A stretch of 64,000 bases of DNA, from NCBI GenBank assembly GCA_937924035.1, contig CALDTK010000083.1, positions 8,116 to 72,115 of the forward strand, given 5' to 3'. The notes below the pieces were generated by a model. That model had not been told where the DNA came from. It searched no databases and was given only the letters and a program-made list of their open reading frames with translations. Each line of letters opens with the position of its first letter. The first letter of the stretch is position 1. The stretch comes from an uncultured Saprospiraceae bacterium (GTDB lineage: Bacteria > Bacteroidota > Bacteroidia > Chitinophagales > Saprospiraceae). Positions 1 to 64,000 of the stretch are shown piece after piece. The position numbers were made by a program, and so were the translations under genes.

Positions 1-2045
1 GGCAATGGACAGTTTGGGAAGGTTACGCCGCTTCAAAACTTTTCAAAGCAGGTTTTCGTTCAAATAACATTGATCCTAACGCGCGCCATTGCATGGCGTC
101 AGCGGTAGGTGGTTTCATGCGTACCTTCGGTATGGATGAACCTATGGGCTGTTACGATGACATGGAACATGCCGATGCGTTTGTGTTGTGGGGTTCTAAC
201 ATGGCAGAAATGCACCCAATTCTGTGGACACGTGTCACTGATCGACGTCTTAGTGCTCCGCATGTGAAGGTGGTGGTGCTATCCACGTTTGAGCATCGCA
301 GTTTTGACCTGGCAGATATCCCTGCCGTATTCACACCACAAACCGATCTGGCAATACTTAATTATATCGCCAACTATATAATTCAAAACAATGCAATTAA
401 CTGGGACTTCGTTAACAAGCACACCATATTCAAGCGAGGCAACACGGATATAGGCTACGGCCTTCGACCAGAACACCCTTTGGAGAAAGCTGCTGTCAAC
501 GCTGACAAAGCAGGCGGTTCGCAACCAATGACCTTTGATGAGTTTGCTACATTTGTTAAAGACTACGACGCCGACTCTGTTTCTAAATTGTCGGGTGTCT
601 CTAAAGAAGCGCTAGCAAAAATCGCAGCCCTATATGCGGATCCTGATACTAAAGTCACTTCATTCTGGACGATGGGCTTTAACCAGCACACTAGGGGTGT
701 CTGGTGTAATAATCTTATCTACAATATCCATCTGCTCACCGGGAAGATAGCGACACCTGGTAACTCGCCGTTTTCTTTAACCGGTCAGCCTTCTGCATGC
801 GGCACAGCGCGTGAAGTAGGTACGTTTTCGCATCGTTTGCCGGCTGATTTAATCGTAAGTAACAAGGATCACAGAGACTTCGCAGAAAATATATGGAAAA
901 TCCCTCAAGGTACTATTCCTGGTAAACCTGGTTATCACGCTGTTCAACAAAGCCGTATGCTGAAAGACGGTAAAATCAATGCTTATTGGGTCCAGGTTAA
1001 TAACAATATGCAAGCTGGTCCGAACATAAATGAGGAAGGCTACCCGGGCTATCGCAATCCGGAGAATTTTATTGTTGTTTCCGATGCTTACCCAACAGTT
1101 ACGGCGCAGGCGGCTGACTTAATCCTACCTACAGCAATGTGGGTTGAAAAAGAAGGCGCCTACGGCAATGCTGAAAGGCGTACTCAGTTTTGGCACCAGA
1201 TGGTAGATGCACCAGGGGAGTCTAAATCTGATCTCTGGCAACTTGTTGAATTTTCAAAACGATTTACTACCGATGAAGTCTGGCCTGCAGATCTATTGGA
1301 TAGCAATCCGGAATACAAAGGAAAGACCTTGTACGACGTGCTATACGCTAATGGGCAGGTCGATAAATTTCCATTATCAGACAGGGATAAAGATTACGCC
1401 AACGATGAATCCGATGAATTCGGTTTCTACATTCAGAAAGGCTTGTTTGAAGAGTATGCCCGATTCGGTCGCGGCCACGGACATGACCTTGCTGATTTTG
1501 ATGCCTATCACGAAGCACATGGATTGCGTTGGCCTGTAGTAAAAGGCAAGGAGACGAAATGGCGTTATCGCGAGGGCAGTGACCCCTACGTTGGCAAAGG
1601 TAAAGGTTTCGAGTTCTACGGCCATAAAGATGGCAAAGCACGCATTTTTGCTCTGCCGTATGAACCTCCCCCGGAGTCGCCGGATGATGAGTACCCTCTA
1701 TGGCTGAGTACAGGTCGGGTGCTTGAGCACTGGCACTCGGGCTCAATGACACAACGGGTACCTGAACTATATCGTGCGTACCCCGAGGCCAAGGTATATA
1801 TGCATCCAGATGATGCATCAGCGTTAGAACTGCGCCGAGGAACAGCCGTATCTGTACAGTCGCGTCGGGGGGAAATAAAAAGTCGTGTGGAAACGCGCGG
1901 TAGAAACAAACCACCACGGGGATTGGTGTTTGTGCCTTGGTTTGATGCCGGGCAACTGATAAACAAAGTGACGCTTGATGCCACTGATCCGATCTCCAAG
2001 CAGACTGACTTTAAAAAATGTGCGGTCAGAGTTGTCAGGGTATGA
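1..2045 (+). CDS. napA: periplasmic nitrate reductase catalytic subunit NapA (5' end lies upstream of the window)
   Basis: The frame of ORF 93..2045 stays open back to nt 3 ([35 protein letters not shown]...). Molybdopterin-oxidoreductase-like body ending ...[15 protein letters not shown]. napB and napC follow. Confidence 0.9.
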
Positions 2046-2521
2046 ATGCCACCGTTGAATTTTATCCACCACTGTCGCGGTTCGTCTGTGTATGGGCACT
2101 CATGGTTATGCTCATGACGACAGGGCAGCTATTTGCAGACCCTGATCAATTGGCTACATTGCGTAAAGGCAGTATCTCAGAAGAGGCTGATCCCCCTCGT
2201 ATGATGACAGCAGAAAACAAGGATATAAAGCGCAAACGCAACTACCCGATGCAACCGCCAATCATTCCACACAAAATTGAGCACTACACCGTTAATCTCA
2301 ATGCCAACAAATGTCTCACTTGTCATAGTCGTCGCCATACCGGAGACTCTCAAGCGCCGATGGTAAGCGTCACACACTATATGGATCGTGATGGTAACTT
2401 TTTGGCGGAGGTTTCACCCAGACGTTATTTCTGCAACCAGTGTCATGTGCCGCAAGTGGATACAAATCCGTTGGTCGTAAATGACTTTAAGGATGTCGAC
2501 ACACTTCTGAAAAGCCAATAG
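2042..2521 (+). CDS. napB: diheme cytochrome c subunit NapB
   Basis: ATG at 2042 overlaps the napA stop (ATGA). Hydrophobic signal present. Two heme c motifs, CLTCH and CNQCH. Small size and position fit NapB. The track start at 2018 is an upstream extension inside napA. Confidence 0.85.
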
Positions 2522-2534
2522 TGGTAAGGCATCC

Positions 2535-3125
2535 ATGATTGCTATCGCAAAACGCATGTGGGGTGTAATGAAGGCACCAAGCGTTCACTACAGTTTGGGC
2601 TTTTTATCTTTGGGTGGTTTTTTGGCCGGGGTGATGTTCTGGGGAGGCTTCAATACCGCATTGGAGGCCACAAATACGGAGACGTTTTGCATTAGCTGCC
2701 ATGAAATGAAAAGTAATGTTTATCAGGAAATTAAGAGCACCATCCACTATACCAACCGATCTGGTGTGCGCGCTACTTGCCCTGATTGTCACGTGCCTCA
2801 TGAGTGGACTAACAAAATTGCGCGTAAAATGCAGGCATCGAAGGAAGTATGGGGACACATTTTCGGCACCATCAATACACGAGAGAAATTTCTTGCCAAA
2901 CGTGGAGAGTTAGCTCGTCACGAATGGTCAAGATTGAAAGCCAACGACTCACTTGAGTGTCGTAATTGCCATGATCTCACCTTCATGGACTTCACACGTC
3001 AAAGTATACGAGCGGAGCAGTCGCACAGTACGTTACTGGCCAGCGGTGAGAAGACTTGCATAGATTGCCACAAGGGCATCGCCCATGAACTCCCGGATAT
3101 GTCGGGTGTTGAAGGTTGGAAATAA
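2535..3125 (+). CDS. napC: membrane-anchored tetraheme cytochrome c, NapC/NirT family
   Basis: N-terminal TM helix ([19 protein letters not shown]). Four CxxCH motifs (CISCH, CPDCH, CRNCH, CIDCH). Lies directly after napAB. Confidence 0.9.
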
Positions 3126-3145
3126 AAAAGAAGAATCTACACCTT

Positions 3146-4240
3146 ATGAATAATCTAATTAACTCTCAGCAGCGCAGGCGCAGATGGTACATCAGCTTGG
3201 TGGTGTCGAGTGCTGTGGTTGCTGCACTTGTTGGATGTGGGGCTGATGAAACAGCACCGACGGTTCAGCCCGTCCGGCCCGTCAAATTGCTTGAAGTTGG
3301 GGTTAGCAACAATGAAAAGAATGTTAGCTTTCCAGCCATCATAGCCGCTAGTGCCACTTCTGATTTAGCCTTTTCGGTGGGTGGCAGCGTAGCTGAAGTA
3401 CTGATAGAAGAAGGGCAGGGAGTTCAACAAGACCAGGTAATCGCAAAGCTCGACCAGCGAAATTACAAGAATGATCTGGCTGCCGCTCAAACGCAGTACG
3501 ACACTGCACAGGCGGAGTATCGTCGTGCAAAGAAGCTGGTCGTTGAAAATGCCATTGCTCGCAACGTGTTTGAGCAGCGTAAGACGCAACGCAATGTCGC
3601 GCAAACCACACTCGACAGCGTAAAAAAGGCTCTGGAGGACACGGAGCTACGAGCACCCTTTGCTGGGGTTATAGCTGATCTACAGATTGATCAATTTGAA
3701 AATGTCTCTCCGGGTTCTGTTGTCGCAGTAGTGCAATCAACCGGTGCTGCTGAAGCAGTTGTGCAGATTCCCGCTTCACTAGTAGCCAATTCTGAGAACT
3801 TGCAACCGATCGAAACCAATGTAGCGCTTGACGCCGCACCTGGCGTAATGATCCCAGCTACCTTTCATTCTGCAGCTGGCCAGGCTGATCAAAGTACACA
3901 AACATTTGAAGTCAAGTTTGCGTTCACACCGCCGGAAGGCTTACTCATTCTACCTGGTATGACGGGTACCGTTAAGGGCAGAGTCAAGGTGCTAGGTGAT
4001 GAAGTATCCGCCAATCAGATGTTGGTCAACCTTTCAGCTATAGGCTCAGATGGAGATGAACGATTTGCGTGGCTTGTTGACCCAGAAAAAATGACGGTCA
4101 CCAAACGAACAATCACAGTGGGTAGCAGTATTGGTGAACAGTTGGTGGTGCTCGATGGCCTTGTCGCAGGTGACACGATTGTTGGAGCAGGCATGTCTTA
4201 TCTGCATGAGGGAATGCAGATACGGCCGTACGAAGAATAA
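3146..4240 (+). CDS. RND efflux periplasmic adaptor (membrane fusion protein), lipoprotein
   Basis: Lipobox-like VVAALVGCG. Coiled-coil-type segment (AAAQTQYDTAQAEYRRAKKL). Sits immediately upstream of the RND pump. The track start at 3116 is TTG and overlaps napC, so the ATG at 3146 is preferred. Confidence 0.8.
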   Translation: MNNLINSQQRRRRWYISLVVSSAVVAALVGCGADETAPTVQPVRPVKLLEVGVSNNEKNVSFPAIIAASATSDLAFSVGGSVAEVLIEEGQGVQQDQVIAKLDQRNYKNDLAAAQTQYDTAQAEYRRAKKLVVENAIARNVFEQRKTQRNVAQTTLDSVKKALEDTELRAPFAGVIADLQIDQFENVSPGSVVAVVQSTGAAEAVVQIPASLVANSENLQPIETNVALDAAPGVMIPATFHSAAGQADQSTQTFEVKFAFTPPEGLLILPGMTGTVKGRVKVLGDEVSANQMLVNLSAIGSDGDERFAWLVDPEKMTVTKRTITVGSSIGEQLVVLDGLVAGDTIVGAGMSYLHEGMQIRPYEE

Positions 4241-4251
4241 AGGTCGTCACG

Positions 4252-7200
4252 ATGAATGCCGCTGAATTTGCAATTAAAAATCGCCTGATTAGTTTTTTGG
4301 TGTTGATGGGTTCATTAATTGGGGGGTTGTTAGCTTATCAAAACCTGCCGCGCTTTGAAGATCCTGAATTCACCATTCGCCAGGCACAAATAATTACTCA
4401 GTATCCCGGCGCCACGGCTGAAGAAGTTGCCACAGAGGTAACCGAGGCGCTTGAATCTGCCTTGCAACAAATGCAGGAAGTGGAGGAGATCAGTTCTATA
4501 TCATCCGCCGGCTTGTCACGTATAACGGTTGAATTCAAATTTAAGTTCTCACCAACTAAGTCCGATCTGCAGGGTATCTTTACTAAACTCCGCAATCGTG
4601 TCTCAGATGCGCAAAGCGCACTACCACCCAATGCAATGAAAACCATTGTTAACGATGATTTCGGCGATGTGTTCGGGCTTTACCTGCAGTTGACGGGTGA
4701 GGGGTATACACCGAAGGAACTTCACGACTACGCCAAAGCGCTGAGAATAGAATTATTATCGGTTGACGGAGTTGGAAAGGTAGTGCTCAACGGGATTCAG
4801 TCAGAGGCTATCTATGTCGAGGTGTCGAGGGAACGCGCTAATGCTCTGGGTGTATCGGTTTCACAGATATTCGATGATTTATCTCAGCAAAATTCAGTGG
4901 TGTCAGCGGGTACGGTTGACGTGGGTAACCAAACCCTGGTGATTACACCCAGCGGGAGAGTAGATTCAGTAACAGCCATTGAAGACCTTGTTGTGTCGAC
5001 AGCCACCAGTGGGACTCTGGTATACCTTCGTGACGTTGCAACCGTAAGTCGCAAATACCAGGATCCGCCGCAGATGGTCATGCGCTATAACGGCCAGCCG
5101 TCCCTGGGTATTGGTATTGCCAATGTGCTCGGTGGCAATGTCTCCAAAATGGGTAAAGCCATTGACGCAAAGCTTGCAGCGGGTCTGGAGCGCCGGCCTC
5201 TAGGTATGGAAGTTCACCAGTATTACCATCAAGGTAAAGTGGTGGATGTGGCAGTGTTTGAATTTGCCAAAAACGTGGTTGCGGCACTGGTTATTGTGCT
5301 CGTCACCTTGCTTATCTTTATGGGCCTCAAGTCGGCACTCATCATAGGCGCACTATTGTTGTTTACTATTGCTGCCACTTTGGCTGTGATGTCTATTGTG
5401 GGGCTGCCAATGCATCGCATCTCACTAGGTGCTTTAATCATCGCACTCGGTATGTTGGTAGATAATGCGATAGTTGTCGTCGATGGTATTTTGGTCGGTG
5501 TGCGACAAGGGCGTAAAAAGCTTGAAGTGGCTAAAGATGTTGTACAACGCACGCAGTGGCCGCTGTTGGCCGGAACTGTTGTAGGTATTCTAGCGTTCGC
5601 CCCTATCGGACTAACCGCTGGTAACATGCGAGAGTTTGCCGGGCATCTTTTTTGGGTAGTATTAATCTCTTTATTGTTCAGTTGGCTATTTGCTATCACC
5701 GCTGTGCCTTTACTAGCAGATATGCTGTTTAAAGAATCAGATCCTGCAGATCATCAAGTAAAACCTGAGGGTATCATGACACGTGGTTACAAGGGGTTCA
5801 TGCGTGGGGTACTTGCCGTGCGCTGGCTTATTGTGACTATGGTGATTGGACTGTTTGCGATGTCTATATATGGCTTCCAGTTTGTTAAATCAGGCTTTTT
5901 TCCAGCCTCCACTACTCCACAAATTGTAGTTGACTACTGGCTGCCTGAAGGCACATCCATAGGCCAGACCGAAGCCGATCTGTTGGTCATTGAAAAGAAA
6001 CTGCAATCGTTTGACGAAATAACCGATGTACATACCCTGGTAGGGGGCGGTGCGCTACGATTTACACTTGTATATGGCCCAGAAGCACCGAACTCTTCAT
6101 ACGGCCATTTCCTGCTTAAAGTATCTGACCATAACCTTATTCCGGATTTGTTGCCACAGATCCAAAACTACCTTGATCAGGAATTTCCAGATTCCCAGGC
6201 TAAAGTATGGCGCTTCCAGTTAGGCCCTGGTGGCGGTTCTAAAATCGAGGCAGCGTTTTCTGGGCCAGACCCTGTGGTGTTAAGACAATTAGCCAATCAA
6301 GCTAAAGCGATTCTGGCTGAAGACGGTGAAGCAATATCTATCAAAGATGATTGGCGCTCCCAAGTGCCAAGTATTCGACCGATTTATTCAGAGTCAAAAG
6401 GGCGACGACTGGGTATATCACGTGAAGATCTGGCGAGCGCATTAGCGGTTAATTACTCAGGTAAGTCGGTGGGTGCCTATCGTGAAGGTGATACACTTAT
6501 TCCGATCATCGCGCGCGCTCCAGCAACGGAAAGGCAGGGTGTAGATGGTATTAGCTCTGTTACCGTATTTAGTGGTGTCACCGGAAAGGCCGTGCCATTA
6601 AGTGAAACGGTTGATGGCTTTGAAACTCAATGGGTGAATGCACGCCTAAGGCGCGTTGATCGTGTATGGACTATTAAGGCACAGGCTGATCCTGTACCTG
6701 CCGTGTTGGCGTCTGTTGTCTATGAGCGTATTAAACCAAAAATCGAAGCGTTGGAATTACCCAGTGGTTACTCGTTAAAGTGGGATGGTGAACAGGGTGA
6801 TAGCTCTGAAGCGACCGGTGACTTGTTTGCAGCGATACCGATGGGAGTATTGGCCATGGTGTTAGTGGTCGTACTATTGTTTAACGCACTCAGGCAACCC
6901 CTGATCATATGGCTCGTTGTACCACTGGCATTAATTGGTGTGGTTTTCGGATTACTAGTAACCAACACAGCGATGGAATTCATGGCAATGTTGGGTCTGC
7001 TGTCCCTGTCTGGATTGTTGATTAAGAATGGCATCGTGCTGGTTGATCAGATGGATATAGAAATACGCGAAGGTAAGCCCCGGTTTGATGCCGTTGTTGA
7101 CTCTGCGACAAGCAGAGTGCGGCCTGTAATGATGGGGGCGCTAACAACTGTGCTTGGTGTGTTGCCGTTACTGACAGACGCTTTTTTCAAGTCGATGGCA

Positions 7201-7593
7201 GTCGTTTTGGTTTTTGGTTTGTCGTTCGCTACTGTACTGACGTTAATAGTGGTACCAGCACTCTATTCAATTTTCTTTGGCGTAAAATCATCAGAGACAT
7301 CGGCGCGTCGTGTGAACGCAAATGATAGCGACGTGGCTCACCGTACCAGTGAATACCGTCGGGATGAACAGGATCGTGGTGACTATCTTGAACCTGACCT
7401 ATATCACGATGAGTATCGATACCCCGAACATGAGCGTGGCGAGTATCGAGGATCTGAATATGATCGTGTTGAGTATCGTAGGGCTGACGACGAACGCGAT
7501 GAATATCGTGCCCCTAGTCGTGCGAGAGTTTCGGATCGATATCGTGATGAGTATCGTGGTGATCATCCTGAAAAATACCGGGACGACCAGTAA
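4252..7593 (+). CDS. RND efflux permease (AcrB/AcrD/AcrF family) with an unusual charged C-terminal tail
   Basis: 1113 aa. N-terminal TM followed by large periplasmic loops, then multi-TM blocks (e.g. GALIIALGMLVDNAIVVVDG, LLSLSGLLIKNGIVLVD) typical of AcrB-like pumps. Flanked by adaptor and outer-membrane factor genes. Confidence 0.9.
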   Translation: MNAAEFAIKNRLISFLVLMGSLIGGLLAYQNLPRFEDPEFTIRQAQIITQYPGATAEEVATEVTEALESALQQMQEVEEISSISSAGLSRITVEFKFKFSPTKSDLQGIFTKLRNRVSDAQSALPPNAMKTIVNDDFGDVFGLYLQLTGEGYTPKELHDYAKALRIELLSVDGVGKVVLNGIQSEAIYVEVSRERANALGVSVSQIFDDLSQQNSVVSAGTVDVGNQTLVITPSGRVDSVTAIEDLVVSTATSGTLVYLRDVATVSRKYQDPPQMVMRYNGQPSLGIGIANVLGGNVSKMGKAIDAKLAAGLERRPLGMEVHQYYHQGKVVDVAVFEFAKNVVAALVIVLVTLLIFMGLKSALIIGALLLFTIAATLAVMSIVGLPMHRISLGALIIALGMLVDNAIVVVDGILVGVRQGRKKLEVAKDVVQRTQWPLLAGTVVGILAFAPIGLTAGNMREFAGHLFWVVLISLLFSWLFAITAVPLLADMLFKESDPADHQVKPEGIMTRGYKGFMRGVLAVRWLIVTMVIGLFAMSIYGFQFVKSGFFPASTTPQIVVDYWLPEGTSIGQTEADLLVIEKKLQSFDEITDVHTLVGGGALRFTLVYGPEAPNSSYGHFLLKVSDHNLIPDLLPQIQNYLDQEFPDSQAKVWRFQLGPGGGSKIEAAFSGPDPVVLRQLANQAKAILAEDGEAISIKDDWRSQVPSIRPIYSESKGRRLGISREDLASALAVNYSGKSVGAYREGDTLIPIIARAPATERQGVDGISSVTVFSGVTGKAVPLSETVDGFETQWVNARLRRVDRVWTIKAQADPVPAVLASVVYERIKPKIEALELPSGYSLKWDGEQGDSSEATGDLFAAIPMGVLAMVLVVVLLFNALRQPLIIWLVVPLALIGVVFGLLVTNTAMEFMAMLGLLSLSGLLIKNGIVLVDQMDIEIREGKPRFDAVVDSATSRVRPVMMGALTTVLGVLPLLTDAFFKSMAVVLVFGLSFATVLTLIVVPALYSIFFGVKSSETSARRVNANDSDVAHRTSEYRRDEQDRGDYLEPDLYHDEYRYPEHERGEYRGSEYDRVEYRRADDERDEYRAPSRARVSDRYRDEYRGDHPEKYRDDQ
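7300..7590 (+). repeat. degenerate coding repeats (GAGTATCGN-type) giving a D/E-Y-R rich tail on the RND pump
   Basis: Translation ...SEYRRDEQDRGDYLEPDLYHDEYRYPEHERGEYRGSEYDRVEYRRADDERDEYRAPSRARVSDRYRDEYRGDHPEKYRDDQ. It follows the last TM helix (LIVVPALYSIFFGV). Confidence 0.8.
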
Positions 7594-7628
7594 TAGCAAC
7601 AACCGCCCAATCGCAGAAAGAGCTCAGC

Positions 7629-9032
7629 ATGAAACAGAAAATTCAATTTGCCGCAACTGTGCTTGTGACTGCCTTTATAAGCGCCTGCGCAAATAACGTT
7701 GCAGTCGTTAGTGAAGAAAGCATCGCCGAGGCGCGTAGCAGCCTGCCAGAAACCAAAATAACCTGGAATGCGGTTCAGGACGCTGTCGGAGAAGTGGAGG
7801 TAGGGTGGATCAGCAAGTTCAACGACCCGGTTCTTGGGTCATTAGTCCTTGAAGCACAAACGAATAACAAAGACCTGCAAGCCTCTGCAGCTGGTGTTGA
7901 TGAAGCGCGAGCACTGGCCAAACAAGCAGGTGCTGCTGTGACACCATCGGTTAATTTGAGTGCGGGTGGGCAGCGAGGTGGCGCTGTTGAGGGTAGTGCG
8001 GCGACAGGATTAAACGTCGGGTTAGAAGCAAGCTGGGAGGCAGATGTGTGGGGTCGTGTACGCTCTGGAAATCAAGCCGCCCTGGAGAGCTTCGAAGCTG
8101 CTAAGGCCGACTACCGGTATGCACAGCATAGCATCGCGGGTGCAGTCGCCAAATCATACTTGGTTGCTATTGAAGCGCAGCTTCAAGTCGATGTGACAGA
8201 TAAGGTCGTCGCAGCGCTCACCGAACTACACAGAATAGTAAAGTTGCAAGCAGACAATGGATTAGCCAGCGGACAAGATGTTGCGTTAGCGAGATCAGAT
8301 CTAGCGTCTGCGACAGACAGCCAGGTCAGCGCTAAAAGTGGTCAACGAGACGCGCTGCGTGCGTTAGAGTTGTTACTAGGTCGCTATCCGGGAGCAGACC
8401 TTGAGGTTCGAGAGAGCCTCCCGGATACGCCTGCACCTCCCTCAGCAGGAGTGCCTTCAGAAATTCTGGAGCGCCGGCCAGATCTCGTTGCCTCCGAGCG
8501 GCGGATAGCAGCGGCGTTTAACAGTACCAATGTTGCCAGGGCCGCACGCCTGCCTCGCTTTGGCCTTTCAGCCAACCTGGGAGGATCGTCGCAGGATTTA
8601 TCCGACGTTTTAAACCCTGCCAACCTCGCATGGAGCGTTGCCACGAATCTACTTGCACCGTTGATTGACGGTGGACTCGGAAAAGCACAAGTAGAGCAAG
8701 CTACCGCTCAGCAAAAGCAGGCGATAGCCGCCTATGCCAGTGCAGCGACATCTGCCTTTGGGGAAGTAGAAACTGCATTGGATCAAGGCGTAACCTTGGC
8801 AAAGCGTCGTGGAGCGCTGGAAGAAGCTTATCGTGAAGCGCAGGAAGCGCTTCGCATCGCAGACCTGCGCTTTAAAGAGGGGGAGAGTGACTTGTTATCC
8901 GTGTTGCAGATTCAGCAGCGAGTGTTTGGTTCTGAAAGTAACTTGCTGTCAGTCCAGCGAAGTCAATTGACGCAATTCGTAGATATAAATCTCGCACTAG
9001 GTGGCGATTGGGATGACGCAGAGTTGAACTGA
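7629..9032 (+). CDS. efflux outer-membrane factor lipoprotein (NodT/OprM-like)
   Basis: Signal plus lipobox (LVTAFISAC). 467 aa with an Ala/Leu/Gln-rich two-repeat architecture. Last gene of the adaptor-pump-OMF operon. Confidence 0.85.
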   Translation: MKQKIQFAATVLVTAFISACANNVAVVSEESIAEARSSLPETKITWNAVQDAVGEVEVGWISKFNDPVLGSLVLEAQTNNKDLQASAAGVDEARALAKQAGAAVTPSVNLSAGGQRGGAVEGSAATGLNVGLEASWEADVWGRVRSGNQAALESFEAAKADYRYAQHSIAGAVAKSYLVAIEAQLQVDVTDKVVAALTELHRIVKLQADNGLASGQDVALARSDLASATDSQVSAKSGQRDALRALELLLGRYPGADLEVRESLPDTPAPPSAGVPSEILERRPDLVASERRIAAAFNSTNVARAARLPRFGLSANLGGSSQDLSDVLNPANLAWSVATNLLAPLIDGGLGKAQVEQATAQQKQAIAAYASAATSAFGEVETALDQGVTLAKRRGALEEAYREAQEALRIADLRFKEGESDLLSVLQIQQRVFGSESNLLSVQRSQLTQFVDINLALGGDWDDAELN

Positions 9033-9058
9033 TACGAATGGCATTGGATAAACTTGAA

Positions 9059-9122
9059 AATGGCGTCTTCTGGATGTCGCCATTCCAGTACACCAGCGAT
9101 CTTAAGCTTGGTTTTATTTTTT
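9059..9122. terminator. terminator region between convergent genes
   Basis: Hairpin AATGGCG-N12-CGCCATT (9059..9084), followed on the minus strand by TTTTCAAGTTT. A weaker CCAGC/GCTTGG hairpin is followed by TTTTATTTTTT (9112..9122) on the plus strand. Confidence 0.4.
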
Positions 9123-9178
9123 GTTGGTTGTCATCTTTCAAGTTTGAATTGACGATAACTTAGTGGTTTCTTTCCGTT

Positions 9179-12100
9179 TTATTGACCAAGCGCCTTAGCA
9201 CAAACATCGGAGTTAGCCTGTTGTTTTTCATACAATCCCTCCGCGACATAGGTAAGCCCACCACTGGCCACGGCGGCGGCTAGTGAAGCACTGAACCGGA
9301 ACAGACCTTTACGGTTGAATGTCACTTGCGGCTTTGTCAGTGGACCGCTCAATTTAACCAGACTTGCGAACTTGTTTAGACTTAAACCAAGACCTTTTTT
9401 TGGTTTGGTGCGAAAATCAAGATCAATGAGTTCGTCTTTGAAGTTTAGAGAGCCAGATCCGATCACAGAGAAATCTGATGCCTCGACAGCAAACCCATAC
9501 GGTGTGTTCACTAAGCCATCATTAATCTGAAAAACCAGGGCGCTACATTTCAAAAAAGTTTCAGGCTTCTTCTTTTTAAACGGATTGATCGCAGCCAGCA
9601 GTTGATCAAGTATGTCTGATGAAACTAGTTTCAATGCTCCTTGCTTGATGATCAGGTTTTCTATATACAGCCCGCCTTCACCATTAACGCTGCCCAATAT
9701 AGAGGCTATCGAATTTCCCTCTCCTGTGAGCGAGAGCCTGGCGTGAGTTCCACCCTCACTGATGACCAGCCCGGATCCGCTTACGAGGCCAAGTTTTGAT
9801 AAATCGACATCATCAAGCGACATATCCAGTGTTGTTTTCGCAGGTGTTTGGTTACTATCAATCATCAGGAAAATCGATGCCCGTCCCTGGTTTACTGTAC
9901 CGCTAAAAGGACTCATTGTTAGTCGCCCATCGGTGGACTCTATGGCAAAGTTAGCATTAGATACATCAAATAGTGCTGACTTCAGTTCACCGATTTTTAC
10001 TGCGATGTCTATATCGTGACCGAAGAACGGGCTATGGGGCAAGGGATCGTCAGGCAACAACCTGTCCAGCGTTGTATTCGGTTCACGGTTGACATCATTA
10101 CGCACTTGACCGTCTGGGTGGGGAAAAAGGCTCGGTAAATCGAGTCTTTCGATATTGATATCACCGCTAATTCGGGCGCGCATTGCTCGGTCGGCAAATC
10201 CCTCCACATCAAACGCACCACGCAGCGTATTGCCCTTAACCTGCAACAACATTTCATCAAATTTTAATGAATTGCCTGCAAGTCTCATGGTGCCCTGCAG
10301 GATTGCCGGCTCGGTTATGGATGTCTTATAACCAACTCTCGCCAGTGTGTTTTTAAGGGAATCCGACTGTAAGTCATATACCAGGTTTGCCGCCCGTAAT
10401 TGACTGATCGTGCCACCCTTCGAATATATAGAACCATACAATGCTTTATCTTTAAATAATGCGTTGATATCGACCAGTTGGATATCACGACCAGTACCGA
10501 CCAACGCACCAGTGACTGAAACCGGGCCAATTTCCGGTAGCGATAGATCCGTAAATCGATGTAGCTCCTGTAGGCTTTTTATGTTGCTGCTTAATTTAAT
10601 ATCGGGTCTAACGGATTTGCGAATTATCGAATGTACAATTCCCTCACCATTAACTTGAACACCATCTTTCATCACGACAAATTTGAGATTCTTTGCAGAT
10701 AGATCTAATGCGGTGTCAGTAATAAGGTTAGCGCTGGCGACGACACTATCTACCGGTATGGATTTGTAGCCGGTAAATAAATCTAGTGCTGAAAAATCTG
10801 GCAGAGCGGCGTCCGCCCTGATACGCGCACCATCAAAGTGTATGAGGTCACCAATTTTCCCAGTTAGGACCATTACTCCGTAATCGCTATCATGTATTGC
10901 GCGGGCATCGACCAGGGATAGCTTGCCGTCCTGCCAAATTACAGTGCCGTGTCCGTTCATCGGTCCTATATCGGGCAGAGGTTTTGGGGTGAAGGCAGAG
11001 ATTTCGTTTAGTGTGGATAGAGTAGCCGTAGTGTCCAGCGACATGTTGTCAAACGGATACAGGCTTTTGATGTGGCCTTTGGCGATAGCGCTAGATCGTC
11101 CAGTAAGAGTGGCTACTATTTTCTCAAGGCCATAGCCGCTCTTTTTGCTGCCAACAAGACTGGCGGTGGCGTCTAAAGGGCCCCATTCAGGTGGCATACG
11201 CTGCCCGAACAAGTGAGTAACCAATGTCATGTTTGGCGCTTGCATGGCAACATCCAGATTTGCCAGCGCAGTATCAAAGAGATCTCCTACAGTTCCACTC
11301 ACCTGGGTGTTAAAGAAATCGGAGTCTAAACCCGCCTGGTGAATCTGCATATTCAGCACATCATCGTCAATGTTAAGCGTTGCAGATACGTTGGTGGTAG
11401 CCGGAAACAACTTACTTTCTGCTAAATCTACATTGAAGGAATTAACTATGGGTTGAATATTATTACTGATCGCCTCCACATGAATGACTCCAGTGTTGTT
11501 TATCAACACGGAAGCCAAGGCACCACGTGCCTTGGCTGAAAGGTTTGGGTCGTCAACGTGTATTTCGAATGCTGGTATCTCCAGGCCTTCTGTATCCAGA
11601 GAGTCCAGCTCGCCGCTGATGGAAGCAGTTACTGATAATGGCCCAATATCCGGCAGTGCAGTCGATGTAATAGTATTTAACTCCGATAAGGTGTTCATGT
11701 TAATCGAGACAAAGCTATTAAAAGATGATTCCAAATTTTCAATGACGATATCGCTGCTGCCAGTAACTGTAATTCCAGCCAACATACCGGAAAATGTTAA
11801 CGGCAGTACAGTCTGGACTGGTGTGCTAGCGCTCTCTGTGACTGGCATGTTGCCATTGAATTTGAAAGGTATACTATTGATCGTGCCGGTAGATACAGCG
11901 CTACGCATACCTCGATCCTTATCAGTATTTATCGTCGACTGTACAAGCGACATTTCATGCTTTATTCCGGCGCCGCTGTGTAGATAGCTAACAGTGGTTT
12001 CTTTGGAGTAAAGCTCGTATATCTGTACATTCTTCGCTAAATTGGTAAGAAGTTTTAGCGGATCACTTTTGCGGCGTAACTGCCAATTCCCTAATTGACT

Positions 12101-12466
12101 GTCATTTTTTTCTAAGTGTAGGTCTACATCTGTTGTGCTTAGTCTGTGTATGTTTAGTCTTCCACGGAATATATCCGGCAGACTAAACGACATGGTTACA
12201 GTCGATGCAGTTACCAAGTTCTCATTGCGAGTCCATTCAGTGCTCGACAAAGTGACGTTTTTCAGTTGTACGGTCGGGTTCAGTGCGCGCGTAATGGAGA
12301 ATTCGTCTATTAGCAAATCTCGTCCGGTAAAGTGCTTTACCATTTGCACTGCGCCAGAATGGTAATATTTATCAGGCAGCACTGCTATCAAAGCGACTAT
12401 CACTGCCACCATAAAGTTCAATATCAGGCAGATCCATAAGATCGATTTTAGCGGTGGTTTCACCAT
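9179..12466 (-). CDS. AsmA-family large envelope protein
   Basis: 1095 aa. N-terminal membrane anchor (ILWICLILNFMVAVIVALIAV) followed by an AsmA-like pattern (...FTGRDLLIDEFSITRALNPTVQLKNVTLSS...GRLNIHRLSTTDVDLHLEKN). AsmA_2-like C-terminus (INDGLVNTPYGFAVEASDFSVIGSGSLNFKDELIDLDF). Confidence 0.8.
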   Translation of the reverse strand: MVKPPLKSILWICLILNFMVAVIVALIAVLPDKYYHSGAVQMVKHFTGRDLLIDEFSITRALNPTVQLKNVTLSSTEWTRNENLVTASTVTMSFSLPDIFRGRLNIHRLSTTDVDLHLEKNDSQLGNWQLRRKSDPLKLLTNLAKNVQIYELYSKETTVSYLHSGAGIKHEMSLVQSTINTDKDRGMRSAVSTGTINSIPFKFNGNMPVTESASTPVQTVLPLTFSGMLAGITVTGSSDIVIENLESSFNSFVSINMNTLSELNTITSTALPDIGPLSVTASISGELDSLDTEGLEIPAFEIHVDDPNLSAKARGALASVLINNTGVIHVEAISNNIQPIVNSFNVDLAESKLFPATTNVSATLNIDDDVLNMQIHQAGLDSDFFNTQVSGTVGDLFDTALANLDVAMQAPNMTLVTHLFGQRMPPEWGPLDATASLVGSKKSGYGLEKIVATLTGRSSAIAKGHIKSLYPFDNMSLDTTATLSTLNEISAFTPKPLPDIGPMNGHGTVIWQDGKLSLVDARAIHDSDYGVMVLTGKIGDLIHFDGARIRADAALPDFSALDLFTGYKSIPVDSVVASANLITDTALDLSAKNLKFVVMKDGVQVNGEGIVHSIIRKSVRPDIKLSSNIKSLQELHRFTDLSLPEIGPVSVTGALVGTGRDIQLVDINALFKDKALYGSIYSKGGTISQLRAANLVYDLQSDSLKNTLARVGYKTSITEPAILQGTMRLAGNSLKFDEMLLQVKGNTLRGAFDVEGFADRAMRARISGDINIERLDLPSLFPHPDGQVRNDVNREPNTTLDRLLPDDPLPHSPFFGHDIDIAVKIGELKSALFDVSNANFAIESTDGRLTMSPFSGTVNQGRASIFLMIDSNQTPAKTTLDMSLDDVDLSKLGLVSGSGLVISEGGTHARLSLTGEGNSIASILGSVNGEGGLYIENLIIKQGALKLVSSDILDQLLAAINPFKKKKPETFLKCSALVFQINDGLVNTPYGFAVEASDFSVIGSGSLNFKDELIDLDFRTKPKKGLGLSLNKFASLVKLSGPLTKPQVTFNRKGLFRFSASLAAAVASGGLTYVAEGLYEKQQANSDVCAKALGQ

Positions 12467-12558
12467 TTATCCGTTAATATTGCATTTGATTCGGTATGCT
12501 GTCTGAATGCATAACTACCCCTTACTAATCTGTTTCAAATTAAATGGTACGGTGCCAG

Positions 12559-14391
12559 CTATAAGAGCCATGATAAACCAGTGTTTTCTATTAACTTATA
12601 CAAAGTGCGTTGATTTCTGGCGAGTATCGCTTTCTGACCTTTGCTTGCGCGCAATCGCTTTCGTATCTCCAGCCAATCCGGGGAGCCCCAGCGGTATGAC
12701 TGCTGTATTAGACGATCTGTATTCTGGTTGATTTCACGAGCCATCGCGGCGCTTTCGAAAAAGAACCCCATCTCACTATTATACAATCTTGAGCGGTAGT
12801 CGAAATTGGATGTACCCACAAATCCCACATTGTCAGCGGTAACGTATTTTGCGTGAAGTTTTGCGTAATGTTTGTTGCCTCCAAGTTCCACCGCATCCAG
12901 CCGGCCAAGTGTATAGATACTAAGCCTTGGGTGATTCGTTAGTTTTATCCACTCTTCACTTTCTATGAGGTCAGTGTTGAGTTCACTTTTCGATAATCGC
13001 TTCTTCCACTGTACCTGCATGTGCTCTGGTAGCAGAAGCCGCGGTGCAAGATTGAGATCAATGATGGCTTGTGTAAAAGGGTTGTCCGAGGTTAGGACAG
13101 AATTTGTGATAATTTCAATTTTACTGTGTGGGTGTTTTTCAAGCCAGGCCAGCATGATCTTTGCTTCGTCTAGAATCACTTCACCATTGCGTGAGTACTG
13201 AGCTGAAAACAAGTATGGAGACACAATTCTAATTCTTCTATAGCTCTCTGAATCGAAGCGATTCATCATTGCAGAGATAGATTGCTGGCTTTTATTCAAA
13301 TTTTCAGTAGCGCGAGTGACCACGTTCTTATTGGTGATGTTAGCGATTTCATGTGCGAGCACAACTGATCCGGTGTGAAAACCGCCCGTTAAATACACGG
13401 GCATGGTGGTCAGTGCTTGACGAATGCCTGGTATGTTTTTAACAGCTGCCAATTGCTGTTGATGCTCAGCGCGTGTCATTTTGTAGCGGTCAGCGTGAGC
13501 TCTGAGATTGACGATCTTGTTTTTATCAAAATAGAACAGGATTGAAAAGTAAGTCTCCATCACTCGTCCGAGAGGATAAGTGTCCGTTTCGGTTGCTTCT
13601 CTGGGTTCTCGTACCAGGATATCAGCATCACTGTAAGAGTGAGTGTTTAATGATCCGTCCTCAAGGATTCCAAAGTAATCCATCGATATATTTCGACCAC
13701 CGGTGATGCCGTAGGCTTTTTTTGGAAAAGTACCGTCGATAACAATGAGCTTGTCGTGTGATCTGCGGTTAGGCTTAGCCCCGACTTTAGACAATGCATT
13801 GAAAATTGCTGCCTGAACACGTGCTTTATGAATAGTCTCTTTTCCTTCTTTGTTGCGCAAGAAGCCAGCACTGGCTTCACAGGATTTCAGCGCCCTTAAG
13901 TGTTTTTTATTTAAGCTGATCGACCCCAGAGAATCGACCATTATTCTCACATCTACTCCACGACTTACCGCATTGCAAAGAGCGCCTAGTATCGCCTTGC
14001 CAACGAAGTCGTCTTGAAATATGTAATACATAGCATCAACAGTATGTTTTGCGTTCTCGATCATCCAGATTCGAACGGCTAAAGCCGACAATGCATCTTG
14101 TTCAGTCGAGCCTAGAAACATCATTTCCGCTTTATTGACAGGGCTGCTGGTATTGCGAGCGAACTGTATTAGATCGACTGGGATTTCCTTGTCAAAGCCA
14201 TAGCTGCGTTGCTTTAGCAGTAGCTTGGTTTCTTCATCCTCGATTGCTGCAAGCGGCGGGCAGTCTGACATATCCTGCGCCTGCGGCGGACATACTGAAG
14301 GTGTTGTTCGCAATACGGAACAACCGAGCAATGGACCAACCAGCAACGCCAGCAACGCCAGCTGCTTTACAAAATTTAGGGAATAGTTCAT
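12559..14391 (-). CDS. phospholipase D-family lipoprotein (two HKD motifs)
   Basis: HKD motifs HDKLIVIDG and HAKYVTADNVGFVGTSNFDYRS. ATG at 14391 gives a lipoprotein signal (LALLALLVGPLLGCS). The track start at 14427 is TTG. Confidence 0.8.
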   Translation of the reverse strand: MNYSLNFVKQLALLALLVGPLLGCSVLRTTPSVCPPQAQDMSDCPPLAAIEDEETKLLLKQRSYGFDKEIPVDLIQFARNTSSPVNKAEMMFLGSTEQDALSALAVRIWMIENAKHTVDAMYYIFQDDFVGKAILGALCNAVSRGVDVRIMVDSLGSISLNKKHLRALKSCEASAGFLRNKEGKETIHKARVQAAIFNALSKVGAKPNRRSHDKLIVIDGTFPKKAYGITGGRNISMDYFGILEDGSLNTHSYSDADILVREPREATETDTYPLGRVMETYFSILFYFDKNKIVNLRAHADRYKMTRAEHQQQLAAVKNIPGIRQALTTMPVYLTGGFHTGSVVLAHEIANITNKNVVTRATENLNKSQQSISAMMNRFDSESYRRIRIVSPYLFSAQYSRNGEVILDEAKIMLAWLEKHPHSKIEIITNSVLTSDNPFTQAIIDLNLAPRLLLPEHMQVQWKKRLSKSELNTDLIESEEWIKLTNHPRLSIYTLGRLDAVELGGNKHYAKLHAKYVTADNVGFVGTSNFDYRSRLYNSEMGFFFESAAMAREINQNTDRLIQQSYRWGSPDWLEIRKRLRASKGQKAILARNQRTLYKLIENTGLSWLL

Positions 14392-14482
14392 AAGCTCGTC
14401 CGTGACGCTCGTCTTTAAGCGTACCAACCATGCCTAGCGTATAGAAAGTAATACTCCTGGGCTAGCACGTTTGACAGAGGTT

Positions 14483-16069
14483 CTATAAAAATCTACCAAT
14501 GGGTAGCCAGCCTATTACTTTCGACTTACTGCGTCCCCACCAGTTCGTATTTGGCTCCTTCGTTAAAGCAACAGTTCGACCGGAGCTTTTGTCTAGCCAA
14601 CTGATAACATTGTTCCTCAAACTCAAACGGTACGCGATACGGTCAATATTATCATCAAACCAGTCACCAAACTGTTGGCCGGTAACTTCAGATTCAATTA
14701 CCACCCCGATTTCAGTATTTTCAATCGACGAACGTGCATCAAAATTGAATGAACCTATAAAGACAATTTTCCTGTCGATAACAAATGACTTAGCATGAAC
14801 AGTTGCCAAGCCGATATTCTTGATCTTTTTATGGGAATTATCTTTGGCGCTATCAACTGTAATATTGTTTGTTACGTCAGCCGTGGTTTGTCGGACCTCA
14901 AACAGCTCTACGCCCGCTTTCAGCAGCTTTTTACGATATTTGGAATAGTGTGCGTGAACCATCCCAACATTGTTTGAGACAGCCGAGTTAGTGAAAATCT
15001 TCACATTAACTCCTTTTTTTACCAATGCCGCCAATCCTTGCGTGCCATCTTTACCGGGTATGAAGTACGGGCTGTAAATAATAATTTCACTTTCTGCCCT
15101 GGCAAATAGATCATCTAACTCTTGCTGCAGGTGCAGATCCTCACGTGATCGGCTGGAACTTAATTTGTCCGGTGAGTCAGCAATCAGTGTAGAATTTGCC
15201 CATATGAACTCCAGGCTGTCATTTTCTATTGCTTCAATGAATGATGAGTTGCTGACTGCTCGGCCGTATCCATCATCCTGCAAAAGCGTATTTGTTAGTG
15301 CTTCAGATCTGCTTCTTACCTCGCCCACCGTAGGTACGCGCTTTAACAGTACACTGGGTGTATAGGCTAACGGGTTGTTCCAGTAATCATCAAAGGAGCG
15401 TGAGACCCTTCGAACTAGTGGGCCAATGCTCATTACATCAAGATCACCAAATTCGATTTTCTCATTTGCAGCAAAGTACTCATCACCAATATTACGTCCG
15501 CCTATGATAGTGACCTGATTATCGACCGTGAAGGACTTATTGTGCATGCGGCGGCTAATGTCAGAAAAATTGGAGATGAACTGCAAAAATCTAGGGGTGC
15601 CTCGACGAAACGGGTTGAACGCACGAAGCTCGATATTTGGATGGCCATCTACTGCTAGTAACTTTTGATCTTGGCCCTGAAGGTAGTGATCGTCCAACAA
15701 GATACGTACTCGTACCCCTCTATTTGCAGCTTCTGTGAGTAAGCCCATGAACGCCGTGCCAGCTAAATCTTGTCGAATAAAATAGTATTGTACATCAATG
15801 GTCTTCTCAGCCAGCTTTATCATGCTCGCTCGCGCGGCGAACGCGTCCAGGCCATCAGAAAGAATGATGAATCCTGATTGTTGTGGATGCAGCCGGACTA
15901 TGCTGGAGAATTTTTTTCCAAGATAGGTACTGTCGGTGTTTGTCGGAGCGCTTGTAACGATTTGTCCGTCTCTCGATGGCAAAGTAACGCATGCAGAGAG
16001 GAATATTGCCATGGTCAATATTAGTAGGTGCGTGCAGGATTTAGTGACATTCTTACAGCTTGTTGTCAT
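14483..16069 (-). CDS. phospholipase D-family lipoprotein (two HKD motifs), paralog of the downstream gene
   Basis: HKD motifs HNKSFTVDNQVTIIGGRNIGDEY and HAKSFVIDRKIVFIGSFNFDARS. ATG at 16069 gives the signal MTTSCKNVTKSCTHLLILTMAIFLSAC. The longer track ORF (to 16213) has no signal. Confidence 0.8.
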   Translation of the reverse strand: MTTSCKNVTKSCTHLLILTMAIFLSACVTLPSRDGQIVTSAPTNTDSTYLGKKFSSIVRLHPQQSGFIILSDGLDAFAARASMIKLAEKTIDVQYYFIRQDLAGTAFMGLLTEAANRGVRVRILLDDHYLQGQDQKLLAVDGHPNIELRAFNPFRRGTPRFLQFISNFSDISRRMHNKSFTVDNQVTIIGGRNIGDEYFAANEKIEFGDLDVMSIGPLVRRVSRSFDDYWNNPLAYTPSVLLKRVPTVGEVRSRSEALTNTLLQDDGYGRAVSNSSFIEAIENDSLEFIWANSTLIADSPDKLSSSRSREDLHLQQELDDLFARAESEIIIYSPYFIPGKDGTQGLAALVKKGVNVKIFTNSAVSNNVGMVHAHYSKYRKKLLKAGVELFEVRQTTADVTNNITVDSAKDNSHKKIKNIGLATVHAKSFVIDRKIVFIGSFNFDARSSIENTEIGVVIESEVTGQQFGDWFDDNIDRIAYRLSLRNNVISWLDKSSGRTVALTKEPNTNWWGRSKSKVIGWLPIGRFL

Positions 16070-16240
16070 GCCTTCTCTTAATCCAGGAGATTGTGGTGGT
16101 GGAACAGTGTGTTGGATGATATGCCAAATGGGTACATCTCTTGTCCTTCGAATAATAATGAAGCTGGAATTCCTGTTAAGTCGCACCAGGTAGCTCCTGA
16201 TTGTGATGCTCAAAATATGTATTTTTTTGAACGCTGTTTC

Positions 16241-16699
16241 TCAGCCCGCAGGAACAACATCGACAATTTCTGCTAATTGTCGATCTCCACAGAAGATAAT
16301 TATTGAACGGTAATGCAATACACTAGATTTAACGGTATAGCGTAGATCTTCGGTACTAATTACCTGGATCACTGGATCTACAGGTGGCTTTAGTTGAATG
16401 CCAATTCTCAATGAAGGAGGCCTGTGTCTGTCAAGCGGCCCAGTAAAATACTCAATGATATAACCCGGTGAGGGCAACTGCAATTGTCCACTAATGTTTA
16501 ACCGACCTGTGTGTGTAGATTGATCCAGCTGATCGAACCAGGCGTGCCAGTTTTGAGAGTCGTATATCGGACATTCAATCATTTTTTGGCGGGCATTGGC
16601 ATTAGCCGGTTCGGTATTATTGCTTTGCACTGTGCTACTACTGCAGAGCGCAAGCGATATTATTAACGCAATACGAATTACCTTAGTATTTTTAGTCAA
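16241..16699 (-). CDS. small hypothetical lipoprotein
   Basis: TTG start preceded by AAGGAG at about 8 nt. Signal with lipobox (IRIALIISLALCSS). No family recognised. Confidence 0.5.
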   Translation of the reverse strand: MTKNTKVIRIALIISLALCSSSTVQSNNTEPANANARQKMIECPIYDSQNWHAWFDQLDQSTHTGRLNISGQLQLPSPGYIIEYFTGPLDRHRPPSLRIGIQLKPPVDPVIQVISTEDLRYTVKSSVLHYRSIIIFCGDRQLAEIVDVVPAG

Positions 16700-16776
16700 T
16701 CAACTTACTCCTTGATCAATACCTTTACTCCGTAAATCGAAATCAAACACTGGTATGGCAGCGTTTGGAGAGGAAT

Positions 16777-17772
16777 CTACAAAGATTTCATTGTGTCTCG
16801 ATCAGCAACTCCACTAGGTGGTTGACCTACATCGGTCTGAAATGTTTTTAACGCACGCTCGGTCTGTCGGCCGAAAACTCCGTCAATTGATCCAACATTG
16901 TACCCACGGTCTTTTAAAGATCTCTGCAACGCTACTACGTCAGAGCCGCGCATGTATGGCTCTATTAGCATAAGTGTCCGAGAATTTGTATCTGTCACCA
17001 CCTCTATCGTTACATCATTGGATGTAGAAGGATTTTTCACCGCGACTGCTGTGTTTTTTGGAATCATCACCTCATACACTCGCTCTCCATGCAGCGAAAT
17101 AGATCGATAGTAGACGTTTGAGCACCGGTAGTAGACTCGACTATTGCGGCGAACGCGATTGCGACAACCTATCGGAAGATCTTCTACAAACACGATATAT
17201 GCGTTTCTGTATCGATAGCGATGATACCAACCAATATTGTTATACCAATACCAGTTTCCCCATTGATAATGAGGCGGGCGATGATGAGGAGGCCTGTGAA
17301 TGGGGGGGTGCACTATGGGTCTGTTGTCGCCGAAATCGGGATCGGGAATCACTGGAGCAGGGGGACGAATGGGTTTTGGGTAGACCGGCAGTGCCGGAAT
17401 GCTGGACCCCGGGGTCGGTCGAGTCCAGCCAACCGGTGGTCTTATTATTGTTCCAGGGGAGGGACGAGTATGATTACCAGGCGAGGGACGAGTGTGATTG
17501 CCCAGTGAGGGACGAGTATGGTGGCCCGGTGAAAAGCTTGGAGACGGGCGCGTTGGTCTTGGCCTGTACGGTCGGTTTGTCGGGCGCGGGCGAGTTATTG
17601 GCCGGTGTATAGATGGTCGCGGTCGAGCTGGCGCCGGACGTGATACCGGCCTGTTCGGAATTGGCATAATACTGGCGTCTTGAGCATAAGCACTACCACC
17701 TCCAAATTTGTGTATAGACAGTACCCCCGTAAGCAGGGTAAAAAGCCCAACGAATAAAACTGTCTTTTTCAC
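16777..17772 (-). CDS. exported Pro/Arg/His-rich protein with C-terminal peptidoglycan-binding (PG_binding_1-like) domain
   Basis: GTG start overlaps the upstream stop (GTGA). Signal peptide present. RP-dipeptide-rich region with HTRPS(P/L)G repeats. A Tyr/Trp/Arg-rich segment. C-terminus LQRSLKDRGYNVGSIDGVFGRQTERALKTFQTDVG is typical of PG-binding domains. Confidence 0.75.
   Translation of the reverse strand: MKKTVLFVGLFTLLTGVLSIHKFGGGSAYAQDASIMPIPNRPVSRPAPARPRPSIHRPITRPRPTNRPYRPRPTRPSPSFSPGHHTRPSLGNHTRPSPGNHTRPSPGTIIRPPVGWTRPTPGSSIPALPVYPKPIRPPAPVIPDPDFGDNRPIVHPPIHRPPHHRPPHYQWGNWYWYNNIGWYHRYRYRNAYIVFVEDLPIGCRNRVRRNSRVYYRCSNVYYRSISLHGERVYEVMIPKNTAVAVKNPSTSNDVTIEVVTDTNSRTLMLIEPYMRGSDVVALQRSLKDRGYNVGSIDGVFGRQTERALKTFQTDVGQPPSGVADRDTMKSL
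17461..17532 (-). repeat. three tandem 24-nt coding repeats
   Basis: GGGACGAGTATGATTACCAGGCGA / GGGACGAGTGTGATTGCCCAGTGA / GGGACGAGTATGGTGGCCCGGTGA on the plus strand. They encode SPGHHTRP-SLGNHTRP-SPGNHTRP on the minus strand. Confidence 0.85.
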
Positions 17773-18521
17773 TGAGTATCTCCATCACTCGTGAGTGGTA
17801 ACAGGTTTGTTTCGGAGTACCCATCCGGAGGTGAGGTTTTAAAGCTATCGCCGTTTACTTGATCGCTAAGTTTCCAATCATAAAGCATTGCCTGAAACTG
17901 CGGCCAACCCAGGCTATAAGGATCTGTACCAACAATCATAACAGGTAGTGGACGTTCGCTGTCGGCGGCAACCCAGATCTGCCAGTCACCATCGTAACGT
18001 CTGAATGCAACGTGATGTACAATTTGATCGCCGAACAAAACTTCGCCTAAATACTCAGCCTCGGTTAATTGCTCAAGTGCCTCTTCTGAACCTGATGGGT
18101 CGAAAATATCTGCCATCGGTAAGTTGAAATCGTATTCGTTTTGGAGTGTTGCCACCAGATCACGGAAACCGCCACTGATCTTGACTGACGCATATTCTTG
18201 TGTGTCATGGTAGTTCACGCTGAAGGTGTTGCCGTCGTACAGGTAGTCTTGAACAGATGTTCCTTGTGTGCTGGTTGATCGGTAGCCTGCGCCACGGACC
18301 AGTGTGCTTCTTCCTGTCCAAACTTCTGTTACTTTCTTTCGGCCATCTACAACACTATCGTATGTAATTAACCACCCTAGTGAGGCTCTAGTCTGTTTGG
18401 ACAAAAATTCGGTCGATTCCGAAGCTATTTCGACGGCGCGAGGATCAACACCAGGTTTGTCGTCAGCTAAAGCAGTCCCTGCAACAAGAAAAACGCATAT
18501 CGTAGCGGCGTGTTTTAGCAT
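17769..18521 (-). CDS. periplasmic LolA-like protein (resembles DUF2092 family)
   Basis: ATG at 18521 is preceded by GAGG. Signal MLKHAATICVFLVAGTALA. The body resembles the DUF2092/LolA-fold family as I recall it. Translationally coupled to the PG-binding gene. Confidence 0.6.
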   Translation of the reverse strand: MLKHAATICVFLVAGTALADDKPGVDPRAVEIASESTEFLSKQTRASLGWLITYDSVVDGRKKVTEVWTGRSTLVRGAGYRSTSTQGTSVQDYLYDGNTFSVNYHDTQEYASVKISGGFRDLVATLQNEYDFNLPMADIFDPSGSEEALEQLTEAEYLGEVLFGDQIVHHVAFRRYDGDWQIWVAADSERPLPVMIVGTDPYSLGWPQFQAMLYDWKLSDQVNGDSFKTSPPDGYSETNLLPLTSDGDTQ

Positions 18522-18899
18522 TGTAACCTCGTGGATTGAATCAAAAATTCGGCATAAGCTCCGACCACACGAAACCAATCTGAGATCAAGCTTCTATTGT
18601 CTGCTGCACAATGCCGATCCGTGATGGTGAAACTCAGGTTCTAGAGCTGAACGTGCCCAAAAGCGCCGAATGATAGTGCCACAGGGTTGGATAAAATAAT
18701 GAGGAAGAATACAAACAGAATAAATTCGGTACAACATAGTGAACGTGTTCTGCTTGTTAGCATTATCCCAGCTAGCCTTCGATTGTTAGAAATAGTTTGG
18801 ACCGCGTGTTGAAATCTGCATTTATTTACCCATTTTACTCTGGATCAGCTTATAGAACTATACACCCCTTGGTTTCTTCTAACGCCTACCGGACAAGGC

Positions 18900-19805
18900 A
18901 TGTCTTTTAATTTCTCAAAAGCGAGAGCTATTGTCGTACTACTAATCGCCAGCTTGCCCGGATTTGCTTGTAGTGTTTTGGAAGTAGACACGCTGGAAAA
19001 TGACCTAAAATCCACTCAGAATTCATCAAAAGAGCGGATAATCGTAACTGAAAAAACAAACACATTGAGCGACAATGCGTTCTCGCTGCAAGATCGAGTG
19101 AGCGCTAAGCCACCTACTACTCAGAAATGCGTTCTGATAATTCATGGTTTGAAGCGAAACGCGGTTTCAATGCGCAAATTGCACAAGGCGCTCGAAAACA
19201 ATGGTTACCTAACAATAGCCATTGACTATCCGTCCACCGAGTACAAGATTGAAGATTTAAGCCAGATCATATTTCCCAAAGCTATACGGATGTGTCGTAA
19301 CAATGGGGCAACTCTCATCCATCTAGTTGCCCATTCAATGGGAGGCATCATCGCAAGATACTACCTTAAATACAACAACGTGCCAGAACTAGGAAGATTT
19401 GTGATGTTAGCGCCTCCAAACCAGGGCAGTGAACTGATCAATTTTTATAGTAGGTTACCTGGTTTTAAAAGGTTTCTTGGACCGGCAGCAATGCAAATCG
19501 GGACCAACACGGAGAACAGTTTTCTGCAGACGCTGGGCCCGGTTACGGTTGATACTGCTGTAATCACTGCATCAAAGTCGAGTAACTGGTTAATGTCGAT
19601 GACTCTCCCTGGCCCTGATGATGGCAAGGTCACAGCCGCCAGTACACCAGTGCATGGTATGTGTGCCCAAGTGGTTCTACCTACATCACATAGAAGAATA
19701 GTAAAGGACGATGTAAGCGTTAATGAAATATTAGCCTACATCTCCACGGGAATGTTCCGGTCCGTTGAAGCTGTTTATCTCGACTGCGAAAAATCCGTCT
19801 ATTAG
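18900..19805 (+). CDS. alpha/beta-hydrolase lipoprotein (lipase/esterase-like)
   Basis: Lipobox LLIASLPGFAC. Oxyanion-region VLIIHGL. Nucleophile elbow AHSMGG. Confidence 0.7.
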   Translation: MSFNFSKARAIVVLLIASLPGFACSVLEVDTLENDLKSTQNSSKERIIVTEKTNTLSDNAFSLQDRVSAKPPTTQKCVLIIHGLKRNAVSMRKLHKALENNGYLTIAIDYPSTEYKIEDLSQIIFPKAIRMCRNNGATLIHLVAHSMGGIIARYYLKYNNVPELGRFVMLAPPNQGSELINFYSRLPGFKRFLGPAAMQIGTNTENSFLQTLGPVTVDTAVITASKSSNWLMSMTLPGPDDGKVTAASTPVHGMCAQVVLPTSHRRIVKDDVSVNEILAYISTGMFRSVEAVYLDCEKSVY

Positions 19806-20149
19806 TGACATGGAAAGGAAAACACTCCAGTCTATTGGGGCAATAGCTCGCAGTTTGACATGTTTCGTAATCTGTTCAATACACCTAAATTTCAATATTT
19901 CATGCATTCTTTATTTTGGCAACCGGATTTAACCAATACAATCTTCATAAGTTGAAATGGCGGATACAAAATGGAACAAAAAAGGGCTGCTCGATACGTA
20001 AATAGGTGTGTAGCCTTTCAAGTGTTGAATGGATAGTTGTAACCTTGTGACCATTCCGCAGATTAGTGAGAAGTATCACGTGTGGATTGTTCTGCATTGG
20101 TAGCCACTAGGTACTGCCCATAAGCTCAAACCAATAATAGGAGAATCGT

Positions 20150-21580
20150 GTGCCAAAGCTCTTTCAACATTTGGATGGTGCTGTAGCAGTGATGCTCACC
20201 GCCATCATCGGATCATTTGTTACCCCATCTTTTTTAACAGCAGATGAGCTACCTGTCGAGACTGCAAAGCTTACGGCCGCCCCGTCTGTACCACCTGTTA
20301 TCAATAGAGATAGCCCTGCTAAGGTGATCGTTAATCTCGATTCGATTGAGTTACAGGGAAAACTGGCTGACGGTGTGGATTATACATTCTGGACTTTTGG
20401 CGGCACTGTGCCTGGTAGCTTCATTCGTGTACGTGAGGGTGACGAGATTGAATTTCATTTAAACAATCACCCGTCCAGTAGGATGCCGCACAACATTGAC
20501 TTGCATGCGGTAACCGGCCCGGGCGGTGGTGCTACATCGTCATTTTCAGCCCCGGGCCATTCTTCAAAATTCTCATTTAAAGCACTGAATCCTGGATTAT
20601 ACGTGTACCACTGCGCGACGGCACCAGTGGGTATGCACATAGCGAATGGAATGTACGGATTGATTCTAGTTGAGCCGGAGAGCGGTTTGCCCGAAGTAGA
20701 TCGCGAATACTACGTGATGCAAAGCGAGTTTTACACGACTGGTGCCTATGGAGAGGAAGGTCTACAGCCGTTTGACATGCAAAAAGCATTGCTGGAAACC
20801 CCGGATTACGTTGTATTTAACGGGTCAGTCGGTAGTACCGTCGGGGACAAGGCCCTGAAAGCCGAGGTGGGCGAGACGGTCCGATTATTCGTTGGCAATG
20901 GTGGCCCGAATTTGATTTCATCGTTCCACGTCATCGGTGAAATATTTGACAAAGTCTATATTGAAGGTGGCACACTCACCAATGATAATGTTCAAACTAC
21001 GCTGATACCCGCAGGTGGAGCCGCCATCGTCGAATTCAAGGTAGATGTTCCCGGAACCTTCATAATGGTGGACCACTCAATTTTTCGTGCGTTCAACAAG
21101 GGAGCATTGGGGATGCTTGAGGTTAGTGGACCAGAAGACACGGCCGTATACACGGGAAAACAGGAAGATTCTATCTATCTACCTGAGGGAGGAGCACTAC
21201 AGAGTATAGCAGGCGGCGTTGCACCTGCCGCCACTATCGCTGAGAGTAAGGAGCAACGCGTCCAACTGGGTCAACGCATCTATGAGCAAAACTGCTCAGC
21301 TTGCCACCAACCGACAGGTCTCGGTATTCCTAACGCATTCCCACCACTTGCAGGTTCTGATTATCTGTTATCAGACCCAAGACGCTCTATCGAAGTATTA
21401 TTGGAAGGTCTGAGCGGCGAGGTGGTAGTTAACGGTGCAACCTATAACGGTGTTATGCCGGCGGTTAGTCTGAGCGATGAACAGGTTGCTAATGTGCTGA
21501 CCTATACATTGAACTCCTGGAATAACAACGGCGGAGAAATTACTCCGCTTGATGTTCAGGAAGTGCGATCATCTCACTAA
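20150..21580 (+). CDS. nirK: copper-containing nitrite reductase NirK with fused C-terminal cytochrome c domain
   Basis: GTG start 6 nt after AGGAG. Copper-ligand regions [13 protein letters not shown] and [21 protein letters not shown]-terminal about 100 aa carry CSACH plus a downstream Met (GVMPAV). Confidence 0.9.
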
Positions 21581-22440
21581 TGACATGTGTTTCAACACAA
21601 TGTAAAAGAACCGCCATGCTCACTGCAGGGCTGGCTTTAGTCTTCTCGGATTTTAACTTATTCGCTGCCTCTATCCAACAGGATATGGTGGTCATAGGCG
21701 GCGGTGAGTATAAGCCACTGTTTAACAACCCAACACTACCATCGCAAATAAAAGTAGAGAGTTACAACTTAGATCGCTACCTGGTAAGTAATGGTAAGTT
21801 TTCTTCGTTTATAACTGCACACCGACAATGGCGTAAATCAGAAGTAAAATCACTATTTGCTGACGAAAGGTATCTGCATCACTTTCCTAATGAGATAAAG
21901 CTTGAAAACACACTCTATGAAAAATCCAGTTCGTCCACTCTTGATTTTACGAATAGTTCTGAATCATGGCTTAATCAACCGGTAACTAATGTTTCGTGGT
22001 TTTCCGCTAGTGCATACTGTGCGAGTCAGGGCAAACGGCTACCAACTGTCTATGAATGGGAATATGCCGCTAGAGCGAGCAAAACAGAAATCGATGCCAC
22101 TAACAGTGTCGAACACCGCTCTCGCATACTAGAGTGGTACGGAACGTTAACAGGTAATGGATTGCCACCAGTGGCAGAGACGCCTGTTAATGTTTGGGGG
22201 GTTTATGGGATGCATGGTGTAGTGTGGGAAATGGTTGATGATTTTAACAGTGTCCTTGTTACTGGCGAATCTCGCGGTGATACACAACTGGAACGCAGTT
22301 TATTTTGCGGTGCTGGCGCTGCCTCCTCTACCAATCCATCAGACTATGCCGCCTTTATGCGTTACGCACTGCGGAGTAGCTACGAGGCAAACTATACGCT
22401 TGAAACCCTGGGTTTTCGGTGCGCAGGGGATCTAAATTAA
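21580..22440 (+). CDS. nirV: formylglycine-generating-enzyme (SUMF1) family protein, NirV-like
   Basis: ATG overlaps the nirK stop (TAATG). FGE/SUMF1-like motifs (VTNVSWFSASAYCASQGKRLPTVYEWEYAAR, GMHGVVWEMVDDF, GFRCAGDL). Position downstream of nirK. Confidence 0.75.
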   Translation: MTCVSTQCKRTAMLTAGLALVFSDFNLFAASIQQDMVVIGGGEYKPLFNNPTLPSQIKVESYNLDRYLVSNGKFSSFITAHRQWRKSEVKSLFADERYLHHFPNEIKLENTLYEKSSSSTLDFTNSSESWLNQPVTNVSWFSASAYCASQGKRLPTVYEWEYAARASKTEIDATNSVEHRSRILEWYGTLTGNGLPPVAETPVNVWGVYGMHGVVWEMVDDFNSVLVTGESRGDTQLERSLFCGAGAASSTNPSDYAAFMRYALRSSYEANYTLETLGFRCAGDLN

Positions 22441-22458
22441 CTAGGTGAGTGCTGAATT

Positions 22459-23046
22459 ATGATTGGCTATAAAATGAAAATAATGGCAGTGCTATTAGGC
22501 TGCTTATTTGCAATCAAAGGTTTTGGAACAGATGAATATCCTGAAAACTCTTTGTATCAACTCGAATCGAATTGGCAGACACATAATGCTGAAACTCTGT
22601 CTATCGCAGAGCTCTCGGGTCACTTACAGATAATGGCGTTCGTTTATACCTATTGCGAACATACCTGCCCTCTAATACTGGCTAAATTGAAGAGCATTGA
22701 GGCTTCGTTGCCAGAGGGATTAGTTGACCAAACTCGTTTTACACTTATCTCATTGGATCCAGAACGTGATACACCCGAAATACTCAAAGAGTATATGCTC
22801 GAACACAAACTTGATGAAAGTCGTTGGACCATGTTACACGCTGCTCCTGATAAGGTTCGGGAGATAGCCGCAGTTCTAGGTACCCGCTACCGTCCTATGG
22901 GACAGGACGACATCGCTCATTCAAATACGCTGACAATATTAGGTGCTGATGGTGTGGTAGTTCACCAGGCAAAAGGCCTTGGGGAGTCCAATAAGATGTT
23001 GATTGATGCTATTTTTAAACATAAGTTGACTATTACAGCTCAATAA
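22459..23046 (+). CDS. SCO1/SenC-family copper chaperone
   Basis: Thioredoxin-like protein with CEHTCP (CxxxCP) and a downstream His (DIAHSNT). Signal/anchor at the N-terminus. Confidence 0.8.
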   Translation: MIGYKMKIMAVLLGCLFAIKGFGTDEYPENSLYQLESNWQTHNAETLSIAELSGHLQIMAFVYTYCEHTCPLILAKLKSIEASLPEGLVDQTRFTLISLDPERDTPEILKEYMLEHKLDESRWTMLHAAPDKVREIAAVLGTRYRPMGQDDIAHSNTLTILGADGVVVHQAKGLGESNKMLIDAIFKHKLTITAQ

Positions 23047-23212
23047 TCAGAGACTATTCAACAGCGTGAAATTGACCGGTGGTGTCATAGGCGGTGTGAG
23101 TTGGCCCACCCACACGTACCACCTAATAACAATAGCCACTTCATTCTTATAACATATCCTCGTGTACTGAATGTGGGGTAGCCAGTTATCAAATAAGTAA
23201 GAGGCATCTACG

Positions 23213-24091
23213 ATGCGTAGGCGAATACAGGTTAGGGCGTATATCGCGACGATGTTGTACGTCCTAGTGACACTCGTTATATTAATTGGAGAAGTTTCCG
23301 CCGACTCCCTTTCAACTAACATACTTCATGATAAATGGAAATTTGAGTTTGGAGGTTTTAGTCAGAATGCGAAACTAAAAATCAGTGCCGGGCCAACGGG
23401 TGAAGTCCCGGATACACTAGACCTGAATACATTGGGTGCAAACGAGCATGATACATCTATCTGGCTTGCCGGCAGATGGCGTATAAACCGAAGATGGCAT
23501 TTAGGGTTAAGTTTTGTCGAAGTAGATCGTGTCGGTTTCTCGACTTCGACTGAGGATTTCGTTTTCGGTGAACCACCGGAAGAGGTCAATGTAACTATTG
23601 GTGCATCCGTCAACAGCGCATTCAACACGAGATATTATATCCTGCAAGGTGGGTACACGCTTGTTGAAACTAACCGTGCTAACTTCGGTATCGGTGCAGG
23701 TCTTCATGTTATGGACATGTCTGCCACTGTTGCAGCAGAAGTGGTGATAGACGGCGTTATAACCGATCTTGGCACAGGCACGTCAAATTCAACAGCACCG
23801 CTTCCTAATATCTACGTTTATGGTGAATACACTTTCACACCCAAGGTCGCGATGACGGGGACTGTCAGTTGGTTTGGTTTGCGGATTGGCCAATATGATG
23901 GTGAGTTAGTTTCGCTTAATGCAAACGTTGAGTATCGGCCATGGAAAAACATAGGCATAGGAATAGGGTACACTCAAGTCAATCTGAATCTGACAGTAGA
24001 CGGCGTCGATAGCACGCTCAATTTCGAAATCGATGCCTCTGGACCAAGAATATATCTAACCGCTAGCCTGGGTAATGTAGGACGAAGGTAG
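23213..24091 (+). CDS. hypothetical outer-membrane beta-barrel protein
   Basis: Signal/anchor present. Alternating hydrophobic beta-strand pattern (GIGAGLHVMDM, NIYVYGEYTF, IGIGIGYTQVNLNLTV). No family recognised. Confidence 0.5.
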   Translation: MRRRIQVRAYIATMLYVLVTLVILIGEVSADSLSTNILHDKWKFEFGGFSQNAKLKISAGPTGEVPDTLDLNTLGANEHDTSIWLAGRWRINRRWHLGLSFVEVDRVGFSTSTEDFVFGEPPEEVNVTIGASVNSAFNTRYYILQGGYTLVETNRANFGIGAGLHVMDMSATVAAEVVIDGVITDLGTGTSNSTAPLPNIYVYGEYTFTPKVAMTGTVSWFGLRIGQYDGELVSLNANVEYRPWKNIGIGIGYTQVNLNLTVDGVDSTLNFEIDASGPRIYLTASLGNVGRR

Positions 24092-24093
24092 CC

Positions 24094-24135
24094 GCAAGCG
24101 AGTTCGGTGTTTGAACTTGACGCTTGCCCTTTTTG
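24094..24135 (+). terminator. rho-independent terminator candidate
   Basis: GCAAGCGAGTTC-loop-GAACT(tga)CGCTTGC followed by CCTTTTTG, 3 nt after the stop at 24091. Confidence 0.55.
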
Positions 24136-24204
24136 TAGCGTTTAGAGTTTGTAGTTCGAAGCCACCCCGAGAGAGGTGACCTCCGATAAATTGAAAAACT
24201 AACC

Positions 24205-25134
24205 TTAGAATATCCCAAAGTCATATTTGTAAGTTGCCCTCAGTATGTTTTCCTCATCGGACGCTGTGTCGTCATCCACGAACTGATATTCAAAATACAT
24301 TAATGCGGCTTTATCGAGCTTCAGTGTGTGGCCTAAAGTGAAGAATTGAGGGTTATTGAGGCCGCTATCTCCTCGATTATAAACGGCATACGTGTCGCCA
24401 AACGAACCAGTGAGCGTAAGATTGCTAAAACTATCATTCAAATCGGCAAAATGCTTATTAGCCCGCTGGTACCCTAGTGCCAGACCAAGCGGTCCAATGT
24501 CACCTTTAACGATGCCACCAACCAATGTGCCTCCTTCGTCGACACCATCATCCGCCTGGACAGAAGTAGCGAGTCCGAATAACAGGCTGCCCGCGGTGTA
24601 GTTGAAGCCAATCTCGAATTGATCGACCGCATCATTACCATCATCTTCCGGATTTCCCTGCAGTGATGCGGAATAGCTCAAAGCGCCTGACTGCCCGTTG
24701 TACTTCAATACCCGGGTTTCACGGCCACACTCAAATTGGGTCCAACAACTTCCCCACCAGGCTATATCGGTATGGCCGGAGACCATATCGTAGAAGCTGG
24801 CGTATTGCGCTCCAATTTTTACGCTACCGAAATCAGCCTTTAATCCGCCCCATGCTTGCCTGGTGTTATCTATTCCAGAGAACCCACCCTCATTGCTGTC
24901 AGGGTTGAACCCAAACTCCAGGTAGCCAATTGCAGTGAGCTCATTTCCAATTTCATTCTCACCCGACCATATAACTCTGGATCCAAAATTACTAAAGGAG
25001 AAATCACTATCAACGGTTTCACTATCTACGAAGGTGGCACCAATTCGTAGACTAGCAGTTAAGTTGGTTGATGCCGCCATTGACAGCTGTGACACTGTAG
25101 CAGCGATGGTACTAATCAAGTATCGTTTCTTCAT
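24205..25134 (-). CDS. general porin (Gram-negative porin family)
   Basis: Signal peptide. Gly/Asp/Tyr-rich beta-strand pattern. C-terminal ...ATYKYDFGIF ends in an aromatic residue, as in trimeric porins. Confidence 0.75.
   Translation of the reverse strand: MKKRYLISTIAATVSQLSMAASTNLTASLRIGATFVDSETVDSDFSFSNFGSRVIWSGENEIGNELTAIGYLEFGFNPDSNEGGFSGIDNTRQAWGGLKADFGSVKIGAQYASFYDMVSGHTDIAWWGSCWTQFECGRETRVLKYNGQSGALSYSASLQGNPEDDGNDAVDQFEIGFNYTAGSLLFGLATSVQADDGVDEGGTLVGGIVKGDIGPLGLALGYQRANKHFADLNDSFSNLTLTGSFGDTYAVYNRGDSGLNNPQFFTLGHTLKLDKAALMYFEYQFVDDDTASDEENILRATYKYDFGIF
25104..25123. repeat. 20-nt direct repeat, copy 1 (inside the porin signal-peptide coding region)
   Basis: CGATGGTACTAATCAAGTAT matches 25221..25240 (CGATGGTTCTAATCAAGTAT) at 19 of 20 positions. 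Confidence 0.85.
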
Positions 25135-25220
25135 TCCGTTCTCTCCTTGTTTTCTTTGCTACTTTCCCTGGTGAATATTGGTCCCGCATTATTCACGAAA
25201 TTGATGGCACCTCGCTTGAT

Positions 25221-25240
25221 CGATGGTTCTAATCAAGTAT
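25221..25240. repeat. 20-nt direct repeat, copy 2 (porin 5' leader / intergenic)
   Basis: See copy 1. Lies 87-106 nt upstream of the porin ATG (25134). Confidence 0.85.
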
Positions 25241-25325
25241 TCCACGCGGACGCCAAGTTGCAATAATGGCAGGCAATTGTCTGCGCGATACGCTGACCAC
25301 CTCTTGAATGGTGTAGGACAGTGCG

Positions 25326-26606
25326 CTAGGGTTTTAACGACAAAATCCAGGTAGCAAGTTGTTTCGCTTGTTCATTATCCACGCTGGGGTTGGCTGGCAT
25401 AGGGATATCCCCCCAGATGCCTGTCCCACCAGCGATAATTTTTTCTGACAATAACTCTGTTGCTTCCGGGGTGTTGAAGTATTTCGCAGCAATATCATTA
25501 AAAGACGGCCCGACAAGTTTTTTGTCGACGCTATGACAGGCTAAACAATTGTTGGTTTTGGCAATTTTCTCCGCAGATTCTTGACCGGGAGCCGCCGCCG
25601 CTGTTGCTGCTACCGAATCCATTAGCACCAGTGATTTAGTGCAGCTGGGTAACCAGGTTTTCCAGATGTTACTGTTTTCACTGATCCAGCGATTGGCGGC
25701 TTCCTCCGGACTCATCTCATCGATCTCCGCCAGCGATGCTGCGGCGGCGAGTTGTCGGGTGCCAAGGTTAATTTTGCTTAACACTGCAAATGCACATGAC
25801 CATTTTTCCTGAAAACCACTCCAAGTTGCTTTTTTTAGCCACCCTTCAACAGGGTTGCCGCAATCATGCGTCAGGTTTGGGTTCAATCCCCAGCTTGCAT
25901 CGTTCTCACATTCAGGCGTATGTGCTGGGAACTCAACGAAGCTCCCTGGGTATTTTGTATCAACCCAATTGGGTGTCCAGTTCATTAGTAATATGGGGGT
26001 CTTTTTTTGCCAGGCCCTTTCCAGCTCCATCCACAATGTGGCGCTGTTGGGTACATTGACTACCGTGTAGTTAAGTTTCAAGGCTTCGATTCTTTCTCGA
26101 TCAGGGCGCTCCCAGTCCATGGGGCCAGCGAGATAACGACCGGCGGGCTCTGTTTCAGGTGTTGCCAGCGCATGGGCGCAATCGTTAAGCGCTTTCCAAT
26201 TTGGCAGTCCGGGGCAGATATCTATCATATACTCCGGATACCACCAGTCTTCACGCGTTTTGGCACGGTGAGTTCCGACACCCACCATACGCTGACGGCT
26301 TAACTGCTGATTGAATGATTCAGCCATCGTGCCTTCCCAAATTTCTACTTGCACATGAAGGTTACCATTGCCGATTGTTTGAAATTGTGTTTGTGTATCA
26401 GCAGGGTGAAACTCAACGTTGTAACCAATACGAGAGAGCAGGTTGCCCGTAACATGCGACAGCACTTGTTGGCTTGACCAGTTATTGATTGCTATTTTTA
26501 TCGGATCAGCTGACTCACCTGCAAATGTGCTTGGCGCAAGTTGCAAAATGGCGACAGCAATTAATGCGCGCAGGATGCATGCGTGGTGTTTGATCATTAG
26601 TTTCAT
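25326..26606 (-). CDS. ProX/OpuAC-like periplasmic substrate-binding domain fused to a C-terminal monoheme cytochrome c
   Basis: Signal peptide. Betaine-binding-protein-like body (NNWSSQQV, EIWEG, WWYPEY, LLMNWTPNWV). C-terminal CLACHSVDKKLVGPSFNDIAAKY...GIWGDIPMPAN resembles class I cytochrome c (c551/c552-like). Confidence 0.75.
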   Translation of the reverse strand: MKLMIKHHACILRALIAVAILQLAPSTFAGESADPIKIAINNWSSQQVLSHVTGNLLSRIGYNVEFHPADTQTQFQTIGNGNLHVQVEIWEGTMAESFNQQLSRQRMVGVGTHRAKTREDWWYPEYMIDICPGLPNWKALNDCAHALATPETEPAGRYLAGPMDWERPDRERIEALKLNYTVVNVPNSATLWMELERAWQKKTPILLMNWTPNWVDTKYPGSFVEFPAHTPECENDASWGLNPNLTHDCGNPVEGWLKKATWSGFQEKWSCAFAVLSKINLGTRQLAAAASLAEIDEMSPEEAANRWISENSNIWKTWLPSCTKSLVLMDSVAATAAAAPGQESAEKIAKTNNCLACHSVDKKLVGPSFNDIAAKYFNTPEATELLSEKIIAGGTGIWGDIPMPANPSVDNEQAKQLATWILSLKP

Positions 26607-26615
26607 GTTCGCTCC

Positions 26616-29264
26616 TTAATTAGCATCTTTTGCGTTTTCTGATAGATACTGCATAACGAGCGCACGCTCCCGGGCATCCAGTCCGGCGCGTGGAAACATG
26701 CTCTGTGTAATACCTTGCCACTGTTTAACCGAATAGTCACCAGGCTCTCGCGGTACATGGCAGAGTGTACAGCGTCCATAGAACAGTGCTTCACCAGGAC
26801 TCATATCAGCCAATGTGTTTGATTTAAGATTTTGAACTCTACCTTTTATATCAAGCCGACTAAGATCTATGGCCTCGTCGGTTACGATCACCTTAGGTGG
26901 ATGATAAGCACGATTCTCATTTTCAGGGTCAACGCATTTCTTTACCCATGCAACGCAGGTGTTCGCAGCGGTAGCCTGGCTTAGACCACTGCTCGCAATA
27001 CTGGATGTCAGAGTGTTAACAGCGCCACTGTTGCATCGCCCTTTGCTATCTAGTGAGAGCCAAACACCCTCCTGGATACTAATTACGCCTTTCATGATCT
27101 TGTGCCATATTTTCGCCCCACCAATCAATGAGCCCCGGTCGTTGTAGACTTCTATCAAATCACCGTTGTCTATGCCGCGCTCCTCCGCATCATCTGGGTT
27201 GATAAAAATAAATTCCCGACCTTGTATGTTGTCTATGTTTCTCACTGTGGTATTTGCCATCTGCGAATGCAGACGATTACGTGGATGTGGACTTACCACA
27301 TGTAACTGACCTTGTTTGGCATTGCCGAGGAATTCGAACGGCTCCATCCACTTTGGCATCGGCGGGCAGTCTGCGATGTCAAAGCTTGAGATGGTGGTGC
27401 TATACATTTCAATTTTACCGGATTCGGTATGTAGCGGGTGCTCGGCAGGTGAACGATAGAAATCGCTGTGTCGTACCCATTGACGTGCATCCTCAGGGAC
27501 TTTGACTGGTGCAACACCTTGCTTCCAGAACTCATCGAAAGGTAGTGTCGCAGAACAGTTTTCGTACGAAGATTTAATGATCTCCATAACACTTCTACCC
27601 TCAGTAAACTGCCGCTCTACACCGAAGAGCGACGCTAACCGACGAAATATTTCAAAGTCGTCAAGACTTTCCCCGACAGGTTCGATCACCTGACGCATAG
27701 CATAGACTTTATCGTTGCTGTAAGTACCGCCGGAACTTATATCGTTTCGCTCTAAGGTGCTAGAAGCGGGCAAGACAATATCTGCGTACTGCATAGACGC
27801 GGTCCACCAGGGATCTTGACACACAATAGTGTCGACCTTCTTTCGCAGTGCCCAGATAAGTTCGTTGGTATCCTGCTGATGACTGAGATAGTTAACACCG
27901 GCGTTGTAAATCATGCGTACCCGAGGGTAGTGATGTAATTGTCCATCACGTTTAAAAGGTGCTCCGGGATTCATCAGCATCTCGGTGATACGAGAAGCCG
28001 GACAACGTGTCTTGACTGGGTTTCGGCCCTGTGATAATCCGGTTGGCATAGTGCCGCCAGATTGTGGCATCCCGCCTCCACCGTAGTGCCAGCTGAATCC
28101 GACCCCTTGTCCGGGCTTGCCTATTTTCCCTGCCAGTGCTGCAAAATTGATGATGGCCCAGTGCGTCATTTCCCCGTGGTGAGCCCGCTGTAGTGACCAG
28201 GCACCTGCAATCTGCGTTCGCTTTGAAGCGAATAGCTCAGCAAGCTCGGCAATTTTCTTTGCGGGTATTCCAGTTATCTTTTCAGCCCATTCAGGCGTTT
28301 TTGGTGGACTACCGTCCTCGTCCTGACCCATCAGGTAACGGATAAATTTTTCCGAACCGACGGTGTAGGTGGCAACGTACTGCGAATCGTGCTTACCGTT
28401 TTTAACCAAGTAATAGGACATGGATAAAAACAATGCGGTATCGGTGTTAGGTATTATCTTTACCCAGTCCGACTTAAGTGCGTCATCCGTCATCGTGTAT
28501 TGCGGGTTTATACTGATAAATTTAACACCCGCTTGCTTAATTTGAGCCCAGTGCGGATACATTTGATGATCAGGAACAGTAAATTCGATACGATTATTTT
28601 TAAAAGGGTCACAGCCTACCAATACAAATATTTCAGTGTTGTCTCGAATCTCTTCCCAAGATGTCTGCGGCGAATAGACTTCCATGTCACCGATAATATG
28701 GGGTAGGCTAATCTGAGACGCGCCGCCGGAATAATCACCCGTGGTAGTGGTACAGCCGCCGATAAGTCCAAACAATCTACCTTGAAGGACATTGGGTCTG
28801 AATATACCAGAATGACTCCAGCCACCGTAAGAGCTGCTGAACACGGCTTCGTTATCATAGCGCTCAATGGTTTCAAGAACGGCATTCGCAGCGAGTTCCA
28901 ACGCCACCTCCCAGCTAACCCTGACGAACGGTTCCTTTCCTCGTTTTTCAGGTGCAGAGTAGCCGCCAATATTTTCGAGATAGGATTTTCTAACCATCGG
29001 ATACATAACGCGTGTCCGATGGTAGGTACGGCTGAGAATACCCTCGACCAACATTCGTGTTGGCATCGCGTCCAGAGAGACGATCGGTTTAACGCCGATG
29101 AGACGCCCGTCTTTTACTACCGCATGAAAAGGTCCGTAGTGCGAAGCATGGGGTATGATTTTCGTATCTTTACCAAAAACAGTCTCCGGACTAAACAGCG
29201 TTAATCCGCCGCCCAAAGTAACGGCTGATGTTGTTTTCAGAAACTGGCGGCGAGTTACCGACAT
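26616..29264 (-). CDS. Tat-exported molybdopterin S-/N-oxide reductase family enzyme (TorA/DorA/BisC type) with fused C-terminal cytochrome c domain
   Basis: Twin-arginine signal (TRRQFLKTTSAV). No N-terminal Cys cluster. BisC/TorA-like blocks (HYGPFHAVVKDGRLIGVKP, VMYPMVRKSYLE, SYGGWSHSG). Extra about 85 C-terminal aa with CTLCH and a downstream Met (TQSMFPRAG). GGAGG Shine-Dalgarno. Confidence 0.8.
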   Translation of the reverse strand: MSVTRRQFLKTTSAVTLGGGLTLFSPETVFGKDTKIIPHASHYGPFHAVVKDGRLIGVKPIVSLDAMPTRMLVEGILSRTYHRTRVMYPMVRKSYLENIGGYSAPEKRGKEPFVRVSWEVALELAANAVLETIERYDNEAVFSSSYGGWSHSGIFRPNVLQGRLFGLIGGCTTTTGDYSGGASQISLPHIIGDMEVYSPQTSWEEIRDNTEIFVLVGCDPFKNNRIEFTVPDHQMYPHWAQIKQAGVKFISINPQYTMTDDALKSDWVKIIPNTDTALFLSMSYYLVKNGKHDSQYVATYTVGSEKFIRYLMGQDEDGSPPKTPEWAEKITGIPAKKIAELAELFASKRTQIAGAWSLQRAHHGEMTHWAIINFAALAGKIGKPGQGVGFSWHYGGGGMPQSGGTMPTGLSQGRNPVKTRCPASRITEMLMNPGAPFKRDGQLHHYPRVRMIYNAGVNYLSHQQDTNELIWALRKKVDTIVCQDPWWTASMQYADIVLPASSTLERNDISSGGTYSNDKVYAMRQVIEPVGESLDDFEIFRRLASLFGVERQFTEGRSVMEIIKSSYENCSATLPFDEFWKQGVAPVKVPEDARQWVRHSDFYRSPAEHPLHTESGKIEMYSTTISSFDIADCPPMPKWMEPFEFLGNAKQGQLHVVSPHPRNRLHSQMANTTVRNIDNIQGREFIFINPDDAEERGIDNGDLIEVYNDRGSLIGGAKIWHKIMKGVISIQEGVWLSLDSKGRCNSGAVNTLTSSIASSGLSQATAANTCVAWVKKCVDPENENRAYHPPKVIVTDEAIDLSRLDIKGRVQNLKSNTLADMSPGEALFYGRCTLCHVPREPGDYSVKQWQGITQSMFPRAGLDARERALVMQYLSENAKDAN

Positions 29265-29282
29265 GTGAACCTCCTACCCTTA

Positions 29283-29312
29283 ATGTTAATAACCTTGATG
29301 TTAATAACCTTG
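29283..29312. repeat. perfect tandem duplication of a 15-mer just upstream of the molybdoenzyme RBS
   Basis: ATGTTAATAACCTTG x2 on the plus strand (CAAGGTTATTAACAT x2 in gene orientation). It ends 8 nt before the GGAGG Shine-Dalgarno. Confidence 0.9.
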
Positions 29313-29591
29313 GATACGTGTTGTATTACCGAACCGCGCATACAGAGCCACAATTTGTAATTGAATTTAATCTCATTATCGTTGGTTTCTTACTGATGCA
29401 ACGATGATTATTTGTTCCTTTTTTACCTGCAATTCCTTCGCTTGGCATGTCACTGGTTCAGAGAAGCGAGTGATGACTTAACTTCTCGTAAGTATAAATG
29501 AGTATTTTTCCAAATATCACGATTGTATTAGGATGGTCATTGTGCAGTAATTCGCAACGCGACACGAGTGCCACCTGCATAATAATTCGGG

Positions 29592-30107
29592 TTAGAAGCC
29601 TAGTACGTAAGCAATATGAAGGCTATCCGCCACATCGCTGGTGCGGGTATATTCCAATCTCAAACCGCCACCTTTGAAATTGAACACATGGAATCCAAAG
29701 CCAAGCGCAATGCCCGATAGATCATCTAAGAATTCAGGTGAACTACCACTGGTTTTGGTGGCGAGATCTTCGTAACCAAATCTAAGAAAGAAGTCTGAGC
29801 CGATTCTACCAAAAGGATATCGACCATTTACAAACACTCCATAACCGACTTCTGAACTCAAACCAACACGCTCTCCACTTACAGCGACATTGTCATTCTT
29901 TATTCCGCTACCAATCTGTCCCTCAAGAATCAGATTTTCATTTAGTTGGAAACTATAACCTACGAAGATCTGTCCAAGATCATAACCCTTGCCATCAATA
30001 TACCGATAGCCGGAAGTAAACATGTGTTCCTTGGTGTCAACTTGCGCGCCAGCGTGAGACGACATTCCAAGCAGTATCAAACCGATTATAATGATATTCC
30101 GAAGCAT
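29592..30107 (-). CDS. small outer-membrane beta-barrel protein (OmpW/OmpA-barrel-like)
   Basis: ATG at 30107 is preceded by AAGGGA. Signal MLRNIIIIGLILLGMSSHAGA. Alternating beta pattern. C-terminal ...IAYVLGF. Confidence 0.6.
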   Translation of the reverse strand: MLRNIIIIGLILLGMSSHAGAQVDTKEHMFTSGYRYIDGKGYDLGQIFVGYSFQLNENLILEGQIGSGIKNDNVAVSGERVGLSSEVGYGVFVNGRYPFGRIGSDFFLRFGYEDLATKTSGSSPEFLDDLSGIALGFGFHVFNFKGGGLRLEYTRTSDVADSLHIAYVLGF

Positions 30108-30156
30108 TGTGTGTTCCCTTATTGGTTTTTTAGCATCCATGTTCAGACCTTATGAC

Positions 30157-32502
30157 TTATCGATTTTCCAACCGGTTGTAGTCCAGTAAACCATAATTTA
30201 TCGGATCTCTCTCACGCATTTTAGCGTGCAAAGCATCGCTGAACTTCCAGAATTCTGGATGTGTACGTCGAATCCCAAATTTATCCCTTAAGTCGTGATA
30301 GCCTTCTTGACTGGATAGTTGGAGTACCCCGGCTACAAATATTTCGATCTTGTCTGCAGGTACATCCATAAAGGCATTAGGGTAAGAGCCCACTACACCA
30401 TTGACTACCGTCACAGTATTTTCGTCGGGCAGCAGACGTTTGCTTTCATTGAATATCGATGTCATATTTACATGTGCATTGTTACGCAGGAGGGTGATAT
30501 ATTCATCTGGGCTTCCTGCGATACGAATCACGGTGAGCTCAGGGAGCAAGGTAGTTGCTTCACCCTGCATAGTGGAAAGCCTTCTAAGTGCCAGTTTAGT
30601 TCTGTCTGACTTAATGTTTTCAATGTCGCGATTGGTGGGCAGCAAGTTGGCCACACGTTCGCGCATCATACCCATTAGTTCCGTTTTAGGATCATCGCTT
30701 TCAAACTCGATATACGAACCGATCGAAGCGTCAAAAGCGGGATTGGAAAGGTATTCCAACGTTTCCGTTGGCGCTTGGCGATACCAATGATTTCGGGTGG
30801 CCAGACGAGCCTTTGGAGGCAGAAAATTCAGAAAATTGGTTTCACCATCCATGCGTAGGTAATCCATATGCAAGCGCGAAATCAATTGGTGACCAAGAGT
30901 TCCATACACATCATAGCCTGCCACCAGTAAGTAGTGAATGCGCTCCAACAGGGTGTAGTCAATCACCCAAGCCGTTTGCGGAATGTCACCAAGCAAGCCT
31001 TGTTCTATAGTGGCGCTGTCGTTGTGCCTGAATACAGTTAGGCCTGCATTTGGGTTTTTGCCGTCACCGTCCCAGATCAGCTCAAGATCGAGCGGATGCT
31101 CGGCAAAATATTGCAACATAAACTGATCACGACCTTTGCGTCTTACTCCCTCAAGCTTCGCATATCGTTTCCAATGACGAATTGGCATAAAGGTGGTATC
31201 ACCTCTGCTGTTTGCCAGTGCCAGCTCAACCTTGGCATTGGGTAATAACGTTGAAACTGTCTGGCTAAGGGCAGAATCGGGATCGAGAAAGAAGACCCAG
31301 AAGTGATCACGTATTACATTGACAGCTACCTGGCCACGACACACGCTGCCTTTAATGAAATTCATAATGCTGCTTTGTGCATCGTCTAGCAAAAACTTAT
31401 AGCGCGACGTCATCGGCAATTGCTCAAATGTAGCAAACGGATTTGCAGTATCGGGCTGTGTATAACCAGGTAAATGGGTGATATTGTATTGCTGATCTAT
31501 AAACAGCTCATTGTATCTTGCCAGTCTTTCCAGCCCGAATGTGTAGGGGTTGTGCGTTTTGTCCACGGTGGTTTCGAGATCGCGCACCAATCGGTAGTAG
31601 ACGCGTTTGACCATCGGGCTATCAAAAGGACGTCGGGTGGCGATTATCTGCGCAGGTGTCCCTGGTCCTGTGGATGAACGGATGATTTTAAAAAAAACGT
31701 CGTTTGACAATTCAGGAAAGTACAAATGATTCAGAAATAGATGTTCATAAATATAACGGCTAACGAGCTGTGATTTTTTTGAATCTCCATTCAGAAAATG
31801 TTCCCAGAGTTTGACCTGCAAATTAAAATCGTCTGATAATGGTGTACGTGGAGTATAAGGTGCACCGGCTTCGACCCAGCTTTTTAAGGTTTCCTGTTCG
31901 CCATCGTTTAAGCCGGGAAGGGCATACGGCATACCCCACTGCGGGTGCTTTGCTGCAAACCTGTCGAACTCTACCGCAGTGGGGCACTCTTCCTTTCGGC
32001 CTAGACCAATGGTGACGTCTGACGGCAGATAAGGCAGGTTGTCAGGTAGCGGATTGTTTTCCTTTAGCTCCAAGGCGCGGTAAATCAAGTCTGCCTGACG
32101 AGCAATCTTTGGTCTATTGTCATATTCACTCAACACTGGGAAATAACCCAATTTTCGCCAATCTGCTGGGGAATGTGCATCTTCAAACAGCCGTTTGGGT
32201 ACTGCAGAAGTAATGCGCGACGGTGTATACACCTGTTCTTTGTGCGCCCCGCGCTCCAGTCCTTCAATGGCCGTGACTTTTAGCTGGCAAGGTGCGTCAT
32301 AGCAAGCGTGACAGGACGCGCACCGAGCCTCCAATACGGGTTTTACATCAGTCCAATAATCAGGCACTCCATTTGGGATCGAGTCAACGGCACGGACTCT
32401 GGGCTTGGCTGGTCCCATGTTGATCAACCAGTTTTCTCGTGCTGTCATGGCGCAGCCCGCCATGAACACCAACGTTAGAGCTGCTAGTAACAAACGGCGC
32501 AT
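30157..32502 (-). CDS. cti: fatty acid cis/trans isomerase (heme c containing)
   Basis: About 780 aa periplasmic protein. It carries the characteristic N-terminal motif RCASCHACYDAPCQLK (CxxCH) that I recall from Pseudomonas/Vibrio Cti. The ATG at 32502 is preferred over the TTG at 32508. Confidence 0.8.
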   Translation of the reverse strand: MRRLLLAALTLVFMAGCAMTARENWLINMGPAKPRVRAVDSIPNGVPDYWTDVKPVLEARCASCHACYDAPCQLKVTAIEGLERGAHKEQVYTPSRITSAVPKRLFEDAHSPADWRKLGYFPVLSEYDNRPKIARQADLIYRALELKENNPLPDNLPYLPSDVTIGLGRKEECPTAVEFDRFAAKHPQWGMPYALPGLNDGEQETLKSWVEAGAPYTPRTPLSDDFNLQVKLWEHFLNGDSKKSQLVSRYIYEHLFLNHLYFPELSNDVFFKIIRSSTGPGTPAQIIATRRPFDSPMVKRVYYRLVRDLETTVDKTHNPYTFGLERLARYNELFIDQQYNITHLPGYTQPDTANPFATFEQLPMTSRYKFLLDDAQSSIMNFIKGSVCRGQVAVNVIRDHFWVFFLDPDSALSQTVSTLLPNAKVELALANSRGDTTFMPIRHWKRYAKLEGVRRKGRDQFMLQYFAEHPLDLELIWDGDGKNPNAGLTVFRHNDSATIEQGLLGDIPQTAWVIDYTLLERIHYLLVAGYDVYGTLGHQLISRLHMDYLRMDGETNFLNFLPPKARLATRNHWYRQAPTETLEYLSNPAFDASIGSYIEFESDDPKTELMGMMRERVANLLPTNRDIENIKSDRTKLALRRLSTMQGEATTLLPELTVIRIAGSPDEYITLLRNNAHVNMTSIFNESKRLLPDENTVTVVNGVVGSYPNAFMDVPADKIEIFVAGVLQLSSQEGYHDLRDKFGIRRTHPEFWKFSDALHAKMRERDPINYGLLDYNRLENR

Positions 32503-32531
32503 AGACAAGTGATTTTCTTCGTTGTTAGTTG

Positions 32532-33146
32532 TTAGAGAGTCTCTAACATCATTGACGCTTGGGATCGGAATGACGATGATCGGGTTGGAAATTCGGACAG
32601 TAGGGTTCTAACAGCTTCTTTTGTAGATTCGACACTATCTCCCTTAAGTTCCGCCCGAGTTAACTCTCGCGCAGCACTACTATGCCAAACTGGGCTTTTG
32701 AGTTTCTCATCGAATATGTCAATAGCTAATGTTCCATCGCTATAAGGACGTATATGTTGGTAACTTTTATTCGACCCAAGGATACTGTCACCCCACCGAG
32801 TTCGGGTTTTAAAGTATCTATTGACCTCTCGGTGCACTTCCAGTTCGTCCCGCGCGCCCACAGTAATCAAGACAACAAAGTCTGCGTCGCTGGCGTCTTG
32901 AACAAACTCAAAACCCTTCCCTTTTAGTGTATCGACGACGGTTTTTTGCAGGACAGCCGAAATGAATGAGTCAGGCCCCCGGTCACCGGATACGATCAAG
33001 GGTTTTTCACTAATCCACGAAAAAGACTGGTAATCCTCAAATGAATGAGACGGATCACTAAAGGTTAATATTGAAGGAGTAGAGGCGCAACCGGTGATGC
33101 TCAGCAAGGCCAGTAAAAAACTCATTGAAAGTAAAGGTTTTCTCAT
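32532..33146 (-). CDS. lipoprotein resembling DUF4136
   Basis: ATG at 33146 with AAGGA 9 nt upstream. Lipobox LALLSITGC. Pattern YQSFSW...DADFVVLITVG...GTLAIDIFDEKLKSPVWHS is typical of that family. The long track ORF (to 33365) adds an implausible N-terminus. Confidence 0.6.
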   Translation of the reverse strand: MRKPLLSMSFLLALLSITGCASTPSILTFSDPSHSFEDYQSFSWISEKPLIVSGDRGPDSFISAVLQKTVVDTLKGKGFEFVQDASDADFVVLITVGARDELEVHREVNRYFKTRTRWGDSILGSNKSYQHIRPYSDGTLAIDIFDEKLKSPVWHSSAARELTRAELKGDSVESTKEAVRTLLSEFPTRSSSFRSQASMMLETL

Positions 33147-33513
33147 TGTTATCATTCCTTTTTCGTATGTACGATAATTTCTGTCAATTTCAATATGCTT
33201 AGCAGCCCATATAATTTCGAGGGCTATGTCTGGGAACACAGACCCCTCCTGCCGGATTCCAACGACCAGTAGAAGCGGCAAATCTACACAAGTATTTGAC
33301 CATACAATAATTCGAATAATAGACGTAAGCACCGGCAGCACAAAAAAAGAACACAAAAGTACCAATCAAATATTCTGTAAAGATTAGTGTTTCATGGTGC
33401 TTCTGGTTGCGATTGAAGTTGCAAAATATTTCTGTTGACAATGCGCTGTTAAATTCTCCCACTACTTGCATGCCAACCCTTCAGATAAAACTGTATTCTC
33501 TAGGATCCAATGA

Positions 33514-34941
33514 ATGAAAGCGTTTTTTATTCCAATGTGGCTATTGCTTTTGCTTCCAGTTCGCAATGCATCTGCATCAAGCTCAGAAATTGTATTGCAA
33601 AATCTGACGCAACACTGGACCGGTTTACTGGGATTGGTAATTTTCGTACTGGCGTATTTGTTTGTCACTGGCGAGGAACCACTAAGCCTTAAAAAATCAA
33701 AACCTATGTTGGTAGCCGCTGGCTTGATCTGGGTGCTGGTGGCGATCGGCTACACTGGCCAAGGAGATTCCCATTCAGCTGAAGCGATATTCAGAACCAC
33801 AATAGAACACTTCACTGAATTGTTTTTATTCTTACTCGCCGCAATGACGTATGTGAATGCCATGAGTGAACGGGGATTATTTGCTCAAATTAGTCAATGG
33901 CTGCAGTCACATAATTTCTCGCTTCGCAGTATCTTCTGGATGACCGGTGTCCTTACATTCATACTGTCGCCGTTAATTGCCAATCTAGCTGTCGCGTTAT
34001 TAATGGTAACTATACTTATCGGGGTCGCACCGAATAACCGTTCGTTTCTTGTGGCAGGATCAATCAGCATAGTAATAGCTTCCAATGCTGGGGGAATCTA
34101 TTCACCACTGGGTGATATATCCAGTTTGATGGTTTGGCAACGTGGCTTGCTTGATGTGCACGATTTTCTACGCTTGTTTCTCCCTGCACTGAGCTGCTGG
34201 TTGATACCGGCAATCGCCTTATCTGTATCTGTGGAGTCAGTAAAGCCCGAACCGGTAGCACAGACCCAAACGCTACAAGAAGGGGCGGGCGTAATCGTTA
34301 TTTTGTTTGTGCTGACACTAGCGTTGGCTGTGGTTTTTGAGAGCGTATTGAGACTACCGGCTGTCATCGGAATGATGACTGGCCTGGGGTTTCTAAAACT
34401 TTATGGGTACCGGTTAAAGCGTCGTGGCGTTAAACATCTCGCGCGATCAGCGTCTTTTCACAACGGTACAACTAATGATCGCGAATCGGGTGAGGAACAC
34501 GCTTTCGATATTTTCCGATCACTGGAGCGATCAGAATGGGATACCCTAATGTTCTTACTTGGAATTGTTATGGCCATCAGTGGCCTGTACGCCATGGGGT
34601 TTCTGTTGCTTACTTCAGAGGTACTTTACGGCAGCCTTGGCCCGACAACCGCTAATCTCTTACTTGGTGTCATGTCTGCGTTGGTTGAGAATGTTGCAGT
34701 TATGTACAGCGTGCTGGGTATGCAGCCTGAGATGAGTCATTCGCAATGGTTACTGGTCACGTTTACAGCGGGTGCAGGAGGCTCCCTGTTGTCCATCGGT
34801 TCAGCGGCGGGAGTCGCTGTTATGGGCCAGGCACGGGGTATCTATACCTTTATGGCACACTTGCGTTGGACTTGGGTCATAGCACTGGGTTACGGAGTCG
34901 GCGCCTGGCTACATCTATATTTGAATTCACGGGGTATTTAA
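33514..34941 (+). CDS. nhaD: NhaD-family Na+/H+ antiporter, divergent paralog
   Basis: Multi-TM protein clearly homologous to the next gene and to NhaD (KSKPMLVAAGLIW, ELFLFLLAAMTYVNAM, FRSLERSEWDTLMF, GSLLSIGSAAGVAVMGQARG). Several conserved polar motifs are altered. Confidence 0.8.
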   Translation: MKAFFIPMWLLLLLPVRNASASSSEIVLQNLTQHWTGLLGLVIFVLAYLFVTGEEPLSLKKSKPMLVAAGLIWVLVAIGYTGQGDSHSAEAIFRTTIEHFTELFLFLLAAMTYVNAMSERGLFAQISQWLQSHNFSLRSIFWMTGVLTFILSPLIANLAVALLMVTILIGVAPNNRSFLVAGSISIVIASNAGGIYSPLGDISSLMVWQRGLLDVHDFLRLFLPALSCWLIPAIALSVSVESVKPEPVAQTQTLQEGAGVIVILFVLTLALAVVFESVLRLPAVIGMMTGLGFLKLYGYRLKRRGVKHLARSASFHNGTTNDRESGEEHAFDIFRSLERSEWDTLMFLLGIVMAISGLYAMGFLLLTSEVLYGSLGPTTANLLLGVMSALVENVAVMYSVLGMQPEMSHSQWLLVTFTAGAGGSLLSIGSAAGVAVMGQARGIYTFMAHLRWTWVIALGYGVGAWLHLYLNSRGI

Positions 34942-36419
34942 TGATGGCTCTCTTGAACTTAGTTGCTTTAGGGAAGCGATCTATCAGCGTAATTGTATCT
35001 GTGACTCTATTGTGCTCCAGTTCAACAGTAAGCGCATCGGATGTGGCGTCTTACACCAATACATGGATGGGTTACCTGTGTCTGTTGATTTTTGTCGGTG
35101 CCTATGTGCTTGTCATTGCTGAAGAATCGTTGCATCTGCGCAAATCTAAACCAATGATGGTAGCTGCCGGTGCAATCTGGATTCTGGTCGCTATCTCCGT
35201 ATCCCAACACTCTGACCCCGCATTAGCCAGCAAGGCCGTTAGCCACAACTTGATGGAGTTTGGCGAGCTGTTCCTGTTCTTACTGGTTGCGATGACCTAT
35301 ATCAACGCCATGGATGAGCGCGGTGTATTTGATGTGTTGCGTAGCTGGTTAATATCGCAGGGTTTTTCCCTGCGCACCATCTTCTGGATAACCGGCGGCT
35401 TGGCGTTTGTGATCTCCCCCATTGCTGACAACCTGACTACAGCGCTGCTGATGGCAACAGTGGCTATGGCGGTAGGGGGCAATAATAAGAAATTCGTCAC
35501 AGTTGCCTGTATCAATATTGTAGTGGCTGCTAATGCGGGTGGCGCGTTCAGTCCTTTTGGTGATATCACTACGCTCATGGTTTGGCAAAAAGGTATATTG
35601 CCGTTTCAAACGTTTTTCAAACTGATCCTGCCCTCATTGGTCAATTGGCTTGTACCGGCAGTAATCATGTTTACTGTTGTGCCGCGTGGAAAACCTGAAA
35701 TCGAAGATGACGCAGCGAATTTGCATCCCGGGGGCATTGCCATCAGTCTGTTGTTCCTGTTAACAATTGCGATGGCGGTGTCATCGCATAACTTCCTGCA
35801 CATGCCACCCGTGCTTGGGATGTTACTGGGGCTCGGCTTTCTTAAAATCTACTCGCACTTTCTACAAAAGCGCGACGAGAGTTTTCCTGAGCCTGCGTAT
35901 TCCAATTTTTCAGAGCACGCACTAAATGTTGAGTCCGCAGATGCGCATACTCCAAGAGTTAAGACAGCACCGTTCGATATTTTTCGATCGCTTGAACGTG
36001 CCGAGTGGGACACTTTAATGTTTTTCTATGGCATCATCCTTTGCGTGGGTGGCTTGGGAACGCTAGGTTACTTGGAATTAGTATCGAATGTCATGTATGG
36101 GGGGCTCGGTGCTACATTTGCTAATATATCCGTGGGATTTTTGTCGGCGCTAATTGATAATATCCCGGTTATGTTTGCTGTGCTGTCGATGTTGCCGGAA
36201 ATGGATGAGGGCCAGTGGCTGTTGGTAACACTGACGGCAGGCGTGGGTGGATCGATGCTGTCTATTGGTTCAGCTGCCGGTGTGGCTGTTATGGGGCAGG
36301 CGCGTGGAACTTATACCTTTTTCGCTCACTTAAAGTGGTCCTGGGCGGTGTTACTGGGCTACATCGCGAGTATAGCAGTGCATTTCTGGGTGAACGCTGC
36401 GCTATTTGACTCTGTGTAG
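34941..36419 (+). CDS. nhaD: NhaD-family Na+/H+ antiporter (canonical motifs)
   Basis: ATG at 34941 overlaps the previous stop (TAATG). Motifs SPIADNLTTALLM, FGDITTLMVW, SALIDNIPVM, GSMLSIGSAAGVAVMGQARG. The track start at 34746 lies inside the upstream gene. Confidence 0.85.
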   Translation: MMALLNLVALGKRSISVIVSVTLLCSSSTVSASDVASYTNTWMGYLCLLIFVGAYVLVIAEESLHLRKSKPMMVAAGAIWILVAISVSQHSDPALASKAVSHNLMEFGELFLFLLVAMTYINAMDERGVFDVLRSWLISQGFSLRTIFWITGGLAFVISPIADNLTTALLMATVAMAVGGNNKKFVTVACINIVVAANAGGAFSPFGDITTLMVWQKGILPFQTFFKLILPSLVNWLVPAVIMFTVVPRGKPEIEDDAANLHPGGIAISLLFLLTIAMAVSSHNFLHMPPVLGMLLGLGFLKIYSHFLQKRDESFPEPAYSNFSEHALNVESADAHTPRVKTAPFDIFRSLERAEWDTLMFFYGIILCVGGLGTLGYLELVSNVMYGGLGATFANISVGFLSALIDNIPVMFAVLSMLPEMDEGQWLLVTLTAGVGGSMLSIGSAAGVAVMGQARGTYTFFAHLKWSWAVLLGYIASIAVHFWVNAALFDSV

Positions 36420-36584
36420 AGTTGTCTCTTTGTTGCTAGCTGTTCGATTTAATAGTCAGTGAGACCAGATTTTGATGCTCTTCAATGGCAACCTAATCAA
36501 TCTTAAAATAAATCCACTGTACGGTTGGGTTGCGTGTTTTTATCTACCGTGTGACATAGCCTCGATGCAATCAAGAGAACGATA

Positions 36585-38921
36585 TTGCGTTTAACTATAT
36601 ATTTTTTCTTGATTTCAACGTTGGCAGTGAGTGCTGTTCAGATTATGAGCAAGCCTTTAAGCGCTCAACCGTTATTGAAAAATGCTACTGATGACACTGA
36701 CGATACCGATCTTGTAAACAACCTCATGTCGGCAGCGCAAGACCGTGGGATGCGTATTATTGTCATTGATGGTGTGAAGAGTATCGGCAATTCCAATACC
36801 ACAAATGAAGGACGTAACTCCGCGGCCGACTACCCTGATTTAATGAAAGCTCAGACCGAATTTATTAAATTTCGCGAGATTCTCAAGAACACCTATTACG
36901 GATTGCCAGACTCGATTGAATCAGCGATTGAATCGATAAGGTATAAGAGTCCATCGGGCGACCTGCATTCATTTATCAGGGCTTTGTACTGGTCGGCTCT
37001 GTTGTTACTGGTAGGTGCACTAGTTGAGCGACAGATTTATATCAAGCGGGTCGTTGAGCGCTGGCTGGCCCCTGACCTAAAGACTAACCCTGTTGGCTAT
37101 GTTGACAAAGTGCCTCTTCTCGTAAAGCGTGGGTTACTGAAAGTAATTGGTGTTATTTTGTCAATGATGGTGGCCTATGTGATTGGTTCAACGCTGTTTC
37201 CGGGTACACCGCCGGAGTCCATTCAATACACTATTGCCATCGTTTACATTAGCTACGCCGCTAGTCGCTTAGTCGCTCTGGTGTTGCGAATGATACTGGT
37301 TCCCAATTTAAATCAATATCGAATTCCTCGTCTTTCGGATAGAGATGCGTCCCAACTTTACTATTGGCTATGGGCTGTATTCACATTCAATATTGTCGCG
37401 GTGATGTTTAGTGTCTGGGTTGATGAAATGGGTGAGAATAATGCCGTAAATGCAGCGATTGCTTCATTTCTTGGTGCGCTTGTCGCTTTGTCAAATATCG
37501 TTCTTGTGATCGTCAATCGTGTTCCTATATCCAAAGCTATGCGTAGCGGAAAAAAAGCTAACAATACAAGCCCCATGATTCGACTGATCTCTGGTGCCTG
37601 GTTGCCTGTGGTCATTGTCTATTTTATATACTCTTGGCTTGAGATGTCATTTCGCTTGGTCTTGAGTAAGCCGATGTCAGCGCCGTTGATTGCTGGTGCT
37701 TATGTCATTCTGATTTCCATCGTTGTTGTATACGGTTTAATTAACTACTTCATCGAGCGTATTTTTCAACGCGAGAAGCGTTATGTGTTGATGGAGCCAG
37801 AGTTGTCGGAATCAGAACAGCAGAAGAAAGAGCAGGATTATTTGGAAAACAGTGCGATTGATAACGCAATACTTGTCCATCATCCACTGGCAACATTCGA
37901 GGATTTAGCTAGGCGAATATCGGGCATTCTGTCTCTCATCGTGGGCATTTTGGCGCTTACAAAAATATGGAAGATCGACAATTCCCTGATGCATGCGACC
38001 GGTGCGCGTACTGTAGTGAATATTGTTGCGATTCTCTTTATCGGCTATATCGTTTATCACGTTGTACGCATTTGGATAGACCATAAAATACATCAAGAGG
38101 GGGGGGTGGTGGTGGCCTTGGGCGACGAAGGCGGTGCTTCAGGAGCAAGTCGTCTGGCTACGTTACTACCACTATTTAGAAATTTCATGCTCGCTGTGAT
38201 TTCAATGTCTATCGCCTTTAGTGCACTGCTTGAAGTAGGCATAAATGTCAGTCCGCTATTCGCGGGCGCCGGGGTAATAGGCCTCGCCATTGGTTTCGGC
38301 GCACAAACGTTGGTGCGCGATATATTTTCTGGTGCGTTCTACTTATTTGATGATGCGTTCAGGCGGGGCGAGTATGTTGATATAGGGTCGGTGAAAGGCA
38401 CAGTAGAGAAAATCTCGGTCCGATCCTTCCAGCTTCGACACCATCTGGGTCCATTGCACACGATACCTTTTGGTGAAATTCAACATCTAACAAATTTTTC
38501 CCGTGATTGGGTTATGATGAAACTGCCACTGAGGCTTACCTACGATACTGACCCCGAACGCGTTCGAAAACTAATAAAGAAACTTGGTCTTGCCTTGATG
38601 GATGATCCGGAAATCGGCGATACATTTTTGCAACCGCTGAAATCCCAGGGGGTGATAGAAATGCAGGATTCTGCCATGATTGTACGTGTAAAGTTTATGG
38701 CAAAGCCGGGTGATCAGTGGGTTATTCGAAAGCGTGTCTTTCAGGAAATTAGGGATTTATTCCAAAAAGAAGGAATCAACTTCGCACATAGGGAAGTCAC
38801 TGTTCGGTTGGCGGGTGATGTGCCCGAGAATCTTACCGAACAACAAAAACAAACAGTGGCGGCGGCGGCTTTAGATGATGATATAGATGACAGTGGTTCA
38901 TCTTCAGTTGATGATAGATAA
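36585..38921 (+). CDS. mechanosensitive ion channel, MscS/MscK-type large family member
   Basis: TTG start gives a signal-like N-terminus. Many TM helices. MscS core (GAGVIGLAIGFGAQTLVRDIFSGAFYLFDDAFRRGEYVDIGSVKGTVEKISVRSFQLRH). Confidence 0.85.
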   Translation: MRLTIYFFLISTLAVSAVQIMSKPLSAQPLLKNATDDTDDTDLVNNLMSAAQDRGMRIIVIDGVKSIGNSNTTNEGRNSAADYPDLMKAQTEFIKFREILKNTYYGLPDSIESAIESIRYKSPSGDLHSFIRALYWSALLLLVGALVERQIYIKRVVERWLAPDLKTNPVGYVDKVPLLVKRGLLKVIGVILSMMVAYVIGSTLFPGTPPESIQYTIAIVYISYAASRLVALVLRMILVPNLNQYRIPRLSDRDASQLYYWLWAVFTFNIVAVMFSVWVDEMGENNAVNAAIASFLGALVALSNIVLVIVNRVPISKAMRSGKKANNTSPMIRLISGAWLPVVIVYFIYSWLEMSFRLVLSKPMSAPLIAGAYVILISIVVVYGLINYFIERIFQREKRYVLMEPELSESEQQKKEQDYLENSAIDNAILVHHPLATFEDLARRISGILSLIVGILALTKIWKIDNSLMHATGARTVVNIVAILFIGYIVYHVVRIWIDHKIHQEGGVVVALGDEGGASGASRLATLLPLFRNFMLAVISMSIAFSALLEVGINVSPLFAGAGVIGLAIGFGAQTLVRDIFSGAFYLFDDAFRRGEYVDIGSVKGTVEKISVRSFQLRHHLGPLHTIPFGEIQHLTNFSRDWVMMKLPLRLTYDTDPERVRKLIKKLGLALMDDPEIGDTFLQPLKSQGVIEMQDSAMIVRVKFMAKPGDQWVIRKRVFQEIRDLFQKEGINFAHREVTVRLAGDVPENLTEQQKQTVAAAALDDDIDDSGSSSVDDR

Positions 38922-39209
38922 AGATCATCATAATCGATATTTCGGATATGCTGGCAGCTCAAACGGATCCTTTCGGGACCCTATGTAGTCACCTGACCCC
39001 ATACAGCTAAAGAATGGGATAACATTATATTTAAGGAATTTCAGGACTTTCGAACAGGATAAAGAGTCCCAGGAGCAGTGGCGTTAAAATCCGCAAAGGA
39101 GCGTTAAGTCGAAAAGTTAGAAAGCAAGTGGCAAAGCACGATTCGGGCGTTGCAAACGATTGTCTAGATCTTCAAAAAAAAGTATTACCAATAATAGATC
39201 GTTCGAGCC

Positions 39210-39944
39210 ATGAGCTTAGCAATCGAAGAGCTCCCAGAACGATTGTCGATGAGTGCTGCTTGTCGTGTTCTTGTTCTCAATCGAAGTAGCGTGCTACAGT
39301 GTCGTAAAGGTTTGATCGGTGAAAGATCCGAGGAGCGTTCACGCAAGAATACGTCACAACCCAGAGCACCGAGTGTGAGCAGGTAGTGCAACTTCTCCCC
39401 CGCGAAGCTTACTGCAAGCAAACACCAACAGATGTATACCATGGCTTCTAAAACAAAGGGAACCACCGCCGTGTTCAGCCAGTACTATGTATCGAATAGT
39501 GCGAAAGAAAGGTAGTAACGGTGGACGTAGACAACAGCGTCCTGCACAACACCATATTATCTCGAGGCTTCAGGCGACAGAGCCTAATCAAATGTGGATA
39601 TGGGATATCACTAAGCTACCGTTGATTACCCAAGATGTGTACTTGTCACAGTATGCTGTTACTGATTTATACTGTCGTCTTATGGTGGCATGGATGATAT
39701 CAGCAAAAGAGAACAGCGCTTTACCATGCAGTTGATCAATAGAAATTGGTGTAGGGAATTCTATGATTGGTACAACTTTAAGCACCATTACAGTGGGCTC
39801 AACGGTCACACGCCAGAACAGGTATTTACCGGTAGCTATGCTGAGGTGTTTGTTATCAAGCAGGCCGCTTTAGATGAACGCTATTCGATAACACCAGAAC
39901 GTTTTGTTAATGGCTGCCCGAACGTAAAACTGTCACTGGCGTAA
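39210..39944 (+). pseudogene. decayed IS3-family transposase (orfB) split over three frames
   Basis: Fragments MSLAIEELPERLSMSAACRVLVLNRSS..., ...LQATEPNQMWIWDITKLPL... and ...FYDWYNFKHHYSGLNGHTPEQVF... match the HTH, DDE-core start and C-terminal parts of IS3-type integrase-like transposases. They are interrupted by stops and frameshifts. Confidence 0.75.
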
Positions 39945-40260
39945 GTATGCATCAAACGATTAGCGCAAAAGAAGGTGAGAGCGTTGACATTGATAGAGTC
40001 AATTTCCCCACGCTGACTGCTGCCGGGTACGCACGAAAAGCATGTTAATTAATTAACTCTCAGTACATATGAGATTGGCACGTACCACGTGCAACCAATA
40101 TGTATATAATTGCGGAGGTGATATTTTAGCGAACGCGAAAGACGTGTTTCGAGTGATCGGCCAAAGCTAACTGTAATTCTAGCTGCTTTATCTACAAATA
40201 AAACAAGGATCCACGGCTCAGGACTCAAATTCAAATTGCATAACAATGGCGGTGTAAAAA

Positions 40261-40545
40261 TTATTTTGCTTTTTGGTTTTCTAGCGCTTTGGCCGTGATT
40301 TGCTGATACAGGCTCGACACCTGCGCGATCAGGGTTTCAAATTCTGAATGCTTTTCAGCAAAGTGTTGTCCACTTTTGGCTTCTTCAATTGAGTCTTCAA
40401 GCAACCGTATTGCCGAGTCACTAAGTAGACCTCCTCCGTCAACATGTTTCTTCATTTCAATCAGGGCAGGCAAACGCTGGTTGTTAAATCGGTCAAGCAC
40501 TGCCTTAACCACCCCTTGCTCCTTTTTTGTTAGTTGGCTTTTCAT
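40261..40545 (-). CDS. hypothetical small helical protein
   Basis: 94-aa ORF with charged, helical composition. No family recognised. Confidence 0.4.
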   Translation of the reverse strand: MKSQLTKKEQGVVKAVLDRFNNQRLPALIEMKKHVDGGGLLSDSAIRLLEDSIEEAKSGQHFAEKHSEFETLIAQVSSLYQQITAKALENQKAK

Positions 40546-40681
40546 AGTGAATGTGATCCTTGATTAAGTGTGAAATGAATGAACAATTTTTCAGAGCAAC
40601 AGTAGTTATTCTAAAGTGCTTATAGATATGGCGCTACCCTTATAATAACGATGTCATAGTTGGTCGGTTAATGTTAAATAG

Positions 40682-40735
40682 CAATATATCCGATTTTGTT
40701 CTGTTTTTGTCCCTGTTGTCGTTCACGTTTTTTTT
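40682..40735 (+). promoter_or_regulatory. conserved pyrimidine-rich intergenic motif, copy A (upstream of the yfcC-arc operon)
   Basis: CAATATATCCGATTTTGTTCTGTTTTTGTCCCTGTTGTCGTTCACGTTTTTTTT. Closely matches 47722..47765. TGTYC pentamers at 40697 and 40708 (11-nt phasing) and TGTTG at 40714. Confidence 0.5.
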
Positions 40736-40906
40736 GTGGCAAATTATTCTGAACTTCGATCGCGGTTATTTTGTAAGTTGGGTTTTCAGCTGGATTAAAC
40801 GATTTCAGTAGATAACTGGATGCATTGAATAACACTGCCGAGCACGCCGATTAGTTTGATAGATTGAGTTAAATTAATAAGCCGGCTCAATGAATGAGGA
40901 TGAGTT

Positions 40907-42358
40907 ATGGATGTTCAATCAGAGCCCTCCGAAATAGCACGTGGATTCCAATTTCCGACTGCCTACACGATTCTTTTTTTTCTAATTGTTGTTGTTGCAC
41001 TTGGCACCTGGCTTATTCCCCCTGGGTCCTATGACAGGGTCGCCAATGAGGAGATAGGAAAAGAAGTTCCTGTTCCCGGAACCTATCATTCTGTAGACGC
41101 CAACCCACAAGGCATCGTTGATGTCTTCATGGCACCGATAGCAGGGTTTTACAATCCTGATACCTACGAAGCGTCTGCAATTGACGTTGCATTGTTCGTG
41201 TTGATTATCGGTGGGTTTTTAGGCGTGGTCACCCGAACAGGTGCAATTGACATAGGTATAGAGAGATCTATGGTTAAGATGGAGGGGCGTGAGAAATGGA
41301 TGATCCCAATACTGATGGCTTTGTTTGCTGCCGGTGGCACCAGTTATGGTATGGCGGAAGAATCTTTGGCATTTTATTCGTTATTAATCCCCGTAATGAT
41401 GGCCGCTGGGTACGATGCTGTAGTTGCAGTTGCGATTATTCTACTAGGAGCCGGTATTGGCACACTGGGATCGACTATTAATCCTTTTGCAACTGTGATT
41501 GCATCCAATGCTGCTGGAATCCCCTTTACTGATGGAATAGTTTCACGGTTAGTAATTCTTGTCGGTGGCTGGTTAACTTGTGTGTTGTATGTCATGCGCT
41601 ATGCAGCGAAGGTAAAGGCGGACCCATCGATCTCTCTTGTTTACGATAAACGTGCTGAAATCGAAGCGCAGTTCGCGAAGAAAACACTGCAAAACAACCC
41701 CGACGGACCATCAGGCGAGTTAACAGGCCGGATGAAAGCAGTGCTGGTAATATTTGCAGTAACTTTCGTGGTTATGATTTGGGGAGTTTCCACGCAAGAC
41801 TGGTGGATGGCAAGGATGAGTGCATTGTTCATCGCCGCATCAATCCTGGTTGGTATTGTTGCAGGCCTTGGTGAGAAGGTTTTCACCGATGCGTTTGTGG
41901 ATGGTGCGCGCGACCTCCTAGGTGTTGCTCTGGTCATTGGTATTGCTAGAGGTATTGTTGTGATCATGGATGCCGGTAATATCACCGATACAATATTAAA
42001 CGCTGGTGAAAGTACGCTGAGTGGTTTGTCCCCCACTGCTTTCATCAACATGATGTTTGGAATTGAGTTCGGTCTGTCCTTTTTCGTACCATCCTCATCG
42101 GGCCTTGCAGTGTTAACAATGCCCATTATGGCGCCGCTGGCCGATTTCACTGGAGTTGCCAGAGATCTGGTCGTGACTGCTTACCAGTCTGCAAACGGCC
42201 TGGTTAATCTTTTTAACCCAACTTTCGCGGTTGTGATGGGCGCTTTGGCTATCGGGCGGGTTCCGTACCAGCGTTGGTTGCGATTTGTGTTGCCTCTGGT
42301 AATTATACTCGCAGTATTGATCATGGCTATTCTTAGCGCGGCTGTCGCCTTGGGCTAA
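40907..42358 (+). CDS. YfcC/ArcD-type (ion-transporter superfamily) putative basic amino acid antiporter
   Basis: 483-aa multi-TM protein with YfcC-like blocks (FPTAYTILFFLIVVVALGTW, GAIDIGI, SSSGLAVLTMPIMAPLAD). First gene of the arc cluster. Confidence 0.7.
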   Translation: MDVQSEPSEIARGFQFPTAYTILFFLIVVVALGTWLIPPGSYDRVANEEIGKEVPVPGTYHSVDANPQGIVDVFMAPIAGFYNPDTYEASAIDVALFVLIIGGFLGVVTRTGAIDIGIERSMVKMEGREKWMIPILMALFAAGGTSYGMAEESLAFYSLLIPVMMAAGYDAVVAVAIILLGAGIGTLGSTINPFATVIASNAAGIPFTDGIVSRLVILVGGWLTCVLYVMRYAAKVKADPSISLVYDKRAEIEAQFAKKTLQNNPDGPSGELTGRMKAVLVIFAVTFVVMIWGVSTQDWWMARMSALFIAASILVGIVAGLGEKVFTDAFVDGARDLLGVALVIGIARGIVVIMDAGNITDTILNAGESTLSGLSPTAFINMMFGIEFGLSFFVPSSSGLAVLTMPIMAPLADFTGVARDLVVTAYQSANGLVNLFNPTFAVVMGALAIGRVPYQRWLRFVLPLVIILAVLIMAILSAAVALG

Positions 42359-42396
42359 TGAAATGAAAGCGCGTCATCACAGGAATATTTTATAAC

Positions 42397-43722
42397 ATGG
42401 CCGCCGCCGCACGTAGCCTGGGTTTGTGGGGTTGTGCAGCTCTTGTGATTGGCAACATGATTGGGTCAGGTATCTTTCTGTTACCCGCAACACTAGCGCC
42501 CTTTGGTTCTCTTTCAATTATTGGCTGGATCGCTACCTCTGCCGGTGCAATTTGCCTGGCTCTTGTGTTTGGACGGCTGGCCAGAAACTGTACTCGTACG
42601 GGCGGTCCGTACGCGTATACACGCGAGGGATACGGTGATTTCGCAGGTTTTATCGTTGCATGGGGGTACTGGATTGCTTTGTGGTCAGGTAACGCTGCTG
42701 TGGCGGTTGCTTTCGTCAGTTATGCTGCTTATTTTTTCCCGATGCTGGCTAGTAATAATGTTGCCGGGCTCACTCTGGCTCTGTTCGCTATCTGGGCGGT
42801 AACCATTGTAAACATACGGGGGGTGCAGGGCGCAGGACGGTTGCAGATAATCACAACCGTTCTTAAAATATTTCCGCTATTGTTGATTGTACTTTTAGGA
42901 TTTAGGTACTTTGATTCTTCCGGTTTGACTCCCATTAATCCCACGAATCAGTCTAGTCTTAGTGGTATTGTGGCTTGTGCGGCGTTGACTCTTTGGGCGT
43001 TTATAGGGTTGGAGTCGGCGACAGTTCCGGCTGGTGATGTCGTGAACCCCTCTAAAACCATACCAGTTGCGACGATCGTTGGTGTGGCTTTCAGTGCAGT
43101 AATATACATCGCCGTTACTGTCAGCGTTTTTAGCATTATGTCGCCACACGACCTGGCGCATTCGACAGCGCCGCTGGCAGATGCTGCCAGCTTGAAGCTC
43201 GGTGCTATTGGTGGTGCCGTGATCGCGGTGGGGGCGTGTATTTCAACATTTGGTACGCTTAACGGCTTTACTTTGTTGTCTGGTCAGGTCCCCTATGGTG
43301 CAGCACAAGACGGGATTTTCCCAAGGTGGTTCGATCACACTTCAACGCACGGCACGCCGACACGTGCACTAGTTGTATCAAATATTCTAGCCAGTCTGCT
43401 CATCGCAATGAACTTCACCAAGGGACTGGTTGATCAGTTTACGTTCATCATTTTGCTTGCAACACTTGCAACACTGGTGCCCTATTTGTTTTGTGCATTG
43501 GCCGAGATCATGATTTGGCTACGTAGCGGTGGCGACAAACTCACCAAGCCGGGAATGCCTGCAATTATCCTTGGGGGGCTCGCATTTTTCTATTCGTTAT
43601 GGGCTATTTACGGTGCAGGCAAAGAAGTCGTATTTTATGGATTCTTGTTGCTACTTTTGGGAATTCCAATTCACGTAGCGATAAAATGGTTTTCTCGTAA
43701 GAACACATTGGCAAAATTATGA
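42397..43722 (+). CDS. APC-superfamily basic amino acid/polyamine antiporter (AdiC/PotE/ArcD-like)
   Basis: 12-TM permease with N-terminal GNMIGSGIFLLPATLA motif typical of APA-family antiporters. Lies between yfcC-like gene and arcA. Confidence 0.75.
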   Translation: MAAAARSLGLWGCAALVIGNMIGSGIFLLPATLAPFGSLSIIGWIATSAGAICLALVFGRLARNCTRTGGPYAYTREGYGDFAGFIVAWGYWIALWSGNAAVAVAFVSYAAYFFPMLASNNVAGLTLALFAIWAVTIVNIRGVQGAGRLQIITTVLKIFPLLLIVLLGFRYFDSSGLTPINPTNQSSLSGIVACAALTLWAFIGLESATVPAGDVVNPSKTIPVATIVGVAFSAVIYIAVTVSVFSIMSPHDLAHSTAPLADAASLKLGAIGGAVIAVGACISTFGTLNGFTLLSGQVPYGAAQDGIFPRWFDHTSTHGTPTRALVVSNILASLLIAMNFTKGLVDQFTFIILLATLATLVPYLFCALAEIMIWLRSGGDKLTKPGMPAIILGGLAFFYSLWAIYGAGKEVVFYGFLLLLLGIPIHVAIKWFSRKNTLAKL

Positions 43723-43752
43723 TTATTTATATACAAGTACGGAGATATTTTT

Positions 43753-44982
43753 ATGACTGAATTTGGCGTTCACTCTGAAATAGGGAAATTGCGTAAAGTA
43801 ATGGTGTGTCAACCGGGGCTTGCACATGCTCGCTTAACCCCTGCTAACGCCGCTGAGCTTTTATACGATGATGTGATGTGGGTGCATCAGGCTCGGGTAG
43901 ATCATGCAGACTTTCAAGCCAAGATGGATGGGCGCGATGTCGAAGTTATAGAGTTTCACCAGCTATTGCTGGATACGGTTGCGATACCTGAAGCTCGTTC
44001 TTGGATTCTCGACCGACGTATTATCCAGAACAATGTTGGAGTCGGTATGCTCGATGAATTGCGCTGCTGGCTTGACGAGATGCCGTCCAAGGAACTGGCT
44101 ATTTTTCTAATCGGTGGTATAGCGGTACAAGATCTACCCTTTGCGCCAAAGGGAATGTTTGGCAGTTATCTAGGGCTTGATGGTTTTGTTATTCCTCCAC
44201 TTCCCAATACTCAGTTCACACGCGATAATAGTTGTTGGATCTATGGTGGTGTGACACTAAACCCTATGTATTGGCCTGCACGTCGACCAGAAACATTATT
44301 AGTGACGGCAATTTACAAGTTCCATCCCGAATTTGTCGACGGAGATTTTAAGGTGTGGTGGGGCGATCCAGATATTGATCATGGCCCGGCTACTGTCGAA
44401 GGAGGAGATGTTATGCCATGGGGTAACGGCAGCGTTCTTATAGGAATGGGAGAGCGTACTACACCTCAGGCAGTTGGCCAGATTGCAAAATCGTTATTCG
44501 CAAACGGTGTGGCGGAACGGGTGGTGGCTTGTCAAATGCCGCGTACTCGGGCAGCAATGCATCTCGATACAGTTTTTTCTCACTGCGACAGAGATGTAGT
44601 CACTGCTTATGTAGCGGTCTGTGACGAAATAGAGTGCTATAGCCTGCGACCGGGGGATAAGCCCGGTGAGATCGATTTCAGGAAGGAAGGAAAACATCTC
44701 TTTGAAATTGCGGCGGAGTGTTTGGGTGTGAAGAAGCTCAATGTTGTTCAAACGGGTGGTGATGATTATCAAAAAGAACGTGAGCAATGGGATGACGGCA
44801 ACAACGTTGTGGCTTTGGAGCCAGGAGTCGTGGTTGCCTATGATCGCAACACTTATACCAATACTTTGCTTCGAAAGGCGGGTGTTGAGGTCATCACCAT
44901 TCCCGGTGCGGAGCTAGGTCGAGGACGTGGGGGGGGGCATTGTATGACGTGCCCAATCTGGCGTGATCCGGTGGATTATTGA
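43753..44982 (+). CDS. arcA: arginine deiminase
   Basis: 409 aa. N-terminal [19 protein letters not shown]-terminal catalytic region [11 protein letters not shown], typical of ArcA. Confidence 0.92.
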
Positions 44983-45034
44983 ACCAACGGTCGTAGCTCA
45001 ATAGGGGATTTAACAAACAACTTGGAGTCACAAA

Positions 45035-46036
45035 ATGGCATTTAATCTTAAAAGTCGCAATTTCCTTAAAATACTCGATTTTGATCAACGTGAAATGCTT
45101 TACCTGCTTGACCTTTCCCGAGATCTGAAGCGTGCAAAATATGCAGGCACAGAACAGCAACACCTACAAGGTAAAAATATATGTTTGATTTTTGAAAAAT
45201 CATCTACGCGCACCATGTGTGCATTCGAGGTAGCAGCATTTGACCAGGGAGCTCAGGTCACATATTTAGGGCCTTCTGGTTCGCAGATTGGTCATAAAGA
45301 ATCTATGAAAGACACCGCCAGAGTCTTGGGTAGAATGTTTGACGCGATTGAATACCGCGGGTTTGGACAAGATATTGTTGAAGAGCTTGGAGTCTACGCC
45401 GGTGTGCCTGTGTATAACGGACTAACGGATGAATTTCATCCTACACAAATGCTTGCGGATGTCCTCACTATGCGTGAGCACTGCGAGAAACCTTTAAGCG
45501 ATATTTCTTACGCCTATGTTGGCGATGGTCGATCAAATATGGGGCACTCACTCATGATAGTAGGCTGCGTCATGGGTATGGATGTACGAATTGCTGCGCC
45601 TAAATCTTTGTGGCCGAACAAGGAATTTTTGGAGCCCGCTCGGGAATTGGCTGAGAAATACGGCGCAAATTTGACCATCACCGAAGACCCGCAAGAAGCA
45701 GTCAAAGGTGCTGATTTTATTCACACAGATGTATGGGTATCAATGGGTGAAGCTGCAGAGGTTTGGGAAGAGCGTATCAAGTTGTTATCACCTTATTGTG
45801 TTGATAAAGCATTAATTCAGTCTACAGGACTTCGTACTACCAAGTTTATGCACTGTTTGCCCGCTTTTCACAATACAGAAACGATAATAGGTAAAGATAT
45901 CGCCAATAAATTCGGCATTACCGAAATGGAGGTAACAGAGGAGGTTTTTGAATCACCTGCCGGAATTCAGTTTGAGCAAGCAGAAAACCGTCTGCACACT
46001 ATTAAAGCGATTCTGGTCGCCACTTTGGGGAACTAG
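45035..46036 (+). CDS. arcB: ornithine carbamoyltransferase (catabolic context)
   Basis: Motifs [15 protein letters not shown] (STRT), HPTQMLAD and HCLPAF. Sits between arcA and arcC. Confidence 0.92.
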
Positions 46037-46039
46037 GCT

Positions 46040-46972
46040 ATGAGAATTGTTGTCGCCCTGGGGGGTAACGCACTACTTCGGCGTGGTCAACCACTGACCG
46101 CCCAAGCGCAGCGTGAGAATGTCAGAGAAGCGGCCAGGGCGCTCGCGCCCATCGCAGAAGGCAATGAACTTGTCATAACGCATGGCAATGGTCCTCAGGT
46201 TGGTTTGCTCGCACTGCAAGGTGCAGCCTATAAGCCTGATGAATTGTTTCCTCTGGATATTTTAGGTGCAGAAACCGAGGGCATGATTGGTTATATGATT
46301 GAGCAAGAATTGGGAAATTTGTTGCCATTTGAACGCCCATTCGCATGCCTGCTTACCATGATAGAAATTGATCCGAGCGACGCCGCTTTTAAGAATCCCA
46401 CTAAGTTTATTGGCCCGGTCTATGAGAAGGCTGAGGCTCAACGCCTGGCTTCGGAAAATGACTGGAGTATTAAACAGGATGGCGATAAATGGCGAAGGGT
46501 TGTACCGTCTCCGATGCCCAAGCATATATTCGAGTCGCGCCCGATTCAATGGTTGCTGGAAAAGGATACCGTCGTCATTTGCGCAGGGGGGGGAGGGATT
46601 CCCACAATGTATGATGCGGAAAATAATCTACAAGGCATCGAAGCCGTTATTGATAAAGATTTCGCTAGTGAGCTACTAGCACGTGAATTAAAGGCAGATT
46701 TATACATCATGGCAACTGATGCGGATGGAGTCTATCTGGACTACGGTAAACCAAATGCCCGACGAATAAAACAAGCCGGTTTGAGTGAGATAGGTAAGTA
46801 TGAGTTTCCAGCAGGCTCGATGGGGCCAAAGGTGGAAGCGGCCTGTATGTTTGCAAAGCTTACGGGAAAGTCAGCCGCTATTGGCGGACTTTCCGATCTC
46901 CCCGGAATCATCAACGGTGATGCTGGTACAACAATTAGTGCTAATATTTCAGGAATTGAGTTTCACACCTGA
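46040..46972 (+). CDS. arcC: carbamate kinase
   Basis: [17 protein letters not shown]..., [16 protein letters not shown] motifs. 310 aa. Confidence 0.92.
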
Positions 46973-47143
46973 GCGTTACGAACGAAAGTATGGTACCGAC
47001 AATTCAATTCAATTCAAATTGCTAGGAGACCTTGTGAAAAGACTACCACCGACTGCAACTTCCCCTGTTCATTTTCTCGGTGCCAGCACTATCGTATGTA
47101 GATAGCAGTACATTGATCGGCAGTGTGCGAATAGGGATTACAC

Positions 47144-47437
47144 GTGAAAATTATGAGAGTACGCCAAACGATTGCTATCATCCTAGTGTTTGGTTTTAGT
47201 ATCGTAAGCGTGAGGGCAGATGGTAAAGCTGATGCCGTCGAGCAGGCAAAGCCCGGTGCGGGGCTGACCATCTATATGAATCTTAGTATGCTGGGACGGA
47301 AGAGTCGTGCTGCGAAACGAATGACTGAGCTTCACCAGAAATACTACTCGAAAGGATGGTCCGTAGTTGACGTTGATCCGTATTTAGAAAATGGTGACTT
47401 GCAGGGGTTCTTTATTACCTATGTGGGACGCAAGTGA
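47144..47437 (+). CDS. small hypothetical exported protein
   Basis: GTG at 47144 or ATG at 47153. Signal-like MRVRQTIAIILVFGFSIVSVRA. No family recognised. Confidence 0.4.
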   Translation: MKIMRVRQTIAIILVFGFSIVSVRADGKADAVEQAKPGAGLTIYMNLSMLGRKSRAAKRMTELHQKYYSKGWSVVDVDPYLENGDLQGFFITYVGRK

Positions 47438-47703
47438 GTTTACAAAATCTCGATAGATGCCCTATTGATTAGTAATGATTGGCGGGTGGAAAGAAAGATT
47501 TGGCTGCAAATGCCTTTAAAGTCACCAAGCAATAGGGTAATTAAAAAATTGTCACAATCGAATAACCAAGAAAATATCTGACACATACGTTGGATTATTC
47601 CAATTCAATTTGTGGGTCGATGTGGGGGAGGATTTTTAATTTAAATCAATAAGTGGCGCTAGGGCGTAGCTTCGTAGCTTCGAATTCAATTACCTCGTAA
47701 GAA

Positions 47704-47765
47704 CGACATATCTTCGAATATCAATATGTCGATTTTGTTCCTTTTCTGTTCCTGTTGTTTTTTTT
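47704..47765 (+). promoter_or_regulatory. hairpin plus conserved pyrimidine-rich motif, copy B (long leader/intergenic region upstream of usp)
   Basis: Inverted repeat CGACATAT-N12-ATATGTCG (47704..47731) overlaps the start of CAATATGTCGATTTTGTTCCTTTTCTGTTCCTGTTGTTTTTTTT (47722..47765). TGTTC at 47736 and 47747 (11-nt phasing) and TGTTG at 47753. Confidence 0.5.
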
Positions 47766-48094
47766 CTATAGCCTTGTGAAAGTATTGTCATCTGCTTGTT
47801 CTTTAATTTTACAATCTTTGTAATTGGATCGTTTACTGATGAAAAAATGATTGTCACGTATTCCCATTTTTTCTCCAACAGAATATTAGTTTGGGGAACA
47901 TCGGGGTATGGGGAAGATAAAATTCCGGTGAATTCACGCTTGGGTAATCCATCTTCTCACTCCCTCCGCTTTCGGAAGAATATTCCGGGAAAGTTGATCT
48001 CGATACGATATACGTTTGTAAAAAGCAGTTGTTATCTCAATTCACTTGAAAGATTGGCAGCTTGTTTTATTACCATTGTTGTTAAGGAGTTTAT

Positions 48095-48931
48095 ATGCAA
48101 AAACTTACGAAGACATTGCTCCACCCAACTGATTTTTCTGTCGGAAGTGAGGTGGCCTTCAAGCATGCACTTAGCATGGCAATTGCCAAGAAGGGCAGTC
48201 TGAATATCCTTCATGTTGGAGATCTTGGAAGTGGTACCCATTGGCAAGATTTTCCAGGTATCCGTGAAACGCTCAATAAGTGGGGCTTGCTGGATAGCGA
48301 TGCCAAAAGAACTGAGGTATTTGAGAGATTGGGTATCAAGGTGGAAAAAGTCGAAACGCATACCCGCTCGGTTGTTGGCGGCATTGCTAATTTTGGATTA
48401 ATACACAAACACGAAATTGATATGCTAGTGCTTTCAACTGCTGGTAGAGAGGGCATTCCAAGGTGGTTGGAACCGTCGAAAGCTGAGCGTGTTGCTCGGG
48501 ATATCCGAGTACCTGCTCTATTTGTACCTAGACAAAGCCAGATGATTCATCCTACTGATGGACATATGAACTTAGCTAATATTCTTATACCCATTGATCA
48601 TTCGCCAGATCCACAGTACGCAATTGACTATGCGGTCAAATTACTTCAAGAGATGAATGTCACTGGTTGCAACCTACAACTGCTCCATGTCGGTAAGGAT
48701 ATTTCTTTCCCAAATGTCGAGATGCCAACTTCTGACAATATCGGCTGCGAAAAAATATCGCTAACTGGTGACACAGTCCATGCGATTCTCTCTACAGCTC
48801 TTAATCAAAAGTCCTCGCTAATTATTATGGCTACTCATGGGCATGATGGATTTTTGGATGCACTGCGAGGTAGTACAAGCGAGAGAGTATTGCGGGATGC
48901 CGTTTGCCCTGTCTTAGCATTGCCCGTATAG
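48095..48931 (+). CDS. tandem-domain universal stress protein
   Basis: GGAG Shine-Dalgarno. Two Usp-like halves. C-terminal MATHGHDGFLDALRGSTSERVLRDAVCPVLALP resembles the UspA ATP-binding motif region. Confidence 0.8.
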   Translation: MQKLTKTLLHPTDFSVGSEVAFKHALSMAIAKKGSLNILHVGDLGSGTHWQDFPGIRETLNKWGLLDSDAKRTEVFERLGIKVEKVETHTRSVVGGIANFGLIHKHEIDMLVLSTAGREGIPRWLEPSKAERVARDIRVPALFVPRQSQMIHPTDGHMNLANILIPIDHSPDPQYAIDYAVKLLQEMNVTGCNLQLLHVGKDISFPNVEMPTSDNIGCEKISLTGDTVHAILSTALNQKSSLIIMATHGHDGFLDALRGSTSERVLRDAVCPVLALPV

Positions 48932-49067
48932 CCACAATCTAAGGGACGTTGGCGATTAGCATGAAATGTCAGGAAATGCTATCTCTAGTGATCCGGTGGA
49001 GTATTGACCCGCCTTTTTAATATAGTCGATCAATGGCGGAAAAAGAGGCGCTCGCTAAAAGCAAAAA

Positions 49068-50018
49068 ATGAATAGACACTACATTTTCATAGTATTGATA
49101 TTTCACCTTTCAGTGGGAACTGCTCAGGAGCACCATAGTCAATGTTCTAGAATCAATGAAAGTGCTGAAAGGCTGGGTTGTTACGACTCTGTTTCGAACA
49201 AACTGAGTAGTAGCAATGAACTACAAAAAACTCAAGTATCTCCAATTCTCGCACGTGCTACGGAAGAACATGAACACCAACTTAGGTGGTTTTCCATTAC
49301 ACCTCATAAGGTGAACTATCTCCTCCCAATCACCAACAACGAATCCTCTGATTTTTCACCGTATGGTGATTTCGGAAAGCTTTTTAGTGATACAGAAATC
49401 AAATTTCAATTGAGCTTGAAAACTCGTGTATGGTCAGATTTATGGAAAAACTCTTCTCTATGGATTGCTTATACGCAACAATCTTATTGGCAGCTGTATA
49501 GCGACGATAAAGCATCCGCCCCATTCCGGGAGACTAACCATGAGCCTGAATTGATATGGCAGTTTCCATTGCAGTTTACAGCTTTTGGTTTTAATGCACG
49601 TGTGGCGTCGCTCTCATTCAATCATCAATCCAATGGTCAACCTAATCCACTGTCACGTAGTTGGAATAGAATCACAGGGGAAATAGCATTCGATCGAAAT
49701 AATTACGTCCTATCCGCAAAAACATGGACACGAATCGACGGATCAAAGAATGATGACAATCCTGCTATTACTGACTATGCTGGGCGGATTGAATTTGGAC
49801 TTGCTTACAAAAGTGGCAATCACACGCTAGCTATTGGCCTTAAAAACAACCTCGACAACGAGAACCGTAGTGGTGTAGAGGTTAATTGGCTGTTCCCACT
49901 AGCAAGCCATCTGCGAGGTTTCGTACAAATATATTCGGGCTATGGCGAAAGCCTCATAAATATCGAGGACTATTCCAACAGAATAGGTGTTGGAGTCGCA
50001 CTTACGGATTGGCTGTAA
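49068..50018 (+). CDS. pldA: outer-membrane phospholipase A (OMPLA)
   Basis: Signal peptide. FRETNHEPELIW and catalytic-type HQSNG motif (SFNHQSNGQPNPLSRSWNR). Beta-barrel pattern. Confidence 0.85.
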   Translation: MNRHYIFIVLIFHLSVGTAQEHHSQCSRINESAERLGCYDSVSNKLSSSNELQKTQVSPILARATEEHEHQLRWFSITPHKVNYLLPITNNESSDFSPYGDFGKLFSDTEIKFQLSLKTRVWSDLWKNSSLWIAYTQQSYWQLYSDDKASAPFRETNHEPELIWQFPLQFTAFGFNARVASLSFNHQSNGQPNPLSRSWNRITGEIAFDRNNYVLSAKTWTRIDGSKNDDNPAITDYAGRIEFGLAYKSGNHTLAIGLKNNLDNENRSGVEVNWLFPLASHLRGFVQIYSGYGESLINIEDYSNRIGVGVALTDWL

Positions 50019-50100
50019 AGCCATTCCGAATTCTTTCGGATATTCCTGTTTGTTCAATCGATACCGTTCATTTGCAGCATGATTATAAAGTTGATAAACA

Positions 50101-51300
50101 ATGCATGAATTGAAAGCAAATGCTTTTTTGAGCTACACCATCGGTATTCTGATTTTCTTTATAGGTGTGAAACTAAACAGCCAATTTACTTTACTGCGTA
50201 AATATCATATTCCGGAGCCAGTGACTGGTGGTCTACTGGCAGCGTTTTGTATTCTTTTTATTTACCAATACACCGGCGTAACTGTTAGCTTTGACCTGCA
50301 CACTCGTGACATCCTGTTGGTGTATTTTTTTACTTGCATCGGAATCAACGCTAGATTTTCTGATCTAATCAGTGGTGGTAAGCCGCTCCTGATTCTTTTA
50401 GCGCTAACTCTGGCTTTTATCATAATTCAGGATGTAGTTGGATTAACTGGCGCAGCACTCGTAGGAGCTGATTCTGCTGTCGGTGTAATGGCAGGGTCTG
50501 CATCACTAATCGGCGGTCATGGCACCGCAATCGCGTGGGCACCAGATGCAAGAAATGCTGGCCTCGATAACGCACTTGAGATTGGTATAGCATCAGCTAC
50601 ACTCGGCCTTGTTATCGCAAGCCTAATTGGCGGTCCAATAGCGAGTTTACTTATTAAACGTTACAGGCTCTGCGCTAATCTGGATGAAGCGCCAGTTGTG
50701 GGAATAGCCTTTGATGACCAAGCTAGTGAGTCTATTGATCATCTGAACATTATGTCCGTAATCCTTGTGATTCATATCGCAATGATCTTTGGTTACATTC
50801 TTAATGAGTCACTAACCAGCTTCGGGTTTAAGCTTCCACTCTTTGTATCATGTTTGTTGACTGCCATTGTTATGTCTAACGTAATTCCGCCGATTTTTCC
50901 ACGTATGCAGTGGCCGGCTCGAACAGTCGCACTTGCACTCGTTTCTGATTTTTCCCTTGGACTTTTCCTTGCAATGTCGCTAATGAGTATGCAGCTGTGG
51001 ACAATTGCCGAGCTTGCTGGCCCATTGTTTGTGATTCTTGCCATGCAAACCTTCGCAGCGATTGCTTTTATATTTTTCCTTGTCTTCCCATTAATGGGAG
51101 GCAACTACCAAGCGGCGGTTCTTAGCGCTGGTTTTGGTGGGTTTTCAATGGGTGCTACGCCGACTGCAATCGCTAATATGACCGCCGTGACGAAAACCCA
51201 CGGTCCAGCTCCTACTGCGTTTATTATTTTGCCACTAGTAGCGGCATTCTTTGTCGATATTGCTAACGCTTTTGTTATACGAGCTGCATTAGCATGGTAG
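50101..51300 (+). CDS. gltS: sodium/glutamate symporter
   Basis: 399-aa multi-TM protein with GltS-like blocks (IPEPVTGGLLAA, GGHGTAIAW, GFGGFSMGATPTAIANM). Confidence 0.85.
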   Translation: MHELKANAFLSYTIGILIFFIGVKLNSQFTLLRKYHIPEPVTGGLLAAFCILFIYQYTGVTVSFDLHTRDILLVYFFTCIGINARFSDLISGGKPLLILLALTLAFIIIQDVVGLTGAALVGADSAVGVMAGSASLIGGHGTAIAWAPDARNAGLDNALEIGIASATLGLVIASLIGGPIASLLIKRYRLCANLDEAPVVGIAFDDQASESIDHLNIMSVILVIHIAMIFGYILNESLTSFGFKLPLFVSCLLTAIVMSNVIPPIFPRMQWPARTVALALVSDFSLGLFLAMSLMSMQLWTIAELAGPLFVILAMQTFAAIAFIFFLVFPLMGGNYQAAVLSAGFGGFSMGATPTAIANMTAVTKTHGPAPTAFIILPLVAAFFVDIANAFVIRAALAW

Positions 51301-51322
51301 CGATTGTCCCAGGAAGATATTC

Positions 51323-51760
51323 ATGTTAAGCAGTAATCTGTTAACTGGTACAGTTATTGTAATTGTCTGCGTCATGTTCCATGTCGCCGCATTGGTTAAA
51401 CTGGCGGTATTGGTCCGCGTGATTGACAACAAAGTCAACATCAGTAGTACAACCAATAACGCAATGTTTCTGATGGCTATTGCCGTGCTGTTCATTTTAG
51501 TCATACACACAATCGAGGCCTGGGCCTGGGGCGTCATTTATATCGTGATCGGAGAATTCAGTAATATCGAAGATGCACTGTACTATTCCGTGGTTACCTC
51601 AACAACCTTAGGATACGGTGACATAACCTTATCTGGCCGCTGGCGCTTGTTAAGTAGCTTCGAAGCAATGGGAGGGTTAATACTTTTTTCTGCTAGCACG
51701 GCGTTCCTGCTTGGCTTGATGCGCAATGTATTCGAAGAAATTAACGAGCAATCTGACTAA
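51323..51760 (+). CDS. minimal two-TM potassium channel (Ion_trans_2-like)
   Basis: Selectivity-filter signature TTLGYGD between two hydrophobic helices. 145 aa. Confidence 0.75.
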   Translation: MLSSNLLTGTVIVIVCVMFHVAALVKLAVLVRVIDNKVNISSTTNNAMFLMAIAVLFILVIHTIEAWAWGVIYIVIGEFSNIEDALYYSVVTSTTLGYGDITLSGRWRLLSSFEAMGGLILFSASTAFLLGLMRNVFEEINEQSD

Positions 51761-51900
51761 TTGTCATTGGCACAGGGTGATTGGTCATTGGCGCTGATTG
51801 ATTACCTCTATTAGTAGCGAGTCTCTATTATTCGATATATGAAAATTCACAAAGTTGACCGCATATATTTAATCAAATCTGCCGCTCGAATGTGGCCCTC

Positions 51901-52749
51901 ATGAAACGGTATCTCATTCGGATATCCATATTCAACTTGACTCTCATATTGGGTGCTTGCGCATTCGGTGATTATGAGTCAGCGCGAAACAATGTGGAGG
52001 AGGGCGAGGCAATCGCGACCGACTTGCGTGAATGTAGATCGATGTTACATCGAGCAAACCTTGATCAATCAGATCCTATTCAACCAGGTAGTTTAAAATT
52101 GCTAAATTGGAATATTAGTAAAGGGTCAAAAGAATTCTGGCAAAAGGATCTACGCAGCATGTCAATTGATAAGGATTTTGTGATACTCCAAGAAGCCGTG
52201 CTTGATTCTGGCATCAAGCTTCAAGTCAAAGAACTCATGCATGAGTCATTTAGCCCAGGGTACACAACCGCGTCAAAAACAACTGGTGTGCTCACCTACA
52301 GCAAACGCAAACCGCTCAGTGAATGTCGATTGTCGGTACTCGAGCCTTGGTTAAGAACCCCTAAAGCGACTAATATTACGCAATTTTCCATTGAGGGCCG
52401 ACACGAAACGCTTCTTGTGATTAACGTACACGTTGTTAATTTTAGCATCGGGTTGATCAGGTTTCGCGACCAAATGGAGCAGATCCGACAAGTACTAATG
52501 GATCACAGTGGCCCGGCAATTTTGGCTGGTGATTTTAATACCTGGCGCAGTAAGCGTATGGAGGTCGTCAATGACATTGCTGGGAGATTCGCATTTGTTG
52601 CAGTTCAACTGCAACTAGACAATCGAAAGAAATTTAATGGCCATGCATTGGACCATGTATTTGTTCGGGGGCTTTCTGTACATAATAGCGAGGTAAAATC
52701 AGTGATATCATCTGATCACAATCCAATAGCCGTTGAACTTCGATTATAA
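51901..52749 (+). CDS. endonuclease/exonuclease/phosphatase (EEP) family lipoprotein
   Basis: ATG at 51901 gives lipobox NLTLILGAC. EEP-like motifs LLNWNISKG, ILQEA, GDFNTW and C-terminal SDHNPIAVEL. Confidence 0.75.
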   Translation: MKRYLIRISIFNLTLILGACAFGDYESARNNVEEGEAIATDLRECRSMLHRANLDQSDPIQPGSLKLLNWNISKGSKEFWQKDLRSMSIDKDFVILQEAVLDSGIKLQVKELMHESFSPGYTTASKTTGVLTYSKRKPLSECRLSVLEPWLRTPKATNITQFSIEGRHETLLVINVHVVNFSIGLIRFRDQMEQIRQVLMDHSGPAILAGDFNTWRSKRMEVVNDIAGRFAFVAVQLQLDNRKKFNGHALDHVFVRGLSVHNSEVKSVISSDHNPIAVELRL

Positions 52750-52925
52750 GACAATATCTATTCATAGCAGGACAGGTAGGAACCAACTACTGCAGTAGGT
52801 GATGATGCTGTGAAGATCGATTTTTTACTAGTATCTGTGGGTAGACATTTTGGGTCTCGATAGGAGACTGTATTTTAAATTGTGTAAATAGCCCGTGATT
52901 CATTTTATCCTACAGAGGACAGAAT

Positions 52926-53260
52926 TATGGAAACACACGTGGACGAAGAAGCAATACGTCAGCTAGCTAAAAGCTAACAAAGAAGCTAGCCAAAGATATT
53001 AAAACTGAATCTGATCTAGGCGATTTCTCAAAATTGCTTTGGAAGATCGTGGTAGAAACCGCACTGGATGCCGAACTCACGGACCATCTGGGCTACGACA
53101 AGAGCGACACCAAAGGCAATGGCTCTGGTAACAGTCGCACGGTAAATCCCGAAAACGCCTCAAAGGCGATCACGGTGATATTGATCTAGACATTCCCAGG
53201 GATCGTGAAGGTACATTTGAGCCGCAGATACTGAAAAAAGGTCAGTTACGGCTGACACAA
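52926..53260 (+). pseudogene. 5' fragment of an IS256-family transposase gene (stops and a frameshift, truncated)
   Basis: Frames give ...KIVVETALDAELTDHLGYDKSDTKGNGSGNSR... and ...LKGDHGDIDLDIPRDREGTFEPQILKKGQLRLTQ, matching the conserved N-terminal third of IS256-type (mutator-like) transposases. No DDE part follows. Confidence 0.75.
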
Positions 53261-53293
53261 AGTAGGCGCCGAAGAATCAGATTGTATTGCCTC

Positions 53294-53953
<660 letters not shown>

Positions 53954-53982
53954 AATAGAAATCTAAAGATTAGTCACTGCAG

Positions 53983-54045
53983 GTGGGTCAACTTTATGTT
54001 GCAGGATTTCCCGCCAAGTGGATCACTTTTATGTTGCCGTTGACA
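53983..54045 (+). mobile_element. right terminus of the IS21-family element with duplicated subterminal repeats
   Basis: GTGGGTCAACTTTATGTTGC (53983..54002) and GTGGATCACTTTTATGTTGC (54018..54037) match at 17 of 20 positions. The element appears to end ...CCGTTGACA at 54045, where the interrupted IS3-type reading frame begins on the other strand. Confidence 0.55.
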
Positions 54046-54802
54046 ACAGCAGTGTTCGGTCTTTCGTTGTTATATGTCCAGAGCCATTCTGTGGCTAGTA
54101 TTTGCGCGTGTTCAACGCTGTTAAAGTCGTGCATATCCAACTACTCATGTCGAACCGTTCTGTTGTATCTTTCAACATAAGCATTCTGGGTGGGTTTGCC
54201 TGGCTGAATATACATCAGCGTGATTCGGTTGTCGTTTGCCCAGTCGATTAGCGGTTGCGAAATATACTCTGGACCGTTATCACATCGCAGTGAGTGAGGC
54301 TTGCCTCGCCATTCAATAATTTGATTTAGAGCCCGAATCACTCGCTCACTGGGCAGCGATAATCCACCTCAATGCCTAGACCTTCACGGCTGTAGTCATC
54401 CAATACGTTGAACGTTCTCAGTGTTCTGCCATCAGCCAGTGAATCTGACATGAAGTCCATTGACCAGACCTGATTGATCGCAGTGGCAGTGCCGAGTTGA
54501 CCAGGCCGTTCACATTGTAATCGGCGCTTGGGTTTAATTCGCTAGTTCAGCTCTAGCTCCCGGTAAATACGATACACACGCTTGTGATTCCACTTGAATC
54601 CCTTGGCGTTTCGTAGATAGAAAAAGCAAAGCTTAAAACCCCAGCGCTTGTAGGTATCTGTGAGTTTCAGCAACCACTGTGCAATTAACGCATTCTCATC
54701 GCTGAGCTTTTCTTTGTATCGATAGCAGCTCTCACTGATACAAAAACAATCACACGCCGCCCGAATGCTAATGCCGTGGTGAGCAACAGCCTCCTTGGCC
54801 AT
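54046..54802 (-). pseudogene. IS3-family (IS2-group-like) transposase orfB remnant, truncated at both ends
   Basis: Minus-strand fragments ...ISIRAACDCFCISESCYRYKEK...WNHKRVYRIYRELELN / LRIKPKRR...INQVWSMDFMSDSLADGRTLRTFNVLDDYSREGLGIEVDY / VIRALNQIIEWRGKPHSLRCDNGPEYIS...QPGKPTQNAYVERYNRTVRHE / ...ATEWLWTYNNERPNTAV. They contain a frameshift and an in-frame stop. The 3' end is cut by the IS21 terminus at 54045. Confidence 0.8.
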
Positions 54803-54820
54803 CTAACTGTTATTGTAAGA

Positions 54821-54850
54821 AAAGAAAGCATTGTCCTCAATGCTTTCTTT
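54821..54850 (-). terminator. terminator-like hairpin downstream of the unknown operon (could act on either strand)
   Basis: AAAGAAAGCATTG-tcct-CAATGCTTTCTTT, a perfect 13-bp inverted repeat with a GCATTG core flanked by A- and T-tracts. Lies 110 nt after the stop at 54961. In minus orientation it is followed by TCTTAC. Confidence 0.5.
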
Positions 54851-54960
54851 GATTGTCTGTATGCCTTTAAAACGTCGTAGCTGCGATGGGTCGTTTTTTA
54901 GCACAGTCTCTGATAAGCATGACTCTCTTACACATTTGCCTTGAGGTTCTATAATTTCGT

Positions 54961-56469
54961 CTAAGGTTTGCTCCCGTCATCAATGAATTCATTCTTGCAA
55001 TACTCGGCTGTGGTTTTTTCATTGCAATAAACATTGTCCAGGAAAGACCTTGCAGCTACTCTTAATAATCCGACTTCTTTACCTGACAAGACGCGTTGGT
55101 GACTTAGATCGATGAGACTGATCAATTCGCGTGAGGTTTTTTCGAATTGTTTTTTCCTCTTCTTATCTTTAGAGCTAAACGCAGCTACATCCTTCTTAAG
55201 ATCATTGAGTAGCTGACCAGTATAACGATGCAAGACGGTCGTAATATTCCGGTTTGGTTTCGTAGATTCTTGAAAGAGATACTGTAAATTGGTCTCTTGG
55301 GATTTCTTTTCTTCCGGCCCTTTACCCAGAAAAGGAAAGTATTGGCGATAATCCAGCGAAAACGCGATTTTTTTGTTTGCTACGGCATCGCATTCCTTGT
55401 TATTCCATTGAGCAAGCACATCAAGAAACGCCGTCGCTTTTTGCGAAACTTTTTTAACTTTGGGTTTTAATAACTTTGTCTCCTTAAACAGAACTACCTC
55501 ATCGTATCCAAATTGGGCAGCGTCCGGTTTAGTGGGTATTACAAAGCGATCGAGAGGTTTATACTTCTTATTTTTTGCAGTGAGCTTGTTGAAGGTGTGG
55601 CTTACTTTTAATGCTCGCATAAGCTTTTCTTCAGGAATTACCTTATTACCTGTTCCCATTAATGTGCGGTCGCTTGGGTATTGCCTTACAAATGCGGCAT
55701 TGGTAAGTAATTGTACCTGACCAAACGGCAGCTTCCGGCGTGCGATTGTACCCTTTATATCACTACCAAGTATTGACCCCAGATGGTTAGACATAAATCT
55801 AGCGCTTGCTACATTTGCTGGTACTTTTTTCCTCCCTGCGCCAACTCCTGAAATATTCTTAAGTTCCATCTCGTAGATCTTTTTTTGCTGATCGTCGAGA
55901 ATATTGCTTGAGATCATTGTATCAATCATTTTCTCAGGCCAAAACTCATAACCATAAATGAAATCAGGAGTCACAGATGATTTGATTTCGTAGGAATAGA
56001 ATTTGGGTTGCAAAGTATTATCAAGTATATTATGTCTAAAATTCTCTGCTTGCAGGGCTTTCGGAAAATTGTACTGGCCGACGACGTGAACCGACGGATA
56101 AAATTCGCGGGTTCCGAAGAATGAAGGTAAACGCAACTCTTTCATTTTAAATGACCCGTGAGCGGTGCCATGATACAAGCGACGAAAATCTGTCCAGCGC
56201 GCAAGCATCAGACCGTAAGGAAAGCTGTCTCGATAACGCGGGTCGAGTTCTGCCCCGAGCCGACAGTCATGTAGCCGTGGCCCGGTTGTCGAAATCATTG
56301 CCAGGTATTGTGCAACAGGGTGTTTATCAGTAAAAAATCCGTGTTTAACTTCGGATGCGCTAGATTCTTCTGTTATTCCAATTGCAATAGCAAAAGACAA
56401 TGCAGCTGACATATTAATCAAAGTGCTATTAACGCATCGCCTGTTAGTTTTGTTTTGTCCGTTCAGCAT
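54961..56469 (-). CDS. hypothetical exported protein (502 aa), last gene of the unknown operon
   Basis: ATG with GGAG 6 nt upstream, embedded in the end of the preceding gene. N-terminal basic region plus hydrophobic stretch MSAALSFAIAIGI. Lys-rich patches (KKYKP, KPKVKKVSQK, KDKKRKKQFEK). C-terminal C-x8-C (CNEKTTAEYC). No family recognised. Confidence 0.7.
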   Translation of the reverse strand: MLNGQNKTNRRCVNSTLINMSAALSFAIAIGITEESSASEVKHGFFTDKHPVAQYLAMISTTGPRLHDCRLGAELDPRYRDSFPYGLMLARWTDFRRLYHGTAHGSFKMKELRLPSFFGTREFYPSVHVVGQYNFPKALQAENFRHNILDNTLQPKFYSYEIKSSVTPDFIYGYEFWPEKMIDTMISSNILDDQQKKIYEMELKNISGVGAGRKKVPANVASARFMSNHLGSILGSDIKGTIARRKLPFGQVQLLTNAAFVRQYPSDRTLMGTGNKVIPEEKLMRALKVSHTFNKLTAKNKKYKPLDRFVIPTKPDAAQFGYDEVVLFKETKLLKPKVKKVSQKATAFLDVLAQWNNKECDAVANKKIAFSLDYRQYFPFLGKGPEEKKSQETNLQYLFQESTKPNRNITTVLHRYTGQLLNDLKKDVAAFSSKDKKRKKQFEKTSRELISLIDLSHQRVLSGKEVGLLRVAARSFLDNVYCNEKTTAEYCKNEFIDDGSKP

Positions 56470-56480
56470 GAATCTCTCCT

Positions 56481-57449
56481 CTACACCTTGTCTTGCGTTA
56501 ATGTGTCTATGCTCTTATCCAGTCTCATTTTTAGAAGATTTACAATGGATTCGGAGTCTTCGCCAATAAATTCGACTAAATCTGAAGGTTTCTTTGTTTT
56601 GTTATTCTTGAATCTGGTGCGTACTGCTTTCCAATAATTCTTTTCATAAGAAGTAGCGATAGTTTGCAACTTTCGCCAATCGGTTCTTTCTTTTAGCTCT
56701 TTGAGAAACTCTAGTTTTCTCTCATTGCTGATCGAGCCAAGTGTTCGAGCGAGTATTCCTCTTCCTTTACCCAGCAGAATCTGCTCCCACTCTTCATGTT
56801 CTTTAAAAAACTCAGAAAACGTTTCTCCATGATCAATTTTTACTCCTCTGAAATTCTTGTTTTCTGTATCTAGATAATAACCGTAGTGTTCTGGCTTATT
56901 GTCATTTTCCCCCAACAGCAATGCAATCAACATCGGCTGCCAGGTTTCTTCATTAATGTAGGATTCGGTGGCATCCGAGACGTACTGTGAATCTCTAAAC
57001 CCACTCAAAACTCGAGACGCGACAAGATATTCCTGATCACGAGCTAACCAGTGTTTGCTTTTTTTAGCATCAACTAGTAGTGTTTCTGGTGACATGCCAG
57101 GCAGTAATTGTAAATAGATCTCTGCGGCGAGTACCTCTCGCACAGGATATATTGAGCGTAAATCCTGTGTTTTCACACTACTGCGGATAGAGCCATATAC
57201 TCCACCTTGTTTTACTAAATAGTAGCTTTTTTGTGAAGGCAGGTAGAACATCATTTTTGCCTTATGTCCACCAAACGTCGGTTGATTCTTAACCTCTTTA
57301 AATCTGTCGAAATTAATTGGATCAGCAACTAAGGTGCTGCTGGCGAGAATAAGAACCGCTGCAAACACACTCATCAGACGTGCTTTGAAGTGCGTTTTGC
57401 ATATATTGATATAATATTCCCTTAAATTATCCTTGTATTTTTTTAACAT
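56481..57449 (-). CDS. exported or membrane-anchored protein with protein-kinase-like motifs
   Basis: ATG at 57449 with AGGAG 6-7 nt upstream (track start 57500 is less likely). Hydrophobic segment LMSVFAAVLILASSTLVA. Motifs YYLVKQGG, EVLAAEIYLQL, LLGENDNKPEHYGYY (compare HRDLKPEN) and VKIDHGETF (compare DFG) occur in kinase-like order and spacing. Confidence 0.7.
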   Translation of the reverse strand: MLKKYKDNLREYYINICKTHFKARLMSVFAAVLILASSTLVADPINFDRFKEVKNQPTFGGHKAKMMFYLPSQKSYYLVKQGGVYGSIRSSVKTQDLRSIYPVREVLAAEIYLQLLPGMSPETLLVDAKKSKHWLARDQEYLVASRVLSGFRDSQYVSDATESYINEETWQPMLIALLLGENDNKPEHYGYYLDTENKNFRGVKIDHGETFSEFFKEHEEWEQILLGKGRGILARTLGSISNERKLEFLKELKERTDWRKLQTIATSYEKNYWKAVRTRFKNNKTKKPSDLVEFIGEDSESIVNLLKMRLDKSIDTLTQDKV

Positions 57450-57548
57450 GGACTTCTCCTTTTGTCCTCGTTTAACTGTGCGCGGGCATACTATTGCCAA
57501 CTCTCGTTTTAATTCGACTTGCAGCTGTTAACTTCTTCTACTCAGATC

Positions 57549-59534
57549 CTATTCAACATATATAAATCCATACAAACCATCTTCAGCCAACTTCCATACC
57601 TCTCCTCCATCGAGACTGTAGTTGATTCCAGACTCTAATCTTTCCCCGGCGTATCTTGTAGCCATTGTGACGGAAGACTGAGGATTGTCGTTACTCAATA
57701 CAACAAAATAGCGCCCTATTCTTTCGTCTGAATACGCAAGCTGCACGCGTACTTGAGCACCATTTTCACGTAACATTGAGGGACTACCCATTACGGTAAC
57801 ATCTATCTCCTTTCTACTCTTGGTCACTACATCAAAATCGACGTCAGTCTTAATGATGGTGTGGATGTTCACAGGCTCATTGGTACTGTTATGCACTTTA
57901 TCGCCCCTCAGCCAACCACCGATGTCCACAAGAATTGGAAGACCATGGCCTTTCAAATGTAGATCGATTAGTTCAAAGCTATCGATTTCTGCGGCACAAA
58001 AACTAGCATGCAAATCGCCCAAAATAGTTTTACCTAGTGATTTTATTCTCAGGCTTTGTATTTTCTCTGCTCCACCTCCGTTCTCATATAATTGAAATCT
58101 CTGAGGGCCGCGTGGCAATCCGCTAACTACTGTTATATCTTCCAGATTGTTCAGTTGGAAGATATTATCAATACTCAATAACAACAAATTGGATTGTAGC
58201 TCTGTTAACTGTACCGGTTCCATCTCTTGCACTTGCATCGAAAAACACAGCATGTTGTTCGCAGATTGAAACTGTAGCGGTCTAATATTACGACTAGACC
58301 AAACTGCCGAATTCAAACTAATATGAATAAGCTCGGAACCGGGTGCATACGCAATAGAATAATCCTTCCCTTCAAACCTAAAAGGAAACTGAAATACCAG
58401 GCTGGAGATGTTACGTTGTGTATCCACTAATCCATCATGGATGGTTCTGTCAGTCAGGTCGTCACTAAGCTGAGAAATAAATATTTTTGCAAGGGTTATG
58501 TCTGAATCAACCCGTGTGTAGTTCAACAATTGAGTCGCATCCCCAATTGCCTGTTTCGTATTTCTCTGTATAGATCTCACCCGGTCAATTAGGCTATCAA
58601 CCAGAGCTGACATAAAATTTATTTCCATATTCCGAAGATCAAATACAATACCCGATACGGCATGTTCGTCTAGGTTCAACTTTCCATTTTTACTCTTAAC
58701 AATAAAAGGAACGTACATCATTCCATCGCTTAACTGAATTTCATCTATGGTATTATTCGTTAGATGGGCTTTTAATATTTCGGAATCTCTAAAAGATAGG
58801 TTGAGATCCAAAATATGATCATATTCGTGCGACCAACGCGTCCCAAGAGCGACCTTGATTTTTGCTGCTATTTCGATTTTCTGCTTGTTGTTAATTCGGA
58901 GCTTGTAACTACGACGAATAGATCGGTCATCGTCATTCGAATTAATTAGTATTGCATTGTTCTCTTCGATAGAAGCAGTCCACGCCTTTTTACTGGTTGT
59001 ATGTTGAGAATTGTGAAATTCTGACAAGCTCGCTTCACGAAATATATTTTCGGTAGTGTCAAATTTTAGAAATAGTGTTTTTCTTCCACGTATACTGTTT
59101 TCCGTGTAAGTAACTTTTAATGAGTCCCTTTGTAATTCCAGCTCTGACACATCGGCCGCCTGCCCTCGAATCGTCAACACTTCCCGCGAGTGACGTTCCC
59201 CGTTGTGGAAGCTGACTTCGATTAACCTCACGCCGGGCAATGGCGCTTTTGGGATTTTCATCCGACTGAATCTATTTTTCGCTGTTTGTTCCACATACAA
59301 AAATGAGTGGTTCGACGTCAGGACAACCTGGGGATGAAGAAAGGTACTGTTGCGTATTGTAAGATCGGTTAATCTTTCATCGGTACGTACATTTGTCCTT
59401 ATGACATGCGCGTATTCACGGGGTTTAATTTCAATCAAGTGGTTAGGGCTGACTGCTTCAACATGATTGGCTTTAATCAAGATTACAAAAGATACAAAAA
59501 TAGCTAGCTTATAAAGTACGAATAATTTGCTCAT
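57549..59534 (-). CDS. hypothetical exported protein (661 aa)
   Basis: ATG overlaps the upstream stop (ATGA). Signal-like MSKLFVLYKLAIFVSFVILIKANHVEA. No family recognised. Confidence 0.7.
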   Translation of the reverse strand: MSKLFVLYKLAIFVSFVILIKANHVEAVSPNHLIEIKPREYAHVIRTNVRTDERLTDLTIRNSTFLHPQVVLTSNHSFLYVEQTAKNRFSRMKIPKAPLPGVRLIEVSFHNGERHSREVLTIRGQAADVSELELQRDSLKVTYTENSIRGRKTLFLKFDTTENIFREASLSEFHNSQHTTSKKAWTASIEENNAILINSNDDDRSIRRSYKLRINNKQKIEIAAKIKVALGTRWSHEYDHILDLNLSFRDSEILKAHLTNNTIDEIQLSDGMMYVPFIVKSKNGKLNLDEHAVSGIVFDLRNMEINFMSALVDSLIDRVRSIQRNTKQAIGDATQLLNYTRVDSDITLAKIFISQLSDDLTDRTIHDGLVDTQRNISSLVFQFPFRFEGKDYSIAYAPGSELIHISLNSAVWSSRNIRPLQFQSANNMLCFSMQVQEMEPVQLTELQSNLLLLSIDNIFQLNNLEDITVVSGLPRGPQRFQLYENGGGAEKIQSLRIKSLGKTILGDLHASFCAAEIDSFELIDLHLKGHGLPILVDIGGWLRGDKVHNSTNEPVNIHTIIKTDVDFDVVTKSRKEIDVTVMGSPSMLRENGAQVRVQLAYSDERIGRYFVVLSNDNPQSSVTMATRYAGERLESGINYSLDGGEVWKLAEDGLYGFIYVE

Positions 59535-60892
59535 AGCCCGATATCCTCAGGCATTATGAAGTGGTAGTGTGATCTGAGCGACGCGGCAGTTTCTTTCCAA
59601 TCTGGATTTTTCAATGGGCTGTATTTGTTGTTCTCCCAATAGCCTATCAGCTTTATACGGACCAGAATATTCTCCTTGTCCATGCTGGCGACAGTTACTG
59701 CCTGTGATGAGCTGGAATTCGTATTTACTGTAAAACTTCCAACATCAATCACTCCGGTTTTTGTAGATAACTCATAGAAGGCCAATACTTTATCAATACT
59801 GTTTTCACTCCAATCTCCCCATGGTATAAACTCCATGTTTAATTTGGTTTCACGTGCCAAACCATGCCGTCTGATGGTTTTTCCCTCTACGCTTCCTAGT
59901 TCAATTTCTATTGGTATAACGGCGATTCTCTCAACTGGAGACCATTCTCGAATATGCATCTCCAATATTGACTGTCCACTAGCATTCTTTTTTTTGAGTG
60001 ACACTCCTGCAGTATGGGCTTCGCTTTTTCTTGCTAGGTCATATTGGAGCAAATGCTTTCGCGCAGTAGAAAACAACGCCATGACAACTGTATCTGGATA
60101 TGTTCTCAAAGTTGAATTTGGTGTCTGTTTAAGGATACCGCCTTTTAACAGTAGCCTCATTAGCGCTACTATCGATTCATCATTTCGAAGGTTGATTATT
60201 TTTGTTTTTGATAGCAGCTCGTAAAGGCGTTTTACTTCAAGGGAATAGTTACCTCTAAACTGTTCATCTATTTGAACATGGTCCCTATATACTAAGGTAG
60301 ATTTCATTATTGGAACTAGTGTTTCGTTCATCTCTATTTTTGAGTTAGAGAACCTTTGATGGATGCTCCAAAGAGGATCAAGAGATTCCTTTTCCAGCAT
60401 GACGTTGATATTCCATGTTCCGTAAATATCACCCGCTTCAGATATCAGTTTTGGTTCGGTCATCTTGCCAGGTACTTGAAATTCAAGACCCTTCCATAGA
60501 ATTTCTGCATTTGACTGGGGTGACCCACCAGTTTGTTTCGGGTTGATGGGCTCCAGCGAGAAGGACACAAATCCACCAGTTTCAATCTTTCCGTGTTTCA
60601 AGCCGGGTACATGAGTATCCCCGGTTTCAACCAATTGGAACTTAACCAGCGAGAACTCAGATCCATCTTCGGGGTTGTAAACTCTCATACGACCTGGTAC
60701 CCAATATTTACCTGTCATACCTAAGCTATCTTTGACATAGACAGCTTCCCCCGCGAACGGTCCATAGACATAATTGTTCTCAGTGATATCTGGAATCGCG
60801 TAGGCCTGACCGCAGGCCAGACAGGAGAGGAGAGCGGCGAGCAGTAGCCCCAGAATGTTTCGAAAAACAAAGTAATACACGACCAACTTCAT
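59531..60892 (-). CDS. hypothetical exported protein (453 aa) sharing an N-terminal module with the 678-aa protein
   Basis: Signal MKLVVYYFVFRNILGLLLAALLSCLACGQAYA. Segment KYWVPGRMRVYNPEDGSEFSLVKFQLV...ETGGFVSFSL parallels FYYLPANLRFAKDKDNRPMFTVYKYNLV...YQGGTLKATL of the upstream gene product. Confidence 0.7.
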   Translation of the reverse strand: MKLVVYYFVFRNILGLLLAALLSCLACGQAYAIPDITENNYVYGPFAGEAVYVKDSLGMTGKYWVPGRMRVYNPEDGSEFSLVKFQLVETGDTHVPGLKHGKIETGGFVSFSLEPINPKQTGGSPQSNAEILWKGLEFQVPGKMTEPKLISEAGDIYGTWNINVMLEKESLDPLWSIHQRFSNSKIEMNETLVPIMKSTLVYRDHVQIDEQFRGNYSLEVKRLYELLSKTKIINLRNDESIVALMRLLLKGGILKQTPNSTLRTYPDTVVMALFSTARKHLLQYDLARKSEAHTAGVSLKKKNASGQSILEMHIREWSPVERIAVIPIEIELGSVEGKTIRRHGLARETKLNMEFIPWGDWSENSIDKVLAFYELSTKTGVIDVGSFTVNTNSSSSQAVTVASMDKENILVRIKLIGYWENNKYSPLKNPDWKETAASLRSHYHFIMPEDIGL

Positions 60893-61071
60893 GCTAGTTT
60901 AGTAACTAACTTTGAATCTATTAAAATAACAAAAGCTGTTCGAGCATTACCCGCTACCTGACGAGTAAGGCTACTTTGATAAAATAGGATCCGTTTCATG
61001 ATAGATTCCGTATGTTATTTATGTTAGCAACGACGGAATTGTTGTGATGTTTTCGCGAACCATAATCACTA

Positions 61072-61095
61072 CAGCGCGGATACTAATCCGCGCTG
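61072..61095 (-). other. GC-rich hairpin 20 nt downstream of the 678-aa gene (attenuator, mRNA stabiliser or weak terminator)
   Basis: CAGCGCGGAT-acta-ATCCGCGCTG, a perfect 10-bp stem. No clear T-tract follows on the minus strand (TAGTGATTATGG). Confidence 0.45.
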
Positions 61096-61114
61096 CATTC
61101 CGTTTAAAGTGCAC

Positions 61115-63151
61115 TCAATTAAATTGACACGGTTCCTCTTCACTAAAAATCGCACATAAGTCAACCGTAACAAAACCGCCGTCTTGTAAATCTTCGTCAA
61201 TCACGACATTACGTTTTCTAATTCTTTTTCCATCTTCATCGCTAAAACCAACACTCGACGCTACTAATTTTGAACTAACTACATCCGGTCCGGTCAGAAT
61301 TATTGCTTGCATTGGATCCTCTGAAATCACGTAGGAATCATCAAGAGGGAGTCTGCCTAAATTCAATTTCATTGGGTTTTTAACACCAGCTACTTCCTGA
61401 TGAATTTGCAAAACTACATTATTACTTCGTTTATCCCAATCGACACCCTCCTCCGGGCCAATCACCTCAATCGTAAGGCCCGCTAATTCCGGAACAACGG
61501 GCAACATCGACGCTGTAAGCGAAATGCCGGACATTAGTCTTAAATCTCCTTTTAGTGAGTAAGCGGGTGGACCTTTGTCTGCGTAAATTTTCTTCATTGT
61601 CTTTTGAACTGCACTCCACGATCCTTTGGCGGTTTTGGAGTCTGCTAGATCAAGCTCTTCTTCGAGTTGCTTCCAGGGTGCAAATGGAAGTGTCCATTTG
61701 ACTTCGACATTCGGATCACCACCATTGGGGAAAGGCCCGAAATCTATTTCGTCCCCTCCTGGTGTTATCTGCTGCGGAAAGGTCTCCCGACTAACATCGG
61801 TGCCATAAGTCATCGCGACTCGCTGGGGTCTGATATCACCATCTGTTTGCTCAACAAAGAAAGGTGCCAGGTCTCCGGCAATCTCCGCTTTAACACGAGC
61901 AACGCTCCAGTCGCTGGGATTAACCTCCAATATATTGCGCTCGGGATCCGCATTAGAGATGTCTAGAACCGCATAACGAGCATCCTCCCTGTTAACTCTC
62001 GACAATGCTTTATCACTGAAGGTGATGTCACCTTTTTTCTTTTTGCTAACCGCCTTCATGGCAAATCCTACACTTACGCCGACCGGGCGGCCAAAGATTG
62101 TACCTCCATTGCCATCGGGCGCACTTCCCGCATCCGGATCAAGGCTGTCCTCAGGTGCTGGTTCCAAACCACCGAGATCAAAAGCGCTGGTTAAGATCCT
62201 GTCTACAATTTCACCGTACACAAGCTCTTTCACTTCAGGAGCAATCTCCTGTCCATCAGTGGTTACTTCTATGTTGGCATCTTGAAGTAATTCGGACTTT
62301 TTGTCCTCGTATGACGCGCTGCCACTAACAAACCAGTAGTCACCTTTGACCTCCATCTTCGATTCACTGGCTTTATAGACGTTGTCCCATTTACCAGTGA
62401 CCGAGATCTTTGAATCCAAGCCATAACCGTCATAGTCGAAACTAAGCAGAACATTGATGGGCGCGTCCGGAACAGATACAGTTTTCCCGTCCTCGCTTTT
62501 TTTTGTCAATATGGTGTGGAATATGTCTGTCGCAGACTTGGAAAGAGGTTGCTGCACCGCAATAATGTCTGCTGTTACCGGCGCCGTAAATGGCCCTAGT
62601 AATACCTTTGCACCGTCCGGGCTCTGAGGATCAGTCAACTCAACTGAAAAGGAAGCCTTGTTTAACGGTAGTCGACCAATTTTAGGGTTTGAACTAATTC
62701 CTTTTTCAATTAGTTTGTTTTCGAGAATACTAAGCTCGTCACCCATCAGGCCCATTGTCAGTGTCGCCTTCAAAGTCCCGCCTTGGTACACATTTCCTTT
62801 CTCTTCGTCCTCTACCAAATCAACAAAGTTTCCGTTGTTGTAGACTAGATTGTATTTGTATACAGTGAACATTGGCCGGTTATCTTTGTCTTTTGCAAAG
62901 CGAAGGTTTGCCGGTAAGTAGTAGAATTGGTCATCATCATGTTTGGCTCGAAACAGTGTTTTGGTTGGAAAATTCTTTTGATCTAACATTGTTTCGATGT
63001 CGATAGTGTCTGTCAAAACCTTGGCGTCAGATGCCAGGCTGGCAGTGGACCAAAGCAGTACGCCAATGGCAGGCGCTACCACTTGTCTTAGTTTTTTTAT
63101 GGTTTTATCTATGTGGTGCATGGTGTCTATCCTTGTAATGGTCGTGAACAT
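61115..63151 (-). CDS. hypothetical exported protein (678 aa, or 668 aa from the ATG at 63121)
   Basis: Both ATGs have purine-rich Shine-Dalgarno sequences. Signal-like KKLRQVVAPAIGVLLWSTASLA/SD. Beta-rich and acidic. C-terminal C-x8-C (CAIFSEEEPC). No family recognised. Confidence 0.7.
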   Translation of the reverse strand: MFTTITRIDTMHHIDKTIKKLRQVVAPAIGVLLWSTASLASDAKVLTDTIDIETMLDQKNFPTKTLFRAKHDDDQFYYLPANLRFAKDKDNRPMFTVYKYNLVYNNGNFVDLVEDEEKGNVYQGGTLKATLTMGLMGDELSILENKLIEKGISSNPKIGRLPLNKASFSVELTDPQSPDGAKVLLGPFTAPVTADIIAVQQPLSKSATDIFHTILTKKSEDGKTVSVPDAPINVLLSFDYDGYGLDSKISVTGKWDNVYKASESKMEVKGDYWFVSGSASYEDKKSELLQDANIEVTTDGQEIAPEVKELVYGEIVDRILTSAFDLGGLEPAPEDSLDPDAGSAPDGNGGTIFGRPVGVSVGFAMKAVSKKKKGDITFSDKALSRVNREDARYAVLDISNADPERNILEVNPSDWSVARVKAEIAGDLAPFFVEQTDGDIRPQRVAMTYGTDVSRETFPQQITPGGDEIDFGPFPNGGDPNVEVKWTLPFAPWKQLEEELDLADSKTAKGSWSAVQKTMKKIYADKGPPAYSLKGDLRLMSGISLTASMLPVVPELAGLTIEVIGPEEGVDWDKRSNNVVLQIHQEVAGVKNPMKLNLGRLPLDDSYVISEDPMQAIILTGPDVVSSKLVASSVGFSDEDGKRIRKRNVVIDEDLQDGGFVTVDLCAIFSEEEPCQFN

Positions 63152-63293
63152 CTATTCCTATTCGACGAATGCTGCCGATTACCGCAATAATTTTGTCTTT
63201 TAAGGGCATTCCAAACGAACAATCCTTCGGTTCACTTGTTTTGTCCTTCTTGGTTTTACTGCATCCTGTACTAATCCGTAAAAATATAGATCT

Positions 63294-64000: not shown

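What the first reader, a model, noticed from the sequence alone, without database searches (positions are those of the whole stretch)
25326..26606. Orphan ProX/OpuAC-like binding protein fused to cytochrome c, coupled to the molybdoenzyme
This gene starts 9 nt after the molybdoenzyme stop. It encodes a betaine/choline/TMAO-type substrate-binding fold with aromatic-box-like Trp residues (NNWSS, EIWEG, WWYPEY, NWTPNWV). A c551/c552-like monoheme domain (CLACH...IPMPAN) follows.

There are no ABC permease or ATPase genes nearby, so it is unlikely to act in transport. The ProX/OpuAC family includes binders of quaternary amines and TMAO.

A binding domain tethered to a redox domain next to an N-/S-oxide-type molybdoenzyme suggests two possible roles. 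It could capture substrate and deliver it together with electrons. Alternatively, it could make electron transfer to the enzyme depend on ligand binding.

A porin gene lies immediately downstream on the same strand, so the three genes could form one uptake-plus-redox module. I am not aware of a described system of this design.
Basis: partly seen in the sequence, partly recalled or inferred. Interest (0 to 1): 0.65.

Follow-up and report, generated by a model that had tools for sequence, protein, structure and literature searches.

The report
TMAO-binding protein fused to reductase's cytochrome
A binding protein that normally feeds trimethylamine N-oxide (TMAO) to an importer is here fused to a small cytochrome c and always sits next to a TMAO/DMSO-type molybdenum reductase, so a periplasmic respiratory enzyme seems to have acquired its own substrate-catching, electron-carrying partner, a design we found described nowhere.

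Summary
Gene 25326-26606 (-) encodes a Sec signal, a binding domain, a ~21-residue flexible linker and a c551/c552-type monohaem cytochrome.

- **Binding domain:** it is specifically TmoX, the TMAO-binding protein of the TmoXVW importer (PDB 4XZ6, E 2e-97). All four box tryptophans and the TMAO-oxygen-binding glutamate are kept.
- **Upstream gene:** it lies 9 nt away and encodes a Tat-exported Dor/Tor-type S-/N-oxide reductase. Its C-terminus carries a haem domain homologous to the last haem domain of TorC (= TorB of Campylobacter jejuni).
- **Linkage:** all six distinct fusion loci with usable flank have this enzyme directly upstream, and no other neighbour is shared.
- **Evolution:** the fusions form one clade. 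Their sister is an unfused orphan TmoX that also follows this enzyme. The next relatives are true tmoXVW transporter genes. The TmoX-linked enzymes are one subclade of a reductase family found in at least 77 species.
- **Not supported:** the porin is not conserved in the other loci.

Best reading: a TorC-independent TMAO reductase whose soluble cytochrome partner gained a high-affinity TMAO-capture domain. Hand-off, ligand gating and the direction of catalysis are untested. It is a new variant of a known kind. No description was found in the literature searched.

The parts
26616..29264 (-). Molybdoenzyme, 882 aa. It has a Tat signal (TRRQFLK), a Dor/Tor-type bis-MGD S-/N-oxide reductase core (aa ~39-794) and a C-terminal monohaem domain.
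   Evidence: Pfam gives Molybdopterin_N, Molybdopterin, Molydop_binding and TAT_signal. NCBIfam bisC_fam scores 848 bits, below the 1017 cutoff, and TorA scores 653 bits. The best PDB match is DorA 1DMS at 602 bits, ahead of MtsZ/TorZ 7L5I and TorA. The Mo ligand Ser147 corresponds to S179 and Tyr114 to Y146. Trp116 corresponds to W149, with a one-residue insertion. These residues are invariant in 77 family members.
26619..26795 (-). C-terminal haem domain of the molybdoenzyme (aa 824-882; C832-x-x-C835-H836, M856). It is homologous to the fifth-haem C-terminal domain of TorC, which equals TorB of C. jejuni.
   Evidence: It matches NCBIfam TorC TIGR02162 positions 325-382 (E 3.7e-07). It aligns without gaps to the C-terminus of a Shewanella TorC-type pentahaem cytochrome (E 6e-07). 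tblastn confirms the match. CxxCH and the Met are present in 75 of 77 relatives, the other two having a gap there. The role of this domain is described in PMC11727998 and PMC6195509.
26607..26615 (-). A 9-nt spacer, GGAGCGAAC, between the two genes. It holds the ribosome-binding site of the downstream gene.
   Evidence: Read directly from the sequence. No terminator-like site lies between the genes.
26517..26606 (-). Sec-type signal peptide of the fusion protein (aa 1-~30, with a probable ...STFA/GE cleavage site).
   Evidence: Translation shows a hydrophobic helix at aa 5-22 in the model. The cleavage site is inferred. There is no lipobox.
25647..26516 (-). TmoX-type TMAO-binding domain (aa ~31-320). 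Pocket residues are W43, W90, M94, E119, W165, M208 and W210.
   Evidence: It aligns without gaps to PDB 4XZ6, 'TmoX in complex with TMAO' (E 2.1e-97). The AF2 model has pLDDT >95 here. Foldseek puts 4XZ6 first (TM 0.93, rmsd 2.0 A, E 2e-36), ahead of DmpX (7e-17). Pocket residues are mapped from PMC8918994.
25584..25646 (-). Flexible linker (aa ~321-341), low-complexity and Ala/Thr/Ser-rich.
   Evidence: pLDDT is about 50. The segment from the TmoX end to the CxxCH motif is 33-41 residues long in the fusion homologues. Its central Ala/Thr/Ser-rich part is not conserved in sequence.
25329..25583 (-). Class I monohaem cytochrome c domain of the c551/c552 type (aa 342-426; C354-x-x-C357-H358, Met in IPMPAN).
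   Evidence: PDB matches are N. europaea c552 1A56 (E 7.9e-23), P. stutzeri c551 1COR (6.7e-21) and P. aeruginosa c551. Pfam PF00034 also matches.
24205..25134 (-). Porin (Porin_4), 191 nt downstream on the same strand. Its membership in the system is doubtful.
   Evidence: Pfam gives E 4.7e-19. The window porin has no tblastn match in any related locus. No porin is called next to the pair in the five other fusion loci or the unfused L084 locus. An unrelated porin is divergently adjacent in some betaproteobacterial relatives.
29283..29312 (-). Perfect 15-nt tandem direct repeat, CAAGGTTATTAACAT x2, ending 18 nt upstream of the molybdoenzyme ATG. It may be a regulator binding site or an artefact. 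Function unknown.
   Evidence: Read directly from the sequence. It is not present upstream of the orthologues.

Best explanation
The two genes form a self-contained periplasmic TMAO (S-/N-oxide) reductase cassette that does not use a TorC-type quinol dehydrogenase.

**Gene 1** is a Dor/Tor-type molybdenum reductase. It has the electron-entry haem domain of TorC (equivalent to TorB of Campylobacter jejuni) fused to its C-terminus.

**Gene 2** is the enzyme's soluble partner. It is a c551-type cytochrome that brings electrons from the membrane chain to that haem domain. The likely source is the bc1 complex or a NapC/NirT-type tetrahaem protein. Onto this cytochrome evolution has grafted TmoX, the sub- to low-micromolar TMAO-binding protein of the TmoXVW importer, through a flexible linker of about 21 residues.

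**Most likely role of the TmoX domain:** it captures TMAO at the nanomolar to low-micromolar levels of sea water. When the cytochrome domain docks, TMAO is held at, or handed into, the enzyme's substrate funnel. This would lower the apparent Km of respiration, as binding proteins do for ABC and TRAP transporters.

**Shown here:** the domain identities, the conserved pocket and cofactor ligands, the exclusive gene linkage, and the evolutionary order (transporter TmoX, then orphan TmoX next to the enzyme, then TmoX-cytochrome fusion).

**Inferred:** TMAO as the ligand and substrate, the reductive direction, the electron route, and the hand-off itself.
For: **1. The binding domain is TmoX.**
- It matches 4XZ6 at E 2e-97 without gaps. 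Foldseek TM is 0.93, far ahead of any other osmolyte binder.
- The four box tryptophans and Glu131, which hydrogen-bonds the TMAO oxygen, are conserved.
- Homologues at 54-57% identity lie in tmoXVW operons with Tdm or Tmm.
- Measured TmoX Kd for TMAO is 0.52-1.6 uM, with little binding of TMA, DMA or betaine. Sea-water TMAO is nM to low uM (PMC8918994).

**2. Linkage.**
- Six of six distinct fusion loci with usable flank have the 882-885-aa (991 aa as called in L086) Mo enzyme directly upstream: the window, L001-L003, L004, L069, L086 and L095. No other neighbour is shared.
- The unfused sister P0020 (L084) also follows an 80%-identical Mo enzyme and has no ABC genes nearby.

**3. Phylogeny.**
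- The fusions form the minimal clade in the NJ tree, though that node recurs in only 13/30 bootstrap replicates. Fusions plus P0020 group in 30/30 bootstraps.
- The TmoX-linked Mo enzymes are a monophyletic subclade at 77-82% identity. The other relatives are at 58-68%.

**4. The enzyme looks like a reductase.**
- It has the Dor/Tor core with the Ser ligand, Tyr114 and Trp116 equivalents.
- Its fused domain is homologous to TorC's C-terminal haem domain, which donates electrons to TorA.
- C. jejuni TorA works with a soluble TorB of this type and depends on the bc complex (PMC6195509).
- Family members in other genera sit next to TorS-like kinases and OmpR-type regulators, next to a TorC-type pentahaem gene in Shewanella, or are followed by a free c551 in Zoogloea.

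**5. Anaerobic context.**
- napABC, nirK-cytochrome c, arcABC and dcuC are all in the window.
- FNR-type boxes lie upstream of the orthologous operons: a perfect one in L004 and a one-mismatch one in L084.

**6. Architecture.**
- The linker is flexible and variable.
- The Sec signal fits periplasmic haem attachment.
Against: - There are no biochemical, expression or genetic data. Only DNA metagenome runs hold this sequence.
- c551/c552 cytochromes usually have potentials of about +200 to +290 mV (my own knowledge). TMAO/TMA is +130 mV (PMC6195509). Electron flow from a typical c551 to TMAO would therefore be uphill unless this domain has a lower potential.
- A passive enzyme has no ATP-driven step to open a tight binding protein. 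Hand-off would need a modest affinity or docking-induced opening.
- Pocket position 220 is Phe in all 110 unfused homologues but Met, Tyr or Leu in the fusions. The ligand or its affinity may therefore differ.
- The window itself has no FNR box upstream. No torD-type chaperone domain was hit in any ORF scanned.
- Whole genomes could not be searched, so a tmoVW transporter or a TorS kinase encoded elsewhere is not excluded.
Confidence: 0.55

Rival explanations
1. Ligand-gated electron shuttle. The TmoX domain acts as a sensor. Its closure on TMAO changes how the tethered cytochrome docks or its potential. Electrons from the shared cytochrome c pool would then reach the reductase only when substrate is present.
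For: The architecture is the same as for the best explanation. Binding-protein closure on ligand is a general property of the fold. TmoX-like domains are reused as sensor modules elsewhere, fused to a Ser/Thr kinase (P0130) and to EAL/GGDEF domains (P0160). The window also encodes NirK-cytochrome c and Nap, which would compete for the same electrons.
Against: The linker is long, variable and modelled as disordered. That is a poor transmitter of conformational change. The unfused sister TmoX (L084) is linked to the same enzyme without any cytochrome, so the binding domain's role does not require the haem domain.
Confidence: 0.15
2. The enzyme runs in the oxidative direction, as a periplasmic TMA (or DMS):cytochrome c oxidoreductase. 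The partner protein would collect both products: electrons on the c551 domain and TMAO on the TmoX domain, perhaps for passage to an importer and Tdm.
For: Thermodynamics favour TMA to TMAO (+130 mV) feeding a typical c551 (about +250 mV, my own knowledge). Molybdenum enzymes that oxidise DMS, arsenite or sulfite use soluble cytochromes c (established knowledge). NirK-cytochrome c lies 3 kb away and could be a sink.
Against: All characterised Dor/Tor/BisC/MtsZ enzymes are reductases (PMC8166771). The fused haem domain is the electron-donating domain of TorC. Relatives sit with TorS/TorR-like regulators or TorC-type quinol dehydrogenases. FNR boxes occur in orthologous loci. No tmoVW or tdm gene is near any of the loci.
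Confidence: 0.12
3. The protein is still an ordinary transporter binding protein for a TmoVW importer encoded elsewhere. The cytochrome domain and the neighbouring reductase would only reflect a shared TMAO regulon.
For: The domain is 54-57% identical to bona fide TmoX proteins of tmoXVW operons. Whole genomes could not be searched.
Against: No ABC genes occur in the 64-kb window. None is called next to the pair in the six related loci examined: L001-L003, L004, L084, L086 and L095, plus the 3-kb L069 fragment by ORF scan only. The fusion/orphan clade is separate from the transporter clade and strictly tied to the enzyme. Translational-coupling-like spacing of 9 nt joins it to the reductase gene. 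A bulky C-terminal cytochrome is not known on any transporter binding protein of this family among 1.84 billion representatives.
Confidence: 0.1
4. The protein is a co-receptor for a TorS-type sensor kinase, an analogue of TorT that reports periplasmic TMAO.
For: TorT is a binding protein that presents TMAO to TorS (PMC8050422 was listed; its content is my own knowledge). In L094 a TorS-like kinase lies directly beside tmoX genes. Relatives of the enzyme sit next to TorS-like kinases.
Against: No kinase or regulator gene occurs in the window near the pair or in any of the fusion loci. This reading does not explain the cytochrome domain.
Confidence: 0.05

Closest known systems
TmoX of the TmoXVW TMAO importer (Ruegeria pomeroyi DSS-3, PDB 4XZ6; SAR11 TmoX1062)
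   Same: The fold is the same, with about 55% identity over 306 residues and no gaps. The four-Trp box and the Glu that binds the TMAO oxygen are the same.
   Different: No TmoV or TmoW partner genes are present. A C-terminal linker and a cytochrome c domain are added. Pocket Phe220 is replaced by Met (Met, Tyr or Leu across the fusion clade). The gene is coupled to a reductase gene instead of tdm or tmm.
Campylobacter jejuni TorA/TorB (Cj0264/Cj0265), the bc-complex-dependent TMAO reductase (PMC6195509)
   Same: [quoted passage not shown] No TorC quinol dehydrogenase is involved, and electrons are expected to come from the cytochrome bc complex or cytochrome c pool.
   Different: Here the TorB-like domain is fused to the enzyme's C-terminus. 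An extra c551-type cytochrome is encoded, and it carries a TMAO-binding domain. Nothing like this is reported for C. jejuni.
E. coli TorCAD with TorSTR, and Rhodobacter DorCDA
   Same: The catalytic subunit is of the same type, Tat-exported with a Ser-ligated bis-MGD. The best PDB match is DorA.
   Different: No pentahaem TorC/DorC gene, TorD/DorD chaperone gene or TorS/T/R genes lie at the locus. NCBIfam bisC_fam and TorA scores are below their cutoffs.
TorT, the periplasmic TMAO-binding protein of the TorS sensor
   Same: It is a periplasmic binding protein for TMAO that serves a non-transport partner in a Tor system.
   Different: TorT belongs to a different binding-protein family, the sugar-binding Peripla_BP type (my own knowledge). 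Its partner is a kinase, not the enzyme, and it has no cytochrome.
Cytochrome c551/c552 (NirM of Pseudomonas, c552 of Nitrosomonas europaea)
   Same: The domain shows about 50-55% identity, with the CxxCH motif and the PMP Met ligand. These are soluble periplasmic electron carriers between membrane complexes and periplasmic reductases.
   Different: Here it is tethered to a solute-binding domain. A free c551 follows the related enzyme in Zoogloea.
Binding-protein-dependent transporters (ABC, TRAP, TTT), as a working analogy
   Same: A high-affinity binding protein captures a scarce solute and presents it to a partner that has lower intrinsic affinity.
   Different: The proposed partner is a soluble enzyme, not a membrane transporter. 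No energy input for ligand release is apparent.

Membership tests
TmoX (TMAO-specific binding protein, OpuAC/cluster F-III) | OpuAC fold, with closer similarity to TmoX than to other osmolyte binders | tested here: met
   Pfam OpuAC gives E 1.6e-38. 4XZ6 matches at E 2e-97, against 3.8e-08 for the next binder. Foldseek puts 4XZ6 first with TM 0.93.
TmoX (TMAO-specific binding protein, OpuAC/cluster F-III) | Aromatic box Trp55, Trp102, Trp177 and Trp222, plus Glu131 | tested here: met
   W43, W90, W165, W210 and E119 are present.
TmoX (TMAO-specific binding protein, OpuAC/cluster F-III) | Cage residues Phe106 and Phe220 | tested here: not met
   Both are Met (M94, M208). Position 106 also varies in operon-encoded TmoX. 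Position 220 is Phe in 110/110 unfused homologues and Met, Tyr or Leu only in the fusions.
TmoX (TMAO-specific binding protein, OpuAC/cluster F-III) | Encoded with the TmoV ATPase and TmoW permease | tested here: not met
   No homologue occurs in the 64-kb window. None is called next to the pair in the related loci (L069 by ORF scan only). The rest of the genome is not available.
TmoX (TMAO-specific binding protein, OpuAC/cluster F-III) | Measured TMAO binding | not testable with these tools
   This needs ITC or DSF on the purified domain.
Class I cytochrome c, c551/c552 group | N-terminal CxxCH, a distal Met in a PMP motif, a size of about 80 aa, and periplasmic export through Sec | tested here: met
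   C354/C357/H358 and IPMPAN are present. 1A56 matches at E 7.9e-23 over 78 residues. A Sec-type signal lies at the protein's N-terminus. Haem attachment itself is not testable here.
Dor/Tor-type S-/N-oxide reductases (type III DMSO reductase family) | Tat signal, no N-terminal FeS motif, a Ser ligand to Mo, and active-site Tyr/Trp | tested here: met
   TRRQFLK is present. Molybdopterin_N matches rather than an Fe4S4 domain. S179, Y146 and W149 correspond to DorA S147, Y114 and W116 and are invariant in the family.
Dor/Tor-type S-/N-oxide reductases (type III DMSO reductase family) | Score above the curated family cutoffs (bisC_fam, TorA) | tested here: not met
   bisC_fam scores 848 bits against a cutoff of 1017. 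TorA NF011682 scores 653 against 909. The protein is a distinct subfamily with a one-residue insertion (SYGGW) and an added haem domain.
TorAB-type (TorC-independent) TMAO reductase, as in C. jejuni | A monohaem domain homologous to the TorC C-terminal domain associated with the enzyme, and no TorC gene | tested here: met
   Here the domain is fused rather than separate.
TorAB-type (TorC-independent) TMAO reductase, as in C. jejuni | Dependence of TMAO reduction on the cytochrome bc complex | not testable with these tools
   This needs genetics or inhibitor studies in a host.
TorCAD/TorSTR system | A pentahaem TorC, a TorD chaperone and TorS/T/R encoded with torA | tested here: not met
   None lies at the locus. 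The only NapC/NirT-type protein in the window is NapC at 2535-3125.

The most novel reading that the evidence does not exclude
This is a binding-protein-dependent enzyme. A solute-binding domain taken from an ABC importer now feeds a soluble periplasmic respiratory reductase directly. Because it is fused to the reductase's cytochrome, one docking event brings both substrate and an electron. Binding-protein-assisted catalysis, so far known for transport and signalling, would then extend to periplasmic redox enzymes. It would let bacteria respire TMAO at nanomolar ocean concentrations.
Probability: 0.4. Interest if true: 0.85.

Novelty: new variant of a known kind. Interest (0 to 1): 0.68.

Why it matters
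**Ecology.** TMAO is an abundant marine osmolyte. Its reduction to volatile TMA matters for the marine nitrogen cycle and for fish spoilage. Known Tor enzymes have Km values far above sea-water TMAO levels (my own knowledge). A reductase with its own sub-micromolar substrate catcher would explain how TMAO respiration could pay at environmental concentrations.

**Concept.** Solute-binding proteins are known to serve transporters and sensors. A binding protein recruited by an enzyme would be a third use. The evolutionary intermediates are still visible: transporter TmoX, then an orphan next to the enzyme, then the cytochrome fusion.

**Testability.** The cassette has two genes, moves between unrelated genomic contexts, and should be directly testable by heterologous expression.

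**Wider gap.** The work also exposes an uncharacterised but widespread reductase family with a fused TorB-like haem domain. It occurs in at least 77 species, including Thauera, Aromatoleum, Stutzerimonas stutzeri, Photobacterium, Aliivibrio, Shewanella and Paracoccus.

Tried and rejected
- **Metagenome scan with the fusion protein.** It returned only six distant unfused TmoX loci and added nothing.
- **Sequencing runs.** Only three marine metagenome DNA runs hold the sequence and no RNA run does, so co-transcription could not be tested.
- **Promoter and terminator scan.** Hits were no more frequent than in shuffled sequence. There is no terminator between the two genes or before the porin.
- **FNR box search.** Boxes are present upstream of the orthologues in L004 and L084 but not in the window.
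- **Porin as a third component.** Rejected, because the window porin has no counterpart in any related locus.
- **PDB search with the enzyme's C-terminal haem domain alone.** No significant match. The homology rests on the NCBIfam TorC model and the direct comparison.
- **Crude ORF calling in high-GC relatives.** It produced many spurious antisense ORFs. Two candidate neighbours had no Pfam hit and were dropped.
- **Other OpuAC + cytochrome c architectures.** A search of 1.84 billion representatives found none outside this protein's own 50% cluster and one fragment.
- **Literature searches.** No description of the fusion was found. The library covers open-access papers only.
- **Glycine betaine/ProX-type specificity.** Considered and rejected, because those structures match far worse than TmoX.
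Full report
**1. What is in the sequence**

The ORF at 25326-26606 (minus strand) encodes 426 aa. Pfam finds OpuAC (E 1.6e-38, aa 34-309) and Cytochrom_C (E 3.7e-08, aa 346-425).

The gene upstream (26616-29264, minus) ends 9 nt before the start codon. The spacer GGAGCGAAC carries the ribosome-binding site. A Porin_4 gene follows 191 nt downstream on the same strand.

None of the large ORFs of the window that were scanned has an ABC permease or ATPase domain. TmoV, TmoW, Tdm and TorS queries find nothing in the 64 kb.

**2. Identity of the two domains**

*Binding domain.* It is not a generic ProX.
- It aligns without a gap to PDB 4XZ6, TmoX of Ruegeria pomeroyi in complex with TMAO (E 2.1e-97). 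The next binder of the family scores 3.8e-08.
- An AlphaFold2 model built on 50 homologues has pLDDT above 95 throughout this domain.
- Foldseek returns 4XZ6 first (TM 0.93, rmsd about 2 A, E 2e-36). The DMSP binder DmpX (7e-17) and OpuAC, ChoX and ProX follow.

*Binding pocket.* The published TMAO pocket of TmoX is Trp55, Trp102, Phe106, Glu131, Trp177, Phe220 and Trp222 (PMC8918994).
- With the gapless offset of 12, these map to W43, W90, M94, E119, W165, M208 and W210.
- The four box tryptophans and the glutamate that hydrogen-bonds the TMAO oxygen are kept. Both phenylalanines are methionine.
- Across 120 homologues, position 106 varies even in operon-encoded TmoX.
- Position 220 is Phe in all 110 unfused proteins and Met, Tyr or Leu in all ten cytochrome fusions. 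This is a clade-specific change in the pocket.

*Cytochrome domain.* It matches Nitrosomonas c552 (E 7.9e-23) and Pseudomonas c551. It has CxxCH and the PMP methionine.

*Linker and export.* Between the domains lies a stretch of about 21 residues of Ala/Thr/Ser-rich sequence. It is modelled with pLDDT of about 50, and the anchor-to-anchor span is 33-41 residues long. Its central part is not conserved among the fusions. This indicates a flexible tether. The N-terminus is a Sec-type signal, as c-type haem attachment requires.

**3. The neighbouring enzyme**

The 882-aa protein has a twin-arginine signal and the Molybdopterin_N, Molybdopterin and Molydop_binding domains, with no FeS domain.
- NCBIfam places it nearest bisC_fam and TorA but below both cutoffs.
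- The best solved relatives are Rhodobacter DMSO reductase (602 bits), then MtsZ/TorZ and TorA.
- The Mo-ligand Ser147, Tyr114 and Trp116 of DorA correspond to S179, Y146 and W149, the last with a one-residue insertion (SYGGW).

Residues 824-882 form an extra domain with C832-x-x-C835-H836 and M856.
- It matches positions 325-382 of the TorC model.
- It aligns without gaps to the C-terminal fifth-haem domain of a Shewanella TorC-type cytochrome (E 6e-07).
- In E. coli this TorC domain is the one proposed to pass electrons to TorA (PMC11727998).
- In Campylobacter jejuni the same domain exists as a free protein, TorB. There, TMAO reduction depends on the cytochrome bc complex instead of TorC (PMC6195509).

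The enzyme is therefore a TorA-TorB-type fusion.

**4. Comparative genomics**

*Distribution of the enzyme.* The enzyme with its haem domain occurs in 77 loci of the species-representative genome collection. Identity is 58-68% over the full length, apart from a 78%-identical partial Cycloclasticus copy (L069) and one 38% outlier (L082). Genera include Aromatoleum, Thauera, Zoogloea, Stutzerimonas stutzeri, Photobacterium, Aliivibrio, Vibrio, Shewanella, Azospirillum, Paracoccus and Gemmobacter. Y146, W149 and S179 are invariant; CxxCH and M856 are present in 75 of 77, the other two having a gap there.

*Which relatives carry the TmoX gene.* In that set only the Cycloclasticus MAG fragment is followed by a TmoX-cytochrome gene. 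Look-ups of the fusion homologues add four more distinct loci:
- a Competibacteraceae MAG and related contigs (L001-L003),
- L004,
- L086,
- L095.

Each has an 883-885-aa Mo enzyme directly upstream (991 aa as called in L086) and otherwise unrelated neighbours. That makes six of six distinct loci.

*The unfused intermediate.* The closest unfused homologue, P0020 (62% identity), lies directly after an 80%-identical Mo-haem enzyme in an alphaproteobacterial MAG. It again has no ABC genes nearby.

*Trees.*
- In a neighbour-joining tree of the binding domain, the eight full-length fusions form the minimal clade. That node recurs in only 13 of 30 bootstrap replicates.
- P0020 is their sister. Fusions plus P0020 group in 30/30 bootstraps.
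- The next relatives, P0022 and P0024, lie in tmoX-ABC operons with Tmm or Tdm. So does the Leisingera homologue.
- The seven TmoX-linked enzymes form a monophyletic subclade of the enzyme tree.

The order of events is thus legible: transporter TmoX, then an orphan TmoX beside the reductase, then fusion to a c551.

*Rarity.* A search of 1.84 billion 50%-identity representatives found no other OpuAC-cytochrome c architecture outside this protein's own cluster, apart from one fragment. TmoX-like domains do occur fused to a Ser/Thr kinase, a caspase, a trypsin-like protease and EAL/GGDEF domains, and as tandem repeats.

**5. What the relatives say about function**

- In Paracoccaceae such as Gemmobacter (L050), the enzyme gene sits beside a TorS-like hybrid kinase (TorS_sensor_domain) and an OmpR-type regulator.
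- Homologous large ORFs flank the enzyme gene in Azospirillum, Aromatoleum and Thauera.
- In four Shewanella species a TorC-type pentahaem gene is divergently adjacent.
- In Zoogloea a free 101-aa c551, 51% identical to our cytochrome domain, follows the enzyme gene.
- The orthologous operons in L004 and L084 are preceded by FNR-type boxes: TTGATCCATATCAA at -102 and TTGATCGGTGTCAA at -92. The window is not.
- The window also encodes NapABC, a NirK-cytochrome c fusion with NirV and SenC, the arginine deiminase pathway and DcuC. This is an anaerobic-energy neighbourhood.

Together these point to a respiratory reductase of TMAO-type substrates that takes electrons from a soluble c-type cytochrome.

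**6. Mechanism proposed**

*Electron route.* Electrons leave the quinol pool through the bc1 complex or a NapC/NirT-type tetrahaem protein. They reduce the c551 domain, pass to the TorB-like haem domain, and then reach the Mo centre, which reduces TMAO to TMA.

*Role of TmoX.* TmoX proteins bind TMAO with Kd 0.52-1.6 uM and barely bind TMA, DMA or betaine. Sea-water TMAO is nanomolar to low micromolar (PMC8918994). The tethered TmoX domain therefore most plausibly captures scarce TMAO. It would present the TMAO at the enzyme's funnel when the cytochrome docks.

*Why the cytochrome is not essential to that role.* The unfused orphan in L084 shows that the binding domain's association with the enzyme predates the cytochrome and does not depend on it. 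Fusion would simply raise the chance that substrate and electron arrive together.

*Status of the steps.* Shown here are the domain identities, ligand-site conservation, linkage and phylogeny. Inferred are the ligand, the direction, the electron route and the hand-off.

**7. Difficulties and rivals**

*Difficulties.*
- Typical c551 potentials (about +200 to +290 mV, my own knowledge) lie above TMAO/TMA (+130 mV). The reductive route needs a lower-potential domain or tolerates an uphill step.
- A passive enzyme has no obvious way to open a tight binding protein. The clade-specific change at pocket position 220 might weaken binding for that reason, but this is speculation.

*Rivals.*
- Ligand-gated electron transfer: disfavoured by the disordered linker and by the unfused orphan.
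- An oxidative TMA:cytochrome c oxidoreductase whose partner collects both products: favoured thermodynamically, but disfavoured by family biochemistry, TorS and TorC neighbours, and FNR boxes.
- An ordinary transporter binding protein with partners elsewhere: disfavoured by the strict enzyme linkage and the separate clade.
- A TorT-like co-receptor: there is no kinase at any fusion locus.

**8. The porin**

The porin is not part of a conserved module. It has no counterpart in any related locus. A different porin lies divergently beside the enzyme gene in some betaproteobacteria, which may be coincidence.

**9. Provenance, literature and verdict**

The sequence is held only by marine metagenome DNA runs. 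A 90%-identity cluster mate of the window's NapC comes from a Granulosicoccaceae MAG, which hints at the lineage.

Six full-text searches found no description of a TmoX/OpuAC-cytochrome fusion or of a binding protein serving a Tor-type enzyme. The library is open-access only, so absence is not proof.

Verdict: this is a real, rare and evolutionarily coherent two-gene cassette. It is a new variant of the TMAO reductase system. Its most interesting reading, a binding-protein-assisted periplasmic enzyme, is plausible and directly testable.

Noticed in passing
window 26616-29264 (-), and loci L007-L083: The whole reductase family combines a twin-arginine (Tat) signal with a C-terminal c-type haem domain. 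Tat exports folded proteins, whereas c-type haem is attached in the periplasm to unfolded protein. How this tail is exported and matured is unclear. The combination is conserved in at least 75 of the 77 aligned family sequences.
   Followed up: partly
window 29283-29312 (-): A perfect 15-nt tandem direct repeat, CAAGGTTATTAACAT x2, ends 18 nt upstream of the molybdoenzyme start codon. It is absent from the orthologous upstream regions. It may be a regulator site or an assembly artefact.
   Followed up: partly
L004 about 102 nt and L084 about 92 nt upstream of the Mo gene: FNR/Dnr-type boxes (TTGATCCATATCAA; TTGATCGGTGTCAA) precede the orthologous operons. The window has none within 330 nt.
   Followed up: yes
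window 20150-23046 (+): A copper nitrite reductase NirK with a fused C-terminal class I cytochrome c domain is followed by NirV (FGE-sulfatase family) and SCO1/SenC. It is a second case in this window of a periplasmic redox enzyme with a fused cytochrome c.
   Followed up: partly
window 54961-63998 (-): Six consecutive ORFs of 234-678 aa have no Pfam or NCBIfam match (the 234-aa ORF was scanned against NCBIfam only). They lie in a block of lower G+C (0.40-0.45, against 0.45-0.49 in the first 36 kb). This may be a foreign or uncharacterised island.
   Followed up: partly
L094 1-10104: A TorS-like hybrid kinase and an OmpR-type regulator lie directly beside a tmoX-ABC-usp-tmoX-tdm cluster with two TmoX paralogues. 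One TmoX might serve the kinase as TorT does in E. coli.
   Followed up: no
proteins P0130, P0188, P0209, P0160, P0121: TmoX-like domains occur fused to a Ser/Thr protein kinase, a caspase domain, a trypsin-like protease and GGDEF/EAL domains. They also occur as double and triple tandem repeats, for example L085 with an ABC transporter and Tmm.
   Followed up: partly
L043, L045, L046, L080 (Shewanella) about 4670-5824 (-): A TorC-type pentahaem cytochrome gene is divergently adjacent to the haem-fused reductase gene. These species would therefore have both a full TorC and a TorC-C-terminal-like domain on the enzyme.
   Followed up: no
window 33514-36419 (+): Two overlapping ORFs (33514-34941 and 34746-36419) both hit the CitMHS transporter family. 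This may be a duplication or a frameshifted gene pair.
   Followed up: no
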